Shown here: one piece after another, positions 1 through 64,000 of the stretch | Layout of the letters: the number at the start of each line of letters is the position of its first letter | Position numbering within the stretch: position 1 is the first letter of the stretch | Assembly (NCBI GenBank): GCA_043814965.1 | Contig: JBDRJN010000014.1 | Span: 3,084 to 67,083, forward strand | Source of the DNA: Candidatus Omnitrophota bacterium | GTDB taxonomy: Bacteria > Omnitrophota > Gorgyraeia > Gorgyraeales > Gorgyraeaceae | Direction of reading: 5' to 3' | DNA: 64,000 nt | Notes under the pieces: generated by a model | Told to the model about the DNA's origin: nothing | Database searches by the model: none | What the model saw: the letters and a program-made list of their open reading frames with translations, nothing else | Made by a program: the position numbers and the translations under genes

Positions 1-390
1 GAGACCAGATATGGGGGGTTTCCTGTTGTTGATAAAAATAGAAAGATTATCGGTATGATCACAAAAGCGGAGATCCTTAGCGTATTACTGCCAGATTATT
101 TTGATCTACTGGGCGATAACATCATGTTTATAGATGATTTTGGTACATTGGATGAGGAGTTTGAGTCACTCCCGACGTTCGAACTGTTTATAGCAGAAGA
201 TATCATGAAAAAAGGCGCGGTTACGGTAGAAGAAGATGCCTCTCTTTTGAAGGTAGTCGCGATGATGAGAAAAAAGAATGTCCGCAGGATATTGGTCGAA
301 AAAGACGGAGTCTTAAAAGGGATAATAACAAGAAGTGATATATGTAAGGCCTTTTTTGAAAATGGAGATATGTTAAAAGATGATAAGTAG
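1..390 (+). CDS. CBS-domain protein, C-terminal part (5' end truncated by window edge)
   Basis: Frame is open from base 1 through to the ATG at 55. The PVVDKNRKIIGMITKAEIL and ILVEKDGVLKGIITRSDI segments are typical tandem CBS motifs. It overlaps the start of the downstream permease by 11 nt. Confidence 0.55.
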   Translation, partial: ETRYGGFPVVDKNRKIIGMITKAEILSVLLPDYFDLLGDNIMFIDDFGTLDEEFESLPTFELFIAEDIMKKGAVTVEEDASLLKVVAMMRKKNVRRILVEKDGVLKGIITRSDICKAFFENGDMLKDDK

Positions 391-1657
391 CATAATCGCA
401 TCATTAATAATGCTGGCAGCGCTTTATTTTATTGTCACTGAAAAACTGGACAAAGTGATAGCTGTCTCCAGCTGCGCGCTGCTTATGGTTATCACTGGGC
501 ATATACTGGGTTTTTACTCGCAGAGAAAAGCGCTAAGCGCAATAGATTTTAATACATTAGGCCTTATCTTAGGCATGATGATATTGGTCTCTGTCCTTAA
601 AAGAACAGGATTTTTTACATATCTTGCAATAAGCCTTGCAAAGCTATCAAAAGGAAAACCATTGAACCTTATGGTAATAATGGGCATATCTACCGCGTTT
701 TTATCTATGCTGGTAGACAATGTCACGACAATCGTTATTATAGGCCCTATCACTATCCTTGTCTGTGACATATTGGGAATAACGCCGTTACCGATCTTGA
801 TGGCAGAGATATTTTTGTCTCTCATAGGAGGAGTAGGGACATTGGTAGGGGATCCTCCTAATATGCTTATAGGTTCTGCGAGCGGGCATAGCTTTAATGA
901 TTTTTTGAAGAACCTTTTTCCCGTGACTTGTGTTACGATATTCTTTTCACTTTTTATACTTAGGTTTATCCACAGGAAGCATCTCTCTGAAAAATCCAGG
1001 AATTTTCAATCAGTTATGAAAATAGACCCCGGGAAGGCAATAAGGAATAAGGCTGGTATGAAAAGATGTTTGCTTGTCCTGGGGATAACATTTGTACTTT
1101 TTTTCTTACACGAGAAACTCCATCTTTACCCTTCATTTATAACTTTGTTTGGCGCAGGGCTTGCATTTGTGCTTTTGAGGCCGGATCCTGAAGAGATCTT
1201 CCATGATGTGGAGTGGCCGGTCCTTGTGTTCTTGGCATGTTTTTTTGTGATTGTCGAAGGCCTTCACGAGACGGGTTTACTTACTTTATTTGCAGAAAAG
1301 ACCTCAGGCCTTGCATCGGTAAACTTTAAGTTGTATAAGATAATGTTGCTATGGGTGACCGGGTTTTTATCTTCCATGATAGGCGCGGTACCATTTAGCA
1401 TGATAATGATACCTATCATAAAAAGCCTTAGCGTGTTAGGCATAGATATAAGTTCTCTCTGGTGGATCCTTGCCATGGGAGTAGGTTTTGGCGCTAATGG
1501 CCTTCCGGTCGGTCATACAGCAAGTATACTGGGCATAGCCATAAGCAAAAAATCAAGAAGCCCTATTGATATAAAGACATGGCTGAAGTCAGCTATTGTT
1601 ATAACAGTTGCATCACTGCTATTTGTGACAGTACTGATATTAGTAGGCATATTTTAA
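380..1657 (+). CDS. ArsB/NhaD-superfamily permease (anion/Na+ transporter family)
   Basis: 425 aa polytopic membrane protein. The GDPPNMLIG motif and the hydrophobic repeat pattern are characteristic of the ArsB/NhaD/CitMHS permease fold. A CBS protein sits upstream. Confidence 0.55.
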   Translation: MISSIIASLIMLAALYFIVTEKLDKVIAVSSCALLMVITGHILGFYSQRKALSAIDFNTLGLILGMMILVSVLKRTGFFTYLAISLAKLSKGKPLNLMVIMGISTAFLSMLVDNVTTIVIIGPITILVCDILGITPLPILMAEIFLSLIGGVGTLVGDPPNMLIGSASGHSFNDFLKNLFPVTCVTIFFSLFILRFIHRKHLSEKSRNFQSVMKIDPGKAIRNKAGMKRCLLVLGITFVLFFLHEKLHLYPSFITLFGAGLAFVLLRPDPEEIFHDVEWPVLVFLACFFVIVEGLHETGLLTLFAEKTSGLASVNFKLYKIMLLWVTGFLSSMIGAVPFSMIMIPIIKSLSVLGIDISSLWWILAMGVGFGANGLPVGHTASILGIAISKKSRSPIDIKTWLKSAIVITVASLLFVTVLILVGIF

Positions 1658-1663
1658 TATCCC

Positions 1664-2659
1664 ATGAAGATACTATATCTAGTTAAATATCTTTTTATAC
1701 CATTTTCCATAGTTTATTATCTAATAGTATCTCTTCGTAATTTTTTTTATGATACAAGTATTTTTAAAAGATATTCATTTAAGAATAAAGTAATAAGTGT
1801 AGGCAACATCACGTGGGGCGGGACAGGGAAGACCCCTCTGGCGATATATATAACCAGATTGCTTTTAGACAACAATAAAAAACCAGCAATACTTATTCGG
1901 GGTTATGGTGAGGATGAATACAAGCTTTTTTCTAGGCTGATACCGGATGTACCTGTAGGGGTGGGCAAAGACAGGATCAAGGAAGGAAAAAGATTATTAA
2001 CACATTCTTCTATAGATACATTTGTGCTAGATGATGGTTTTCAACATAGAAGGATCGATAGGGACTTGGATATAGTTTGCATAGACAGCCTGGATCCTTT
2101 TGGTAATGATCTATTGATCCCTGCTGGTTCAATGAGAGAGCCTCTCATGTCTCTTAGCAGGGGAGACATCTTTTTAATAACAAAAGTGGACCTCTGCGCC
2201 AGCAAAAAAAGATCGGATGATCTAGTAAAAAAACTAAAGAGTATAAATCCAAAAGCCATTATAGCAAAGGCTGTTTATAGGCTGGATTATTTTTATGACA
2301 TTAAAGATGGCTCAAAGATAGATGGATCTAAGCTGAGGAATAAAGAACTTGTCCTTGTCTCAGGCATTGCAAGCCCCAGGTCATTCGAAAATACTATATT
2401 GAACCTGGGGATGAAGATCAAAAAGCATTTTGCATTTAGAGACCATTATTTTTATAGCGGTATTAACCTGAAGAGGATAGAGGAGTTTTGCAGGGCTAAT
2501 AATATAGACGGTTTTATTGTCACGGAAAAGGATGCTGTCAAGATAAAGCCGATCGCAGAAAAAAGCAATGTAAAAATATACGTAGCTTCTATCTCGCTTG
2601 AGATCATTGAGAATAAAGATGAATTCCATAATAGACTTTTTACTATTTATAATAGTTAA
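1664..2659 (+). CDS. lpxK: tetraacyldisaccharide 4'-kinase
   Basis: The VISVGNITWGGTGKTPLAIYITRLL P-loop matches the LpxK signature GN(L/I)TxGGTGKTP. Length is 331 aa. Confidence 0.85.
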   Translation: MKILYLVKYLFIPFSIVYYLIVSLRNFFYDTSIFKRYSFKNKVISVGNITWGGTGKTPLAIYITRLLLDNNKKPAILIRGYGEDEYKLFSRLIPDVPVGVGKDRIKEGKRLLTHSSIDTFVLDDGFQHRRIDRDLDIVCIDSLDPFGNDLLIPAGSMREPLMSLSRGDIFLITKVDLCASKKRSDDLVKKLKSINPKAIIAKAVYRLDYFYDIKDGSKIDGSKLRNKELVLVSGIASPRSFENTILNLGMKIKKHFAFRDHYFYSGINLKRIEEFCRANNIDGFIVTEKDAVKIKPIAEKSNVKIYVASISLEIIENKDEFHNRLFTIYNS

Positions 2660-4589
2660 GGCGATCGGGCTGCTGTTGTCCTTTTTGCCTTTAGGCCTTT
2701 CTCTCTTTATAGGGCGAAGGCTGGGGGATATGGCATATCTTGTAAATTCAAAAAGAAGGTCTATCGCATATGCCAATCTAAAGGCTAGCTTCCCTGACAA
2801 AAAAAGAAAAGAGCTTAAAGAGATAGCCAGGTCCCATTACAGAAATCTGGGGATGAATATCATAGAGCTTTTAAAGTTTCCGCAGATGAGCCCTTCTTAT
2901 CTAAAAAGACATATTGAGTTTAGGGGCACGGAAAATACCGAAAAAGCGATTTCACAAGAAAAAGGCGTAATATTATTGACAGCTCACTTTGGAAATTGGG
3001 AGATATCTTCTCTTGCTTCAAATAGTCTTGGATACAAGATGAGCGTTTTTGCAAGGGAACAAAAATATAAAAAACTAGATAACCTGCTTAATCGATATAG
3101 GCAATTAACAGGATGTAAGGTTGTAACAAAGGGTTTTTCTGTAAGAGATATTATAAAAACGCTTAAAGATAATGGCATTGTCGCGATGCTGGCTGATCAG
3201 GATGCAGGAGCTAATGGAGTATTTGTTGATTTTTTTGGAAGAAGGGCTTCCGCGGCTACAGGCCCTATAGTCTTTGGCCAGAAGACGGGAGCAGTGATAC
3301 TGCCTTCTTTCGCAAGAAGAAAGGATGATCTTGATCATTTTGTAGAGATCAATAGACCCTTTGAGCTTATAGATACAAAAGATAAAGAAAAAGATCTCAA
3401 GGCAAATTTAGAAAACCTGAATAAGATCCTGGAGGGGTATATAACAAGATTTCCTGACCAATGGCTTTGGTCTCACAAGAGATGGAAGAGTTCTCCTGAC
3501 AGGAAAGTGCTTTTATTGAGCGATGGAAAGGCAGGGCACCTTAACCAGTCTTTGTCAGCAGCTGACCTGGTAAAGGACGCATTGCGTAGAAGACTCGATA
3601 GGAAGGGCATAAAAGAAAATGAGATCGTAGATATAAAAATCTGTGAGATTGAGTTTAAAAATAGGTTTACCAGGATATTTTTGGATATTGCAAGCGTATT
3701 TTCCGGCAGGCGCTGCCAAGGCTGTATGAGGTGTTTAAAGTTTTCCCTTACAAAAGAATCTTTTAAACGTGTCGCGGCCCAATATGCCGATATTGTGGTC
3801 TCGTGCGGGTCATCCCTGGCATCTGTAAATATATTTTTGAAATACGAGAACAATGCTAAAAACTGTATAATCATGAAACCAGGTTTCTATAATCGCGGCA
3901 AATTTGATAGGGTTATGATCTCAAAACATGATATGCCTTTTAAAAAGAGCCCTAACTTAGTTATTACAGAACTTCCGCTGAACAATATTACAAATATAGA
4001 GATGGATAAGAAAACCTCTGATGTGTTTGGGGAAGATATCGCTAAAGGCGGGGTAGGATTATTGGTAGGAGGCGATGCAAAAGGTTTTAGCCTGGATAAA
4101 GAATATACTGAAAGGCTCTTGGAAGCAGCCTTAAGGATATGCAAAGATAGATCACTAGGCTTATTTGTAACTACTTCTAGAAGGACCCCAGTCGAAATAG
4201 AAATGTATCTTAAAGACAAGCTTAAGGATGATGTATTATGTAGATCTCTTGTAATAGCTAACAAAGGTAATGTACAGGGCATAGTACCTGCGATATTAGG
4301 GGTAAGCGATATTATTTTGACAACACCAGATTCAGTATCTATGATCTCAGAGGCTGTCTCTTCAGGGAAATATGTAGTGGTTATAAAAGAGCATAAAAGT
4401 AAAATTAGACAGGGGCATGAGAATAAGTACGATAGGATCATAGCTAACTTGGAAAGAGACGGATACATAGAGACAGCTTATCCTTCTGGTATTTACGACA
4501 AGATAGCATATCTTCTAAAAAATAGGCCCAAGATCAAGGTTTTAAAAGATAGGGACATAGTGAGAGATTCTTTGGAATCAATATTATGA
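2598..4589 (+). CDS. lipid A biosynthesis acyltransferase (LpxL/HtrB family) fused to a C-terminal ELM1/DUF1022-like domain
   Basis: The N-terminal approx 300 aa carry ILLTAHFGNWE and MLADQDAG, as in LpxL/LpxM. From about nt 3500 the segment KVLLLSDGKAGHLNQSL matches the DGKAGhxNQslG start of the PF06258 (ELM1/DUF1022) family. The start is uncertain; 2598 overlaps the end of lpxK, and 2619 is an alternative ATG. Confidence 0.7.
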   Translation: MRSLRIKMNSIIDFLLFIIVKAIGLLLSFLPLGLSLFIGRRLGDMAYLVNSKRRSIAYANLKASFPDKKRKELKEIARSHYRNLGMNIIELLKFPQMSPSYLKRHIEFRGTENTEKAISQEKGVILLTAHFGNWEISSLASNSLGYKMSVFAREQKYKKLDNLLNRYRQLTGCKVVTKGFSVRDIIKTLKDNGIVAMLADQDAGANGVFVDFFGRRASAATGPIVFGQKTGAVILPSFARRKDDLDHFVEINRPFELIDTKDKEKDLKANLENLNKILEGYITRFPDQWLWSHKRWKSSPDRKVLLLSDGKAGHLNQSLSAADLVKDALRRRLDRKGIKENEIVDIKICEIEFKNRFTRIFLDIASVFSGRRCQGCMRCLKFSLTKESFKRVAAQYADIVVSCGSSLASVNIFLKYENNAKNCIIMKPGFYNRGKFDRVMISKHDMPFKKSPNLVITELPLNNITNIEMDKKTSDVFGEDIAKGGVGLLVGGDAKGFSLDKEYTERLLEAALRICKDRSLGLFVTTSRRTPVEIEMYLKDKLKDDVLCRSLVIANKGNVQGIVPAILGVSDIILTTPDSVSMISEAVSSGKYVVVIKEHKSKIRQGHENKYDRIIANLERDGYIETAYPSGIYDKIAYLLKNRPKIKVLKDRDIVRDSLESIL

Positions 4590-6721
4590 ATATACTGCAG
4601 ATCCTTCCAGCGCTTGAAGTAGGCGGAGTTGAGACAGGGACCATCGATCTATCCCGTGAACTTATGAAACGGGGCCACAATGTCATCGTTGTCTCTAATG
4701 GCGGTAAGATGGTAAAGCATCTTGTAGACATGGAAGCCCGCCATATCAAGCTGCCTGTACACAAAAAGTCACTAGTGACTATTATAAAGATGATAAAGAG
4801 ATTAAGGTATATTATACAAGAAGAAAATGTAGATATTGTGCATGCAAGATCCAGGGTCCCTGCCATAATAGCTTTTTTTGCTGCACGTTCTACAAGAGCG
4901 AACTTTATAACAACAGCGCATGGTTATTATTCTACGCATCTATTGAGCAAGGTGATGGGATGGGGTAAATTTGTGATCGTCGCATCAACTATCATGGGAA
5001 GGCACATGATAGAGAATTTTAAAGTCCCTCATGAAAGGTTAAGGTTTATACCCAGGGGCGTTGACCTTGAAGGCTTTAATTTTAATCCACCGGATCAATC
5101 AGATGCAAAATCGGAATATAAGATAGGTATAGTAGGCAGGATCACTCCGATAAAAGGGCATAGTTTTTTCTTGCAGTCTATCGCAAGAGTAATAAGGATA
5201 TTTCCTAAAGTAAAGATCCTTATCGTAGGCGACGCGCCTAAGGAAAAGCCTGAATACAGGCGTAATCTGGAACTTCTTATAAAAAAACTTGATATAGAAA
5301 GATTTGTTGAGTTCCTGGGCTCCAGGGATGACATGCCTAAAATTATGTCTTCTCTTGATCTATTGGTCTCTTCTTCTGTGGGGCAGGAGGCATTTGGAAG
5401 AGTAATAATTGAAGCAGGCGCAAGCGGTGTGCCTGTTGTGAGTACGCGTATAGGAGGAGTTGTAGATATAATCGAGGATAACAAGACAGGCCTTTTAGTA
5501 AAACCTGGTGATATAAAAGAGATGGTGGATGCTATATTAAAAGTTTTAAAGGACAGGAATCTTGCCAGGAACCTTGCAATCGAAGCAAGAAAAAAGGTAG
5601 AAAAGGAATACAATCTTAATGCTATGGCAGAGCGTACTATCAAAGTCTATGAAGAAGCGATAGATAAGAAGCGGATATTGGTCATAAAACTTGGGGCAAT
5701 AGGGGATGTCATACTTTCCGTCCCGAGCCTAAAACTCTTAAGGAATAATTTTCCCAATGCCTTTATAAGCGTATTAGTGGGGAATGAGTCCAGGCATATA
5801 TTGAAAAAGTGTCCATACATAGACGATATAATACTATATGACAATAGATCCAGCAGCAACATAAGGTCTCTTGTAAAGATATCCAATACAATAAGATCCA
5901 AGGGGTTTGATATGTCCATAGACTTGCAGAATAATAAAATAAGTCATTTTATAGCCTGGTTCAGTTTTATACCTATGAGATCTGGTTATGATAATAAAAA
6001 ACTCGGGTTTTTGCTTAATAATGGTATCAAGTATTTAAATATCGCTTCCGGCCCCATAGAAGAACAATTCAGGATCCTCAAAAAAGCGGGGTGTGATACA
6101 TCATCAGCCTCGAGGAGATTGGAATTATGGCCTTCCAGGGAAGATTTTCTGTATGTGGACAATTTTTTAAAAAGTGAATGGATAGGTGAGGGCCAGGTAC
6201 TCATCGGGATAAATATAGGAGGAAGCTGGAAGACAAAAAGATGGCCTAAAAGAAATATCGCAAGGCTTATTGATATGTTTGCTTCAAAACATATAAGAGT
6301 TGTCATAACTGGCGCGGAGAATGAAAAGGCCTTGGCAGAAGAACTCAAGTGTATCACAAAATCAAAGATCATAGATGCGGTCTCAAAGATAGACATATTA
6401 CAGCTGGCTAGCCTTATAAAAAGGTGTAAAGTATATATTACCGGAGATAGCGCTCCTATGCATATAGCTTCGGCTATGGGAGTAGAGTTTATAGCACTGT
6501 TTGGGCCGACAGACCCCAGGAGGCATGTTGAGCCAACAGCTAAGGCGGCTGTTATAAAAAAAGACCTGGCCTGTGCACCTTGCTATAGGTCAAAGTGCAA
6601 GAATATCATCTGTATGGATAAGATCAGCGTAGATGAGATATATAGATTGGTGATGGAAAAAATAGGAGATAATAAATCCGAAATCCGAAATCAGAAATCC
6701 GAAACAGATCCAAGATCTTGA
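4586..6721 (+). CDS. bifunctional glycosyltransferase: N-terminal GT4 (GT-B) domain fused to a C-terminal GT9 heptosyltransferase domain
   Basis: The N-terminus has ILPALEVGGVETGTIDL and the EAFGRVIIEAGASGVPVV EX7E-like region (GT4). From about nt 5670 it has ILVIKLGAIGDVILSVP and GDSAPMHIASAMGVEFIALFGPTDP, as in WaaC/WaaF/RfaQ-type GT9. The last 15 codons overlap a heptamer repeat. Confidence 0.7.
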   Translation: MNILQILPALEVGGVETGTIDLSRELMKRGHNVIVVSNGGKMVKHLVDMEARHIKLPVHKKSLVTIIKMIKRLRYIIQEENVDIVHARSRVPAIIAFFAARSTRANFITTAHGYYSTHLLSKVMGWGKFVIVASTIMGRHMIENFKVPHERLRFIPRGVDLEGFNFNPPDQSDAKSEYKIGIVGRITPIKGHSFFLQSIARVIRIFPKVKILIVGDAPKEKPEYRRNLELLIKKLDIERFVEFLGSRDDMPKIMSSLDLLVSSSVGQEAFGRVIIEAGASGVPVVSTRIGGVVDIIEDNKTGLLVKPGDIKEMVDAILKVLKDRNLARNLAIEARKKVEKEYNLNAMAERTIKVYEEAIDKKRILVIKLGAIGDVILSVPSLKLLRNNFPNAFISVLVGNESRHILKKCPYIDDIILYDNRSSSNIRSLVKISNTIRSKGFDMSIDLQNNKISHFIAWFSFIPMRSGYDNKKLGFLLNNGIKYLNIASGPIEEQFRILKKAGCDTSSASRRLELWPSREDFLYVDNFLKSEWIGEGQVLIGINIGGSWKTKRWPKRNIARLIDMFASKHIRVVITGAENEKALAEELKCITKSKIIDAVSKIDILQLASLIKRCKVYITGDSAPMHIASAMGVEFIALFGPTDPRRHVEPTAKAAVIKKDLACAPCYRSKCKNIICMDKISVDEIYRLVMEKIGDNKSEIRNQKSETDPRS

Positions 6722-6786
6722 TCTGCAAATGACAAGGATATTATTATTTAAAATTTTCGGATTTTGATATTCGAGTTTCGAATTTT
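6674..6786. repeat. inverted arrays of tandem GAAATCC heptamers (hairpin-forming element) overlapping the 3' end of the GT4-GT9 gene
   Basis: The 5' arm (AAATCCG)x2 AAATCAG AAATCCG AAAC (6674-6705) lies inside the last 15 codons. The central palindrome AGATCCAAGATCTTGATCT is at 6706-24. The complementary 3' arm TTTTCGGATTTTGATATTCGAGTTTCGAATTTT is at 6754-86. Confidence 0.7.
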
Positions 6787-6792
6787 AACTAT

Positions 6793-7902
6793 ATGCGTAT
6801 TTTATTATTGACTACACATCTGAATATAGGAGGGATCAGTAGTTATACTGTAAGCCTGGCTAAAATGCTTAAGGCAAACGGAAAAGAAGTCTATGTTGCT
6901 TCAAGCGGAGGAGTGTTGGTATCGGAATTGACGCAAGGAGGAGTATCCCATATAAAAATAGATATCCTGACGAAATCTGAATTAAGCTTGAAAGTATTTA
7001 AGTCCGCGCTTGAAATATATAAAATTGTCAAGACGCTGGGCATTGATATTGTACATGCTCAGACTAGAGTGACCCAGATAGTAGGTTTTCTTGTATCGAG
7101 GATGTCCAAGGTTAAATATATCTCTACATGTCATGGATTTTTCAATACTAACCTAGGAAGAAGGATTTTGCCTGCATGGGGGGATAGGGTTATAGCTATA
7201 AGCGAAGCTGTCAGTAAACACCTGAAAGATGATTTTAAGGTGGAGGATAATAGGATCTCCCTTGTATATAATGGCATAGATGTAAAAAGATTTGTGAGAA
7301 GTATAAGCGATGAGGAAAAGAATAACCTAAGAGAAAAATTTGGAATAAAAAAGGATGTCTTTATCCTGGGTACTATAGCCAGATTTACCCCTGATAAAGG
7401 CCATGACATCATATTATATGCCCTTATTAAAATACTTAAAGAGATCCCTAATGTTGTGGTTGTATTTGTTGGAGATGGTAAAGAGAGAGGCAAGATAATA
7501 GACTTAGCGCAGAGTTTCTATCTTTTAGACAAAGTGGTCTTTATAAAACCACAGATACATACTATAGGTATATTATCCATCATGGATATATTTATGTTTA
7601 CTCCCAGAAGAAAAGAAGGGCTGGGCCTGTCTTTACTTGAAGCCTTGGCCATGGGAAAACCTGCTGTAGCTACTAGCGTAGGCGGCATATGCAATGTAAT
7701 AGAAAATGGCGTCAATGGATTTTTAGTGGAGCCTTCAAGGCCGGAACTATTGGTCGAGCCTGTTGTAAGGCTTTTAACTGACAAAGAACTTTATAAAAAG
7801 ATGTCCCGTGCTGGCAGGGAGACGGTTGTGCAAAGATTTTCCATTAACGGGATGGTCAATAAGGTCGAGGCTATATACGATGAGGTAATAAGGGGATTTT
7901 GA
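6793..7902 (+). CDS. glycosyltransferase family 4 (GT-B)
   Basis: The MRILLLTTHLNIGGISSY start and the EGLGLSLLEALAMGKPAVATSVGG motif indicate GT4. Confidence 0.75.
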   Translation: MRILLLTTHLNIGGISSYTVSLAKMLKANGKEVYVASSGGVLVSELTQGGVSHIKIDILTKSELSLKVFKSALEIYKIVKTLGIDIVHAQTRVTQIVGFLVSRMSKVKYISTCHGFFNTNLGRRILPAWGDRVIAISEAVSKHLKDDFKVEDNRISLVYNGIDVKRFVRSISDEEKNNLREKFGIKKDVFILGTIARFTPDKGHDIILYALIKILKEIPNVVVVFVGDGKERGKIIDLAQSFYLLDKVVFIKPQIHTIGILSIMDIFMFTPRRKEGLGLSLLEALAMGKPAVATSVGGICNVIENGVNGFLVEPSRPELLVEPVVRLLTDKELYKKMSRAGRETVVQRFSINGMVNKVEAIYDEVIRGF

Positions 7903-8672
7903 TGAAAAAAAAGAATTCGGTTATTTTAGTATTGCTTGTGATTATGCTGGTGGTTTTTTTATGGGGTAGGGAGCAATATGCCGTACCTATCATCATGTAT
8001 CATAATATAGACCAGAATAGCGCTTCTTCCAGGCTTAGCGTATCCCCGGAAAACTTTGAAAGGCAGATGTCTTTTTTAAAAAGGAATGACTATAATGTCG
8101 TCGAACTCAGCAAGATATCAGATCTAATAAGAAATAACGAGGTACCTTACAAGACTATCGCTATAACTTTCGATGACGGATATGAAAATAATTATAAATA
8201 TGCATTCCCTATTTTAAAAAAGTATGGCTTACCTGCCACTATCTTTATAGCTCCTGGCGTGATAGGCAAGGAGGGCTATATGACCTGGGAACAGGTCATC
8301 GAGATGTCAGATAGCGATGTTGTATCTATAGGGAGCCATTCCATGAATCACGCGTATCTTCCGCATATCCAAAAGTATTATCTAGATCTAGAAATAAAAG
8401 GGTCTAAAGATTTAATAGAGAGGTATATAAAAAAGAAAGTATATTCGTTTAGTTATCCTGTTGGAGGTTTCAATGACTATGTAAGGAATCTTGTGGTCAG
8501 GGCTGGCTACAAGATAGCAGTAGCTACTAATCCGGGTAAAAAATATCCCAAGCATGATATATTTGCCATGAAAAGGCTTCGTATCTCAAATACATCTGAT
8601 AATCTGTTTGTATTTTGGATAGAGACTTCTGGTTTTTACACATGGATAAAAGAACATAGAGATGATGATTGA
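7899..8672 (+). CDS. polysaccharide deacetylase (NodB-homology domain)
   Basis: ITFDDGYENNYKYAFPILKKYGLPATIFI and GSHSMNHAYL match NodB motifs. An N-terminal TM helix is present. Confidence 0.7.
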   Translation: MMKKKNSVILVLLVIMLVVFLWGREQYAVPIIMYHNIDQNSASSRLSVSPENFERQMSFLKRNDYNVVELSKISDLIRNNEVPYKTIAITFDDGYENNYKYAFPILKKYGLPATIFIAPGVIGKEGYMTWEQVIEMSDSDVVSIGSHSMNHAYLPHIQKYYLDLEIKGSKDLIERYIKKKVYSFSYPVGGFNDYVRNLVVRAGYKIAVATNPGKKYPKHDIFAMKRLRISNTSDNLFVFWIETSGFYTWIKEHRDDD

Positions 8673-9669
8673 TCACATGAAACGTATTTTAGTAGTCAAT
8701 GTAAATTGGGTCGGAGATACTATATTTGCCACTCCTTTTATAAGATCTCTCAGGGAGACGTTTCCTCAGAGTTTTATTGCAGTGCTCACTCATCCCAGGT
8801 GCAAGGAGATACTTAGGGGAAACCCTAGCATAGACGAGGTGATATTGTTTGATGAAAAAAGTTGGAATCTTTTTAGAAGATTTTATATCATACCGCTTTT
8901 GAGGTCAAAAAAGTTTGATACCGCTTTTATATTGCGTAAGTCTTTGTCAAGGACGCTGCTGCTTAAATTATCCAGTATCCCCGAGAGGATAGGATATAGT
9001 AATAATAAAGCAGGTTTTTTATTGACAAAAAATGTCCCTGAACCAGGAAAGGTATTGCATAAGGTAGAGTATTTTTTAGGGCTTTTAAGGTCTATCGGCA
9101 TAAAACCAGGAAGCATAAGATATGAATTTTTTATAAATGAATCCGACAGAAAAGAGGCGTTGGAGCTGCTAAATTCTTTTGGGATAAAAGACAGCGAGGA
9201 TTTTATTGTTATCAATCCAGGCGGCAATTGGGATCTCAAGAGATGGCCGTTGGAATACTTTGCAGAATTAGGAGATGAGATATTCGATAGATTTCATATA
9301 AAAGTTGTCTTGAGCGGCGCATCAAAGGATATAGGATTATGCAATAAGATATCAAACCTGATGAAAACCAAACCTATCTTATTATGCGGAAAAACAAGCC
9401 TAAAGACACTAGGGGCGATCTTTGAAAGAGCAAAATATGTCATATCCGGCGATTCAGGGCCTATGCATATAGCAGTCAGCGCGGGTGCTAATGTAATAGC
9501 TTTGTTTGGCCCTACTTCCAGCGCTATAACAGGCCCTTATGGCGAGGGTAAGTATAAGGTCATTGAAAAGGAGATCGCCTGCAAAAAACCGTGTTATGAG
9601 CTTTCATGCAGTGATAATAGGTGCATGAAAGATATAACCGTAGAAGACGTTCTGAAGGAACTAAGGTAA
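8662..9669 (+). CDS. ADP-heptose:LPS heptosyltransferase (GT9)
   Basis: RILVVNVNWVGDTIFATP and GDSGPMHIAVSAGANVIALFGPTS match GT9. Confidence 0.75.
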   Translation: MMIDHMKRILVVNVNWVGDTIFATPFIRSLRETFPQSFIAVLTHPRCKEILRGNPSIDEVILFDEKSWNLFRRFYIIPLLRSKKFDTAFILRKSLSRTLLLKLSSIPERIGYSNNKAGFLLTKNVPEPGKVLHKVEYFLGLLRSIGIKPGSIRYEFFINESDRKEALELLNSFGIKDSEDFIVINPGGNWDLKRWPLEYFAELGDEIFDRFHIKVVLSGASKDIGLCNKISNLMKTKPILLCGKTSLKTLGAIFERAKYVISGDSGPMHIAVSAGANVIALFGPTSSAITGPYGEGKYKVIEKEIACKKPCYELSCSDNRCMKDITVEDVLKELR

Positions 9670-9741
9670 GCATGGCAGAGCTTAAGATCATGTCTGCCAG
9701 CCTTCGCGGGTAGATCAAGAAAGGTTTTTTACAGCTTATAT

Positions 9742-9906
9742 TGTTGTTAGCTGGCGAGGTTTGAAAAAAGCCTTTTTGTTTTGCGAAACAACTGATCATG
9801 CATTACTGTAGAGTTGGCCTGTCAAAACAAAACGGAGCGAAGCCCAACTTTACAAATCACTAATTTTGGCTGAGCGTCTTTTTGAAGACCTCGCCAGCTA
9901 ACAACA
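9742..9906. repeat. 165-bp element bounded by perfect 19-bp terminal inverted repeats (TGTTGTTAGCTGGCGAGGT / ACCTCGCCAGCTAACAACA)
   Basis: Direct reading shows an exact 19-bp IR. Pairing extends imperfectly to about 35 bp. The interior holds a small hairpin TTGTTTtgcgAAACAA. It is intergenic between two heptosyltransferase genes. Confidence 0.6.
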
Positions 9907-9988
9907 TGCCCGCTCGAAAGAAAAATGCCTCTCAAACAGCGCGCATAAGCAGGTAAAGCTGGTTTTAAAAAAGTCAGGTTGTTAATAT

Positions 9989-10975
9989 ATGAACGCTATG
10001 AAAATGGATAATATAAATAAGGTCCTATTTATCACGCTTAGCAATATCGGAGATGCGATACTGACATTGCCGGCATTGACATGCCTTAAGGATAATTTTA
10101 AGGATGCCAAAGTGGATGTAGTAGCAGGTCCAAGGTCAAAAGAGGTCTTCATAAAAGACCCCTCGATAAATAAAATATTTATATACGATAAACACGCTTC
10201 ATTAAAAGAAAAAATAGGTTTTGTAAAGAACCTGCGGAAGGAAAGATATGACCTAGCGGTGGATATGAAGACGAGCCTTATGCCGTTATTGGCGGGCGCT
10301 AGATATAGGAATAGTTTGATTAGCTTCAAACCCTCAGGCCTTAAACATAAAAGGCTTATTCATTTAAACAAGCTAAGGGGCCTTGGCCTGGCCTGTGGAA
10401 CCAGGAGGAATATTTATATAGATCAGGGCGATAGATCGAAGATAGATAACATACTTAAACAAAAAGGCGCCAAGGATACTGATACATTGATCGGTATCAG
10501 CCCAAGCTGTTTAAGCTTGACTAAAGAATGGAGAATGGATGGTTTTATAGAAGTAGTAAAAGGGCTGGTCAAAAAAGCCGATACCAGGATTATTTTAATA
10601 GGAGAAGAGACAAAAAAAGATGTATCAGGGCATATCTTAAAGAGTGTATCCAGCGCTAACATTATTGACTTAACAGGTAAAACCGATCTAGGCGAACTTT
10701 TTGCCGCTATAGAAAGGATGAAGATATTAGTTAGTTGTGACAGCGCATCTATGCATATAGCAAGTGATTTAGGGATCAGGGTAGTAAGCATCTTTGGCCC
10801 GACAGATCCTCTAGAATATGGGCCTGCTGGCAAATACAGTGTTGTGATACAGAAAAAACTTGACTGTGTTCCATGTAAAAGGCCTGCTTGCAGGTTCAAT
10901 AATGAATGTATGGATGAGATAAAGCCAGAAGAAGTGATCGAGGCGGTAAATAAATTACTTGAAAGCAATATGTAG
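9989..10975 (+). CDS. ADP-heptose:LPS heptosyltransferase (GT9)
   Basis: VLFITLSNIGDAILTLPAL and CDSASMHIASDLGIRVVSIFGPTDP match GT9. Confidence 0.75.
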   Translation: MNAMKMDNINKVLFITLSNIGDAILTLPALTCLKDNFKDAKVDVVAGPRSKEVFIKDPSINKIFIYDKHASLKEKIGFVKNLRKERYDLAVDMKTSLMPLLAGARYRNSLISFKPSGLKHKRLIHLNKLRGLGLACGTRRNIYIDQGDRSKIDNILKQKGAKDTDTLIGISPSCLSLTKEWRMDGFIEVVKGLVKKADTRIILIGEETKKDVSGHILKSVSSANIIDLTGKTDLGELFAAIERMKILVSCDSASMHIASDLGIRVVSIFGPTDPLEYGPAGKYSVVIQKKLDCVPCKRPACRFNNECMDEIKPEEVIEAVNKLLESNM

Positions 10976-11009
10976 TATTTAGTATATAGTATGTAGTTGG
11001 GAGAATTGC

Positions 11010-12044
11010 ATGTTGGAGTTATCAAAAATAAAGAACATCCTTATAATACGGACTGATAGGATAGGCGATGTGGTGCTTTCTACGCCTACTATTACCGCTG
11101 CTAGAAAGGCCTTTCCTAAAAGCAGGATCTCTGTAATGGCCGCGCCTATAGCAAAAGAGCTTGTAGAAGGGAATCCTTATATAGATGAGGTCATTATATA
11201 TGATAAGAAAAAAGGCTTTTTAAGTGATATGGACTTTATCAGTAAACTGAAAAAGAAAAGATTTGATCTGGCGTTGATACTGCATACGACAAAAAGAATA
11301 AATATCATCACATATTTAGCGCGTATACCAAATAGAGTCGGCTATAAAAGGGGGAAATTCGATCTCCTTCTTACGAAAGGCCTGGAGTATACCAAAAGAT
11401 TCGGAGAAAAACATGAATCTGAATATTCTTTAGATATTCTGAGAGAACTAGGCTTAAATATAGAGAGTTATCCTCTATTCGTACCGATAGATAAAAAAAA
11501 GCAGGACGAGATAATGGGGTTACTCTACAAGAATGGCTTAAAAGAAGGCAAAGGATTTATTGTTATACATCCCGGAGCGAGTTCTCGGTCCAAGATGTGG
11601 CCTTTAGAATATTTTGCAGCATTAAGCGATAAGATGATCGAAAAATTTTCCTCGGAGATCGTGATCATATCTAGCGAAGACCAGGCGGATATAGGCTCAA
11701 GAGTAAAGTCACTGATGAAACATACTTCTATATCCTTATGCGGGAAGACTTCTGTGGGAGATCTAGCGCCATTGTTTAAAAAAGCGCTCTTAATGGTATC
11801 AAATGATTCTGGGCCTGTCCATATAGCTAGCAGTATAGGCTGCCCGGTCATATCGATATTTTCCAGAAATGAACCAGGGTTGGATCCTGCAAGATGGAGG
11901 CCATTATCAGAAAAAAGCAGTGTTTTTCATAAAGATGCGGGATGCCCTGTATGCCTTGCGCATAACTGCAAGAAAGATTTTTTATGCCTTAGGTCAGTTA
12001 CTGTAGAAGAGGTTTTGTCAAAAGTAGAGGAGCTATTTAAATGA
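11010..12044 (+). CDS. ADP-heptose:LPS heptosyltransferase (GT9)
   Basis: ILIIRTDRIGDVVLSTP and NDSGPVHIASSIGCPVISIF match GT9. Confidence 0.75.
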   Translation: MLELSKIKNILIIRTDRIGDVVLSTPTITAARKAFPKSRISVMAAPIAKELVEGNPYIDEVIIYDKKKGFLSDMDFISKLKKKRFDLALILHTTKRINIITYLARIPNRVGYKRGKFDLLLTKGLEYTKRFGEKHESEYSLDILRELGLNIESYPLFVPIDKKKQDEIMGLLYKNGLKEGKGFIVIHPGASSRSKMWPLEYFAALSDKMIEKFSSEIVIISSEDQADIGSRVKSLMKHTSISLCGKTSVGDLAPLFKKALLMVSNDSGPVHIASSIGCPVISIFSRNEPGLDPARWRPLSEKSSVFHKDAGCPVCLAHNCKKDFLCLRSVTVEEVLSKVEELFK

Positions 12045-12865
12045 TATCAAATAGGATCAGATCGTTATATATTTTGGTATTTATTGTTTTTATATCAGGA
12101 TGCGGGATCATAGGCCAGTATAAGATCGTCAGGCCTACTGAGGAGATAAAGATAGCGCATCCTCTTAAAGGCTTTAATGTTGGAGAGAGGTTTACTTATA
12201 AAGCAGAATGGCTTGGTATGGATGTAGCAGAAGCTACTCTTAGCGTAGAGGGTATTGAAAACATGAATGGCCGCAAGGCATATCGTATAGTAGGTACTGC
12301 TGCTACGACCCCCATTCTCTCCAAACTATATAAAGTCGAAGATAAGATAACAACTTATGTAGACGTAGAGTATCTGTACCCCTTAAAGTATGAAAAGATA
12401 CAGAGAGAAGGCGGTTATAGATCCGATGAATATATAGACTTTGACCATAAAAAAGGCAAGGCGTCTTATTTTTCAAGATTGAATAAAGGCAGAAAGGAAT
12501 ATAATATCCCTTCCGGAGTGTTGGATCCTTTGAGTTCGTTATATTACTTTAGGCTGCAAGAGGCCAAGGTGGGCACCAGCGTATTTGCAAATGTAAATGC
12601 TGACGAGAAAAATTATCTTTTGGATGCAAGGGTTATAAAAAAAGGCGTATTGACTATAAAAAATGTGGGCGAGTGGGATGCGTTTATGGTAGAGCCTCTT
12701 CCATGGTTTGGCGGCAAAGTAGAGAGAAAGGCAAAGGCGACTATCTGGTTTTCCACTGATGATAGAAGGATACCCCTTCTTATGCACATAAAAAGCATAC
12801 CTCTAGTAGGTACTGTGGTGATAAGTTTAAAGAAAATAGAGCAGCTTGACACTAAGTCAAACTAA
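12041..12865 (+). CDS. putative lipoprotein (DUF3108-like)
   Basis: Signal peptide plus lipobox (FISGCG). Globular beta-rich protein; the family assignment is by overall resemblance only. Confidence 0.4.
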   Translation: MISNRIRSLYILVFIVFISGCGIIGQYKIVRPTEEIKIAHPLKGFNVGERFTYKAEWLGMDVAEATLSVEGIENMNGRKAYRIVGTAATTPILSKLYKVEDKITTYVDVEYLYPLKYEKIQREGGYRSDEYIDFDHKKGKASYFSRLNKGRKEYNIPSGVLDPLSSLYYFRLQEAKVGTSVFANVNADEKNYLLDARVIKKGVLTIKNVGEWDAFMVEPLPWFGGKVERKAKATIWFSTDDRRIPLLMHIKSIPLVGTVVISLKKIEQLDTKSN

Positions 12866-12998
12866 TGCTAAAATGCTACAAATCAAATAAATAAACAAGT
12901 TACGAAATCAAAGCGCCTAAATTCGTCATATACTTGATCCGCTGAACTTTGAAGGCTGTTTTATCAGATAGTTTAGTGCGTGACAGTGGATAAAGGGG

Positions 12999-13961
12999 TT
13001 GGAGGGGTTGAATATGCCAGGAGATAGATCAAAGATAGACCTTTCAAAATTAAAAAGCTACCCTATATCAAAGAGAAAAAGCAAGGTAAGATACCAGGAT
13101 TTTGCAAAAGCTCCTTCCAAGGGGATGTCTTTTTTAGACTTCTATAAGGGCTTGCCGGATATATTGGCAGGGTCTAATTTTAGAAATATAGTAAAGGCTA
13201 TCGCGGAGGCTTGCAGGAAGAAGAAGCCTGTTATGGTGATGATGGGTTCCCACGTTATAAAATGCGGGCTTAACCCAGTGCTTATAGAGCTTATAAAGAA
13301 AGGTGTGATCTCATCCATTGCGTTGAATGGCTCTGGCGCGATACATGATTTTGAGATAGCGCTTATAGGGAAGACATCCGAAGACGTGGAATGCGCGCTT
13401 CAAGAAGGAAGTTTTGGTATGGCAAAAGAGACAGCTTTGTATCTCAATGGCGCGTTTGGAGAAGCAGTTGAGAGGGAGATTGGAGCTGGTGAAGCCATAG
13501 GGCAGGTAATAGAAGAAGAAAAACTTCCTTTTAAAGATCAGAGCCTTTTATATAATTGTTATAAACAAAAGATCCCCGCGACTATCCACGTTGCTATAGG
13601 GACTGATATTGTGCATCAACATCCGAGCTGCGATGGCGCCAATATAGGCGAGGCATCATTAAGGGATTTTCACAGATTTATAGAGGTAGTCTCAGGCCTC
13701 GGCAATGGAGGGGTGGTCTTAAATATAGGTTCAAATGTCATATTGCCGGAAGTATTTTTAAAGGCTTTAAATGTTGCGCGTAATCTGGGATATAAAGTAA
13801 AAGACTTTACAGACTGTAATTTTGATATGATAAATCATTATAGGCCTTATCAAAATGTTGTAAAGCGCCCTATTGTGTCTGGCGGCGCGGGATATACGGT
13901 CATAGGCCATCATGAGATAATGATACCGCTTTTGGCTCAGGCTGTTACAGAGTGTATATGA
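12999..13961 (+). CDS. conserved hypothetical protein
   Basis: Clean 320-aa ORF with good coding statistics between the heptosyltransferases and hldE. I recognise no family motif. Confidence 0.5.
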   Translation: MEGLNMPGDRSKIDLSKLKSYPISKRKSKVRYQDFAKAPSKGMSFLDFYKGLPDILAGSNFRNIVKAIAEACRKKKPVMVMMGSHVIKCGLNPVLIELIKKGVISSIALNGSGAIHDFEIALIGKTSEDVECALQEGSFGMAKETALYLNGAFGEAVEREIGAGEAIGQVIEEEKLPFKDQSLLYNCYKQKIPATIHVAIGTDIVHQHPSCDGANIGEASLRDFHRFIEVVSGLGNGGVVLNIGSNVILPEVFLKALNVARNLGYKVKDFTDCNFDMINHYRPYQNVVKRPIVSGGAGYTVIGHHEIMIPLLAQAVTECI

Positions 13962-14950
13962 GGCTTGGAATAAAAATGTCAAAAAATACTTTAAAAAATA
14001 TTATTTGTAAATTTACCGGAATAAATGTACTAATAATAGGTGACCTGATACTGGATGAGTTTTTATGGGGAGAGGTATCAAGGATCTCTCCTGAGGCGCC
14101 TGTTCCTGTGGTATGGGTAAAGAACGAATCTTTTATGCCAGGCGGAGCCGCGAACGTAGCGAACAACATAAGTGCATTAGGAGGCAAGGCGTATCTTGCG
14201 GGTGTTATCGGAGACGATGAAAGAGGCAGGATATTGAAGGGCTTTCTTCAGTCTAAAGGCATGGATGTAGAAGGGTTATTTATAGATACAAAGCGGCCTA
14301 CTACTCTTAAGACCAGAGTTATTGCTCATCACCAGCAGGTCGTAAGGATAGATAAAGAAAAGATGGATTCGATCGATAAGAATATAATAGATAAGATCAT
14401 CGAATATGTCAAAGAGATCATAGACGAGATAGATGTCGTTATAATAGAAGACTATGGAAAAGGTGTCATCACCCCAAGGCTTATTGAGTATATGATCAGG
14501 CTTACAAAGGCCCACAAAAAGATCATAACAGTCGACCCTAAAGAAGAACATTTCCACTATTATAAAGGTATCACGGCGATCACTCCTAATCTCAGCGAAG
14601 CCTCCAAGGCGACTGGTATAAAGACAACAGATAAGAACAGCTTGGACAAGATAGGCAAGGCGTTGCTTAAAAAATTAAAATGTGAAGCTGCGTTGGTCAC
14701 TCTTGGGGAAAACGGCATGCAGTTATTTGAAAAAAAAGGTACTATAAGGTATATACCTACTGTTGCGCAGGATGTATATGATGTCTCGGGCGCGGGAGAT
14801 ACTGTTATAGGGACATTTTCATTGGCTCTAGGCGCGGGAGCTAAAATGATAGACGCGGCTATTATTTCTAATATTGCGGCAGGTGTAGTAGTGGGAAAGG
14901 TCGGAACAGGCACTGTGACTAAAGAAGAACTGCTTTTAAGGATAAAATAG
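13952..14950 (+). CDS. hldE: D-glycero-beta-D-manno-heptose-7-phosphate kinase (HldE domain I / RfaE kinase, PfkB family)
   Basis: VLIIGDLILDEFLWG..ISPEAPVPVV, GGAANVANNI and DVSGAGDTVIG match the RfaE domain I signature. No adenylyltransferase domain is fused. Start codon is ambiguous (GTG 13952, ATG 13958 or 13976). Confidence 0.8.
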   Translation: MYMRLGIKMSKNTLKNIICKFTGINVLIIGDLILDEFLWGEVSRISPEAPVPVVWVKNESFMPGGAANVANNISALGGKAYLAGVIGDDERGRILKGFLQSKGMDVEGLFIDTKRPTTLKTRVIAHHQQVVRIDKEKMDSIDKNIIDKIIEYVKEIIDEIDVVIIEDYGKGVITPRLIEYMIRLTKAHKKIITVDPKEEHFHYYKGITAITPNLSEASKATGIKTTDKNSLDKIGKALLKKLKCEAALVTLGENGMQLFEKKGTIRYIPTVAQDVYDVSGAGDTVIGTFSLALGAGAKMIDAAIISNIAAGVVVGKVGTGTVTKEELLLRIK

Positions 14951-14953
14951 ATA

Positions 14954-15703
14954 ATGAATGCGATAGGTATTATCCCGGCTAGATATGGATCCACAAGGTT
15001 TGAGGGCAAACTCTTGGCAGACCTTTGCGGAAAACCAGTGATACAGCACACCTGGGAGAATGCCAAAAAATCAAAATCCATAGAGGATCTGATAATAGCA
15101 ACAGATGATAAAAGGATCTATAATCTGGCAAAAGGTTTTGGGGCAAATGTAACATATACATCAAAGGCGCACAAGAGCGGGTCTGACCGGCTCACAGAAG
15201 TAGTCTCTACCATTGACACAAAGATAGTTGTTAATATCCAGGCAGACGAGCCTTTTATCCATCCTACAATGATCGACGAGGTTGTGAGTCCTTTATTGAA
15301 AGACAAATCTATCCATATGTCCACGCTTTGTCATAAGATTAAAAATAGAGAAGAGCTTTTGGATCCGAATGTAGTAAAGGTAGTAGTAGATAGGTCTGGC
15401 CTTGCGCTGTATTTTTCGAGATCCCCCATACCTTACGATAGGAATAACTCCCTAAAGACAACGGGTTATTATAAACATATAGGATTATATGCTTATACCA
15501 GGGATTTTTTGTTTACTTTTAAGAGCTTGCCTCAATCAAGGCTTGAGAAAATAGAAAGATTGGAACAGCTTAGGGCATTAGAGAATGGATATAACATCAA
15601 GGTCTCAGAAACCAGGTTTGACACTGTAGGCATAGATACGCCTGAAGACCTAGAAAGAGCATATGAACTTATAAGGGGCGCAAAACAGCTTAGTTTTTTA
15701 TAA
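14954..15703 (+). CDS. kdsB: 3-deoxy-manno-octulosonate cytidylyltransferase (CMP-Kdo synthetase)
   Basis: IGIIPARYGSTRFEGKLLADLCGKPVIQHTWENA matches KdsB. Length is 249 aa. Confidence 0.9.
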   Translation: MNAIGIIPARYGSTRFEGKLLADLCGKPVIQHTWENAKKSKSIEDLIIATDDKRIYNLAKGFGANVTYTSKAHKSGSDRLTEVVSTIDTKIVVNIQADEPFIHPTMIDEVVSPLLKDKSIHMSTLCHKIKNREELLDPNVVKVVVDRSGLALYFSRSPIPYDRNNSLKTTGYYKHIGLYAYTRDFLFTFKSLPQSRLEKIERLEQLRALENGYNIKVSETRFDTVGIDTPEDLERAYELIRGAKQLSFL

Positions 15704-15736
15704 TAAATGATATCCGGAAATTAAAAAGGCGAAAAA

Positions 15737-16558
15737 ATGGTTAAAGTAATAAATGTAAATAAAATAAAGATAGGAGACAAAAGATCTTTGGTCTTGTTGG
15801 CGGGGCCTTGTGTTATCGAAGATGAAAGATCTACATTGTACCATGCGAGGGAGATCAAGAAGATCTGTAAGAGGTTAGATGTCCCTTTTATATTTAAGTC
15901 CAGCTATGATAAGGCAAATCGTTCCAGCATGAAGTCTTTCAGGGGGCTGGGTATCGATAAAGGCCTGGAGATCCTGAAAAAAGTAAAAAAAGATCTTTCT
16001 CTTTCTATACTTAGCGATGTGCATGATATAGGAGATATAAAAAAGGTAAAGGACACCCTCGATATTATTCAAATACCTGCTTTTTTATGCAGACAGACTG
16101 ATTTTATAATAGAACTTGCCAAGACGAAAAAGGTAATAAATATAAAGAAAGGCCAATTTTTGGCGCCTTGGGATATCAAAAATATAATAGAGAAGATTGT
16201 AGCCGGGGGAAAAAACAAAAACATCATCATTACAGAGAGAGGCGTTAGTTTTGGCTATAATAATCTTGTGAGCGACATGAGGTCTCTACTCATCATGAGG
16301 GGATTCGGCTACCCTGTTATTTATGATGCGACCCATAGCGTTCAGCTTCCAGGCGGGAGGGGAAAGGACTCTGGAGGTGAAAGGATGTTTGTCGCTGGAT
16401 TGAGCCGTGCAGCAGTCGGTATGGGATGCGACGGCTTGTTTCTGGAAGTACATAAAGATCCCGACAAAGCACTTTGTGACGGGCCCAACATGATAGGCCT
16501 TAAGGAATTAGAGAAAATATTAAAAGATACAAAAAACATAAAGAGGATCGTCTCATGA
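15737..16558 (+). CDS. kdsA: 2-dehydro-3-deoxyphosphooctonate aldolase (Kdo-8-P synthase)
   Basis: LLAGPCVIEDE and the DAHP/KDO8P synthase fold motifs are present. Length is 273 aa. Confidence 0.9.
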   Translation: MVKVINVNKIKIGDKRSLVLLAGPCVIEDERSTLYHAREIKKICKRLDVPFIFKSSYDKANRSSMKSFRGLGIDKGLEILKKVKKDLSLSILSDVHDIGDIKKVKDTLDIIQIPAFLCRQTDFIIELAKTKKVINIKKGQFLAPWDIKNIIEKIVAGGKNKNIIITERGVSFGYNNLVSDMRSLLIMRGFGYPVIYDATHSVQLPGGRGKDSGGERMFVAGLSRAAVGMGCDGLFLEVHKDPDKALCDGPNMIGLKELEKILKDTKNIKRIVS

Positions 16559-17514
16559 TCAAAAAAATAGCCAAAGAAGTCTTAAAAGTAGAATCAGAAG
16601 CTATTAAAAAGATATCCTCTCATATCAATAAAGATTTTGAAAAAGCGGTAAATATTATCTTTAATTCAACAGGGAGGGTGGTTATAACAGGTATGGGCAA
16701 AGCAGGCATAATAGGAGAAAAGATCTCCGCAACTCTTGCCTCTACGGGAAGCCCTAGCCTGTATTTACATGCAGCTGAAGCTATACACGGAGACCTGGGA
16801 AGGGTTGTTAAAGAAGATGTTGTGATAGTCATGTCAAATAGCGGAGAAACGCAAGAGATAGTAAAATTGATACCGCATATCAAGAAAATAGGGTCCAAAC
16901 TTATAGCCATAACTGGAAATGTGCGTTCAACTCTTGCCAGAAATAGCGATGCTGTCCTGGATGTCTCTATTAAAATAGAAGCTTGTCCTCTAGGCCTTGC
17001 GCCTATGGCAAGCACGACTACAATGCTTGCCATGGGAGACGCGCTTTGCGCCGCATTGATGCATAAAAAAGGTTTTAAGGAAAAGGATTTTGCGTTTCTT
17101 CACCCAGGCGGAAGCCTTGGCAGAAAACTTCTTTTGACAGTAGAAGACATAATGAGAAAAGGAAAATCCAATCCTATAGTGAAAGAGGACGATCTTATAA
17201 AGGACGTGCTTTTGGTTATCACTGCATCACGTGCAGGCTCGGCAATAGTAGTAGATAGGTCCGGCAGAATAAAAGGCGTATTTACAGATGGTGACCTGAG
17301 AAGGAATCTGGAAATAGGCATGGATCTATTAAATACAAAGGTCAGCAAGGTAATGACCAAAAAACCAAAAACTATTAAAAGAGGCTGTTTAGCGGCAGAG
17401 GCGCTTAGGATATTAAAAGAATCCAAAATAGATGAGATACCTATTATAGATGAGAAGTCAAGAGTCATAGGCCTTGTAGATGTCCAGGATCTTTTGAAGG
17501 CAGGCCTTGTATGA
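16555..17514 (+). CDS. kdsD: arabinose-5-phosphate isomerase (SIS + tandem CBS)
   Basis: The SIS motif VVITGMGKAGIIGEKISATLASTGSPS is followed by CBS domains at the C-terminus. Confidence 0.85.
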   Translation: MIKKIAKEVLKVESEAIKKISSHINKDFEKAVNIIFNSTGRVVITGMGKAGIIGEKISATLASTGSPSLYLHAAEAIHGDLGRVVKEDVVIVMSNSGETQEIVKLIPHIKKIGSKLIAITGNVRSTLARNSDAVLDVSIKIEACPLGLAPMASTTTMLAMGDALCAALMHKKGFKEKDFAFLHPGGSLGRKLLLTVEDIMRKGKSNPIVKEDDLIKDVLLVITASRAGSAIVVDRSGRIKGVFTDGDLRRNLEIGMDLLNTKVSKVMTKKPKTIKRGCLAAEALRILKESKIDEIPIIDEKSRVIGLVDVQDLLKAGLV

Positions 17515-18026
17515 TAGAAGACAGGGCCAGGAAGATAAAACTATTGGTGCTGGATGTAGACGGTGTTTTGACAGACGGACGTATAATATATGATAACTTT
17601 GGGAATGAGATAAAATGCTTTAATGTATTGGACGGGTTTGGAATAAAGCTTTTAAAAGATGCTGGCATAAAACCAGCCATTATTACTGCAAAAAAGACAA
17701 AGATCGTCAAGCGCAGGGCAAAAGACCTAGGTATAGAGCATGTATATTATGGATTTGATAAACTTTCTCTCTATCAGTCTCTTATAAAGAGACTGAATAT
17801 TAAAGATGAAGAGGTATGTTTCATGGGGGACGACCTTTTCGATCTAGCAGTACTGAAAAAAGTTGGTTTTTCAGCATGTCCGCCAAATGCAGTAGAAGAA
17901 GTAAAGGAGACAGTTCATTATATTACGGAAAAAGAAGGCGGAAAAGGTGCTGTAAGAGAGCTTATTGAAGTTATTCTGAAGTCCAGGGATGAGTGGGGTA
18001 GTGTGGTCTCGAGCTATTCTATATAA
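17511..18026 (+). CDS. kdsC: Kdo-8-phosphate phosphatase (HAD-IIIA)
   Basis: LLVLDVDGVLTDGRIIYDNFGNE..KCFNVLDG matches the HAD motifs of KdsC. Confidence 0.85.
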   Translation: MIEDRARKIKLLVLDVDGVLTDGRIIYDNFGNEIKCFNVLDGFGIKLLKDAGIKPAIITAKKTKIVKRRAKDLGIEHVYYGFDKLSLYQSLIKRLNIKDEEVCFMGDDLFDLAVLKKVGFSACPPNAVEEVKETVHYITEKEGGKGAVRELIEVILKSRDEWGSVVSSYSI

Positions 18027-18036
18027 AAAGGCGTTC

Positions 18037-18064
18037 TTGACTACACAATATTATGATATATACT
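18037..18064 (+). promoter_or_regulatory. putative sigma70-type promoter for the response-regulator/kinase genes (TTGACT-16-TATACT)
   Basis: TTGACT at 18037-42, a 16-nt spacer, then TATACT at 18059-64. An AGGAGG RBS lies 6 nt before the ATG at 18103. Confidence 0.4.
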
Positions 18065-18102
18065 TTATATACGTAAGATAATATATATTCAGGAGGTGCG
18101 GT

Positions 18103-18474
18103 ATGGATAGAAAAGTAGTTCTAGGGGTAGATGATAACGATGATATCTTAAAGATGTTACAGATAAGGACTGAAGCGGAGGGCTATGAATTTATTCCTGC
18201 CCGCGACGGGGAGGATATGCTCAATCTTTTAAATAATGGCAAGAAGCCCGATATCATAATTTTAGATATCATGCTTCCCAAAATGGATGGGTACAGCGCC
18301 CTTAGAGAGATGCGGAAAGAGGACGCCTTTAAGGACATCCCTGTAATAGTACTTACTGCAAAAAAGAAGGAAGAAGTTGGAAGCTTGTTTGCTTTGGAAG
18401 ATATAGCTTGTTTTATGGAAAAACCTTTTAGATTTGATGAGTTATTTAAAAAGATAAAAGATATTGTAGGATAA
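18103..18474 (+). CDS. single-domain response regulator (CheY-like receiver only)
   Basis: 123 aa with the acidic pocket DD..D (VDDNDD, IILDIMLP), a conserved T (LTAKK) and a K. No output domain. An AGGAGG RBS is present. Confidence 0.8.
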   Translation: MDRKVVLGVDDNDDILKMLQIRTEAEGYEFIPARDGEDMLNLLNNGKKPDIIILDIMLPKMDGYSALREMRKEDAFKDIPVIVLTAKKKEEVGSLFALEDIACFMEKPFRFDELFKKIKDIVG

Positions 18475-18513
18475 ATTTTTTTCTATACTTTATTATATTT
18501 TAAGGAGGCAGTA

Positions 18514-18888
18514 ATGCTTGAAACCAAGAAGATCATGATAGTTGATGATGAAGAGGATATACGTAGATTGCTCAAGATAAGGCTAGAACGAGAAGGCTTT
18601 GAGCTTGTTATCGCTGAAGACGGAGAGATAGGCCTGAGATTGGCTGAGGCTGAAAAACCCGACTTGATCGTGCTTGATATCGTAATGCCCAATATGGACG
18701 GATATACATGTCTTAAAGAACTTAGAAAGCTCCCTACGACAAAAGACATCCCTGTTATTATGTTCAGCGGTAAAGAAGAAGATAAGGTAAGAGACTTGTT
18801 TGCATTCCAAAAGATAAGCGCATATATTGAAAAACCATTTGACCTAGAGGATTTGATCAATAAGATAAAAGAAATACTCAAGGTGTAG
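18514..18888 (+). CDS. single-domain response regulator (CheY-like receiver only)
   Basis: 124 aa with IMIVDDEED, IVLDIVMPNMDG and FSGKEE. It is a second receiver paralogue with an AGGAGG RBS. Confidence 0.8.
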   Translation: MLETKKIMIVDDEEDIRRLLKIRLEREGFELVIAEDGEIGLRLAEAEKPDLIVLDIVMPNMDGYTCLKELRKLPTTKDIPVIMFSGKEEDKVRDLFAFQKISAYIEKPFDLEDLINKIKEILKV

Positions 18889-18889
18889 T

Positions 18890-20917
18890 TTGAAATATCC
18901 CAGGTCTTTCAATATCACTACTAAATTTATACTATGGTTTTTAGTCATCGCGCTAGTTCCTCTCATCATAGCTATATCCATAAGCTATAATAGTTCCCAG
19001 GCCGCATTAAGAAAAGAAGTTGCTAATAGCTTGGTAGCAATCGCAAACAATAAGGCCTATCAGATAGAATCGTTTCTCATCGAAAAGAAAAAGAATGTAA
19101 GTTTGTTATCTTATGACTCGGATATTATCGAGATAATGGGGGATTTCAATGATGTATTAGATAGATCCGGCTTTGATTCAGAGGAGTATATAGCCATAGA
19201 AGAAGAGCATAGGTCTTTGCTTACTTATTATAATAAGACCTTAGGTTATGAAGATATCTTTCTTGTAAGGCCAAATGGCGATGTAGCCTTTTCAGTGAAT
19301 AAAACAAAAGATGTTGTCTCGCTTTATGAGATCGCTTTATCTAAAAAACCTTCTGAACTTGTAAACATATTCATAGAGTCTAAAAAATCTTTAAAGATAG
19401 AGACGTCGGATTTCGAATATAATGATATTACAAATAGAGCAGCCTTATTTATAGGCTCCCCGTTGTTCAGGGGCGCTGAGTTTATCGGAGTGCTTATACT
19501 GAAGATGGACAATAGCGATGTATCTAGGTTTGTCCTGGATTATAAGGGCCTTGGTAAAACAGCCGAGACTATAGTAGCCTCCAAAATAAATAATGAGATA
19601 GTCTGTATTACTCCCCTAAGATTCGATAAAGATGCAGCATTTAAGAGAAAACTCCCTTTAGGTTCTAGAAATATGCATTATCTGCAGGATGCTGTCGAGG
19701 GAAAAGACGGCATAGGTATATTTACTGACTATAGAAATAACGATGCCCTCACAGTATGGAGACATCTCCCGTCTTTTCGCTGGGGTATGGCTGTAAAAAT
19801 GGATAGCGTAGAAGTCTTTAAATCAGCAAAGGACTTGAGAGACAGACTGATAGAAATAAGCCTTATTCTTTTGCTAGTGGTCATGATAATGGCTGTTGTC
19901 ATTGCAAGGTCTGTATCCAGCCCGATAAAGAACCTTACTAGGGTTTCAAAGGTCATCAGCAGGGGCAATCTTCTTGCGAGGGCAAAGGTCAATACAAAAG
20001 ACGAATTAGGTGAACTGGCAGAGTCTTTTAACTATATGACTGACAAGCTTATTGAGGCCAAAGCAAAAGTAGAAGAAAAAAACAATCAACTGCAAGAACA
20101 GAAGATATTACTTGAAAAAGTAAACAAAGAACTGGACAGTTTTGTCTATACTGTTTCACATGATCTTAAGACCCCGCTCAATGGCATATACGGTTTTACA
20201 GACCTACTTGAAAAAGATTATTTTGATAAAGTAGGTAAAAATGGACAGGAATACCTCGGGAGGATACGCCATGGCGTGGAAAGGATGCGGAGGCTCATAG
20301 AGGACCTTTTGGCTCTTTCCAGGATCAGTAGGATAAAGAATCCATTTGAAGATGTTGACGTGAATCAATTATTAGAATCTGTTATGGATAGGATAGAATT
20401 CGAGATAAAAAAGAACAATGTGGAGCTTTCTGTTGCAAAAGGCCTGCCTATATTGCATTGTGACAGGATTAAAATGGAAGAGGTGTTTCTTAATCTGATG
20501 ACCAACGCGATAAAATTTTCCTCGAAAGACAGGTCCAATGTACCAAAGATAGAGATAGGATATCATGATAGGCAGGATGCTTATGAATTTTATATAAAAG
20601 ATAATGGCATAGGGATAGAAAAGAAATATCATAAAGAAATATTTGACATCTTTAGAAGGCTTCACCATCAGAAAGAATACGAGGGGACAGGAGCTGGGTT
20701 AAGTATAGTCAAAAGGGTAATAGATGACCATAATGGCAGGATATGGGTAGAAAGTGAGCTGGGACAAGGCACGACATTTTGCTTTACTATTCCTAAAAAA
20801 GGCATGAAGCGAAAAAAACTCGGAGAGATATTGTTGGCAGAAGGAACTATTTCCAAAGAAGACCTCAAAAAAGCCCTAGAAAAACAGGGCATAGATGATA
20901 TTAATGTCTCTAGTTAA
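18890..20917 (+). CDS. sensor histidine kinase (TM - periplasmic Cache-like sensor - TM - HAMP - HisKA - HATPase_c)
   Basis: TTG start 1 nt after the receiver gene's stop. Two TM segments flank a roughly 280-aa extracytoplasmic domain. A HAMP-like linker is followed by an H-box (VSHDLKTPLNGI), an N-box (LMTNAIKFS) and a G-box (GTGAGLSIVKRVIDDHNG). Confidence 0.8.
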   Translation: MKYPRSFNITTKFILWFLVIALVPLIIAISISYNSSQAALRKEVANSLVAIANNKAYQIESFLIEKKKNVSLLSYDSDIIEIMGDFNDVLDRSGFDSEEYIAIEEEHRSLLTYYNKTLGYEDIFLVRPNGDVAFSVNKTKDVVSLYEIALSKKPSELVNIFIESKKSLKIETSDFEYNDITNRAALFIGSPLFRGAEFIGVLILKMDNSDVSRFVLDYKGLGKTAETIVASKINNEIVCITPLRFDKDAAFKRKLPLGSRNMHYLQDAVEGKDGIGIFTDYRNNDALTVWRHLPSFRWGMAVKMDSVEVFKSAKDLRDRLIEISLILLLVVMIMAVVIARSVSSPIKNLTRVSKVISRGNLLARAKVNTKDELGELAESFNYMTDKLIEAKAKVEEKNNQLQEQKILLEKVNKELDSFVYTVSHDLKTPLNGIYGFTDLLEKDYFDKVGKNGQEYLGRIRHGVERMRRLIEDLLALSRISRIKNPFEDVDVNQLLESVMDRIEFEIKKNNVELSVAKGLPILHCDRIKMEEVFLNLMTNAIKFSSKDRSNVPKIEIGYHDRQDAYEFYIKDNGIGIEKKYHKEIFDIFRRLHHQKEYEGTGAGLSIVKRVIDDHNGRIWVESELGQGTTFCFTIPKKGMKRKKLGEILLAEGTISKEDLKKALEKQGIDDINVSS

Positions 20918-20949
20918 TTACAACCATAGTAAGGCGTTCCTATAAACTC

Positions 20950-21195
20950 AAGGTGAAATTTTTCCCTCGCAACATAGTATCATAAGAGTGTTACTCGGGA
21001 TCGTCTTTTAAGGAAGTATTTTTATATAGGGCTAAAAAAACTCGTCCGTCAATATGTGTGGCGGACTCAAACAGTAGTAGGGGGGCCTTAAGGCTCCCCT
21101 ACCGTAGAAAAGGTTTAGGCGAGAGCGAAAAAGAAAATAGAGTAACCCTGCACCGTACTGGTGCAGGGCACGCTGGGAAAATTTTACGTCCTCGA
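20950..21195 (+). repeat. structured repeat element copy A (about 245 nt; conserved hairpin core AAAAACTCGTCCGTCAATATGTGTGGCGGACTC; two further perfect stem-loops)
   Basis: Shares a 40-nt near-identical core, a similar 5' segment (GAAANTTTTCCC..ATAGT) and similar core spacing with the element at 38010-38263. It contains hairpins at 21041-21068, 21076-21103 and 21150-21172 and is bounded by an imperfect IR (GAAATTTTTCCC / GGGAAAATTTT). The overlapping ORF 21032..21223 is judged spurious. Confidence 0.5.
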
Positions 21196-21301
21196 AAGTA
21201 GTACACACAAAGCATGCTAGCAATAATATAGCTTAAACCAAGCTTAAACCGCCACAATTATATTGACTACTATACGCTATATATGCTAGTATATTTTCTC
21301 T

Positions 21302-22195
21302 ATGGCGAAGAAGAGGGCGAAAAGGCTTATTCTATTCTGGCTCTTTAGCTTTCTGAGTATCGTAATTCGGATCTTACCCCTAAGGTTTGCACTTTTTGTA
21401 GGAAAATTTTTAGGAAAGATATCTTTTTATCTACTCAAGAAAGAAAGAGATACAGCCTTAAAAAATCTTGATATTGCGTATGGCGATTCCAAGTCTTTAG
21501 AAGAGAAAAATGCCTTGATCAGGAAGGTATTCGAGAATCTCGGAAAGAACCTGATAGAGATAGTCTCTCTTCCAAAGTTCAATGCTTCTAACATAGATAA
21601 GTATATATCTTGCAGGGGGATCGAAGTTATAGAAGATTTCTTAAATAAAGGAAAAGGCGGAATAGCCCTTAGCGCTCATTTTGGGAACTGGGAACTGATG
21701 GCGCACTATTTTGGGATAAAAGGCTATTCGGTAAATGTAGTTGCCCGCCGTGTAAGGATGGAAGAATTTGAAAGGTTCCTTGTCAGTATAAGAAAAAGGA
21801 ACAATGTAAATGTACTATATCGAGATGGTTCTATAAAGGATATACTAGCCCTTCTCAAGAAAAATCAGTTTATAGGGATAATGCCTGATCAGGATATGGA
21901 TAGCGTATCGGGCGTATTTGTGGATTTTTTTGGGAAAAAGGCCTTTACGCCTAATGGACCGGCAATACTGCATTCTTTGATAAAAAGCCCTATTATACCA
22001 TGTTTCATGATAAGAAAAGGTTTTGGCCATGAAATATGCATAGATAGAGAATTAAGATTGGCTAGTACTGATAACAAAGAGAAGGATATCCTGGATAACA
22101 CCGCCAAATATACGAAAATCATAGAAAGTTATATCAGGAATAATCCAGAGCAATGGGTCTGGTTCCATGACAGGTGGAAGACCAGGCCGGATTAG
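21302..22195 (+). CDS. lipid A biosynthesis acyltransferase (LpxL/LpxM/HtrB family), second paralogue
   Basis: IALSAHFGNWELMAHYFG and IMPDQD match the LpxL family. Length is 297 aa. Confidence 0.75.
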   Translation: MAKKRAKRLILFWLFSFLSIVIRILPLRFALFVGKFLGKISFYLLKKERDTALKNLDIAYGDSKSLEEKNALIRKVFENLGKNLIEIVSLPKFNASNIDKYISCRGIEVIEDFLNKGKGGIALSAHFGNWELMAHYFGIKGYSVNVVARRVRMEEFERFLVSIRKRNNVNVLYRDGSIKDILALLKKNQFIGIMPDQDMDSVSGVFVDFFGKKAFTPNGPAILHSLIKSPIIPCFMIRKGFGHEICIDRELRLASTDNKEKDILDNTAKYTKIIESYIRNNPEQWVWFHDRWKTRPD

Positions 22196-22199
22196 CAAT

Positions 22200-23012
22200 A
22201 TGGAATCAAAAGGTTTAAAAAGGTTGAAGTTAAAAACAGGTATAGTCATATTTTTGACAGCATATTTTAGTTCAGCCTGCTTAGCCTTGACAGATAGCAA
22301 GGCAGGACAATCTCTGGATGGTTTTTCTCTTGTGCAGTATGAGGATAATGTAAAAAGAAAATGGCAGTTAGAAGGAAAAGAGGCCAATATCGAGGAAGAG
22401 CTGGCCAGGATAGATGAAGTATCAGCTATTGTATTTGGGAAAAAGGCCGCATTTAAATTAAAAGCCAAGAAAGGGTATTTCGACTTAAAAGAGCAGAAAG
22501 GGACGCTGCAGGAAGACGTAGTGATAAAGAGTACGGATGGTACAAGGGTAAGAGCGGACTATTTGGATTGGTATGGAAAAACCGATATTATATCAAGCGA
22601 TGGCCTGGTCAGTATACATAGAAGGGATTTTGATATCATAGGAAAAGGCGTATTCTACGACCTTAATCAGAAGATAGCCAGGTTCAAGGAAGATGTAGCG
22701 GTGAATAGTATTATGCCGGATGTGGATGTGGTAGTCACATGCGATGGCCCTTTCGAGATAGATTATGATAAAGGCTGGGCTACTTTTTACAATAATGTAG
22801 CCATCAAGGACAAAAGAGGAAATGTCTTTTCAAACAGGGTCGATTTGTATCTAGGAGAGGACAAAAAGGAATTGGAAAAGATAGTAGCCAGAGAAAATGT
22901 AGAGATTTCGGATAGGGATAACATTATAACAACTGATGAGGCGATATACATAGTAAAAGAAGAAAAACTGATCCTTCCGAATAAGCCGAGATTGGTGATG
23001 AAAAATGAGTAA
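22200..23012 (+). CDS. LptC/LptA-family (OstA-like) LPS transport periplasmic protein, membrane-anchored
   Basis: N-terminal TM anchor followed by two OstA-like beta-jellyroll-type segments. It sits immediately upstream of, and overlaps, lptB. The 271-aa length suggests an LptC-LptA-like tandem arrangement. Confidence 0.55.
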
Positions 23013-23748
23013 TTATGTGAACAGTGAACACCTGTTGGAAATAAAGGGCCTCGCTAAGTCCTATGAAGATAAAAGAGTGGTGGACGGCGTGGACATGAGT
23101 GTTAAACGGGGTGAGATAGTCGGCCTCTTGGGGCCTAATGGCGCTGGCAAGACCACGACATTTTATATGGTAGTTGGGATGCTTAAACCCGATAAAGGCA
23201 GGATCATATTCGATAATAAAGATATCACTAACTTGGCTATGTATAAAAGGGCCAGGAATGGCATAGGATATCTCTCTCAAGAGCCTTCTATATTCAGGAG
23301 ATTGACAGTAGAAGAAAATATCATGGCTATACTTGAAACCCTAGACCTTCCCAGGAGCATTAGAAAGAAAAGATTGGAAGAACTGTTGGATGAGCTTAGC
23401 ATATCTAATGTTGCAAAGAAAAAGGCATATCTGCTTTCAGGAGGAGAGAGAAGGAGGCTTGAGATAACAAGGGCGCTTGTTACCAATCCGCTTTTTATAC
23501 TTTTGGATGAGCCTTTTAGCGGAATAGACCCTATTGCAGTAGCTGATGCTCAGGAGATAATAGCTGATCTAAAAAGGAAGGGCCTGGGAATATTACTTAC
23601 AGATCACAATGTTAGAGAAACACTTGAAATAACCGACCGTTCGTATATAATGGCGGGAGGGCGTATCCTGATCTCAGGTACTGCAAATGAACTGATAAAC
23701 GACCAAAAGGCACGCGAGATATATCTCGGTGAAAAATTTAGGATGTAG
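23005..23748 (+). CDS. lptB: LPS export ABC transporter ATP-binding protein
   Basis: Walker A ([14 protein letters not shown]), ABC signature ([15 protein letters not shown]) and Walker B ([11 protein letters not shown]) are present. It follows an lptC/A-like gene. Confidence 0.85.
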
Positions 23749-23750
23749 AC

Positions 23751-24809
23751 ATGAAAATAAACGTGAAAAAACTTAAAAACTGTAAAAAGATAATAGAAGT
23801 AAAAATACCTTCTGAGAGAGTAAAGGATACATTTGATAAAGTCTATAATAGGCTTAAAAAGGTTGCCAGCGTGCCTGGATATAGAGTAGGCAATGCCCCC
23901 AGAGATCTGCTGGAAAAGCACTATTCAGAGACTGCAAAAGAAGAAGTAATAAAGCGCCTTATCCCAGAGAGTTACAAAGATATCTTGGAAGAGCACAAGC
24001 TGGATCCTATGGGGTATCCTGACATTAAGGATGTAAACCTGGAAATGGATGGGTCGTTTTCTTATGTTGCCAGCATTGAGACTAAACCGGGATTTTCTAT
24101 TAAAAATTATAAGGGGTTGAAACTTAAAAAGAAAAAACTGGAAGTCAAAGAAGAAGATATCAATAAAAATCTTGAATCTCTTAGAGAGATGAATGCAAGT
24201 AAAGTGCCCAAAGAGGATAGCGAGGAAAAGGAAAAGGTCCTGCCAAAACTAGACGATGAATTTGCGAAAGACATAGGTTTTGAAAGCTTAGAAAAATTAA
24301 AAGAAGAAATGCGCAATAATCTGAAGGCAAGGCTTGAGTCTGAGATACGGGTAGACCTTGAGATGCAGATCATAAATCAGCTTGTTGACAGCGTGGACTT
24401 TGATGTCCCGGAGTCTTTGATCGAGTCAGAAAAAACTAGGCTTGTAAAAGATGCTGAATCCAGGATAGCTTATATGGAGGCGATCCAAAAAAAGGAAGCC
24501 CCGGATAAAAAATTTGAAATGAGCGATAAAGATAAGGCTGAATTGAGGGAAAACGCTTCCAAGCAGGCTAATCGTCAGGTAAAGGCATTTTTTATTCTGG
24601 ATAAGATCGCACAAATCGAAAAGATTGACTTGAGCCAGGAGGATATGGATAGTAAAATAGAAGAGATGTCCAGGCAGTATAATAGGCCGAAAGAAGAGAT
24701 AGAAAAGTATCTCCAGGATTCGAATATGATAAATGAGATCGCAGTTAACATAAGAAATAAAAAGGTCATAGATTTATTACTAAAAGAAGCTAATACAAAG
24801 GAGGTATAG
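23751..24809 (+). CDS. tig: trigger factor (appears to lack the central FKBP-type PPIase domain)
   Basis: Has the N-terminal ribosome-binding domain with the [16 protein letters not shown] region (FRKGKVP-like) and a C-terminal chaperone arm domain. It is only 352 aa and passes directly from the N-domain linker into the C-domain. clpP follows. Confidence 0.7.
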
Positions 24810-24810
24810 C

Positions 24811-25416
24811 ATGTCTATGTTGATTCCTATGGTAGTCGAGCAGTCTGATAGAGGCGAGAGGGCATATGATATATATTCAAGGCTCTTAAAGGACAGGATC
24901 ATATTTATCGGTTCCGTTGTAAATGATGATGTTGCCAACCTTATTATAGCTCAGATGTTGTTTCTCCAGACAGAAGACCCTGATAGTGATATAAATTTCT
25001 ATATAAATAGCCCGGGCGGCAGCGTGACAGCCGGACTTGCCATATATGATACTATGCAGTTTGTAAAACCTGATGTGTGTACGTACTGCGTAGGCCAAGC
25101 AGCAAGTATGGGGGCAGTGCTGCTTGGGGCTGGGTCTAAGGGCAAACGATTTGTCCTTCCAAATTCGCGTGTTATGATACATCAACCCTGGGGAGGGGTA
25201 CAAGGCCAGGCTGCGGATATAAGTATACAGGCGAAAGAGATACTTAAGATGAGAGACAAGATAGACGAGATCCTCGCTAAACATACTGGACAAAAATTGG
25301 ATAAGATAAAGCAAGATACTGACAGGGATTATTTCATGTCAGCAGATGAGGCAAAAGAATACGGGATAGTGGATGAAGTACTTTCCGGAAGTATCAAAAA
25401 GAAGAAAAAGCAATAA
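24811..25416 (+). CDS. clpP: ATP-dependent Clp protease proteolytic subunit
   Basis: [16 protein letters not shown] and the catalytic Ser context [11 protein letters not shown], plus His and Asp, match ClpP. Confidence 0.9.
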
Positions 25417-25466
25417 GCATAACGCTAGTAACCTAAAATATCAAAAGAACAAGGAGAACTGATAAA

Positions 25467-26600
25467 ATGGAAAAGAAATATCTATTAACGCCTGGCCCTA
25501 CGCCTGTTCCGCCTGTTGCTTTGGAAGCCATGGCTAGGCCTATTATTCAACATAGGACATCGCAGTTCCAGGATATATTAAAAGAAGCAGAAGAAAACCT
25601 TCAATACGTATTTCAGACCAAGGAAAAGGTCTTTATACTGGCTTCTAGCGGCACAGGAGCTATGGAAGCCGCTGTCAGCAATGTGCTTTCTTCCGGAGAC
25701 AAGGCCTTAGTAGTGCGCGCTGGTAAATTCGGAGAGAGATGGGGCGAGATATGTTCTGCTTATAAGATAGACTTCGTAGCTATAGATGTGGAATGGGGAA
25801 GATCAGTAGATCCAGAGGATATAAAAAAGATATTGGATAAAGATAGCAAGATAAAGGCAGTATATGTGACTCTTTGCGAGACTTCAACTGGCGTTACAAC
25901 TGATATAAAGGCTATAGCTAACATCACAAAAGACAGGGATGTAATAATAGTTGTAGATGCAATAAGCGCCCTGGGAGCAGTACCTCTCAAGACCGATGAA
26001 TGGGGTATTGATATAGTGGTAGCTGGTTCTCAGAAAGGGCTCATGATACCTCCAGGGCTTGCTTTTATAAGTATGAGCCAAAAGGCTCTTAAGAGATTAG
26101 GAACATCCGATCTTCCAAAGTTCTATTTCGATCTGAAGGCCTATAAAAAATCTATCGATAAATGTGATACACCATATACGCCTTGTGTAAATCTTATTAT
26201 CGGTTTAAACGAGACCCTTAAGCTCATAAAAAAAGAAGGCATTGATAATGTCATAGCCGGCCATCAAAAAAATTCCCTAGCTGTGAGAAACGCAATGAAG
26301 GCATTAGGGCTGGAGCTTTTTAGCCCTGATTTCTATTCTGATGCCGTAACTTCAGTAAAGGTCCCGGATGGAATAGATGGCGGGAAGATAGTAAAGACGA
26401 TGAGAGATAAATATGGAGTAGCTATTGCTGGAGGACAGGGCTCTCTCAAGGGAAAGATATTTAGGATAGCCACAATGGGGTATATTACAAAATCTGATCT
26501 AGAAGTCGGTATAACAACGCTTGAGATAGTCTTGGCTGAGCTAGGTTATAAATTTGAAAAAGGCGTAGGAGTAAAGACATTTAAAGAAAGTTTGAAGTGA
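25467..26600 (+). CDS. class V aminotransferase (probable phosphoserine/serine-glyoxylate aminotransferase type)
   Basis: AGT class V fold. PLP-Lys region around GSQKGLMIPPGLAFIS. Adjacent to serA. Confidence 0.65.
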   Translation: MEKKYLLTPGPTPVPPVALEAMARPIIQHRTSQFQDILKEAEENLQYVFQTKEKVFILASSGTGAMEAAVSNVLSSGDKALVVRAGKFGERWGEICSAYKIDFVAIDVEWGRSVDPEDIKKILDKDSKIKAVYVTLCETSTGVTTDIKAIANITKDRDVIIVVDAISALGAVPLKTDEWGIDIVVAGSQKGLMIPPGLAFISMSQKALKRLGTSDLPKFYFDLKAYKKSIDKCDTPYTPCVNLIIGLNETLKLIKKEGIDNVIAGHQKNSLAVRNAMKALGLELFSPDFYSDAVTSVKVPDGIDGGKIVKTMRDKYGVAIAGGQGSLKGKIFRIATMGYITKSDLEVGITTLEIVLAELGYKFEKGVGVKTFKESLK

Positions 26601-26606
26601 TAAAAA

Positions 26607-26707
26607 CTCGAAATACTAAATTCGAAATCCGAAACTCGAAACAATGTCTAAATTTAAATTCGAATTTATAATTTGTTTCGGATTTCGGGTTTCGTGCTTC
26701 GAATTTC
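26607..26707. repeat. inverted arrays of tandem CGAAAYC heptamers (hairpin-forming intergenic element)
   Basis: The 5' arm CTCGAAATACTAAATTCGAAATCCGAAACTCGAAACA (26607-26643) is complementary to the 3' arm TGTTTCGGATTTCGGGTTTCGTGCTTCGAATTTC (26674-26707). The arms flank a 30-nt AT-rich spacer. The element starts 7 nt after the aminotransferase stop codon. Confidence 0.7.
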
Positions 26708-26739
26708 ATAAAATATATATTTAAACCAGGGAGATAGAT

Positions 26740-28323
26740 ATGTTTAAAATATTAGTAAGCGATCCAATGGCTGAAGAAGGCATTGATATACTGAAAAAAG
26801 TAAAGGACTTCGAGGTCGATGTCAAAACAAAGCTAAAGCCGGAGGAACTAAAGGAGATCATAAAGGATTACGATGTTTTATTAGTAAGAAGCGCGACCAA
26901 GGTCACAAAGGACGTAATAGAGAATGCCAAAAAGCTTAAGGTCATAGGCAGGGCTGGCGTTGGCCTGGATAATGTTGATCTACAGGCTGCTTCCAAGAGA
27001 GGTATTATTGTGATGAATACTCCAGGAGGAAATACCATCTCTACCGCGGAACACGCATTTTCTTTAATATTGTCTTTATCAAGGAATATCCCGCAGGCAG
27101 ATCTGTCTACAAAGAGCGGACAATGGGAAAGGAAGAAGTTTATGGGTGTTGAGCTTTATGGCAAGACCCTTGGGATCATAGGGCTGGGCCGTATTGGAAG
27201 CGAGGTTGCCAAGCGCGCTATAAGTTTTGAGATGAAGGTCATTGCATATGATCCGTTCCTGTCTTTAGAAAAGGCAAAGGAACTGGGAGTGGCCAGCGTA
27301 GAGCTTGAAAGGATATTTAAGGAATCAGATTATATAACAGTACATACTCCCATGACGGATGAGACAAGGCATATTATTGATAGGCATGCTATAAGCATGA
27401 TGAAAAATGGAGTACGCCTTGTAAATTGCGCGAGAGGCGGGATCATAGATGAAGAGGCTTTACTTGAAGGCATAAAAAGCAAAAAGATAGCTGGAGCTGC
27501 ATTGGATGTATATGAAAAAGAACCGCCAGACAAGAGCCCTCTTATGGAGTGTGATAATGTGATCCTTACCCCTCACCTAGGCGCTTCTACGGAAGAGGCG
27601 CAAGTCAATGTTGCTATTGATATAGCAAACAGCGCAAGGGACGCTATATTGGGATGCGGCATAAGAAACGCTGTAAATGTACCATGTATTGATGTGGAGC
27701 TATACAGGCTTCTTCAGCCTTATGTAGAGTTAGGTGAAAAGATGGGCCTATTAGCTGGCCAGATCGCTGAAGGAAGGATACAGGAGATAAACATAAGATA
27801 TTCTGGAGAACTGTCAAAGTATTCAGTGACTCCTTTGACGGTAGGTATTGTAAAAGGAGCCCTTACACCGATATTGCAAGACACTGTAAATTATGTAAAT
27901 TCTCTTATTGTAGCTAAAGAAAGAGGGATAAAGATAGGAGAATCAAAATCCATAGATGTAGAAGAATACGCCAATCTTATTACAGTAGAAGTAAAGACCG
28001 ACAAAAAGGATCTTTCGGTCATGGGAACCTTATTTACCAAGAAAGACCCCAGGATCGTAAAGATAGATGAATTTCATGTGGATGCTGTGCCTCAGGGATA
28101 TATGCTGGCAGCTTATAATATAGATGTACCTGGGATAATAGGCAAGATAGGTACTATCTTGGGAAATAACGGGATCAATATTGCAGCTATGAGTTTTGGC
28201 AGAAAAGAGGCTGGAGGAAAGACGCTTTCTGTTTTGAATGTTGATAGCGCTATACCAGAAAAGGTCCTTACTGAGATCAGAAAAGCCAAAAATATCCTTG
28301 ATGCAAAGTTAATAAAGCTGTAA
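26740..28323 (+). CDS. serA: D-3-phosphoglycerate dehydrogenase with C-terminal ACT domain
   Basis: Has the 2-hydroxyacid dehydrogenase NAD motif GLGRIGSEVAKRA and a C-terminal ACT domain. Length is 527 aa. Confidence 0.85.
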   Translation: MFKILVSDPMAEEGIDILKKVKDFEVDVKTKLKPEELKEIIKDYDVLLVRSATKVTKDVIENAKKLKVIGRAGVGLDNVDLQAASKRGIIVMNTPGGNTISTAEHAFSLILSLSRNIPQADLSTKSGQWERKKFMGVELYGKTLGIIGLGRIGSEVAKRAISFEMKVIAYDPFLSLEKAKELGVASVELERIFKESDYITVHTPMTDETRHIIDRHAISMMKNGVRLVNCARGGIIDEEALLEGIKSKKIAGAALDVYEKEPPDKSPLMECDNVILTPHLGASTEEAQVNVAIDIANSARDAILGCGIRNAVNVPCIDVELYRLLQPYVELGEKMGLLAGQIAEGRIQEINIRYSGELSKYSVTPLTVGIVKGALTPILQDTVNYVNSLIVAKERGIKIGESKSIDVEEYANLITVEVKTDKKDLSVMGTLFTKKDPRIVKIDEFHVDAVPQGYMLAAYNIDVPGIIGKIGTILGNNGINIAAMSFGRKEAGGKTLSVLNVDSAIPEKVLTEIRKAKNILDAKLIKL

Positions 28324-28378
28324 AAGACAAGTTAAACGTCAGACAGTAACGGAAGACATAGATAAACAAGGAGTCTTT

Positions 28379-29614
28379 ATGAAACGGAATAAAATTTATA
28401 TAATAGATGTTACAAATAGGGATGGGGTCCAAACGTCCAGGCTGGGTTTGGCAAAACTCCAAAAGACAATGATCAATATTTACCTGAACAATATGGGTGT
28501 TTACGGGAGCGAATTCGGGTTTCCAGTGACAAGGCACGAGACCAACTATATAAACGCAAATCTGGAGTTGGCGCGTAGAAAGGTCATCCATCCGCTTAAA
28601 CTAAGTGGATGGGTAAGGGCTATCAAAGAGGACATAAAGAAAGCAGTAGAAATGACAGATATAAAAAATATAAATATGTCTATTTCTACGTCAGAGCAAA
28701 TGACCTCGGGTAAATTCCAGGGGAAGAAAACCAGGGATGATGTATTGAAGCTGATGGTAGACGCATTGATCTATGCGAGAAAGCAAGACCTTAAGATAAT
28801 AGGAGTAAACGCAGAAGATGCTTCCCGTACGGATATGGAATATCTGATAAAGTTTGCCAAGGCTGCAAAAGAGTACGGTGCAGATAGATTCAGATACTGC
28901 GATACTCTAGGGTATGACGACCCTTTCACTATATATGACAGGATAAGAGAGCTTGCTGAAAATGTACATATGCCGATAGAGCTTCACTGTCATAATGACC
29001 TTGGTATGGTAGTAGCTTGTTCTGTAGCTGGCGCAAAAGCAGCTATTGACGCAGGATGCGACGCTTATATCAACACTACGGTAAACGGGATGGGTGAGCG
29101 GGCAGGTAATGCGGATCTAATATCTGTGATACTGGCTATTAAGTATTCTAGCGGTTTCAGCGGTAAATATGAATTGGATAGTAATATAAAGCTTGATCAT
29201 GCGTGGAAGATAGCTAAATACGCAAGCTATGCGTTTGGAGTGCCTATTCCTATAAATCAGCCTGGCGTAGGGTCCAATGCATTTGCCCATGAATCAGGAA
29301 TACACGCTGACGGCGCTTTAAAAGACAGGCGTAACTATGAGCTATATGATTTTGAAGAACTCGGAAGAGGAGAGGCTGAGATCGTAGAGACTGGAAGGCA
29401 GATAACCGCAGGAGAATATAGCGGAATAAAAGGTTTTAGAAATGTCTATGAGAGACTGGAAGTAAAGTTCAAGGACGATAAAGAAGCGACAAAGGTGTTG
29501 GAGCTGGTAAGATATGCTAACGTTCACACTCAAAAGCCTCTTACTAATGAAGAACTTAAATTTATATCAACATATCCTGATATAGCAAAAAAGATCTTTA
29601 CAATGAACCCGTAA
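28379..29614 (+). CDS. HMGL-like (2-isopropylmalate / homocitrate / citramalate synthase family) aldol-condensation enzyme
   Basis: DVTNRDGVQTS (a variant of the TLRDGEQ motif), LHCHNDLGMVVA and NTTVNGMGERAGNADL are present. The 411-aa length resembles short NifV/CimA-type proteins. Confidence 0.6.
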   Translation: MKRNKIYIIDVTNRDGVQTSRLGLAKLQKTMINIYLNNMGVYGSEFGFPVTRHETNYINANLELARRKVIHPLKLSGWVRAIKEDIKKAVEMTDIKNINMSISTSEQMTSGKFQGKKTRDDVLKLMVDALIYARKQDLKIIGVNAEDASRTDMEYLIKFAKAAKEYGADRFRYCDTLGYDDPFTIYDRIRELAENVHMPIELHCHNDLGMVVACSVAGAKAAIDAGCDAYINTTVNGMGERAGNADLISVILAIKYSSGFSGKYELDSNIKLDHAWKIAKYASYAFGVPIPINQPGVGSNAFAHESGIHADGALKDRRNYELYDFEELGRGEAEIVETGRQITAGEYSGIKGFRNVYERLEVKFKDDKEATKVLELVRYANVHTQKPLTNEELKFISTYPDIAKKIFTMNP

Positions 29615-29675
29615 TCACCTAGCCATTACTGAAAATATATTTTTAATGTATGATATATAAGAGGAGAATAGTGTT

Positions 29676-30908
29676 ATGTCTTGTAAAATAGTGGTCGGAG
29701 CGCAATGGGGAGACGAGGGGAAAGGCAAGATCATAGATATATTAGCCAAAGATGCGGATATCATAGCCAGATATCAAGGCGGTAACAATGCCGGACATAC
29801 GGTTGTGGTTGAAGGCAAGGAAGTGATCTTGCATATTATTCCCTCAGGTATTTTACATAAAGGAAAACTTTGCGTTATAGGCAATGGAGTTGTCGTGGAC
29901 CCTGAAGCATTTCTGACAGAGATAAAGATGCTTAAGAGTAAAGGCGTCAAACTCTATGATAATATAGTAATAAGTGAATCAGCGCATGTAATACTTCCTT
30001 ATCATAAAGTTATAGATAAAAGGCGAGGCGCAAGGATCGGTACTACAGGCAGGGGCATAGGGCCTTGTTATGTTGATAAGATGGCGCGCTGCGGGATAAG
30101 GATAATAGACCTGATAAACGAGGGCTTATTAAAGGAAAAGCTTAAAGCAAATCTTGAAGGTTCAAGCGAGTTTGATTTTGACGAGATATATAAGACGTAC
30201 CTTGATTATGGCAAAAAATTAAAAAAATATTTAGGCAATGTGTCTTTGATCTTAAATAAAGCAATTGATAAGAAAAAGGATATTCTTTTTGAAGGCGCTC
30301 AAGGGGCATTGCTTGACGTAGACCACGGGACTTATCCTTTTGTCACATCCAGCAATCCAACCGCAGGAGGCGCGTTGACCGGTACAGGTGTCGGGCCTAC
30401 AAAGATAGATAAGGTCATAGGGGTTGTCAAGGCATATTCAACAAGGGTTGGAGAAGGGCCTTTCCCGACAGAGTTTGAAGATGATCTTATGGAGAAGATC
30501 AGGTCAAAAGGAAAAGAATTTGGCGCTACGACTGGAAGGCCTCGCAGATGCGGATGGTTTGATGCGGTAATAGTGAGACATTCCGCAAGAGTCAATGGAT
30601 TGAGCGAGATAGCAGTGACAAAACTTGATGTGCTGGATGAGATGCCAAAGATCAAGATATGCACAGGATATAAATATAACAGCAGTATCTATAAAGAATT
30701 TCCTTCTGATATAGATGTCCTGCGTTATTCTAAACCTTTGTATGAAGAACACGATGGATGGATGCAGGATACGACGAGCGTTACAAGCTATAAGGGCCTG
30801 CCAAAAAATGCCAGGAGTTACCTTGAAAGATTATCAAGGCTTCTAGGCGTCAAGATAGGGATGGTCTCGGTAGGGGTCGAGAGAAAACAAGCTTTTAAAG
30901 TGAAATAA
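29676..30908 (+). CDS. purA: adenylosuccinate synthetase
   Basis: VVGAQWGDEGKGKIIDILA, GNNAGHTV and TTGRGIGPCY match PurA. Confidence 0.9.
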   Translation: MSCKIVVGAQWGDEGKGKIIDILAKDADIIARYQGGNNAGHTVVVEGKEVILHIIPSGILHKGKLCVIGNGVVVDPEAFLTEIKMLKSKGVKLYDNIVISESAHVILPYHKVIDKRRGARIGTTGRGIGPCYVDKMARCGIRIIDLINEGLLKEKLKANLEGSSEFDFDEIYKTYLDYGKKLKKYLGNVSLILNKAIDKKKDILFEGAQGALLDVDHGTYPFVTSSNPTAGGALTGTGVGPTKIDKVIGVVKAYSTRVGEGPFPTEFEDDLMEKIRSKGKEFGATTGRPRRCGWFDAVIVRHSARVNGLSEIAVTKLDVLDEMPKIKICTGYKYNSSIYKEFPSDIDVLRYSKPLYEEHDGWMQDTTSVTSYKGLPKNARSYLERLSRLLGVKIGMVSVGVERKQAFKVK

Positions 30909-30929
30909 TTAGAAAGGAGAAACATCAAG

Positions 30930-33020
30930 ATGTTATTTTTAGCTCCGATTGCTTCGATAGTAGCCATACTTTTTGCAATATCCCTTATTTATAAGATAAT
31001 GCGTTATAACGAAGGCACTGACAGGATGCGAGAGATCGCCGAATGGGTCAGGGAAGGCGCATACGCGTATATTAAAAGACAGTATATGGTAGTAGGGATA
31101 TTTTTTGCAGTTACTTTTTCTATCTTATTTATTTTATATTTAAAAGGATATCTTATAGTATTTGTCCCGTTTGCATTTATAACAGGAGGCTTGTTCTCAG
31201 GCCTTTGCGGGTATATAGGCATGAGCGTTGCAACGCGCGCTAGCGCAAGGACTACAGAAGCAGCAAGGACCAGTTTGAACGGCGCTTTAAAGGTTGCATT
31301 TTCAAGTGGAGCAGTAATGGGGCTTATGGTCGTAGGTTTAGGGCTTCTGGATCTAAGTATATGGTATTATTTCCTTAGTTGGTATTACAGAGGCCTTGAA
31401 GAGGCAATACGCATACAAAATATAACCAGCACAATGCTTAATTTTGGAATGGGCGCCAGCTCTATGGCGCTTTTTGCCAGAGTCGGAGGAGGTATCTTTA
31501 CAAAAGCAGCTGATGTAGGGGCTGACCTTGTCGGAAAAGTCGAGGCTGGCATACCAGAAGATGACCCCAGAAATCCCGCAGTTATAGCTGATAATGTCGG
31601 AGATAACGTAGGAGATGTAGCTGGTATGGGAGCTGATCTATACGAATCATACGTTGGTTCTATTGTTGCTACCATGGCGCTTGGTTCAGCCGCATTTATA
31701 AGTTACGGGAAAAGCTTAAGCGGCATTACAATACCTTTGGTCATGGCTGCTGTAGGAGTGCTGGCGAGTTTGATAGGTACTTTCTTTGTGAAGTCCGGAG
31801 AAAAGGCTGAGCAGGAAGAATTATTAAAGGCATTGAGAAAAGGCGTATTTGTCAGCGCAGGCCTAGTAGCAGTATCATCGTATTTTGTAATAAGGTTTGT
31901 TCTGGGTGTAGAGTTTATAGGAGTTTATGGAGCAGTCCTCTCAGGTTTGATAGCAGGGATAGTCCTTGGGCTTTCAACAGAATATTTTACGTCAGATAGA
32001 TATTCTCCAACAAGGGCAGTAGCAAAGTCCAGCGCAACCGGGCCAGCGACTGTTATAATATCAGGCCTTTCAGTGGGCATGCTTTCCACGATTATCCCTG
32101 TAATAGTCGTAGCAATAGCTATTTTAACAAGTTTCTATTTTGCAGGCGGGGCAAGGGATTTTAGTCTAGGGTTATATGGCGTGGGCATTGCAGCGGTTGG
32201 CATGCTCTCCACATTAGGTATTACTCTTGCTACAGATGCCTATGGGCCTGTTGCAGATAACGCTGGCGGGAACGCAGAGATGTCAGGCCAGCCCTCAGAA
32301 GTACGTAAACGCACAGATGCGCTGGACACGCTCGGGAATACTACCGCAGCTACTGGTAAAGGTTTTGCTATAGGTTCAGCCGCATTATCAGCCTTAGCTT
32401 TGATAGCAGCATACAGGGAACACCTCCATTTATTAGGAAGAGATGTTAATACGGATATAATGAACCCAAGGCTTTTGGCAGGGCTTTTAATAGGCGGCAT
32501 GCTTCCCTTTGCTTTTTGCTCCCTTACAATGAGCGCCGTAGGAAGAGCTGCTTCAGGCATAGTGGTCGAAGTGAGAAGGCAGTTTAGGGAGATCAAAGGC
32601 CTCATGGAAGGAAAGGCTGTTCCGGATTATGCAAAATGCGTAACCATTGTGACATCAAGCGCTCAAAAGGAAATGATACTTCCATCGCTTCTTGCAATAC
32701 TTGCGCCTATTGTGGTAGGGCTTTTGATGGGAATTGAGGCAGGCCTCGGGCTTCTGGTCGGATCCCTTGTGTCAGGATTTGTATTGGCGATCATGATGGC
32801 TAATTCAGGCGGAGCTTGGGATAATGCTAAAAAATATATTGAAAGCGGACATGAGGGAGGTAAAGGTTCTCCCGCGCACAAGGCAGCAGTCGTAGGAGAT
32901 ACTGTAGGAGACCCATTCAAAGATACAGCAGGGCCATCTTTGAATATACTCATAAAATTGATGTCAATGGTGTCTATAGTCTTCGCGTCTTTTATAATAG
33001 GCAATACTTTATTCAAATAG
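30930..33020 (+). CDS. hppA: membrane-bound proton/sodium-translocating pyrophosphatase
   Basis: GADLVGKVE, DNVGDNVGDVAGMGADL and the approx 16-TM topology match V-PPase. Confidence 0.9.
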   Translation: MLFLAPIASIVAILFAISLIYKIMRYNEGTDRMREIAEWVREGAYAYIKRQYMVVGIFFAVTFSILFILYLKGYLIVFVPFAFITGGLFSGLCGYIGMSVATRASARTTEAARTSLNGALKVAFSSGAVMGLMVVGLGLLDLSIWYYFLSWYYRGLEEAIRIQNITSTMLNFGMGASSMALFARVGGGIFTKAADVGADLVGKVEAGIPEDDPRNPAVIADNVGDNVGDVAGMGADLYESYVGSIVATMALGSAAFISYGKSLSGITIPLVMAAVGVLASLIGTFFVKSGEKAEQEELLKALRKGVFVSAGLVAVSSYFVIRFVLGVEFIGVYGAVLSGLIAGIVLGLSTEYFTSDRYSPTRAVAKSSATGPATVIISGLSVGMLSTIIPVIVVAIAILTSFYFAGGARDFSLGLYGVGIAAVGMLSTLGITLATDAYGPVADNAGGNAEMSGQPSEVRKRTDALDTLGNTTAATGKGFAIGSAALSALALIAAYREHLHLLGRDVNTDIMNPRLLAGLLIGGMLPFAFCSLTMSAVGRAASGIVVEVRRQFREIKGLMEGKAVPDYAKCVTIVTSSAQKEMILPSLLAILAPIVVGLLMGIEAGLGLLVGSLVSGFVLAIMMANSGGAWDNAKKYIESGHEGGKGSPAHKAAVVGDTVGDPFKDTAGPSLNILIKLMSMVSIVFASFIIGNTLFK

Positions 33021-33023
33021 ATG

Positions 33024-33052
33024 TTGACTTTGCTAGGTCGGAGTATTAGAGT
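33024..33052 (+). promoter_or_regulatory. putative sigma70-type promoter (TTGACT-17-TAGAGT, overlapping TATAAT)
   Basis: TTGACT at 33024-29 and TAGAGT at 33047-52, with TATAAT at 33052-57. An AGGAGG RBS lies 7 nt before the ATG at 33082. Confidence 0.35.
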
Positions 33053-33081
33053 ATAATATAAATAAAAATAGGAGGTTTTGC

Positions 33082-33813
33082 ATGCTTACCAAACGATCCC
33101 ATTTATCTTTCCTAGTAAGTATACTTGTGATTTCTTTTATCTTCTCAGGTTGTACCGTAACCCTTCAAAAAGGAAGACGCAGTGATATCGAAAAGATAGA
33201 CTCTCTCAATAAAGAGATAGAGATGCTTAATTCCAGGTTTGGTTCCCTGGAGCATGAGAAATCAAATGAGATAAAAGAGCTGGAAGAAGCAAAAAAACTT
33301 CTTGAAGAGAGATTGAGGCAGGAGATAGGAGATGACTCTATAAGGCTGGAGATGGCAGAAAAAGGCCTAGCCATTATATTTTTGACAGAGGTGTTATTTG
33401 ATTCAGGAAAAGATGTCATAAAAGAAGAGGCATTCAAGGCATTAGATAAGATCTCGAAAGTATTAGAGGAGAATGTCGGTAAAAGAAATATAGGTATAGA
33501 AGGCCATACAGATAATGACCCCATAAAGTACTCTGGCTGGAAATCCAACTGGGAGCTCTCCACTGCAAGGGCTACAAGTGTGCTTCATTATTTAGTAGAC
33601 GAAAAAGGCATTGATCCAACAAGAGTCTCTGCAACAGGTTATGGTGAGTATAGGCCTGTCGGTTCCAATGATACTGAAGAAGGGCGCAGGCAGAACAGGC
33701 GCGTAGAGATAGTGATCCTGCCTAAGAACCTGGAAAAGATACAAGCAGACATGCAAAAGATAGTCGAGAGAAAAAGAGAGATAGAAAAGAGGCTTGAGAT
33801 ATACAAAAAGTAG
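33082..33813 (+). CDS. OmpA/MotB-domain lipoprotein (peptidoglycan-associated, with coiled-coil linker)
   Basis: Lipobox FSGCTV. Coiled-coil region. OmpA_C motifs GHTDNDPI..NWELSTARATSV..RRVEIVI are present. Confidence 0.75.
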   Translation: MLTKRSHLSFLVSILVISFIFSGCTVTLQKGRRSDIEKIDSLNKEIEMLNSRFGSLEHEKSNEIKELEEAKKLLEERLRQEIGDDSIRLEMAEKGLAIIFLTEVLFDSGKDVIKEEAFKALDKISKVLEENVGKRNIGIEGHTDNDPIKYSGWKSNWELSTARATSVLHYLVDEKGIDPTRVSATGYGEYRPVGSNDTEEGRRQNRRVEIVILPKNLEKIQADMQKIVERKREIEKRLEIYKK

Positions 33814-33842
33814 CTGCTGCAAGAAAAAAGGAGAATAAGAAA

Positions 33843-34166
33843 GTGAAAAAACAACAGTTTTCCAACACAATAGCACCGGCAATAGTGATTATCATTTGTA
33901 TAGTTCTTGCAGTAAATACAACTATACTCAATGTTAAGCTTGGTAAAGCAGAGTCTAAGGCAGTTTTTGTAAAGAACCTGGAAGGCCAGGTCTTGGACCT
34001 ACGCTCTAAACTAGAAGAACAGCGTATCGCATCAGAAGAATTAAAAAAATCACTTAGTGAAGCTGATAAAGATCTTGAAGATTTCAGGGTGATAAATGCT
34101 GACCTTGAATCAAGGCTTAAAGGCGCCTTGGATGCATTGCAAGGGCCATCTGGAGAAGTAAAATAA
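33843..34166 (+). CDS. small membrane-anchored coiled-coil protein (FtsB/DivIC-like topology), function unknown
   Basis: 107 aa with one N-terminal TM helix followed by a heptad-repeat coiled coil. Homology is not established. Confidence 0.4.
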   Translation: MKKQQFSNTIAPAIVIIICIVLAVNTTILNVKLGKAESKAVFVKNLEGQVLDLRSKLEEQRIASEELKKSLSEADKDLEDFRVINADLESRLKGALDALQGPSGEVK

Positions 34167-34200
34167 AATATTTTTTTAATTTTTAAGGATCAATGGAAAG

Positions 34201-34243
34201 ACGCGAATAGCGTTTTAAGAATGACGCGTTCGCGTTTTTTTAT
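34201..34243 (+). terminator. candidate intrinsic terminator
   Basis: GACGCGAAtagCG pairs with CGcgTTCGCGT in an imperfect stem, followed by TTTTTTT at 34236-42. Confidence 0.4.
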
Positions 34244-34251
34244 AAATATTT

Positions 34252-34950
34252 ATGGATAATCCAGAGCATATAGCAATAATCATGGACGGTAATGGAAGGT
34301 GGGCCAAGGAAAGGCATCTTCCAAAACTGGCAGGCCACAAAAAAGGCGTAGAGACTGTAAGGAAAATAGTCGAATCCTGTATAAAATTCGATATAAGATA
34401 TCTTACGCTTTATGCCTTTTCAGCAGAGAATTGGGCTCGCCCTAAAGATGAAGTGAATGGGCTTTTTAAACTTTTAGATAATTTTCTTGATAGAGAGATG
34501 GCGCTTTTTCATGATAATAAAGTGAGGCTATGTATTATCGGAGAGAGGGATAGGTTAAGAGAGAATTTAAGAAAAAAAATAGAAAAATACGAGCTGGAGA
34601 CAAGAGGCTATAAGACGCTTACCACTAATATTGCATTGAGCTATGGCTCTAGGCAAGAGATCCTGGGAGCTGTAAAGTCCATTATAAAAGACGTAAAAGA
34701 CGGCGTATTGGATCCATCATGTATAGATGAAAAGGCCTTTGCCAGCTATTTATACACAAGAGATTGTCCTGATCCTGATCTCTTGATCCGCACGAGCGGA
34801 GAGATGAGAGTGTCCAATTTTTTATTATGGCAGATATCTTATAGCGAGTTATATGTCACTAAAAAATATTGGCCTGATTTTACAGGATCCGACCTTAAAA
34901 AGGCCATAGACGAATACAAGGCCAGGGAAAGAAGATTCGGCGGCAGATGA
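34252..34950 (+). CDS. uppS: undecaprenyl diphosphate synthase
   Basis: HIAIIMDGNGRWA and the cis-prenyltransferase fold match UppS. Confidence 0.9.
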   Translation: MDNPEHIAIIMDGNGRWAKERHLPKLAGHKKGVETVRKIVESCIKFDIRYLTLYAFSAENWARPKDEVNGLFKLLDNFLDREMALFHDNKVRLCIIGERDRLRENLRKKIEKYELETRGYKTLTTNIALSYGSRQEILGAVKSIIKDVKDGVLDPSCIDEKAFASYLYTRDCPDPDLLIRTSGEMRVSNFLLWQISYSELYVTKKYWPDFTGSDLKKAIDEYKARERRFGGR

Positions 34951-35753
34951 CCATGATCAAAAGAACTGTTTCTTCGTTGATACTTATAGCGCTTACCGCT
35001 CTTACCATATTCATCCTGCCTGTATGGACGTTTGGAGTAGTGTGTTCTTTATTCATAGGCATAGGGCTATCGGAGTTCTTCAAACTCGATTCAAAGAACG
35101 GCCTGCCTAAAAGTTTCATAATGTTCGGTATTGTGATGGGTATGCTCCTTCCTTATATCACATATTTCTGTAACCCTGAAGGCGGTATATGGGAAGCTGG
35201 ATTTTTTATATTTAGCCTTATCGTCCTGTTCTTGATCCAGTTCACAAGAAAAGATGACCAGTATGCGGTCATGCTGATAGCATCGACACTTTTTGGGATA
35301 TTTTATATAGGTTGGTTTTTTACATTTCTAGTAAAACTTAGGTTCCTGGAGGAAGGGCATAAAATAGTAGCATATCTATTATTGGTTACAAAGGCAGGAG
35401 ATATAGGGGCGTATTTGATAGGTTCCAGGTTTGGCAGACATTCCCTTATTCCACGCATAAGCCCCAAGAAATCCATAGAGGGCGCATTGGGAGGGTTTTT
35501 GTTCAGTATTATCTTTGCAATATTTGCCAGGGCATGTTTAAAAGATGTTGCCTTTGGACATATTGTAATAGGCGGGGTCTTGATAGGAGTATTTGCGCAG
35601 CTCGGAGATCTAGCAGAGAGCCTTGTAAAGAGGAATTACCAGGTAAAGGATTCAAGTCCATTTCTTCCAGGCCTAGGAGGCATGCTTGATGTAATAGACA
35701 GCATCCTTTTTACGGCGCCTGTCTTTTATATCTATCTAAGGATAATAATGTAG
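34947..35753 (+). CDS. cdsA: phosphatidate cytidylyltransferase
   Basis: The C-terminal signature SLVKRNYQVKDSSPFLPGLGGMLDVIDS matches CdsA. Confidence 0.85.
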   Translation: MTMIKRTVSSLILIALTALTIFILPVWTFGVVCSLFIGIGLSEFFKLDSKNGLPKSFIMFGIVMGMLLPYITYFCNPEGGIWEAGFFIFSLIVLFLIQFTRKDDQYAVMLIASTLFGIFYIGWFFTFLVKLRFLEEGHKIVAYLLLVTKAGDIGAYLIGSRFGRHSLIPRISPKKSIEGALGGFLFSIIFAIFARACLKDVAFGHIVIGGVLIGVFAQLGDLAESLVKRNYQVKDSSPFLPGLGGMLDVIDSILFTAPVFYIYLRIIM

Positions 35754-35770
35754 CTGGATAAAGGCATTGT

Positions 35771-36931
35771 ATGAAAAATATAGCTATTTTAGGTTCAACC
35801 GGGTCTATAGGCATAAACACGCTTGATGTTATATCTAGCCTGAGAAGCAGGTTTAAGGTGGATGCGCTTTCCTGCTATTCAAATATAGAGCTTTTATTAA
35901 AACAGGTTAAGTCATTCAAGCCAAGATATGTATGCGTAGTGGACCTCAAGAAAGCAAAGGAAGCTAAAAAAAGACTTTCCAGCAAGAATATAAGATTTTA
36001 TGAGGGTAAAGACGGCCTTCTTGAGATGGTGAATGATATTAAGCTCGATATAGTCATTGTAGCTATAGTAGGGTCTTCCGCGCTCTTACCTATTATGGCA
36101 TCTATAAAACATACAAAGAGGCTTGCGCTTGCAAATAAAGAAGCGCTTGTGATGGCAGGAAGTATTTTATTGGAGAAGGCAAAAGCGGACAATGTCGAGA
36201 TACTTCCTATAGATAGCGAACACAACGCGATTTTTCAATGTATAGGATCCGGAAAAGATACTGAGTTAAAAAAGATATACCTTACTGGTTCGGGCGGCCC
36301 ATTTTTACATATGCCAAAAAAACATTTTAACAGGATAACTCCCAAAGAAGCTATCAGGCATCCAAAATGGAGGATGGGCAAGAAGATATCAGTTGACTCA
36401 GCCACTATGATGAATAAAGGCTTAGAGATCATAGAGGCCCATCATCTTTTTGATGTACCTTCATCTAGCATAGAGGTTCTGGTGCATCCTGAGGCAGTTA
36501 TCCACTCGATGGTAGAGTTTTGCGATGGTTCCATATTAGCACAGCTGGGTAATTGCGATATGAGGCTTCCTATACAATATGCTCTTACATACCCGGACAG
36601 GTTATCTTCAAATGTACAAAAACTTAATTTTTCAAAGCTTCCTAGCATCAATTTTTATAAGCCTGACATTAAAAGATTCCCGTGCCTTGAGCTTGCATAC
36701 AGCGCTGCCAGGCATGGCAAGACATATCCTTGTGTCTTGAATGCATCTAATGAGATCGCTGTCAGGGAGTTTTTGAAAAATAAAATAAGATTTATGGATA
36801 TACCCAGGGCCATAGAAAAGGTCTTGAGCTTACATAAAAGCGTGAACGACCCTGGCTTGAACAACATATTAGAATCCGACAATTGGGCTAAAGAAAAAAC
36901 AAAGGAGATCTTAGGTGCTTTCAGCGGTTAG
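35771..36931 (+). CDS. dxr: 1-deoxy-D-xylulose 5-phosphate reductoisomerase
   Basis: IAILGSTGSIGINTLDVI and LANKEALV match Dxr. Confidence 0.9.
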   Translation: MKNIAILGSTGSIGINTLDVISSLRSRFKVDALSCYSNIELLLKQVKSFKPRYVCVVDLKKAKEAKKRLSSKNIRFYEGKDGLLEMVNDIKLDIVIVAIVGSSALLPIMASIKHTKRLALANKEALVMAGSILLEKAKADNVEILPIDSEHNAIFQCIGSGKDTELKKIYLTGSGGPFLHMPKKHFNRITPKEAIRHPKWRMGKKISVDSATMMNKGLEIIEAHHLFDVPSSSIEVLVHPEAVIHSMVEFCDGSILAQLGNCDMRLPIQYALTYPDRLSSNVQKLNFSKLPSINFYKPDIKRFPCLELAYSAARHGKTYPCVLNASNEIAVREFLKNKIRFMDIPRAIEKVLSLHKSVNDPGLNNILESDNWAKEKTKEILGAFSG

Positions 36932-38000
36932 TTTTATAGGCGTACTTAGTGTTTTGGTCATCGTACATGAATTCGGGCATTTTATTGTGGCAAAAAGGCT
37001 TGGGATATGTGTTGAAAAATTTTCTATAGGATTTGGGCCTGAGGTAATAGGTATTACAAAGAATGGAACGAGATACATTATCTCTCTCATACCTCTTGGA
37101 GGCTATGTCAAGCTTAAGGGGGAAAACGAAGCTGAAGGATTAAAAGGTGAAAGATCCGAATATCTTTCAAGGACAGTGGGAGAAAGGGCGAGAGTTATTT
37201 TTGCCGGGCCATTGCTTAATTATGTACTGGCATTTTTAGTCTTTTCTTTTGTCTTTATGGCCGGTTCCCCGACACTTACTTCCACTATTGGCAAAATATT
37301 ACCTGGTTATCCAGGAGAGACATCGGGCATTAAAGAAGGAGACCGTATATTAAAGATAAATGATATAGAGGTCAAATATTGGGATGATGTCACGCGAATT
37401 ATACATACTAATAAAGAAAGTGAACTTTATCTTCTGATAGAGAGAGGTCACGAGATATTGAATATCAAGGTATCCCCTAAGGAAGAGGATATGAATACAG
37501 TTTTTGGGACAAAGAAAAGAGTAGGCATCGTAGGTATTATGCCAAACGATGATATCGTATATATAAGATACGATTTTTTTAGATCATTCTATATGGGGGG
37601 TAAAAAATTAGTAGACCTCAGTTATCTGACAGTGAGAGCTCTATGGGCAAGTATAACAGGCAAGGTCCCTTTCAAACAATCCATCACAGGGCCTGTCGGC
37701 ATATTTTATATTACAGGAGAAGCAGCCAAGCTTGGTATAGTATATCTGCTTCAACTCATGGGGGTCTTGAGCATGTCTTTGGCTATATTCAATCTTCTGC
37801 CGTTTCCAGTACTCGACGGAGGGCATCTTTTTTTCCTTGCTATAGAAAAAATACGCAGAAAACCTATATCTATAAAAGTCCAGGAAAATGTGACCCAGGC
37901 TGGGTTTATATTTTTGATGGCGCTGATGCTTTTGGTTGTTTATAATGACCTTATAAGATTCGGCATATTCGATAAGATAGCGGGTTTTTGGCGGAAGTGA
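36915..38000 (+). CDS. rseP: RIP site-2 zinc metalloprotease
   Basis: HEFGHFIVAKRLG (HExxH), a PDZ domain and the LDGG motif are present. Confidence 0.85.
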   Translation: MLSAVSFIGVLSVLVIVHEFGHFIVAKRLGICVEKFSIGFGPEVIGITKNGTRYIISLIPLGGYVKLKGENEAEGLKGERSEYLSRTVGERARVIFAGPLLNYVLAFLVFSFVFMAGSPTLTSTIGKILPGYPGETSGIKEGDRILKINDIEVKYWDDVTRIIHTNKESELYLLIERGHEILNIKVSPKEEDMNTVFGTKKRVGIVGIMPNDDIVYIRYDFFRSFYMGGKKLVDLSYLTVRALWASITGKVPFKQSITGPVGIFYITGEAAKLGIVYLLQLMGVLSMSLAIFNLLPFPVLDGGHLFFLAIEKIRRKPISIKVQENVTQAGFIFLMALMLLVVYNDLIRFGIFDKIAGFWRK

Positions 38001-38009
38001 GATTTATTT

Positions 38010-38263
38010 AAAGCTAAAAAGGAGCTTGTTCACTCATGAGAAAACTTTTCCCCTATAGTGCCAGTATATATTTTGACACTTGGGGCCGCCTTTTATTCTG
38101 TGTTTTGCCGGGACTCGAAAAACTCGTCCGCCAATATGTGTGGCGGACTTCAGACAGTTTCGAGTCTTTTAGCCTCATAAAATGTGACATAGAAACCGCC
38201 AAAACACTTCATAAAAGGCTAAATTTTCTAATTCGCGAACAATCATCCTTTTTAGCTTAAATA
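38010..38263 (+). repeat. structured repeat element copy B (about 254 nt; terminal 13-bp IR AAGCTAAAAAGGA / TCCTTTTTAGCTT; conserved hairpin core at 38113-38155)
   Basis: The core GAAAAACTCGTCCGCCAATATGTGTGGCGGACTTCAGACAG is near-identical to 21035-21075. It is nested in a second IR (GACTCGAAA..TTTCGAGTC). The overlapping ORF 38036..38260 is judged spurious. Confidence 0.5.
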
Positions 38264-38315
38264 TATTTTAGCAAGTTTAATTAGGTTGAAAACATTATAT
38301 GCTACATACTAAAAA

Positions 38316-39401
38316 ATGACACGACAGATAAAAGTTGGAAAAGTTAAGATCGGCGGCGGGGCTCCTGTGTCAGTGCAGTCTATGGTAAAGACTGAAACGA
38401 CTAAGGTCCAGTCAGTCATTAAAGAGATAAAGGCCTTGGAGGATGTTGGGTGTGAGATCGTAAGGCTTGCAGTAAAAGATAATAAAGGAGCTTCTTGTTT
38501 AAAAAAGATAAAGAGTTCTGTCAATATACCCATTGTAGCTGATATTCATTATGACTATAGGCTCGCGCTTTTAGCTATTGAAAACGGGGTGGATAAGATC
38601 AGATTGAACCCGGGCAATATCTATAAAAAAGAACATGTCTTTGAGGTCGCTAGGCATGCTAAAAAGAATAGGATCCCTATTAGAGTAGGGGTGAATTCCG
38701 GGTCATTAAAGACACAAGACACAAGACACAAGACACAAGACACAAGACACAAGTCACAAGACACAAGTCACAAGTCACAAGTTGATATTATGGTGAAGTC
38801 AGCGTTAGATTATATAAAGCTCTTGGAGAAGGCTGGATTTTACGATATAATAGTCTCATTAAAGGCATCGGATGTGCTTATGACAATAGATGCTTATAGA
38901 AAGTTTTCTAAGGCATCAGATTATCCTCTTCACCTTGGCGTAACTGCAGCAGGCCCTAAATCATCTGGCCTGGTCAAGTCTTCTATAGGCATAGGGGTGT
39001 TATTACTAGAAGGCATAGGGGATACGATCAGGGTATCCTTGACAGGGAATTCTTCCAGCGAAGTCATGGCTGCGCAGAATATTTTGCAGGCTATAAACTT
39101 AAGGAGATTTTATCCCGAGATCATCTCTTGCCCAACATGCGGGAGGTGCCAGGTAGATTTGAGCCAGATAGTGGCTAAAGTAGAGGAACGGATTACGGAT
39201 TACGGGTTACGGGTTACGGGTAAAAAAAATCCGAAGATCGCTATAATGGGCTGTGAAGTCAATGGCCCGGGTGAAGCAAAAGAAGCTGATTTCGGCATTG
39301 CATTTGGCAAAGGGGCCGGAGTATTGTTCAAAAAAGGTAAGATTATAAAGAGAATCGAAGAAAAAGACACTATCAAGACACTCTTACGCTATTTAGGGTA
39401 A
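38316..39401 (+). CDS. ispG: 4-hydroxy-3-methylbut-2-en-1-yl diphosphate synthase (GcpE), carrying in-frame heptamer-repeat insertions
   Basis: KVGKVKIGGGAPVSVQSM and the C-terminal 4Fe-4S cysteines (CPTCGRC..GCEVNGPGE) match IspG. The 9 x ACACAAG tandem at 38711-38773 encodes TQDTRHK-type repeats in a surface linker. Confidence 0.9.
   Translation: MTRQIKVGKVKIGGGAPVSVQSMVKTETTKVQSVIKEIKALEDVGCEIVRLAVKDNKGASCLKKIKSSVNIPIVADIHYDYRLALLAIENGVDKIRLNPGNIYKKEHVFEVARHAKKNRIPIRVGVNSGSLKTQDTRHKTQDTRHKSQDTSHKSQVDIMVKSALDYIKLLEKAGFYDIIVSLKASDVLMTIDAYRKFSKASDYPLHLGVTAAGPKSSGLVKSSIGIGVLLLEGIGDTIRVSLTGNSSSEVMAAQNILQAINLRRFYPEIISCPTCGRCQVDLSQIVAKVEERITDYGLRVTGKKNPKIAIMGCEVNGPGEAKEADFGIAFGKGAGVLFKKGKIIKRIEEKDTIKTLLRYLG
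38711..38773 (+). repeat. 9 tandem heptamers (ACACAAG / TCACAAG) inside ispG, in frame (63 nt)
   Basis: Direct reading: (ACACAAG)x5, TCACAAG, ACACAAG, (TCACAAG)x2. A second array at 39186-39222 is (CGGATTA)x2(CGGGTTA)x2. Confidence 0.9.
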
Positions 39402-39426
39402 CTGTGAACGGGGTGCGGGATACAAA

Positions 39427-41157
39427 ATGCGTTGGTCAAAATATTTTATACCTACATTAAAAGAGATCCCTGCTGAAGCAGAGGCAGTAAGCCACAAGCT
39501 CATGATAAGAGCAGGCCTTATAAGAAAACTTGCTTCAGGAGCTTATACTTATTTACCGCTTGGCCTAAAGGTCTTAAAAAAAGTAGAGAATATTATACGG
39601 GAAGAGATGGATAAAAAAGGCGCGATAGAGCTTTTTTTGCCTTCCCTCCAGCCAGTTGAGTTATGGCATGAATCAGGTAGGTATAAGGCCTTGGGAGAGG
39701 ATCTTATAAAGTTTAAGGATAGACATGATCGCGTTATGGTATTCGGGCCTACACATGAAGAAGTTATAACTGACCTAGTCAGAAATCATATAAAAAGCTA
39801 TAGACAACTGCCCATAACATTGTATCAGATACAGACAAAATTTAGAGATGAGGTGCGCCCTAGATTTGGCGTGATGAGAAGCAGGGAATTCATAATGAAG
39901 GATGCGTATAGCTTTGATAGGGACACGCAAGGCCTTGATAAGAGCTATAAGTCAATGTATGAGGCATATGAGGCTATTTTTAAAAGGTGCGGCCTCGAGG
40001 TAATAGCAGTAGAAGCTGATTCAGGGGTCATGGGTGGAGATGTCTCTCATGAATTTATGATGTTAGCTGAAAGCGGTGAAGATAAATTAGCGCATTGCGT
40101 GTCTTGCGGTTATGCTGCAAGTTTAGATGTTGCAAGTTGCAAGACACCTGCCTGCCGGCAGGCAGGGCAAGACACAAATTGCAAGATGCAGGCGATGAAA
40201 GAAGTAGACACTCCAGGGGTGAGCACTATTGAGAAGGTCTCAGAACTCTTAAAGACAAAGCCAGATAAAATGGTAAAAACGCTTATATATATATCGGATG
40301 AGAAACCAGTCGCAGTGCTCATAAGGGGTGACCAAGAAGCAAATGAAGCAAAGATAAAAAAATATCTTAATACTACTTCATTAGAGATGGCAGGCGAGGA
40401 CACTATTAAAAAGGCAACAGGAGGTCCTCTTGGTTTTTCAGGGCCAGTAGGCCTCAAAGATATCAGGATAATAGCTGATAATTCCATAAAGGCCATGTCA
40501 AATTTTATAACAGGAGCCAATAAAAATGACAAGCATCTTTTGAATGTCAATCTGGAAAGAGACCTTAAGGTCAAAGAATATGGGGACCTCAGGATGGCTG
40601 GAGAAGGCGATATATGTCCTAAGTGTTCGAAAGCAATAAAGATAGAAAATGCTATTGAAATGGGGCATGTATTTAAATTGGGCTTAAAGTATTCAAAGGC
40701 AATGTCAGCTGAATTCCTGGATGAGGACAGTACGCTTAAGCCAATGGTAATGGGATGTTATGGCATAGGGGTCAATAGGATCATAGCAGCTTCTATAGAG
40801 CTGCATAATGATAGATCAGGCATAATATGGCCTAGGTCTATTGCGCCATTTGATGTAGTTATAGTTCCTATAAATTATGAAAAAGAGGCTGTTAAAACAT
40901 GCGCTGACAAAGTATATAACTTATTGAAAGAAAATAAGTTAGATGTATTGATAGATGATAGGGACCTGAGCGCTGGAGTAAAATTCAATGATACTGAACT
41001 TATAGGAATACCTCTTCAGGTAGTTATAGGCGAAAGAGGCCTTAAAAATAATACAGTTGAGATCAAGGAAAGACAGCAAGGCCAAGCAAAGCAAGTCAAA
41101 AACCAAGCCAAAGATATTCTAGCAGCAATCCTTAATCTATCGGATAAAGATCAGTAA
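39427..41157 (+). CDS. proS: prolyl-tRNA synthetase (bacterial type with INS editing domain)
   Basis: Class II aaRS motifs and the ProRS-specific anticodon-binding C-terminus are present. Length is 576 aa. It contains a palindromic repeat insertion at 40124-40192. Confidence 0.9.
   Translation: MRWSKYFIPTLKEIPAEAEAVSHKLMIRAGLIRKLASGAYTYLPLGLKVLKKVENIIREEMDKKGAIELFLPSLQPVELWHESGRYKALGEDLIKFKDRHDRVMVFGPTHEEVITDLVRNHIKSYRQLPITLYQIQTKFRDEVRPRFGVMRSREFIMKDAYSFDRDTQGLDKSYKSMYEAYEAIFKRCGLEVIAVEADSGVMGGDVSHEFMMLAESGEDKLAHCVSCGYAASLDVASCKTPACRQAGQDTNCKMQAMKEVDTPGVSTIEKVSELLKTKPDKMVKTLIYISDEKPVAVLIRGDQEANEAKIKKYLNTTSLEMAGEDTIKKATGGPLGFSGPVGLKDIRIIADNSIKAMSNFITGANKNDKHLLNVNLERDLKVKEYGDLRMAGEGDICPKCSKAIKIENAIEMGHVFKLGLKYSKAMSAEFLDEDSTLKPMVMGCYGIGVNRIIAASIELHNDRSGIIWPRSIAPFDVVIVPINYEKEAVKTCADKVYNLLKENKLDVLIDDRDLSAGVKFNDTELIGIPLQVVIGERGLKNNTVEIKERQQGQAKQVKNQAKDILAAILNLSDKDQ
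40124..40192 (+). repeat. heptamer/palindrome element inside proS coding sequence
   Basis: GTTGCAAGTTGCAAGACAC, then the CCTGCCTGCCGGCAGGCAGG palindrome at 40147-66, then GCAAGACACAAATTGCAAG. The same palindrome (1 mismatch) recurs at 49555-49574. Confidence 0.7.
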
Positions 41158-41174
41158 TATATTATCAGTATATA

Positions 41175-41203
41175 TTGACAGGAAAGCGGTTACATGGTAT
41201 ACT
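41175..41203 (+). promoter_or_regulatory. putative sigma70-type promoter of the giant gene (TTGACA-17-TATACT)
   Basis: TTGACA at 41175-80, a 17-nt spacer, then TATACT at 41198-203. A hairpin GCTACTTT..AAAGTAGC lies in the leader. An AAGGAG RBS lies 6 nt before the ATG at 41287. Confidence 0.5.
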
Positions 41204-41286
41204 TATAATAGCTACTTTCAAATACTTTTAAAGTAGCTTTAATAAGTCAAACAAACAGGTTAAATAGGAAAAGTAAGGAGATATTA

Positions 41287-44200
41287 ATGACAGTATGTTC
41301 TTTAAGGAAAACGTGTTCTGTCTTTTTAATAGTGATCTTTACTATTACTAATATTGCCTATGGAGCTCCCAGCGAAAGGTCCTTTTTTAAGAATAAAAAA
41401 GTAGATTATAAGAAATTAAGCACCCAAAGCCAAGAACAGCTCGAGAAGAAAAAGGCTGTTTTAAGCGGTGAAGATGTAAAAAAGACAAGTAAAAAACCTT
41501 CCAAGGCCAAGCAAATAGATTTTAGCGCCCATCTAAGCGATATATCAGAGATAAATATCCCCGGCGAATTAGGAAGAGTCGTTGAGGTATATAAAGCCCC
41601 TGATTCTGAAAAAGACAAGAACAGGCTTGTAGTACATATCCAGGACCTCCATGCCAATCCTGAGGCTACACTTAACCTGGCAAGTATATTGGAGATATTG
41701 GTAAAAGATTATAACCTGGATCTAATATGTTCTGAAGGCGCGGAAGGAGAGGTTGATACATCAAGCGTTTCCAGTTTTCCTGACGCTGAGATCAGGAAAA
41801 AGACAGCAAAGCTATTTGTAAATTCAGGAGAACTTACAGGAGAAGAATACCTTTCTATTACCAAATACCCGGATCTTCCTATATGGGGAATAGAAGATAA
41901 GGATATATATTTCAATAATATAGTCCAGTTCAATAAGATAATGCAGTTTTCCAACTCCAGTTATGTCTTTATCTCGCAGTGCACAAATGCGCTGGATGCG
42001 TTGAAGCCTTACATATACTCAAAAGAGATCCTGGAATTGGACCAGAAAGAATCCGAATACGATAATGGTAATCTGGAGACATCTTTGTACCTGGATTATG
42101 TCTTGCCTTATGTGGAGCAGTTCAATATATCGAAAGACAAATATAAAAATATCTCTCTTTTAACAGAGACGATGGCTAAAGAAAAGACTATTGACCAGCA
42201 AAAGGTGATGAAAGAATCGCAAGACCTTTTAATGGACCTTCAGAATATGCTTTCAAGAAAAGGCGGAGAATCTGACCTGGAAGCCCTGATAGCCAAGGCA
42301 GAGCTTTTTAAGAATAAGAAAATATCGCCATTCTCTTTCTATAATTACCTGAAGGGCCTGGCTCAGAAGCACCTGAAGGAGAAATCAGAGAGCTATACGT
42401 ATCTAAATGAATTTATAGATTATCTTACCAAGGTAAACGATCTTGATGCTTCAAAGCTTTTTACTGAGATCGGGGAATTAAGTTATGAGATAAAAGATAA
42501 TCTTGCCAAAAAAGACGAAGAAAAGCTTCTTACAAAGGTTATACGTAATGCAAAGTTCTTGACAGGGTTTTTTAGCCTCAAGATATCCAATGAAGAGCTT
42601 GACTACTACCTGGAAGACAAACCTTCTTTTGAAGTATCATTCTTTAAGGAATTCCTAGAGCCCAACCTTAAAAAATATAATATTACGAGTTACGTGGATT
42701 ATAACCCTGAATTTATAGACAATAAGTTCAGCGAAATAGAGGAGTTTTACGGTACTGTAAAATCGCGAGATTTTTCCATGTTCAATAATTCCATGTCTCA
42801 GATCGAAAGTAGAAGAGCAAAAGTCGCAGCCCTTATATCAGGAGGTTTTCATACCAGGGGCATAACAAAACTATTAAGAGAAAAAGGTTATTCTTATGTA
42901 GTTATATCCCCTTACTCTTCGCAGGAGACAGATGAAGAGAACTACCACTTCCTTCTCTCAGGACAGCGTAAACCAATAGAAGAGCTTATAAGGCAGCTAG
43001 ACGTAGAAGAGACAGTCGATAGATTATCTTCCAATGATAATCTGCGCAGTTTAATGCGTTTCGGGAATAATACAGTAGAGGCCTGGAATAATTCTGTAGT
43101 ACCTCAAAAGATAGCTGAGATATTGGGATTAAAAGTAGAAGACGTACAATTAGAGCCTTTATTGAATGATGCTGCAATTGTGCTGGGATTAAGCAGCGGC
43201 GCAGAAGCATGGCATAGTTCTCCGGTAGGTATGGAAGTAAGGTCTCCAAGAAAAGGAGAGATAATATTAAAGTTCGATGATAATAGTTATGTAAAGATGA
43301 CGAGCCTTGGAGAGGTAAAACGTGTAGATAAAAAAGAATTCAGAGGAAAGACCACTCTTAGCATAACTCCTAATGTAGACGGAACTATAAATGTAGCTGA
43401 AACTGATAGAGGCAAAGGTTCGCCCCTGGAGTTGTTAAAATTCATGGTGGATGGGACATATTACGAAGGGGAGTCCATATCTAAAGCAGATTTAGTAGCT
43501 GGAAGGTCTTTTTCTGTATCTACTATAGACCTAGAGATAAAAAGCCTTACAGAACTCGGACTATTAAAAAAGAATAGTGATGGGACATATGAACTTACGA
43601 GCTATATAGGCCTAGAGCAATATAATAATATTAAAGCAGTTACAGGTCCTATAGTACAAGTTAATGGTAAAAACGAGGGATTAAATCGTTATAGGATAGA
43701 CGACCTGTCAGAAGATAAAAAGAATGAATTTAAAAATGCCATAGACTTTGCTGTAACTTACCAAAAGACCCCATCAAACTTTCTAAAAAAATTAATCCTT
43801 GCAGGAGGCAAGCTTGATATCAAAGGTACCGGTGAATCTGGCGAGGCCCTTGCGCTTTATTATGCGGATCTAGCTGAGACTTTTGCAGGACCTACTGGAA
43901 TAGAATCTGTGGCATTGAGTAAAAATATTACATTTGCTGAGGCAGGGCTTATAGCAGATATTGTAGATCATGCCAGCGCGCTTAATATTACAGGAACCAG
44001 AAACAGCATAAGTCAAGCTTTTGAAACAGCAAAAAATCTTTCTGTATCACGAGAGGAGCCTAGATACAGTATAAAAGAGACGTCACTAAGTTCAGATTTT
44101 GAAATAGCAAGAAATCTTCCTGATATGTATAGAGATCTTTCCCCGGAAAAGATCAAAGACAAGATCATAATAGTACGAGGCAATTTAAACGCGCCTTTGG

Positions 44201-47200
44201 ATAAATCTGGAGAAGTAAGTGATCCTACCAGGCCGGATAATATTGATAAGGCTGTTACTTATATAATTGAAAATGGAGGTACACCTGTTGTCTATGGCCA
44301 TCTCATGAGGCGTGAAAATAATATATCTATGGAGCCAGTAGCTAGTTATTTATCAGATAAATACGGACAAGATGATGTAGTTTTTCATAAGGGTAGCATC
44401 ACTAAAGACGGATTAACGATCAGTCGAAATAATATTATAAGGGGTAAGATCAATATCCTTGAAAATATAAGGCTCGTAGACAAAGAAAATGAAGCAAAGC
44501 TTGGCAGGCAGATCGCATCTCTTTCTGAAGACAAGATATTAGTAGCTGACGCGCTTGGGGATGAAGGATCAAGCGATGTCGTACATGTCTATAATGCCGC
44601 TAGCGAGGTATATCAGGGGCCGGAAGAAAGAAGAGAATTTTCTGAATTGGAAGATACACTGAAAAATGGCGTTGATGTAGTATTGTTCGGTGGATTTAAA
44701 ATAGAAAAACTGGATCTTTTATTAAGGCTGGTCGATGCCCTGAGAGATGGCGGTGTTGTCTTATTGGGGTCAGGACCTTCAGACCACATCAGGAACGATC
44801 CTGAAATAAAAGAGCAATTAAAAGGCCTTATTGATGCAGGAAAGATCATCTTAGCTGAAGGGGATAAGTATTATTTTAATAAAGTAATGGGAAGGGACAT
44901 GCCAGGAGATATCTCTTCTCAGGATCTAGAGAGATACTCCAATATCCTTGATAACCTTAAACCAGGCCAGAGGGTCTTATTTAATGGGACAATGGGTTTT
45001 ATGGAGAAAAAGGATAGTAATGAAAATATAGAAATATCCTATAGAGAAGGTACTAAAAAGATACTCGAGAAAGTATCTGAGATCAGTGAAAAAGGCGTAA
45101 AAGGCCTTGGAGTCGGAGGAGATGGTACAAAATGGGCCAGGCATTATAGATTGAATAAGAAGGAAAATATAATGCTGTCTACAGGAGGTGGAGTTTCCCT
45201 AAGCCTTATTACGCATGAACCTTTAAAAGGTACTAAAGCGCTTTCCAATAGAGCGCAAACTCAGAAAATTGCAAAGCGAGATTTTTCATCTGAGTATGGC
45301 TATGTAGCTGAGGATTTAGTCGGTCCGCTAGCTAGCATGGCAAAAACTACCAGCCAGGATAATACACCTTACGCAAAATACGCATCAGATAGAGATAATG
45401 TAAGCCCCTCTACCATAAAGACACAACCTGCTATTGGCCGTCCGGAAGCGGTAGCGTATGAGGCAGATTCTCCTTATAATATAATAACGCAGTTACAAGA
45501 AGCTAAAAAAACTGACTATGCCCGAAACTTACAGGATGTAATGAGTGTCGCATTAAGGGATTATCCGGAATTGAGAGATATTTCTTTTAAGATAAAAATA
45601 ATCAGCAACAGCCAGGAAAACCTTGCTGAATATATGCCAGGCCAGGAAATGATAACAATAGATGAGTCTATACTCGCTAATTTTGAACTTATGCGCCAGG
45701 AGCTTATCTCGGAAGAATTCCGCCATATGCTATATAATAATCTTGTACGGTCAGTAAGAAATAAAGATGTAACGCCTAGGCAGAGACTTGTAGAAGAGGC
45801 TGCCACAGATATGCAGAAATTTAGGGACCTTCTTAGGATACAGACAGCCGAGGGAAGAGCTGCTCTTATCGGGCCTTTGATCTATTCTACTGATAAATTC
45901 AATTTCTACAGGCTGCTTTTGAGAACTATACCGCAGGGAAAAGAAAGGAACGATGTCCTGGATATTCTTCTTCGAGACCATTTTATATCAGAAGATTTTA
46001 GAAATAATTATAGTGAGCGTAAAGGGATAAGCGGAGATGAGGAAAGGCAGGTAGAGGCCTTAAATACTCATTATAAAAACAATTCTGTATTTTCTCCGGA
46101 ATTACAGCGCTTGATGATTAAACCTATAACGCTTGAAGAAGTGAAAGCTTATGAAACCGATTTCAATAATATCAGGCTAGAGTATAGAGCGCAGAAGATG
46201 GCTGAAAAGCCGGCATCAGCTGAAGATACATGGACAGAGGTTACTAAGAAGTTTACAGATAAGGCAGAACAATATGAACGTGCAATGATACTTACTGAGT
46301 TAGATAAGATCGCTAGCGGCGACTATGTGGCTGAGGATCTAATCGGTCCGCTAGCTATTAACCAGCTTCCTATAGATGTAAGTGATGATAGAGATACTGT
46401 AGGAATTCTTTTGTCAGCAGAAGGGTTACTTGGAAAAGGTTTTATTAGCGAGAGAAGAATAGATAATAACAATGATCTCGACAGGACCAATCCTTCTAAG
46501 CCAGCTTACTATATTGACCGCATGGAGAATGCATTAGAAGAGCACAGTACATATGATGAGATAATACTCGCAGTTATAGATGACAGGATGAAAACACAGG
46601 TCTGGAAAGAGATTAAAACTGCATTCCAGGGTACTGAATACGAGTTTCTTTTACGTAAGATTAGAGTAGTAAGCAAGATCAAACCTGATACAGGCAATCA
46701 TGATGCAGTAATTGAACTGCTTGATTCAGCTGTAGGTGTAGGAAAAAAGGAAGATAATGATAAAGGTCGTTTCCTTATTATACAGACTGCCGGAAGCGGA
46801 TCTAGGAACTATCCTTTAACAGCAACTGCTAAAGGCAATAAGGGCCTAGTACAGGTACCGGGAGATATTGATGGTAAGGCAGTGTTCAATAATATTATTC
46901 AGACTATCTGCCAATCACATCAGCTCCTTGATGATACCCCATCTGGGACAGTTACTGTGCTGGGATGTGACCAGCTTTGGGCTGTAGCTAATTCAGTAAA
47001 AGGTAGTGGTGCAGGCTTAGATATTCTTGGCAATAGTGTTAGCATGGATAATGTTATTAAAGAACTCGTAGATCTAGGGATTATAAATGGAGTAGAAAAC
47101 AGCAAAATTATTTCTGATCTAACTGAAGAAGAGATTGCTTTAAGAATAGACTATCTTTTTGACCCTAAGATCAGAACTGAAGAAGTAGGTCTAAAATGGA

Positions 47201-49509
47201 GAGGAAAGACAGTAGCAGCCCTAGCACCTAGTCTATATGAGATGTCTGAATTAGGTCATTTATGGTCAGGGGAAGGAACATACCTGGATAGCATGATAGA
47301 AAAACCCAATAACTGGGATATGTTAAAACCTATTCTAGAAAAAGGTTCGACAAATTTTAATTGGTGGAACCATCGTTATAGTATAAGCGGAGCAAAGAAA
47401 GCAGTTGAAATATATAAAGATCATATAGGAGAAGGCCTTGATATCTCCAATGATGTACTGCAGGTTGTAGGTAAAGAATATGAAGATTGGCGCGCTTTAA
47501 GGGTAATGCAGATTAAAAAATTAGCTAGTATTGAAGACGGCAGGAAAGTTAGATTACCCGACGAAGAAGAAACAAGACTGAAAAATATATATATGCTTGC
47601 TTCAGACTTTCATAAGGCATTGGGCAGCTCTATAGGTTATATTGACTTAGGGAAGGATTCAGTGTTTGCAGATACAGGAAAGAATACTGTTTTATTGGAG
47701 TCATATCTTAAAATCTTCAATAATACAAAAGAAGGAGAATTGCTGCGAAGACTTTGTAATATTAAAGAAAGGAATTTTCTTGCGCCCAATGTGCTTAGTT
47801 TTGGTTCACCCAAGTTAAACGAAGCTTTTAAAGCAGGCAAGATAAAAGTAGCAGAGAACGCAAAGGTAATATTTATTGACTCTGATAATGTGCTTGAGGC
47901 TGATATAAAAGCTGGAGGGAGCCTTATAATAGATTCTTGCATAGAAAAGCTTAATGTCAAAGGCAGCGGCCTTGTCTGTTATGTTCGCGAAGAAGGTGTA
48001 GTAGATTTAGAAGAGGGCAAAATTGTAGCTGATGTGGTTAATAAAAATAGTGAACTTGAGCGCATAGTAGAAGACCTAGCTGGAGATCCAAAGGCCAAAG
48101 GTGCCTCGCATCATAGATTTTCACCTGTTATTGAAACGCTAGGAGCTATTAAAGTGGCAAAGATATACGATGATGCCAAGAGATCATTTGAGGCTAGTGT
48201 TAGAGGTAAACAAGCGACAGGCCAGTCTCTCCTTGGCGGTATGGCAGAGGGGATAGGCGTAGATGAATATTCTAGTATAGAGACTAGCAGCCTTAGTGAA
48301 GCTGAAAAAGAGGCGATAACTAGAGAAGCTCTTTCGAATGCAATAGATAATTTTACAAACCTTGAATTATTCAATAAGGTCTTAAATAATTCTACCTCAA
48401 CATATATTACAAGAAACGGCCAGATAACTACTTCTGATGCTGGAGACCTTGGTGCAGCTTTCACGGATTCTGGATTATTGGACCTAGCCATAGAGGCTGG
48501 TATGGAGTTTCCTGTCAATGGTGTTGTAATATCCAAAAATGCCGGGTTAGAGAATGCCCCTATAGAGATAATAAATTCTGTAGCTAGGCATAGTGCTAAA
48601 AAAGATATATTCTTGAGCGCGCTACAGGATATTAAATCAGGCACATTAACTACAGATAATCTGACTCCAGTCGAACTTGAATTCTTATCAGCCGTAAAAG
48701 ACTTTACGGAACTTTCTATCTTTACAGGTTTATTTAGTGAAAATGGGCCTGATTTTATAAAGCTTGATCCAAATGGCTCGGTAAATACATCCGACCTTAT
48801 AGAGCTGAATCTAGAGTTTAGCGATTTAGGTATAATGGAATACGCCAATGATATTGGTCTAGAATTGGATGGAGTAGTGATTTCTGGAGATACTACTACT
48901 GCAGCAGCTGACATGAAGCAGGAATTCGGCCTTAGTTATCAAGATATTGTCTCAACTGACCTAGATGAAGTTGGTGGAGGAGAGGCATTAGGTATTGGCG
49001 GAGAAGAATATAATACTATAGAGACCAGTGGCTTTACTGAAGAAGATCCTATGATTAGTGCTGCTAAGGAAGAACTCAAAAAAGTGACAGAAGCAGTTTT
49101 AAGGCCAGCGCCAAGTTTAGAAACTAGGATGTCCGAACTTTATGATATTTCCTCTAAGGATAAGGTTGACAGTATGAGCCAGATCGATGCTGTATTTGCA
49201 GACAAAGTTATTGGTAATGAGGTAGAGTTCGAGGCATGGCTGCGTGATAAGCGTAACGGAGGCCATGCAGTAGTTATCATAGCAACCGAAGACGAATACG
49301 CTGATGTTGAAAAATATAAAGATATTGCTTACATAAAAGTCTTGGGTAGAGATATAAAAGGCCCAGGTTTTATTAAGAAATTTGAAGAACTAAGAGTATT
49401 GTGCGAATTTAAACAATTTGCGAGTTTTAACTTTGGTGATGTATTAGATGTCTCATCAAATGTTGATGAATACAAGGAAGCATTCGAAGCAGTAGCTGAC
49501 GACATGTAG
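41287..49509 (+). CDS. giant secreted multidomain protein (2740 aa): signal peptide; TraB/GumN-like region; phosphoglycerate-kinase-like domain; sugar-nucleotidyltransferase-like + LbH-like region; acidic repeat-bearing C-terminus
   Basis: Uninterrupted 8223-nt ORF with its own promoter, RBS and terminator. Signal peptide MTVCSLRKTCSVFLIVIFTITNIAYG/AP. Region nt approx 41570-42970 is TraB/GumN-like (LVVHIQDLH..DLICSEG; SGGFHTRGITKLLREKGYSYV). Region nt approx 44160-45230 is PGK-like (VRGNLNAPLD..DPTRPD; GHLMRRE; ILENIRL..KENE; VLFGGFKIEKLDLLLRLVDAL; VLFNGTMGFME; GVGGDGT; STGGGVSLSL). Region nt approx 46770-48040 is NTP-transferase-like (IIQTAGSGSRNYPLTATAKGNKGLVQV; VTVLGCDQLW) with hexapeptide-like repeats (VIFIDSDNVLEADIKAGGSLIIDSCIEKLNVKGSGLV). 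Confidence 0.8.
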   Translation: MTVCSLRKTCSVFLIVIFTITNIAYGAPSERSFFKNKKVDYKKLSTQSQEQLEKKKAVLSGEDVKKTSKKPSKAKQIDFSAHLSDISEINIPGELGRVVEVYKAPDSEKDKNRLVVHIQDLHANPEATLNLASILEILVKDYNLDLICSEGAEGEVDTSSVSSFPDAEIRKKTAKLFVNSGELTGEEYLSITKYPDLPIWGIEDKDIYFNNIVQFNKIMQFSNSSYVFISQCTNALDALKPYIYSKEILELDQKESEYDNGNLETSLYLDYVLPYVEQFNISKDKYKNISLLTETMAKEKTIDQQKVMKESQDLLMDLQNMLSRKGGESDLEALIAKAELFKNKKISPFSFYNYLKGLAQKHLKEKSESYTYLNEFIDYLTKVNDLDASKLFTEIGELSYEIKDNLAKKDEEKLLTKVIRNAKFLTGFFSLKISNEELDYYLEDKPSFEVSFFKEFLEPNLKKYNITSYVDYNPEFIDNKFSEIEEFYGTVKSRDFSMFNNSMSQIESRRAKVAALISGGFHTRGITKLLREKGYSYVVISPYSSQETDEENYHFLLSGQRKPIEELIRQLDVEETVDRLSSNDNLRSLMRFGNNTVEAWNNSVVPQKIAEILGLKVEDVQLEPLLNDAAIVLGLSSGAEAWHSSPVGMEVRSPRKGEIILKFDDNSYVKMTSLGEVKRVDKKEFRGKTTLSITPNVDGTINVAETDRGKGSPLELLKFMVDGTYYEGESISKADLVAGRSFSVSTIDLEIKSLTELGLLKKNSDGTYELTSYIGLEQYNNIKAVTGPIVQVNGKNEGLNRYRIDDLSEDKKNEFKNAIDFAVTYQKTPSNFLKKLILAGGKLDIKGTGESGEALALYYADLAETFAGPTGIESVALSKNITFAEAGLIADIVDHASALNITGTRNSISQAFETAKNLSVSREEPRYSIKETSLSSDFEIARNLPDMYRDLSPEKIKDKIIIVRGNLNAPLDKSGEVSDPTRPDNIDKAVTYIIENGGTPVVYGHLMRRENNISMEPVASYLSDKYGQDDVVFHKGSITKDGLTISRNNIIRGKINILENIRLVDKENEAKLGRQIASLSEDKILVADALGDEGSSDVVHVYNAASEVYQGPEERREFSELEDTLKNGVDVVLFGGFKIEKLDLLLRLVDALRDGGVVLLGSGPSDHIRNDPEIKEQLKGLIDAGKIILAEGDKYYFNKVMGRDMPGDISSQDLERYSNILDNLKPGQRVLFNGTMGFMEKKDSNENIEISYREGTKKILEKVSEISEKGVKGLGVGGDGTKWARHYRLNKKENIMLSTGGGVSLSLITHEPLKGTKALSNRAQTQKIAKRDFSSEYGYVAEDLVGPLASMAKTTSQDNTPYAKYASDRDNVSPSTIKTQPAIGRPEAVAYEADSPYNIITQLQEAKKTDYARNLQDVMSVALRDYPELRDISFKIKIISNSQENLAEYMPGQEMITIDESILANFELMRQELISEEFRHMLYNNLVRSVRNKDVTPRQRLVEEAATDMQKFRDLLRIQTAEGRAALIGPLIYSTDKFNFYRLLLRTIPQGKERNDVLDILLRDHFISEDFRNNYSERKGISGDEERQVEALNTHYKNNSVFSPELQRLMIKPITLEEVKAYETDFNNIRLEYRAQKMAEKPASAEDTWTEVTKKFTDKAEQYERAMILTELDKIASGDYVAEDLIGPLAINQLPIDVSDDRDTVGILLSAEGLLGKGFISERRIDNNNDLDRTNPSKPAYYIDRMENALEEHSTYDEIILAVIDDRMKTQVWKEIKTAFQGTEYEFLLRKIRVVSKIKPDTGNHDAVIELLDSAVGVGKKEDNDKGRFLIIQTAGSGSRNYPLTATAKGNKGLVQVPGDIDGKAVFNNIIQTICQSHQLLDDTPSGTVTVLGCDQLWAVANSVKGSGAGLDILGNSVSMDNVIKELVDLGIINGVENSKIISDLTEEEIALRIDYLFDPKIRTEEVGLKWRGKTVAALAPSLYEMSELGHLWSGEGTYLDSMIEKPNNWDMLKPILEKGSTNFNWWNHRYSISGAKKAVEIYKDHIGEGLDISNDVLQVVGKEYEDWRALRVMQIKKLASIEDGRKVRLPDEEETRLKNIYMLASDFHKALGSSIGYIDLGKDSVFADTGKNTVLLESYLKIFNNTKEGELLRRLCNIKERNFLAPNVLSFGSPKLNEAFKAGKIKVAENAKVIFIDSDNVLEADIKAGGSLIIDSCIEKLNVKGSGLVCYVREEGVVDLEEGKIVADVVNKNSELERIVEDLAGDPKAKGASHHRFSPVIETLGAIKVAKIYDDAKRSFEASVRGKQATGQSLLGGMAEGIGVDEYSSIETSSLSEAEKEAITREALSNAIDNFTNLELFNKVLNNSTSTYITRNGQITTSDAGDLGAAFTDSGLLDLAIEAGMEFPVNGVVISKNAGLENAPIEIINSVARHSAKKDIFLSALQDIKSGTLTTDNLTPVELEFLSAVKDFTELSIFTGLFSENGPDFIKLDPNGSVNTSDLIELNLEFSDLGIMEYANDIGLELDGVVISGDTTTAAADMKQEFGLSYQDIVSTDLDEVGGGEALGIGGEEYNTIETSGFTEEDPMISAAKEELKKVTEAVLRPAPSLETRMSELYDISSKDKVDSMSQIDAVFADKVIGNEVEFEAWLRDKRNGGHAVVIIATEDEYADVEKYKDIAYIKVLGRDIKGPGFIKKFEELRVLCEFKQFASFNFGDVLDVSSNVDEYKEAFEAVADDM

Positions 49510-49554
49510 AGACGTTTTCCAAGCCGTAAGGGAAACTGTCTCTAGCCCAATCGG

Positions 49555-49574
49555 CCTGCCTGCCGGTAGGCAGG
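49555..49574. repeat. 20-bp palindrome CCTGCCTGCCGGTAGGCAGG (copy of the proS-internal palindrome)
   Basis: Identical to 40147-40166 except for the central C/T. It lies 46 nt after the giant gene's stop codon. Confidence 0.8.
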
Positions 49575-49588
49575 GAAAGTGTACCCTA

Positions 49589-49631
49589 TAGGCCTTTTGT
49601 GTACTAAACCTACACAAAAGGCCTATTTTTT
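49589..49631 (+). terminator. Rho-independent terminator of the giant gene
   Basis: Perfect 15-bp stem TAGGCCTTTTGTGTA / TACACAAAAGGCCTA with a 7-nt loop and a T6 tract at 49626-31. Confidence 0.75.
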
Positions 49632-49807
49632 GTAATACTTAAATGCTTAAGTAACAAATCATATTATAGCCGTACCCGGCAAGCCTACGAAAAGACGCTC
49701 GATTGCCCCAGCGAGGCAATCTTTGCTCAGTGCTGCTTCTCGCTCCTCCCACCACTTTTATTAGCGTTGCCTATTATTGAAAGTATTGCAGTAAGTTTAT
49801 TTTTTTC

Positions 49808-49837
49808 TTGACATATTATAGTCTCCTATAGTATATT
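49808..49837 (+). promoter_or_regulatory. putative promoter of rimP-nusA-infB (TTGACA-18-TATATT)
   Basis: TTGACA at 49808-13 and TATATT at 49832-37. A GGGAGG RBS precedes the TTG start at 49872. Confidence 0.35.
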
Positions 49838-49871
49838 ATACATACTCTATTGAAAGGGAGGTGTTTGGATT

Positions 49872-50357
49872 TTGAAGTGGGTTAAGTTTTACCCACTTTT
49901 TTGTTTTATGCTAGACAGGCTCAACGATATCATCCAACCTATCATAAAAGAAGAAAATGCAGAATTAGTAGACCTTATCTATAGAAATGAATCCGGTAGG
50001 CGCATCCTTCGCCTTTTAGTAGATAAAGAAGGCGGGATCACCATGGAAGATTGCGTAAAGATAAATGAACGGATAAGCCAGGCCTTGGATGAAGCTGATA
50101 TTATAAATGAAAAGTTTTTTCTTGAGGTGAACTCTCCCGGGCTTGATAGGCCGTTTAAGAACAAAAGAGATTATGAAAAAGCAGTAGGGAGGTTAGTAAG
50201 AGTTACTCTAAACGCAAAGATCCCTGACAAGATGGAATATATAGCTATCTTAAAGGAAGTCTTGGAGGATAGTATAAAAATAGATGTAAAGAAAAAAGGT
50301 ATAATAGAGATACCTTTTGGGAATATTGTAAGGGCAAGACAGGAAATAGAACTATAA
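49872..50357 (+). CDS. rimP: ribosome maturation factor RimP
   Basis: ELVDLIY..ILRLLVDKEGGI..LEVNSPGLDRP matches RimP. Start is TTG 49872 with an RBS, or ATG 49908. Confidence 0.8.
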   Translation: MKWVKFYPLFCFMLDRLNDIIQPIIKEENAELVDLIYRNESGRRILRLLVDKEGGITMEDCVKINERISQALDEADIINEKFFLEVNSPGLDRPFKNKRDYEKAVGRLVRVTLNAKIPDKMEYIAILKEVLEDSIKIDVKKKGIIEIPFGNIVRARQEIEL

Positions 50358-50358
50358 A

Positions 50359-50399
50359 GGCACAATGTAGGTGGTCCTTAGGGGCCGCCTACATTGTGC
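50359..50399 (+). other. GC-rich stem-loop (12-15 bp stem) between rimP and nusA
   Basis: GCACAATGTAGGTGG, a loop, then GCCTACATTGTGC. No T-tract follows. It immediately precedes the conserved leader motif. Confidence 0.6.
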
Positions 50400-50437
50400 T
50401 GCGACAATACTGTAAGGCACACTTCAGTGCGCCAAAG
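50398..50437 (+). promoter_or_regulatory. conserved 40-nt leader motif copy 1 (upstream of nusA): CTGCGACAATACTGTAAGGCACACTTCAGTGCGCCAAAG
   Basis: 36/40 identical to 53768-53807 upstream of trpS. It contains the hairpin GGCACACT..AGTGYGCC. It ends 23 nt before the nusA ATG. Confidence 0.55.
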
Positions 50438-50459
50438 ACATTAAGATTAGGAGCTAGAC

Positions 50460-51677
50460 ATGAGTCAAGAATTATTAGCAATATTAGACAGCATCGAAAG
50501 AGACAAAGGTATTAAAAAAGAGATATTGATAAGCGCTATAGAGGCTGCTCTTATCAGTGCTGCGCGAAAGAAGGTAGGAAAACATGTTACTGATATAAAG
50601 GTTGAATTTCAGGCTGAGACAGGTGAATTCAAGGTATTCGGGCCTGAAGGAGAAGAACTCGCCGGAGACTTTGGGAGGATCTCTGCTCAGACAGCAAAAC
50701 AGGTCATCATACAAAAGATACGTGAAGCTGAAAGAGACGTGGTGTTTGAAGAATACAAGGGCAAGGTAAATGACATAGCGACAGGCAGTGTGCATAGATT
50801 TGAAAAAGGCGTTCTTGTGGTGGACCTTGGAAGAGCAGAAGGGGTTTTACCAAGGAGAGAGATACCACAAAAAGAAGAATACAGGCAGGGTGATAGGATA
50901 AAGGCCCTTATTTTGGAAGTAAAGAAGACGCCTAAAGGGCCTGAGATATTGCTATCAAGGACCAACCCGGGCCTTGTCAAAAGGCTTTTTGAGCTGGAGG
51001 TCCCAGAGATATATGAAGGCATAGTTGATATAAAAGGTGTTTCTAGAGAGGCTGGGGACCGCTCCAAGATAGCTGTATATTCCAAGGATGACAAGGTCGA
51101 CCCAGTCGGCGCATGCGTTGGTATGAGAGGTCAGCGTGTAAAGAACATTGTCAGGGAACTCGGAGATGAAAAGATCGATATCGTGCGCTGGAGTGTTGAT
51201 ATCGGAGAATTTATATGCGCAAGCCTTAGTCCGGCAGAGATATCTAGCATAAAAACAAACGAGACTTATAGAAAAGCAGAGGTTATAGTGGCAGATGACC
51301 AGCTTTCGCTTGCGATAGGTAAACGCGGCCAGAATGTAAGGCTTGCTGCAAAGCTGACAGGATGGAATATAGACATAAGGAGCAAATCCGAAATAGATAA
51401 ATTAAATTCTATCCCAGTAAAAGAGATAGCCGGTATAGGCCCTAAGACAGAAAAGGCGCTTATAAAATCAGGCTTTAAGACAATAGGAGATATTACAAAA
51501 CTTGATATAAAAGATATCACTGATGTAAAGGGTATTGGCAAAAAGACAGCTGAAAAGATCCTGGAATCAGCCAAGGAATTGATGAAGAGTAAGGTCCATG
51601 AGGCAAGAGAAGAGAAAAATAAAGAGAAAAAACTATCTAATGAGAAGGCAGAAGAAAAGGAGAAGTTAGAAGAATGA
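50460..51677 (+). CDS. nusA: transcription termination/antitermination factor NusA
   Basis: N-terminal domain, S1 and tandem KH domains (GMRGQRVKNIVRELGDEKIDIV; IGKRGQNVRLAAKLTGWNIDI) are present. There is a short C-terminal HhH region. Confidence 0.9.
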   Translation: MSQELLAILDSIERDKGIKKEILISAIEAALISAARKKVGKHVTDIKVEFQAETGEFKVFGPEGEELAGDFGRISAQTAKQVIIQKIREAERDVVFEEYKGKVNDIATGSVHRFEKGVLVVDLGRAEGVLPRREIPQKEEYRQGDRIKALILEVKKTPKGPEILLSRTNPGLVKRLFELEVPEIYEGIVDIKGVSREAGDRSKIAVYSKDDKVDPVGACVGMRGQRVKNIVRELGDEKIDIVRWSVDIGEFICASLSPAEISSIKTNETYRKAEVIVADDQLSLAIGKRGQNVRLAAKLTGWNIDIRSKSEIDKLNSIPVKEIAGIGPKTEKALIKSGFKTIGDITKLDIKDITDVKGIGKKTAEKILESAKELMKSKVHEAREEKNKEKKLSNEKAEEKEKLEE

Positions 51678-53719
51678 GCATAAGAGTCCACCAACTTGCT
51701 AAAGAACTGGGATTGTCCAGTAAAGACTTGATAGAGAGGCTTCATAAGCTAAAAGTAGAGGTTAAAGGCCATATGAGCGCTTTAGATGAAGATACTATCT
51801 TGTTGGTAAGGAAAGAGGCTTCTCCTAAAAAAGAAAAAAAGACTGTAGAGGCCAAGCCTAAGGTAATAAAAGAAGCAAAGAAAAAAGAAAAATCTCTTCC
51901 AGAGCCAAAGCAGGCTGAGATCGTAGAAGAAAAGGCTCCTCCGATCCAGAAAGAAAAACCTGCCCTAAAGATACTCAAGGTAGACCTTCCTATAAATTTA
52001 AAGGACCTTTCTGTAAAATTACAGGTCAAACCCAATGAATTGATAAAAAAGCTTCTTACGAAGAAGATACTTATCACTATAAACCAGAACCTGAATGAAG
52101 AGGTTGCTCAGTTGATAGCTAATGATTTTGGATACATGATAGAGAGGCTCCCTACCAAGGAAGAAGAGTTGATCACAGAACATGAAATAGATGACCCTAA
52201 GAGAATGAAGTTAAGGGCACCGATAGTTACTTTCATGGGGCATGTAGATCATGGTAAGACATCGCTTTTGGATATGATACGGAAGACAAAAGTAGTAGAT
52301 AAAGAAGCAGGTGGCATAACTCAGCATATAGGAGCGTATGAGGTAGTACTTCCAAAGGGAAGAGTTACTTTTTTAGACACCCCAGGCCATGCTGCTTTTA
52401 CTGCTATGAGGGCAAGAGGGGCAAATGTAACAGATGTCGTAGTATTGGTAGTAGCTGCCGACGATGGGATCATGCCTCAGACCATTGAAGCTATAGACCA
52501 TGCTAGGGCTGCAGATGTACCTATTGTCGTAGCTATAAATAAGATAGATAAGAATAATATTGATGTGGATAAGGTCAAAAAACAACTCGCAGAACATGAT
52601 CTTTTGCCAGAAGATTGGGGAGGCAAGACCATAACTGTCGGGGTATCTGCAAAGACAGGGCAAGGCATAGATGATCTACTTGAGATGCTTCTTTTGGAAG
52701 CAGAACTTTTGGAATTAAAGGCCAATCCTGATGCTCCTGCAAATGGTGTTATAGTAGAAGCTGAACTTTCAAAAGGCAAAGGCCCTGTTGCAACAGTCCT
52801 GATCTCCAGAGGCACTCTAAGGATAGGGGATATGGTCATAGTAGGGACTTCTTACGGTAAGATAAAGGCTATGCTTGATGATAAGGGCCATCGTGTGACT
52901 GAGGCTTATCCTGCAAAGCCAGTAGAGATATTAGGTTTGTCCGGGGTCCCTTTAGCTGGTGAAAAGTTTTATGTAGTGGATGATGAACAAAATGCCAAGA
53001 ATATAATAAATAAAAGGCGTCTTGACGAAGAAAAGAAAAAAATAGAACAAAAACCTCAGAAAATAACACTTGAGGAACTTTATAATAAAATACAAGAAGG
53101 CGAGATCAAGGAGTTAAAAGTAATATTAAAGGCTGATGTAAGAGGTTCTCTCGAGGCAATAAAGGATTCTTTAGAGAAGCTTAGCGCTGCTGAGATAAAG
53201 ATATCAATAATACACGCGCAGGTAGGAAATATAAATGAATCAGATGTCATGCTCAGCGCAGCATCAAATGCAGTAGTATTAGGGTTTCATGTTGATGTGA
53301 CGCCCAACGCTAAGGCGCTCTCGAAACAAGAAGGGGTAGATATAAGGCTTTATAATATAATCTATGAGGCTATAAATGATATAAAAGCTGCTATGGAAGG
53401 CCTTTTGGAACCTATAATAGAAGAGACTTTCTTGGGCCGCGCAGATGTTAGAGAAGTATTCAGGGTCTCCAAGGTAGGGACAGTAGCTGGTTGTTTTATC
53501 ACAAAGGGCAAGGTCCCCAGAGACGCTACTTGTAAGATCCTGAGAGACAAAGAGCCTGTATTTAAAGGTAAGATAACATCGCTCAAGCATTTCAAGGATG
53601 ATCTTAAAGAAGCCAAAGAAGGCAGCGAGTGCGGTATAAGTTTTAGTTTTAAGGATATTAAAAAAGGCGATGTGATCGAGGCAATAGAGATCAAAAAAGT
53701 AGCCCGACGTTTAAAATAG
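51674..53719 (+). CDS. infB: translation initiation factor IF-2
   Basis: G-domain motifs [17 protein letters not shown] and NKIDK, plus the C-terminal beta-barrels, match IF-2. Length is 681 aa. Confidence 0.9.
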
Positions 53720-53767
53720 GCAAAGGCTGGAATTGGCGCATTTTAATGTGCCTGTTTATGGAAGCCT

Positions 53768-53807
53768 TTGCGACAACACTGTAAGGCACACTTTAGTGTG
53801 CCAAAAG
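53768..53807 (+). promoter_or_regulatory. conserved 40-nt leader motif copy 2 (upstream of trpS): TTGCGACAACACTGTAAGGCACACTTTAGTGTGCCAAAAG
   Basis: See copy 1. It is preceded by the nested hairpins GCAAAGGC..GCCTTTGC and GGCGCAT..ATGTGCC. It ends 11 nt before the trpS ATG. Confidence 0.55.
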
Positions 53808-53817
53808 TCAATATCAT

Positions 53818-54798
53818 ATGAAAAAACGTATCTTAAGCGGCATGAGGCCTACAGGGCCACTTCATCTGGGACATCTATTTGGAGCGCTTTCGAATTGGGT
53901 AAAGCTCCAGGATGATTATGATTGCTTTTTTATGGTTGCGGACTGGCATGCGCTTATGAGTGAATATGAAGGCCCAAAGGACATGCCTCGATATACATTA
54001 GAATGTGTTGCTGATTGGATAGCATCTGGAATAGATCCTGAAAAAAGTGCTATATTTGTGCAATCTCATATAAAAGAGCACCTGGATCTATTTATGATAT
54101 TTTCAACATTTGTGCCGCTTGGGTGGCTTGAGAGGTGTCCTACGTATAAGGAGCAGCTTAGGGAGGTCACTACTAGGGAGCTTCATACCTATGGGTTTTT
54201 AGGATATCCTGTTCTCCAGGCTTCTGATATATTGCTGTATCATGCAGATATTGTCCCTGTAGGAAGAGACCAACTCCCGCACCTGGAACTTACTAATGAT
54301 ATAGGGGCAAAGTTCAACAATCTATACGGGAATACATTTAATGAGATAAAGCCGCTTCTTACTAATACTCCAAAACTATTAGGTACAGATGGACGGAAGA
54401 TGAGCAAATCCTATAGCAATTTTATTGCGCTCGGTGATACTGAAATAGATATTAAGAAAAAATGCTCCTCTATGTTTACAGACCCCAAGAGGATAAAGCT
54501 GACAGACAAAGGCCATCCGGATGAATGTAATCTTTATTCATATTTTGAGCTTTTTAAAAAAGATCGTTTAGAGGATGTATATGAATATTGCATAAATGCA
54601 AAAAAAGGCTGTACAGAGTGTAAAAGCGGACTAGCAAAGGTTATCTCGGATTACCTGTCTGATATAAGAAACAAGAGAGAAAAGCTCCTGAAAGATAAAG
54701 ATACGCTGATAGATATATTGAGAGAAGGAACCAAGAAGGCAAGTAAGGTAGCATCAGAGACGATAAAAGAAGTTAAGCAGAAAGTCGGTTTAACTTAG
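53818..54798 (+). CDS. trpS: tryptophanyl-tRNA synthetase
   Basis: The HIGH-type motif (PTGPLHLGHLFG) and the KMSKS motif match class I TrpRS. Confidence 0.9.
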   Translation: MKKRILSGMRPTGPLHLGHLFGALSNWVKLQDDYDCFFMVADWHALMSEYEGPKDMPRYTLECVADWIASGIDPEKSAIFVQSHIKEHLDLFMIFSTFVPLGWLERCPTYKEQLREVTTRELHTYGFLGYPVLQASDILLYHADIVPVGRDQLPHLELTNDIGAKFNNLYGNTFNEIKPLLTNTPKLLGTDGRKMSKSYSNFIALGDTEIDIKKKCSSMFTDPKRIKLTDKGHPDECNLYSYFELFKKDRLEDVYEYCINAKKGCTECKSGLAKVISDYLSDIRNKREKLLKDKDTLIDILREGTKKASKVASETIKEVKQKVGLT

Positions 54799-54900
54799 TT
54801 TATAGTTTATGGTTTATTGTTTATGGAAATAGATTTTGATCCTAAAACTCTAAACCCTTAATACGATCTATAAACTATATACTATCAACCATAAACTAAA
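54796..54900. repeat. inverted arrays of tandem GTTTATR heptamers (hairpin-forming intergenic element)
   Basis: The 5' arm TAGTTTATAGTTTATGGTTTATTGTTTATGG overlaps the trpS stop codon. The 3' arm CTATAAACTATATACTATCAACCATAAACTAAA is complementary. The spacer is 41 nt. Confidence 0.7.
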
Positions 54901-54903
54901 AAA

Positions 54904-55635
54904 ATGTCATATAAAGTAAAACTAGAGGTTTTTGAAGGGCCATTAGACCTGCTCTTATATCTTATCAAAAAGAACGAGATAGATATATACGATATCCCTA
55001 TCTCTACGATCACAGAGCAATACCTTGAATATATAGAACTTATGAGGATGTTGGACCTGAACATCGCAGGAGAATTTCTCGTGATGGCAGCTACTCTTAT
55101 ACATATAAAAAGCAAACTGCTGCTTCCTCCGGAGGAAAAAGAAGCCCTGATAGAAGAAGAGGAGGACCCGAGAGAAGAGCTTGTAAGGCGCCTTCTTGAG
55201 TATAAAAAATTTAAAGAAGTAGCAGGGGTATTGCAGGATCTGGAAGGCCAGCGAAAAAAGATGTTCACCAGAAGCTCTAATTTTGAACCTGGCGAGGGTG
55301 AGCCTGAAAAATTTTTCGAGGCGAGCCTATTTGACCTTATTACAGCATTGACCAAGGTCTTGAAAGACGTACCTAAAGAGATGTTTCAGGAAATAGTGAA
55401 AGATGAATTCACTGTTGAGCAAAAAGTCCATGACTTACTGCATATGCTGGTAGAAAAACCCGTGATCTATCTGATAGAACTTTTTAAGAAATCAAAGAAT
55501 AAGCTGGAGATAATCTCTACATTTTTAGCAGTATTGGAACTTATAAGGCTTAAAGAAATAGTCATAGTACAGAAGCATAGTTTTGGGGATATAGAGGTAA
55601 TACGCAACGAGAAGCATAGATTGAGAGTGGAATGA
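54904..55635 (+). CDS. scpA: segregation and condensation protein A
   Basis: VKLEVFEGPLDLLLYLIKKNEIDIYDIPIS matches ScpA. Confidence 0.8.
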   Translation: MSYKVKLEVFEGPLDLLLYLIKKNEIDIYDIPISTITEQYLEYIELMRMLDLNIAGEFLVMAATLIHIKSKLLLPPEEKEALIEEEEDPREELVRRLLEYKKFKEVAGVLQDLEGQRKKMFTRSSNFEPGEGEPEKFFEASLFDLITALTKVLKDVPKEMFQEIVKDEFTVEQKVHDLLHMLVEKPVIYLIELFKKSKNKLEIISTFLAVLELIRLKEIVIVQKHSFGDIEVIRNEKHRLRVE

Positions 55636-55648
55636 ACTAGGATCTATT

Positions 55649-56341
55649 ATGGACAAAGACCAAGCAAAAAGTATAATAGAGGCGATGTTTTTTGTAACTG
55701 ATAAACCTTTGTTTATAAATGAGATAAAAGGTGTATTGGAGGAATTTGACGCAGTCACTGTGAGGGGCATAATCGCTGATCTTGCAAAAGATTATGAAGA
55801 TACAAACAGGTCCTTCAGGATAAGAGAGATCGCAGGAGGATTTCAGATAGTAACAGACCCTAATCTGGCGCCATGGCTTAAGAGATTATACAAGACTTCT
55901 GGCGCTGACAGACTAACAGGGCCTAGCCTGGAGACCCTTGCGATAATAGCATATAAGCAGCCTGTCACGAAACCGGAAATAGAAGCAATAAGGGGTGTTA
56001 ATGTAGATGGTGTCTTAAAGACATTGGTCGAAAAGAACTTAGTAAAGATAGCAGGCAGAAGAGAGACTCCAGGTCGTCCTATTTTATATGGGACTACTCA
56101 GGAGTTTTTGCAATATTTCGGGCTCAACTCTCTTGAAGAGCTGCCGAGACTTGAAGAATTCCATGTGACAGAAGAAGATATAGAGCTCCCAGAGCACCTC
56201 AAGAAAGATAAAGAGGAAGTTTTTCAGATGGAGCCTAGCGCTGGACCAGAAGTGGATAATATAGATATAAAAGAAGAAAGCACACAAGATCCGGAAGGAT
56301 CAAATAAGGAGAATGGAAATGAAACTATCTTTCCTTCGTAA
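55649..56341 (+). CDS. scpB: segregation and condensation protein B
   Basis: IIEAMFFVTDKPLFINEI matches the winged-helix ScpB. It follows scpA. Confidence 0.8.
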   Translation: MDKDQAKSIIEAMFFVTDKPLFINEIKGVLEEFDAVTVRGIIADLAKDYEDTNRSFRIREIAGGFQIVTDPNLAPWLKRLYKTSGADRLTGPSLETLAIIAYKQPVTKPEIEAIRGVNVDGVLKTLVEKNLVKIAGRRETPGRPILYGTTQEFLQYFGLNSLEELPRLEEFHVTEEDIELPEHLKKDKEEVFQMEPSAGPEVDNIDIKEESTQDPEGSNKENGNETIFPS

Positions 56342-57383
56342 AAAAATAGATTCTATTGATAGCGAACTGATCAGTCTTTTGAATAAAAGAGCTGATCTAG
56401 CAAAGGATGCCGGAAAGATCAAAGACCGTAGCGGAAGCGGAGTATATGTACCTAACAGGGAAGCAAAGATCTATTCTAATATCTTGAAAAAAAATAAAGG
56501 CCCTCTTTCAAACGATGCTCTTAAAGCTATATATAGAGAGGTCATGTCAGGTTCTCTTGCGCTTGAAAAAGACCTTAATATTGCATACCTTGGGCCAGAA
56601 GCGACATTTACTAATCTAGCAGCAATAAAAAAATTCGGAAGCCAGGTAAAGTACTCTCCTTGCAATAGTATTACCGGAGTCTTTAGAGATGTCGAAGTCG
56701 GCAAGTCCGATTATGGTGTGGTGCCTGTAGAGAACTCAGTGGAAGGAGCAGTAAGCCATACCTTGGATATGTTTATAGATTCTGATTTGAAGATATGTTC
56801 CGAGGTCTTACTGGATATATCCCATAATCTTATAGGGAAAAGCAGCATAAAGGCTGTAAAAAGGGTCTATTCAAATCCTAATGTCTTTGGCCAATGTAGA
56901 ATTTGGCTTGATTCACACTTGCCTTATGCAGAGCAAGTGGAAGTCCCTTCTACAAGCAAGGCCGCAGAGATAGCGTCACGGGAAAAAGGCAGTGCAGCTA
57001 TTGCCAGCATCCTGGCCGCGGAAAAATACAAACTAAGGGTCTTGGAAAAAGATATAGAAGATAGCGCTAACAATATTACCCGCTTTCTTGTTATAGGCCA
57101 ACACATACCTTCTCCTACGAAGAATGATAAGACATCAGTGATGTTCTATGGAAAAGAAAGAATAGGCGCTCTTCACGATATGCTGGGGCCTTTCAAAAAG
57201 AACAAGATAAATTTGACCAAGATAGAATCACGTCCTTCTAAAAAGAAGGTCTGGGAGTATTATTTCTTCGTGGACATGGAAGGGCACTATGAAGATAAAA
57301 GCGTCAAAAAAGCATTGAAAGAACTTGAAAATTTAAAAGGGATCTATCTAAAGATATTAGGTTCTTATCCAATAGGTGTATAA
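56313..57383 (+). CDS. pheA: bifunctional chorismate mutase / prephenate dehydratase (with ACT domain)
   Basis: Has the CM helix LRKKIDSIDSELISLLNKRADL, the PDT motif IAYLGPEATFT and a C-terminal ACT domain. Confidence 0.85.
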   Translation: MEMKLSFLRKKIDSIDSELISLLNKRADLAKDAGKIKDRSGSGVYVPNREAKIYSNILKKNKGPLSNDALKAIYREVMSGSLALEKDLNIAYLGPEATFTNLAAIKKFGSQVKYSPCNSITGVFRDVEVGKSDYGVVPVENSVEGAVSHTLDMFIDSDLKICSEVLLDISHNLIGKSSIKAVKRVYSNPNVFGQCRIWLDSHLPYAEQVEVPSTSKAAEIASREKGSAAIASILAAEKYKLRVLEKDIEDSANNITRFLVIGQHIPSPTKNDKTSVMFYGKERIGALHDMLGPFKKNKINLTKIESRPSKKKVWEYYFFVDMEGHYEDKSVKKALKELENLKGIYLKILGSYPIGV

Positions 57384-57385
57384 TT

Positions 57386-58462
57386 ATGGTACCACGTAAA
57401 GCGATAGTAGATATAAAACCCTATCAACCAGGAAAACCTATAGAAGAGGTAAAGAGGGAACTAGGTTTGAGGGACGTCATAAAGATGGCTTCGAATGAAA
57501 ATCCTTTCGGGCCTTCCCCCAAGGCTGTTTCTTCTATCAAAAGACACCTCAACACCATAAACAGGTACCCAGAAGGAAGCTGTTTTTACCTCAGACAAGC
57601 TGTTTCTAAAAGGTTAAAGATAAAACAGGAACAGCTTATTTTTGGTAATGGTTCGGATGAGCTTATAGTCTTGGCTTGCCGGGCTTTTTTAAATGAAGGT
57701 GATGAAGTAATAGTAACAAGCCCTAGTTTTTTGATATACGAGATAGCCTCTTTGGCGCAAGGGGCAAAGGTCAAAAAGATACCAACAAGGTATTTTAAAT
57801 ACGACCTTCCAGCCATGAAAAAGGCTATATCAAAGAATACCAAGATCTGCTTTATTGCAAATCCGGATAATCCCAACGGTACTTATGTCTCGAAGATAGA
57901 GCTAGAGATCTTCTTAAAGGACTTACCGGAAGGAGTCCTTGTTTTTATAGATGAGGCGTATTCTGATTTTGTTGAAGAAAAAGACTATCCAAATGGCCTG
58001 GATTATATATCGAGGGGAAATGTGGTTGTAACGAGAAGTTTTTCAAAGTCATACGGGCTTGCAGGCTTAAGAATAGGCTATGGAGTATCAAGCCCTGAGA
58101 TCATTAAATACATGGAAGCTGTAAAAGAGCCGTTTAATATTAATTCCATTGCTCAGGCAGCAGCGCTTGGGGCATTGAAAGATAAAGAGTTCCTCTCTAA
58201 GGTAAAGAGGCTTACAAGGATAGGCCGGAAGTTTTTATATGAAGAGATAAAGAAAATGGGTTTGAGATATATCCCCAGCGTTACCAACTTTGTATTGGTC
58301 GAGATAGGCCAAGATAGCGATCTAGTCTGCAAGAAGCTTTTAAAAAAAGGCATTATTATAAGGGATATGAATGCCTGGAACATGAATGGCTTTATAAGGG
58401 TCACTGTTGGTACTGATAAGGAAAACAAGAGATTTATTAAAGAGCTAAAAAAGATAGTATAA
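57386..58462 (+). CDS. hisC: histidinol-phosphate / aromatic aminotransferase (class II)
   Basis: KMASNENPFGPSP and the PLP-Lys context SFSKSYGLAGLRIGY match HisC-type aminotransferases. It sits in an aromatic amino acid gene cluster. Confidence 0.8.
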   Translation: MVPRKAIVDIKPYQPGKPIEEVKRELGLRDVIKMASNENPFGPSPKAVSSIKRHLNTINRYPEGSCFYLRQAVSKRLKIKQEQLIFGNGSDELIVLACRAFLNEGDEVIVTSPSFLIYEIASLAQGAKVKKIPTRYFKYDLPAMKKAISKNTKICFIANPDNPNGTYVSKIELEIFLKDLPEGVLVFIDEAYSDFVEEKDYPNGLDYISRGNVVVTRSFSKSYGLAGLRIGYGVSSPEIIKYMEAVKEPFNINSIAQAAALGALKDKEFLSKVKRLTRIGRKFLYEEIKKMGLRYIPSVTNFVLVEIGQDSDLVCKKLLKKGIIIRDMNAWNMNGFIRVTVGTDKENKRFIKELKKIV

Positions 58463-58603
58463 AAAATCAAAAATAAAAATGCAAAATGACAAATTAAAGT
58501 TAAAAAATAAATAGCCCAACATATAGACAAGCTATAATTTTATATTTTGATTTGTAATTTTGATATTTAATCTTTAATTTTTAATTAAAAAAGAGGTGTT
58601 TAT

Positions 58604-59617
58604 ATGATAGTTGTCTTAAAACCAGGCGCAAAGAAAAAAGATATAGACCATCTCATAGAAAAGATAAAAAAGCTCGGACTCAAACCAATGGTCTCGCGCG
58701 GAGTAGAGAGGACTATTATAGGGATTATTGGCGAGGAAGATATATTAAGGGTCCAGCCTCTTGAGGTGTATCCAGGAGTTGAAAAAGTAGTTCCGATATT
58801 AAAGCCTTACAAGCTTGTTTCCAGGGAATTCAGGGCTGAAGATAGCATAGTTGATGTAGATGGGGTAAAAATAGGAGGCAAAAAAGTTGTAATAATGGCC
58901 GGGCCTTGTTCGGTAGAGAGTTTTAAAGGGCTTTTGACCATTGCTAAAAAAGTAAAAGATTCCGGGGCAGTTATATTGAGAGGGGGGGCTTTTAAACCAA
59001 GGACTTCTCCTTATAGTTTCCAAGGGCTCGGAGAAGAGGGGCTTAAGTATTTAAAGGAAGTAAAAGAAAAAACAGGATTAAAGATAGTCACTGAGATAAT
59101 GGATACGCGTGATGTAGAGCTTGTCGAGAAATATGCTGATATATTGCAGGTAGGAGCAAGGAATATGCAAAATTTTAATCTCTTAAAAGAAGTAGGGCTT
59201 TCTAAAAAACCGGTACTTCTTAAAAGAGGCATATCAGCGACTATAAAAGAATTATTGATGTCAGCAGAATATGTGCTTGCGAATGGAAATTTCAATTGCA
59301 TGTTATGCGAAAGAGGTATAAGGACGTTCGAGACTTCTACTAGATTTACTTTGGATCTTAATGCAGTGCCTCTTATAAAGAAGATGACTCATCTGCCTGT
59401 GATAGTCGATCCAAGCCACGGTACTGGAAAATACTCCCTCGTGCCTAGCATGGCAAAGGCTGCTATAGCTGCTGGTGCAGATGGTTTGATAGTGGAAGTG
59501 CATGATAGTCCGGAAGAGGCGTATTCAGATGGAGAGCAGTCGCTTGTACCTAAGAAATTCAACAAGATGATGAAGGAATTAGAGGCTGTGGCCAAGGCAG
59601 TGGGCCGAACAATATGA
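58604..59617 (+). CDS. aroF: 3-deoxy-D-arabino-heptulosonate 7-phosphate synthase (type I-beta, with N-terminal ferredoxin-like regulatory domain)
   Basis: [11 protein letters not shown] and the KDO8P/DAHP synthase I-beta core are present. The N-terminal approx 75-aa regulatory domain resembles that of Thermotoga-type DAHPS. Confidence 0.8.
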
Positions 59618-59630
59618 AAGGTGAATAGAA

Positions 59631-59681
59631 TGGGCTGCAAGTTACACGTTACATGTGTCTTGTGTCTTGAAACTTATGACC
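59631..59681. repeat. ACAAGNC-family heptamer hairpin element ending in CTTGAAACTTATGAC
   Basis: GCAAGTTACACGTTACATGTGTCTTGTGTCTTGAAACTTATGAC begins 14 nt after the aroF stop codon. Confidence 0.65.
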
Positions 59682-59702
59682 CCATGTATATTTAATGGAA
59701 TC

Positions 59703-60539
59703 ATGTTTAAGCGTATAACAATAATCGGTCTTGGGTTGATCGGCGGATCGCTCGCGAAGGTCATAAAGGCCAAACACCTGGCAAAACAAGTTGTAGGTGT
59801 TTCCCGCAGGAAAAGTACTATCCAGAAGGCAAAGTCTCTTAAGATAGTGGATCTTGCAACATTAGACCTTAAAGAAGGCGTAAAGGATTCAGACCTTATT
59901 ATCTTATGTTCGCCTGTTTTGACCATAATCGATCTAGCTAAAAAGATAGCGCCTTTTTTAAAAAAAGGCGCTATAGTAACTGACGCAGGCAGCACAAAAG
60001 AAAATATTGTAAAGGAAGTGAAAAAGGTACTCGGAGGAGAAAACTACTTTGTAGGGTCACATCCTATAGCAGGCTCTGAAAAATCAGGTATCATATACGG
60101 AAATAAAGAGCTTTTTAGGGACGCGTATTGCGTGATAATAAGAGCCAAGAATACAAATAAAATGGCTTTTAACAAGGTAGAAAGATTCTGGAAGGCTGTT
60201 GGCATGAAGACAAAAAAGATGACAGCCAAAGAGCATGATCGTATCGTCTCTAGGCTTAGTCACCTGCCTCATATTGTTAGCGTAGCATTAGTGAATAGTT
60301 CCGGTGATCTAGGACTATCTCTTGCAGCGGGTGGATTTAAAGATACTACAAGGATAGCTTCAGGGAGCCCTGAGCTATGGGGAGATATATTCGTTACCAA
60401 TAGAGCCAATATAATAAAAGATATAAGGTCTTTTAAAAAAGAACTCAAAAAACTAGAGAAGTCTCTTATTAAAAATAACGAAAAGGATCTAAAGAGGCTC
60501 TTAGAAAAAGCAAAAAAATTTAGGGATTCTATTTTGTAA
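59703..60539 (+). CDS. tyrA: prephenate dehydrogenase
   Basis: ITIIGLGLIGGSLAKVIK is a Rossmann motif at the N-terminus. The ATG at 59703 is preferred over the track's 59655, which would run through the repeat element. Confidence 0.8.
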   Translation: MFKRITIIGLGLIGGSLAKVIKAKHLAKQVVGVSRRKSTIQKAKSLKIVDLATLDLKEGVKDSDLIILCSPVLTIIDLAKKIAPFLKKGAIVTDAGSTKENIVKEVKKVLGGENYFVGSHPIAGSEKSGIIYGNKELFRDAYCVIIRAKNTNKMAFNKVERFWKAVGMKTKKMTAKEHDRIVSRLSHLPHIVSVALVNSSGDLGLSLAAGGFKDTTRIASGSPELWGDIFVTNRANIIKDIRSFKKELKKLEKSLIKNNEKDLKRLLEKAKKFRDSIL

Positions 60540-61171
60540 TGTTCTATTCGTTCGCAGTAGCTTTATTATATTTTTTATTCAAGGCATTTTTTCGCTTAAA
60601 GATATCTGGCCAGGAGAATATTCCCAGAGAAGGGGCCTTGATCATAGCCTCAAATCATGTTAGTTTTTTTGATCCTGTGGTCGTAGGAATAAGTTCTCCC
60701 AGAAAATTGAATTTTATGGCCAGAGAAAGCCTATTTGAGAACAAGCTCTTTGCCAAGATAATAACAGCCCTTAATACTTTTCCAGTAAATAGGGATGGTT
60801 CTGATCCGAGTGCTTTTAAGACAGCATTGGATAAGCTTATAAATCAGAATGCATTGCTTTTATTTCCGGAAGGGACCAGGTCTCCTGATGGGTCTCTTCA
60901 AGCACCAAAAAAAGGGATAGGTTTTTTGGTATCAAAATCTAAGGCAAAAGTACTGCCTTGCTTTATAAAAGGCACAGATGAAGCCTGGCCTAAAGATTTA
61001 AGTTTTCCAAGGCCTAAACCTATAACTATACATTTTGGTAAAGTAATAGATTTTAATGGGAGCCAGCTAGAAGAGGAGCTGGATAAAAAGAAAGCTTATT
61101 CGTATATAGCCAATAAAGTCATGGAAGCAATAGGTGAGTTGAGAAAAGATGCAGATAGAAGTAGCGGGTAA
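60539..61171 (+). CDS. plsC: 1-acyl-sn-glycerol-3-phosphate acyltransferase
   Basis: The H(X)4D motif (IIASNHVSFFDPVV) and FPEGTRS match PlsC. Confidence 0.8.
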   Translation: MFYSFAVALLYFLFKAFFRLKISGQENIPREGALIIASNHVSFFDPVVVGISSPRKLNFMARESLFENKLFAKIITALNTFPVNRDGSDPSAFKTALDKLINQNALLLFPEGTRSPDGSLQAPKKGIGFLVSKSKAKVLPCFIKGTDEAWPKDLSFPRPKPITIHFGKVIDFNGSQLEEELDKKKAYSYIANKVMEAIGELRKDADRSSG

Positions 61172-61955
61172 AATAGGTTTTTGTTTTGGGGTGAAAAGGG
61201 CTATCAAAATAGCCGAAAGGACTATTCGGGGATCCAGAGATAAAAAAAATATATATTCTCTGGGAGCCATTATCCATAATCCTCAAGTCGTAGAACAGCT
61301 TTCGAAAAAAGGGCTTGAAGTAATAAAAGACCCTAAGATAATAAAAAGCGGGACAGTTATAATATCAAGCCACGGTGCACCAAAACGTATAATAGAAGAA
61401 CTTAGGGTAAGGAATATATCTATAGTCGACGCTACTTGCCCTTTTGTAAAATATGCTCAGGAGATAGTAAAGGGCCTAAAGAAAAAAGATTATAAGATAG
61501 AGATAGTGGGTGATAAACATCATCCTGAAGTAAAGGCCCTTTTGAGTTTGGCTGGAAATAGGCCTAAAGGCAAGAAGATAGGCATTGTATCGCAGACAAC
61601 ACAGAATAAGTACAATTATCTTAACCAGATACAGTGTATATTACAAAAAGATTTTACGGAAGTAAGGATATTTAACACTATCTGCAATGACACGTCGCAA
61701 AGGCAAGTACTTGCGCGCGATCTTCTAGCAAGATGCGACGTGATGATAGTGATTGGTGGCAAGAACAGCGCGAACACCAAGAGGTTATGGCAAATCTGCA
61801 AGGAAAGAGGGGTGGATAGTTATCACATAGAACTTGATTCAGAACTTAAAAGAAGTTTTTTTAAAAATAAAAGACGTGTAGGAGTAGTAAGTGGAGCTTC
61901 TACGCCGAATAGTATGGTAGAAAAGGTAGTAGACAAAATAAAAAACATTAAATAA
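61149..61955 (+). CDS. ispH: 4-hydroxy-3-methylbut-2-enyl diphosphate reductase
   Basis: MQIEVAGKIGFCFGVKRAI and the conserved Cys residues match IspH. It is immediately upstream of rpsA. Confidence 0.85.
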   Translation: MQIEVAGKIGFCFGVKRAIKIAERTIRGSRDKKNIYSLGAIIHNPQVVEQLSKKGLEVIKDPKIIKSGTVIISSHGAPKRIIEELRVRNISIVDATCPFVKYAQEIVKGLKKKDYKIEIVGDKHHPEVKALLSLAGNRPKGKKIGIVSQTTQNKYNYLNQIQCILQKDFTEVRIFNTICNDTSQRQVLARDLLARCDVMIVIGGKNSANTKRLWQICKERGVDSYHIELDSELKRSFFKNKRRVGVVSGASTPNSMVEKVVDKIKNIK

Positions 61956-61959
61956 CAAT

Positions 61960-62000
61960 GGTCACAAGTCACATGCGGCTTGTGGCTTGAAACTTGTGAC
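61960..62000. repeat. ACAAGNC-family heptamer hairpin element ending in CTTGAAACTTGTGAC
   Basis: GTCACAAGT at 61961-69 pairs perfectly with ACTTGTGAC at 61992-62000. The 5' arm is GTCACAAGTCACA. It starts 5 nt after the ispH stop codon. Confidence 0.7.
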
Positions 62001-62024
62001 TTAATAAGAGGGGAGTTTTAGATC

Positions 62025-63617
62025 ATGGTAAAGAACACAGATGAACAAGAAAAGGCAGCTAGCACGGAAGAGATATTTGATCTAAAGTCAGCTTACGAAA
62101 AGACATTCCGCAGGATCGCTGAAGGCGATATAGTAAAAGGCAAGGTTATTGCTATAGGCAAGAAGGAGGTTTATGTAGATCTTGGCTATAAGTCCGAAGG
62201 GATGATACAACTATCAGAATTCGATGAATCAAATAGCGTTAATATCGGAGATGAATTTGAGGTTTTGGTCGAGTCTAAGGAAAACGAAGATGGTCTGATA
62301 GTCGTTTCCAAGAAAAAGGCAGAAAAGACCCAGGGATGGACCAAGCTTGTCAATAGGTATAAAGAAGAGGACTTTATCGAAGGCAAGGTCGTACGAAAAG
62401 TAAAGGGCGGCCTCATGGTAGATATAGGGATGGAGGCCTTTCTTCCAGCGTCTTTGGTGACCCTGAAAGGTTTTGGCAATGTAAATCAGATCATTGGCCA
62501 GAATATGATGTTCAAGATAGTCAAGATGAATAAACTTAGAAAAAATATAGTCCTTTCCAGGAAAGACGCTATATTAAAGGAAAGAGAAGAATCTAAGAGT
62601 AAGATCATAAATGAATTAAAGGTAAACGAGATCAGGAAAGGCACTGTTAAAAATATCACTGATTTTGGCGCATTTATCGATCTTGGAGGGATTGACGGAC
62701 TCCTGCATATTACTGACATGAACTGGGGAAGGATATCTCATCCCAGCGAGATGTTAGCTATAGGAGACAGCGTAGAGGTCATGGTGCTGAGCTTTGATAA
62801 GGAATCTTCAAAGGTCTCTCTTGGCCTTAAACAAAAGAGCGAAAGCCCATGGAAAGATGTTGATGCAAAATACTCGATAGGTTCAAAGGTCAAAGGCAAG
62901 GTCGTAAATATAGTCCCATACGGAGCTTTTGTAGAATTAGAAAGAGGAGTGGAAGGGCTGGTCCACATATCAGAACTTTCATGGACAACCAGGATAAACA
63001 ATCCAAGCGAGGTCCTTGCAATAGGTGATATAGTAGAGGCTATAGTGTTGAGCGTAGACAAAGACAATCAAAAGATATCTCTTGGTATAAAGCAGATCGA
63101 GTCTAATCCCTGGCTCGAGGTAAAGGAAAGATTTTCTTCTGGCACAAAAGTGGAAGGCAAGGTCAGGAATCTTACTGACTATGGAGCTTTTGTAGAGCTA
63201 GAAGGAGGTTTTGAGGGTTTCGTCCATATAAGTGATATGTCATGGACAAAAAAGATCAATAGCCCTAAGGATATCCTGAAAAAAGGGCAGAAGGTTGAAG
63301 TAGTGATCCTTTCTGTTGATTCTGAGGCTCAGCGGATATCTCTTGGGATAAAACAGCTTACCTCTGATTCTTGGCCTGAGATATTAAAAAAATATAGCCT
63401 TGGTACTAGCTGTGAAGGAGCAATATCAAGCATTACTAACTTTGGCCTATTCGTAGATCTGGAAGAAGACCTTAAAGGGCTGGTCCATATATCAGAGCTG
63501 GAGCTTGAGCCATCAAAGACCCTTGAAGAGTCTTATAAGGTAGGAGATAAAGTTGAAGTAATAGTCATAAAGATAGATGACGTGGAAAGAAAAATAGGAT
63601 TGAGTTTAAAAAAATAA
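62025..63617 (+). CDS. rpsA: 30S ribosomal protein S1 (multiple S1 domains)
   Basis: Six S1-like repeats are present (GxV..I..fGaFV.L..g.eGLvHiS pattern, repeated). Confidence 0.85.
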
Positions 63618-63618
63618 A

Positions 63619-63675
63619 CATGACACAAGCCACAGGCCACAAGATACATGGGTCATGTGTCTTGAAACTTGTGAC
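63619..63675. repeat. ACAAGNC-family heptamer hairpin element ending in CTTGAAACTTGTGAC
   Basis: CATGACACAAGCCACAGGCCACAAGATACATGGGTCATGTGTCTTGAAACTTGTGAC begins 2 nt after the rpsA stop codon. Confidence 0.65.
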
Positions 63676-63684
63676 GGGTATATT

Positions 63685-64000
63685 ATGGACATTAAAAAAC
63701 AATTAGACCTTATAAAGCGCGGCGTGGTTGAGGTGATCTCCGAAAAGGAGCTTATCAAGAAGCTGGAAAAAAATAAACCTTTGATAATAAAGGCTGGTTT
63801 TGATCCCAGCGCGCCGGATTTACATCTAGGCCATACAGTGCTTTTGCGTAAGCTCAGGCACTTTCAGGACCTCGGGCATATAGTTTATTTTCTTATAGGG
63901 GATTTTACCGGCATGATAGGTGACCCAACTGGTAGGAGCGAGATAAGAAAGCGCCTTACTGAAAAAGAGGTCAAGGAAAATGCCAAGACCTATCAAAAAC
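63685..64000 (+). CDS. tyrS: tyrosyl-tRNA synthetase (3' end truncated by window edge)
   Basis: The HIGH-type motif ([12 protein letters not shown]) and [10 protein letters not shown] match class I TyrRS. Confidence 0.8.

What the first reader, a model, noticed from the sequence alone, without database searches (positions are those of the whole stretch)
46770..48040. Sugar nucleotidyltransferase-like and hexapeptide-like region inside the giant protein
IIQTAGSGSRNYPLTATAKGNKGLVQV matches the (L)xxGxGTRxxPLTxxxPKxxxxV N-terminal signature of RmlA, GlmU and GDP-mannose pyrophosphorylases. VTVLGCDQLW matches the second motif. About 350 aa later, VIFIDSDNVLEADIKAGGSLIIDSCIEKLNVKGSGLVCYV has the periodicity of a left-handed beta-helix. 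The Thr/Arg of GTR is changed (GSR).
Basis: partly seen in the sequence, partly recalled or inferred. Interest (0 to 1): 0.6.

Follow-up and report, generated by a model that had tools for sequence, protein, structure and literature searches.

The report
Divergent sugar-nucleotide-making domain in giant protein
A 550-residue stretch of a 2,740-residue exported protein from an Omnitrophota bacterium looks like an enzyme domain that makes nucleotide-activated sugars, but it belongs to a rare sequence family that Pfam and NCBIfam do not recognise.

Summary
The nucleotidyltransferase reading holds, but only methods more sensitive than a Pfam scan show it.

- **Standard scans:** Pfam, NCBIfam and PDB sequence searches find nothing in this stretch.
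- **Family size:** a full HMMER scan of 1.84 billion representative proteins finds only 21 relatives, the named ones mostly from Omnitrophota.
- **Conserved residues:** in a 13-sequence alignment the invariant residues are those that sugar-1-phosphate nucleotidyltransferases use: AGxGxR (R1840), GNK (K1852), D1895 and EKP (K2006). The DxG Asp (D2129) is conserved in at least 90%.
- **Structure:** the AlphaFold2 model (pLDDT 88) matches the GDP-fucose pyrophosphorylase half of FKP best (Foldseek E 5e-8, near full length). ADP-glucose and GDP-mannose pyrophosphorylases follow.
- **Partners:** relatives are fused or adjacent to phosphohexomutases, starch synthase and GT4 glycosyltransferases.
- **Beta-helix:** the model and fold matches support it. 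There is no six-residue periodicity and no Hexapep match.

My reading is a probably active NDP-hexose pyrophosphorylase of unknown specificity. It sits next to a PGK domain in a protein with a signal peptide, and that location is unexplained. Enzyme-carrying giant Omnitrophota proteins are already published. Interest is moderate.

The parts
41287..49509 (+). Giant ORF of 2,740 aa that contains the finding. It is identical to a public protein named 'MAG: phosphoglycerate kinase [Candidatus Omnitrophota bacterium]'.
   Evidence: P0001, 100% identity, contig of 69,361 bp
41287..41364 (+). N-terminal Sec-type signal peptide (aa 1-26, MTVCSLRK-hydrophobic-IAYG|AP). It is the only hydrophobic segment in the protein.
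   Evidence: Hydrophobicity scan. The same n-region/h-region/AxA|AP layout is seen in most of the 89 head-family proteins. Judged by eye; no signal-peptide predictor was run.
41509..43041 (+). Head module (aa about 75-585), which defines a family of 88 other giant proteins. Invariant HIQDxH, EG, RD and GGFH motifs.
   Evidence: AF2 model pLDDT 89.6. Only weak fold matches, to erythromycin esterase EreC (E 0.016).
44149..45252 (+). Full-length phosphoglycerate kinase domain (aa 955 to about 1322).
   Evidence: Pfam PF00162 E 1e-27. Aligns to PDB PGK 3zlb residues 11-397 (E 1e-13).
45529..46215 (+). Accessory module (aa 1415-1643) that also precedes the nucleotidyltransferase-like domain in relatives P0091, P0092 and P0100.
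46537..47796 (+). Nucleotidyltransferase (alpha/beta) part of the domain, aa 1751 to about 2170. It includes an extra N-terminal strand-helix unit (DEIILAV, aa 1757-1763).
46777..46845 (+). G-loop and following Lys: IIQTAGSGSRNYP ... GNKG. A1835, G1836, R1840, P1843 and K1852 are invariant in the family.
   Evidence: Equivalent to Arg80/Lys89 of FKP (PMC11982464).
46963..46980 (+). GCDQLW, with invariant D1895 as the predicted Mg2+ ligand. It lies 55 residues after the G-loop Arg; in FKP, Arg80 to Asp136 is 56.
47047..47244 (+). Helical insertion of about 66 aa (aa 1921-1986), absent from the short-form subfamily (P0106, P0107, P0108).
   Evidence: Alignment columns 255-330. Helices H197-236 of the model.
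47293..47310 (+). MIEKPN: the EKP motif. K2006 is invariant and is the predicted sugar-1-phosphate-binding, catalytic Lys.
   Evidence: Lys187 of FKP.
47665..47685 (+). FADTGKN: the DxG motif. D2129 is conserved in at least 90% of sequences and G2131 is invariant. D2129 is the second predicted metal/phosphate ligand.
47842..48075 (+). Predicted beta-helix region (aa 2186-2263).
   Evidence: Eight short strands in the AF2 model, block pLDDT 90-97 over most of the region. It lies within the near-full-length Foldseek alignments to FKP-NTD and AGPase. No lag-6 periodicity and no Hexapep hit.
48106..48213 (+). C-terminal helical cap of the domain (aa 2274-2309).
   Evidence: Helices H524-559 in the model. 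FKP-NTD also ends in a helical cap subdomain.
49135..49500 (+). C-terminal module of about 120 aa (aa 2617-2738), shared with at least 10 other head-family giant proteins. Function unknown.
   Evidence: No Pfam or PDB match.

Best explanation
**What it is.** Residues about 1751-2300 of the giant protein (window 46537-48186) form one folded unit. It is a sugar-1-phosphate nucleotidyltransferase (pyrophosphorylase) domain followed by a beta-helix and a helical cap. This is the two-part architecture of the GDP-fucose pyrophosphorylase half of FKP, of ADP-glucose pyrophosphorylase and of GDP-mannose pyrophosphorylase. It belongs to a rare, divergent sequence family, mostly from Omnitrophota, that no Pfam or NCBIfam model covers.

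**Inferred mechanism.**
- The G-loop (AGSGSR, R1840) and K1852 hold the NTP phosphates.
- D1895 and D2129 bind Mg2+.
- K2006 of the EKP motif positions the phosphate of a hexose-1-phosphate for attack on the alpha-phosphate of the NTP. The products are an NDP-hexose and pyrophosphate.

**Likely substrate.** From its fusion and neighbour partners, the sugar is most likely glucose-1-P or mannose-1-P, and the product feeds glycosyltransferases. Neither the nucleotide nor the sugar can be read from the sequence.

**Shown versus inferred.** Shown here: the motifs, the family, the fold similarity and the domain partners. Inferred: that the domain is catalytic, what its substrates are, and where in or outside the cell it works.
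For: - **Family.** A full HMMER scan finds 21 relatives (best E 8e-84), and the homology spans about 550 residues.
- **Conserved residues.** The invariant columns of the 13-sequence alignment are A1835, G1836, R1840, P1843, K1852, D1895, G1990, K2006 and G2131. D2129 and E2005 are conserved in at least 90%. These correspond to Arg80, Lys89, Asp136, Lys187 and His272 of FKP, and the Arg-to-Asp spacing matches (55 against 56) (PMC11982464).
- **Sequence links.** The family profile hits only nucleotidyltransferases in the PDB, at three collinear motifs. Some members give weak PF00483 and PF07959 hits.
- **Fold.** AF2 model with pLDDT 88 and pTM 0.88. Foldseek finds 78 hits at E<=1e-3; the best is 9iis FKP-NTD (E 5.4e-8, 547 columns), followed by AGPases, GDP-Man pyrophosphorylases and a UGPase.
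- **Partners.** The same domain sits upstream of PGM/PMM domains in head-family giants P0047, P0049 and P0053. A stand-alone copy, P0108, lies between two PGM/PMM genes. It is fused to a GT4 glycosyltransferase in P0093 and to starch synthase GT5+GT1 in L007.
- **Same slot.** In P0055 and P0010 a canonical PF00483 or UDPGP domain occupies the same position upstream of PGM.
Against: - No curated HMM (Pfam, NCBIfam) reaches significance on the window copy.
- hhalign of the family profile against one canonical PF00483 domain aligns only the G-loop (E 0.055).
- In this particular protein the partner is PGK, not a mutase or a glycosyltransferase.
- The protein starts with a signal peptide and has no other membrane segment. 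That would place an NTP-dependent enzyme outside the cytoplasm, where NTPs are not expected.
- No activity has been measured for any member of the family.
Confidence: 0.78

Rival explanations
1. The domain has the nucleotidyltransferase plus beta-helix fold but is not a catalyst. It would act as a ligand-binding, regulatory or scaffolding module, as in the eIF2B epsilon/gamma subunits or the non-catalytic large subunits of plant AGPase. On an exported giant protein it might bind sugar phosphates, nucleotide sugars or a partner surface.
For: - The signal peptide with no further membrane segment predicts an extracytoplasmic location without NTP supply.
- The sequence is very divergent from every characterised enzyme.
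- FKP-NTD itself has a second, non-catalytic nucleotide site next to its beta-helix, and translation initiation factor subunits are among its structural relatives.
Against: - All five catalytic or ligand positions are invariant or nearly invariant across 13 sequences that share only 18-36% identity. Pseudoenzymes normally lose them.
- The repeated association with mutases and glycosyltransferases fits a metabolic step.
Confidence: 0.15
2. It is a GT-A-type glycosyltransferase or another Rossmann-like nucleotide-binding enzyme rather than a sugar-1-phosphate nucleotidyltransferase.
For: - From established knowledge, nucleotidyltransferases and GT-A glycosyltransferases share a related alpha/beta fold.
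Against: - All 50 listed Foldseek hits are nucleotidyltransferases.
- The G-loop GxGxR, EKP and DxG motifs are specific to that class.
- The D-S-D lies in the beta-helix, not in the catalytic domain, and is not conserved.
Confidence: 0.04
3. The resemblance is a chance motif match in a low-information linker of a giant protein.
For: No Pfam, NCBIfam or PDB sequence hit on the window copy.
Against: - 21 homologues with E down to 8e-84.
- Five ordered motifs are conserved.
- The model is confident and the fold matches are significant.
Confidence: 0.01

Closest known systems
GDP-fucose pyrophosphorylase domain of FKP (Bacteroides fragilis; PDB 9iis) and the FPGT family (Pfam PF07959 Fucose_pyrophosphorylase)
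   Same: - Best structural match: E 5.4e-8, 547 aligned columns, TM 0.48-0.49.
- Same order of parts: an alpha/beta nucleotidyltransferase domain, then a short beta-helix, then a helical cap.
- An extra strand-helix unit precedes the G-loop.
- The G-loop Arg, the following Lys, the Mg2+ Asp (spacing 55 against 56) and the catalytic Lys are kept.
- One family member gives a weak PF07959 hit (E 0.005).
   Different: - Only 12% identity in the structural alignment, and no PF07959 hit on the window copy.
- Asp (DxG) stands where FKP has His272, and EKP where FKP has Gln186-Lys187.
- A helical insertion of about 66 aa is present.
- No fucokinase partner. The partners point to hexose-1-P from phosphohexomutases rather than fucose salvage.
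ADP-glucose pyrophosphorylase (GlgC; PDB 5l6s, 5mni, 1yp2, 5w5t)
   Same: - Nucleotidyltransferase domain followed by a C-terminal left-handed beta-helix.
- The family profile matches its G-loop, EKP and DxGT motifs in order.
- Foldseek E about 1e-6.
- A relative (L007) is fused to a starch/glycogen synthase domain, the enzyme that uses GlgC's product.
   Different: - TM only 0.25-0.4, and sequence matches are sub-threshold (E 0.07-0.14).
- Nothing here indicates allosteric regulation or a tetramer.
- The domain is embedded in a giant multi-domain protein.
GDP-mannose pyrophosphorylase / ManC (PDB 7x8k, 2cu2) and RmlA-type PF00483 enzymes
   Same: - G-loop GxG(T/S)RxxPLT, the following Lys, the GD motif, EKP and DxG.
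- Foldseek E 1e-5 to 1e-4.
- A canonical PF00483 domain occupies the same slot upstream of PGM in the paralogous giant P0055.
   Different: - PF00483 does not reach its gathering score on any member (best E 9e-4).
- hhalign against one canonical domain aligns only the G-loop.
- In L008 the new domain and a canonical PF00483+ManC beta-helix domain coexist in one protein, so they are probably not redundant.
Giant Omnitrophota proteins ('Archaeovorins', West-Roberts et al. 2023 bioRxiv 10.1101/2023.11.21.568195; 'sugar-metabolism module', 2026 preprint 10.64898/2026.06.07.730766)
   Same: - Omnitrophota proteins of several thousand residues carrying central-carbon and sugar-metabolism enzyme domains (TPI, PGI, FBPase, PGM/PMM, FBA, starch synthase).
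- They are predicted to be exported or membrane-associated, and those papers already flag the same topology puzzle.
   Different: - At 2,740 aa the window protein is small next to the largest examples those papers describe (30,000 aa and more).
- A term search of those papers found no mention of a nucleotidyltransferase or of PGK inside a giant protein.
- I did not search them for the shared head module described here.

Membership tests
Sugar-1-phosphate nucleotidyltransferase superfamily (RmlA/GlgC/ManC/FKP-NTD type) | N-terminal glycine-rich loop GxGxR followed about 10 residues later by a Lys | tested here: met
   AGSGSR (R1840) and GNKG (K1852). A, G, R, P and K are invariant in 13 sequences. 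The motif is unique in the window.
Sugar-1-phosphate nucleotidyltransferase superfamily (RmlA/GlgC/ManC/FKP-NTD type) | Alpha/beta nucleotidyltransferase fold | tested here: met
   AF2 model pLDDT 88. 78 Foldseek PDB hits at E<=1e-3, and all 50 listed are of this class. This is a predicted structure, not an experimental one.
Sugar-1-phosphate nucleotidyltransferase superfamily (RmlA/GlgC/ManC/FKP-NTD type) | Metal-binding Asp after the central strand, a (E/Q)K motif Lys for the sugar phosphate, and a DxG(T) motif | tested here: met
   D1895 and K2006 are invariant, D2129 is conserved in at least 90% and G2131 is invariant. The profile aligns EKP and DxGT to those of AGPase. Roles are taken from FKP.
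Sugar-1-phosphate nucleotidyltransferase superfamily (RmlA/GlgC/ManC/FKP-NTD type) | Pyrophosphorylase activity (NTP + sugar-1-P gives NDP-sugar + PPi) | not testable with these tools
   Needs an enzyme assay.
Pfam PF00483 NTP_transferase | HMM score above the gathering threshold (21.2 bits) | tested here: not met
   No hit on the window copy at E<=10. Two relatives score E 9e-4 or weaker, and the scores seen were 11.8-14 bits.
Pfam PF07959 Fucose_pyrophosphorylase (FKP/FPGT) | HMM match | tested here: not met
   One of 13 relatives hits at E 0.005. The window copy has none.
Pfam PF07959 Fucose_pyrophosphorylase (FKP/FPGT) | Architecture: nucleotidyltransferase domain, short left-handed beta-helix, helical cap | tested here: met
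   Order of secondary-structure elements in the model. Near-full-length Foldseek alignment to 9iis. Description of FKP-NTD in PMC11982464.
Pfam PF07959 Fucose_pyrophosphorylase (FKP/FPGT) | GTP and fucose-1-P specificity; association with a fucokinase | tested here: inconclusive
   No fucokinase (GHMP kinase) domain was found by Pfam in this protein or in any scanned relative. Specificity itself cannot be tested in silico.
Hexapeptide-repeat left-handed beta-helix (Pfam PF00132) | Tandem [LIV]-[GAED]-x2-[STAV]-x hexapeptides detectable by HMM or by six-residue periodicity | tested here: not met
   No Hexapep hit at E<=10. Lag-6 autocorrelation z about 0. A beta-helix-like strand stack is predicted only at the structural level.
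Omnitrophota head-module giant protein family (defined here) | N-terminal signal peptide followed by a module of about 500 aa with HIQDxH, EG, RD and GGFH motifs | tested here: met
   88 other proteins share aa about 83-570 at 20-69% identity, always at the N-terminus.

The most novel reading that the evidence does not exclude
The giant protein really is exported, as its Sec-type signal peptide and lack of any other membrane segment predict. It would then work outside the Omnitrophota cytoplasm, either in the periplasm or on or inside a host or prey cell. In that reading the PGK domain regenerates ATP/NTP locally from 1,3-bisphosphoglycerate, and the new pyrophosphorylase domain uses that NTP to activate hexose-1-phosphate. 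The head-module family, whose members each carry a different set of central-metabolism enzymes, would then be a tool kit of secreted 'metabolic effectors' that run or divert sugar metabolism outside the producer cell.
Probability: 0.1. Interest if true: 0.85.

Novelty: new variant of a known kind. Interest (0 to 1): 0.45.

Why it matters
- **Annotation gap.** The domain shows that Omnitrophota giant proteins hold real enzyme domains that standard annotation misses. The public record calls this protein only 'phosphoglycerate kinase'.
- **A missing pathway step.** The new family supplies the step between the phosphohexomutase domains and the starch-synthase or glycosyltransferase domains already reported in these proteins. 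That points to a hexose-phosphate to NDP-hexose to glycan route encoded on single polypeptides or adjacent genes.
- **An open question.** These proteins carry signal peptides, which sharpens an unresolved problem: where do NTP-dependent enzymes on exported giant proteins work, and are the giants cut into separate enzymes?
- **Practical use.** A profile of this family (alignment A1) would let the domain be annotated in metagenomes.

Tried and rejected
- **Curated HMMs and PDB sequences.** Pfam and NCBIfam on the whole protein and on sub-segments up to E 10 gave only PGK. phmmer of the region against PDB sequences gave nothing.
- **Word-indexed homologue search.** With the region alone and with alignment A1 it returned nothing, not even the query's own database entry. 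I treat both as tool false negatives, not as evidence of absence.
- **Exact look-up.** The giant protein is 'not on record' in the gene-position index, although the identical protein exists in the protein collection.
- **Profile against a canonical domain.** hhalign of A1 against single canonical PF00483 and UDPGP domains from paralogous giants aligned only the G-loop and was not significant.
- **Genome scan.** A1 was too divergent to derive search patterns. The closer 4-sequence alignment A3 worked.
- **Gene neighbourhoods.** Those of stand-alone members P0099, P0106 and P0097 were uninformative.
- **Periodicity.** The hexapeptide test was negative.
- **Linker motif.** I asked whether the 11-residue repeat YVAEDL[VI]GPLA marks domain boundaries across the family. 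It occurs only in this protein, so I dropped it as a general linker or cleavage signal.
- **Embedded protease.** I asked whether the module upstream of the domain is an HExxH protease. The motif is present in P0100 but is S-E-x-x-R here, so it is not an active metalloprotease in this protein.
- **Other modules.** PDB searches with the head module and the C-terminal module gave nothing significant.
Full report
**Observation.** The flagged interval 46770-48040 lies inside one uninterrupted ORF, window 41287-49509 on the + strand, of 2,740 aa. Base composition is uniform across the gene and its neighbours at about 38-40% GC. The neighbours are housekeeping genes on the same strand: dxr, rseP, ispG and proS upstream, and rimP, nusA, infB, trpS, scpA and scpB downstream. 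An LPS-core and Kdo gene cluster lies further upstream. The identical protein is in public data as 'MAG: phosphoglycerate kinase [Candidatus Omnitrophota bacterium]'.

**Standard methods see nothing.** Pfam and NCBIfam on the whole protein report only a phosphoglycerate kinase domain at aa 955-1151. That domain aligns over its full length to solved PGKs. Sub-segments of the flagged region give no NTP_transferase or Hexapep hit even at E<=10. phmmer against all PDB sequences gives nothing.

**A rare family with the right invariant residues.** A full HMMER scan of 1.84 billion representative proteins with aa 1751-2330 found only 21 relatives. The best scores E 8e-84 at 37% identity, and the homology extends over about 550 residues. 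So the unit is larger than the flagged interval and begins roughly 80 residues upstream of the G-loop. Pfam finds no domain in that part of any relative.

In a 13-sequence alignment (A1, 18-36% identity to the window copy) the invariant columns are A1835, G1836, R1840, P1843, K1852, D1895, G1990, K2006 and G2131. E2005 and D2129 are conserved in at least 90%. These are the glycine-rich loop, the following Lys, the GD-motif Asp, the EKP Lys and the DxG motif of sugar-1-phosphate nucleotidyltransferases. In FKP the corresponding residues are Arg80, Lys89, Asp136, Lys187 and His272, which bind the GTP phosphates, Mg2+ and the sugar phosphate (PMC11982464). The Arg-to-Asp spacing is 55 residues here and 56 in FKP. 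The G-loop pattern occurs once in the six-frame translation of the window, against 0.035 expected.

**Sequence links to known families are weak but one-directional.** The A1 profile against PDB sequences yields 13 sub-threshold hits (E 0.07-2). Every one is a sugar-1-P nucleotidyltransferase (AGPase, a UGPase, RmlA), and the AGPase alignments show the G-loop, EKP and DxGT motifs in order. Scanning each member against Pfam at a permissive threshold gives PF00483 in two members (best E 9e-4) and PF07959 Fucose_pyrophosphorylase in one (E 0.005). The other listed hits are single, weaker and unrelated. hhalign of A1 against a single canonical PF00483 domain aligned only the G-loop.

**Structure.** AlphaFold2 on A1 gave a confident model with mean pLDDT 88.1 and pTM 0.88. 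It has an alpha/beta domain, a run of eight short strands at aa 2186-2263, and terminal helices. Foldseek against the PDB gave 78 hits at E<=1e-3. The top hit is 9iis, the GDP-fucose pyrophosphorylase part of FKP (E 5.4e-8, TM 0.48-0.49, 547 aligned columns). It is followed by E. coli, Agrobacterium and potato ADP-glucose pyrophosphorylases, Arabidopsis and Thermus GDP-mannose pyrophosphorylases and a cyanobacterial UGPase. All of these combine a nucleotidyltransferase domain with a C-terminal left-handed beta-helix, and FKP-NTD adds a helical cap, as the model does.

**Functional context from partners.**
- The A1 HMM also detects the domain in three paralogous giants that share this protein's head module: P0047 (E 4e-99), P0053 (E 4e-25) and P0049 (E 8e-14). 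All three carry phosphoglucomutase/phosphomannomutase domains.
- In P0055 and P0010 the same slot upstream of PGM is filled by a canonical PF00483 or UDPGP domain.
- A stand-alone 560-aa member, P0108, lies between two PGM/PMM genes and overlaps the start of the second.
- P0093 fuses the domain to a GT4 glycosyltransferase.
- A genome scan found four loci, three of them in named Omnitrophota MAGs. In L007 the domain shares a polypeptide of more than 4,400 aa with a starch-synthase GT5+GT1 unit. In L008 it shares one with a canonical PF00483+ManC beta-helix domain.

Mutases make hexose-1-phosphates, and glycosyltransferases and starch synthase consume NDP-hexoses. The domain fits the step between them. 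In the window protein the recognised partner is PGK, so the pathway logic here is less clear.

**The whole protein.** In order it contains:
1. a Sec-type signal peptide (aa 1-26), the only hydrophobic segment;
2. a head module of about 500 aa (aa 75-585);
3. the PGK domain (aa 955 to about 1322);
4. an accessory module (aa 1415-1643) that also precedes the domain in P0091, P0092 and P0100;
5. the nucleotidyltransferase and beta-helix unit (aa 1751-2300);
6. a C-terminal module of about 120 aa, shared with at least ten relatives.

The head module is shared by 88 other proteins of 1,500-4,700 aa. Most of the named ones are Omnitrophota. Each carries a different set of enzymes, including enolase, PFK, PGI, FBA, FBPase, transaldolase, PGM, UDPGP, GDH and kinases. 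Most begin with a signal peptide ending in AxA|AP. Published work already describes glycolytic and sugar-metabolism domains in giant Omnitrophota proteins and notes the same conflict between predicted export and cytoplasmic-type chemistry. A term search of those papers did not find the nucleotidyltransferase family or a PGK domain inside a giant protein.

**Verdict.**
This is a divergent sugar-1-phosphate nucleotidyltransferase plus beta-helix domain with all catalytic residues intact. It is closest in architecture to FKP-NTD and AGPase, but it meets the score threshold of neither PF07959 nor PF00483.
- I rate fold and homology at about 0.9 and actual pyrophosphorylase activity at about 0.6-0.7. 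Specificity and cellular location are open.
- It is a new sequence variant of a well-known enzyme kind, in a protein class that has already been described. Interest is moderate.

Noticed in passing
window 41509-43041 (aa 75-585 of the giant protein): A head module of about 500 aa defines a family of at least 88 other giant proteins, most of the named ones Omnitrophota. It is always N-terminal. Q119, D120, H122 (HIQDxH), E150 (EG), R494 (RD), G519, G520, H522 (GGFH) and P542 are invariant. The AF2 model (pLDDT 89.6) shows a small alpha/beta core split by a large helical insertion. The best fold matches are weak, to erythromycin esterase EreC and BcR135 (E 0.016-0.06), which hints at the Ere/ChaN/TIKI-type hydrolase superfamily.
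   Followed up: partly
window 41287-41364, and the N-termini of P0002-P0089: Most head-family proteins begin with a Sec-type signal peptide (basic n-region, hydrophobic core, AxA|AP). The window protein has no other hydrophobic segment, so PGK and the nucleotidyltransferase domain are predicted to be extracytoplasmic. This was judged by eye and by hydrophobicity, not with SignalP.
   Followed up: partly
window 45301-45333 and 46324-46356 (aa 1339-1349 and 1680-1690): An 11-residue repeat, YVAEDL[VI]GPLA, occurs twice: just after the PGK domain and just before the nucleotidyltransferase unit. It brackets the accessory module. It was not found in any of the 113 other proteins collected.
   Followed up: yes
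window 45529-46215 (aa 1415-1643): This accessory module is shared with P0091, P0092 and P0100 and always lies upstream of the nucleotidyltransferase-like domain. P0100 has HELGH (an HExxH motif) where this protein has SEEFR, so a metalloprotease-like motif is present in some copies and lost here.
   Followed up: partly
window 49135-49500 (aa 2617-2738): A C-terminal module of about 120 aa is conserved in at least 10 head-family giants and always sits at the extreme C-terminus. It has no Pfam or PDB match. It could be a sorting or docking signal.
   Followed up: partly
window 48111-48914, minus strand: A 267-aa antisense ORF lies wholly inside the giant gene, opposite aa about 2276-2543, a part with almost no homologue support. 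It is probably a shadow ORF of the coding frame. I did not test it.
   Followed up: no
window 6793-23745: An LPS-core and Kdo gene cluster. It holds a GT4 glycosyltransferase, a polysaccharide deacetylase, three GT9 heptosyltransferases, DUF3108, a PfkB kinase, KdsB, KdsA, KdsD-like (SIS+CBS), a KdsC-like HAD, a Cache-HAMP histidine kinase, LpxL-type acyltransferase, LptC and an LptB-like ABC ATPase. The organism is therefore diderm, with an outer membrane.
   Followed up: partly
L008 aa 2001-2427 and 3627-4013; L007 aa 186-688, 2001-2437 and 2786-3023: In other Omnitrophota giants the new domain shares a polypeptide with a canonical PF00483+ManC beta-helix domain (L008), or with starch synthase GT5+GT1 and an ARMT1-like phosphatase (L007). 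Both ORFs run off a 13-kb locus at both ends.
   Followed up: partly
(tool behaviour): The word-indexed protein search returned no hit for the sub-region or for alignment A1, not even the identical database protein P0001. The exact look-up of the giant protein in the gene-position index also failed. Negatives from these tools on this protein are unreliable.
   Followed up: yes
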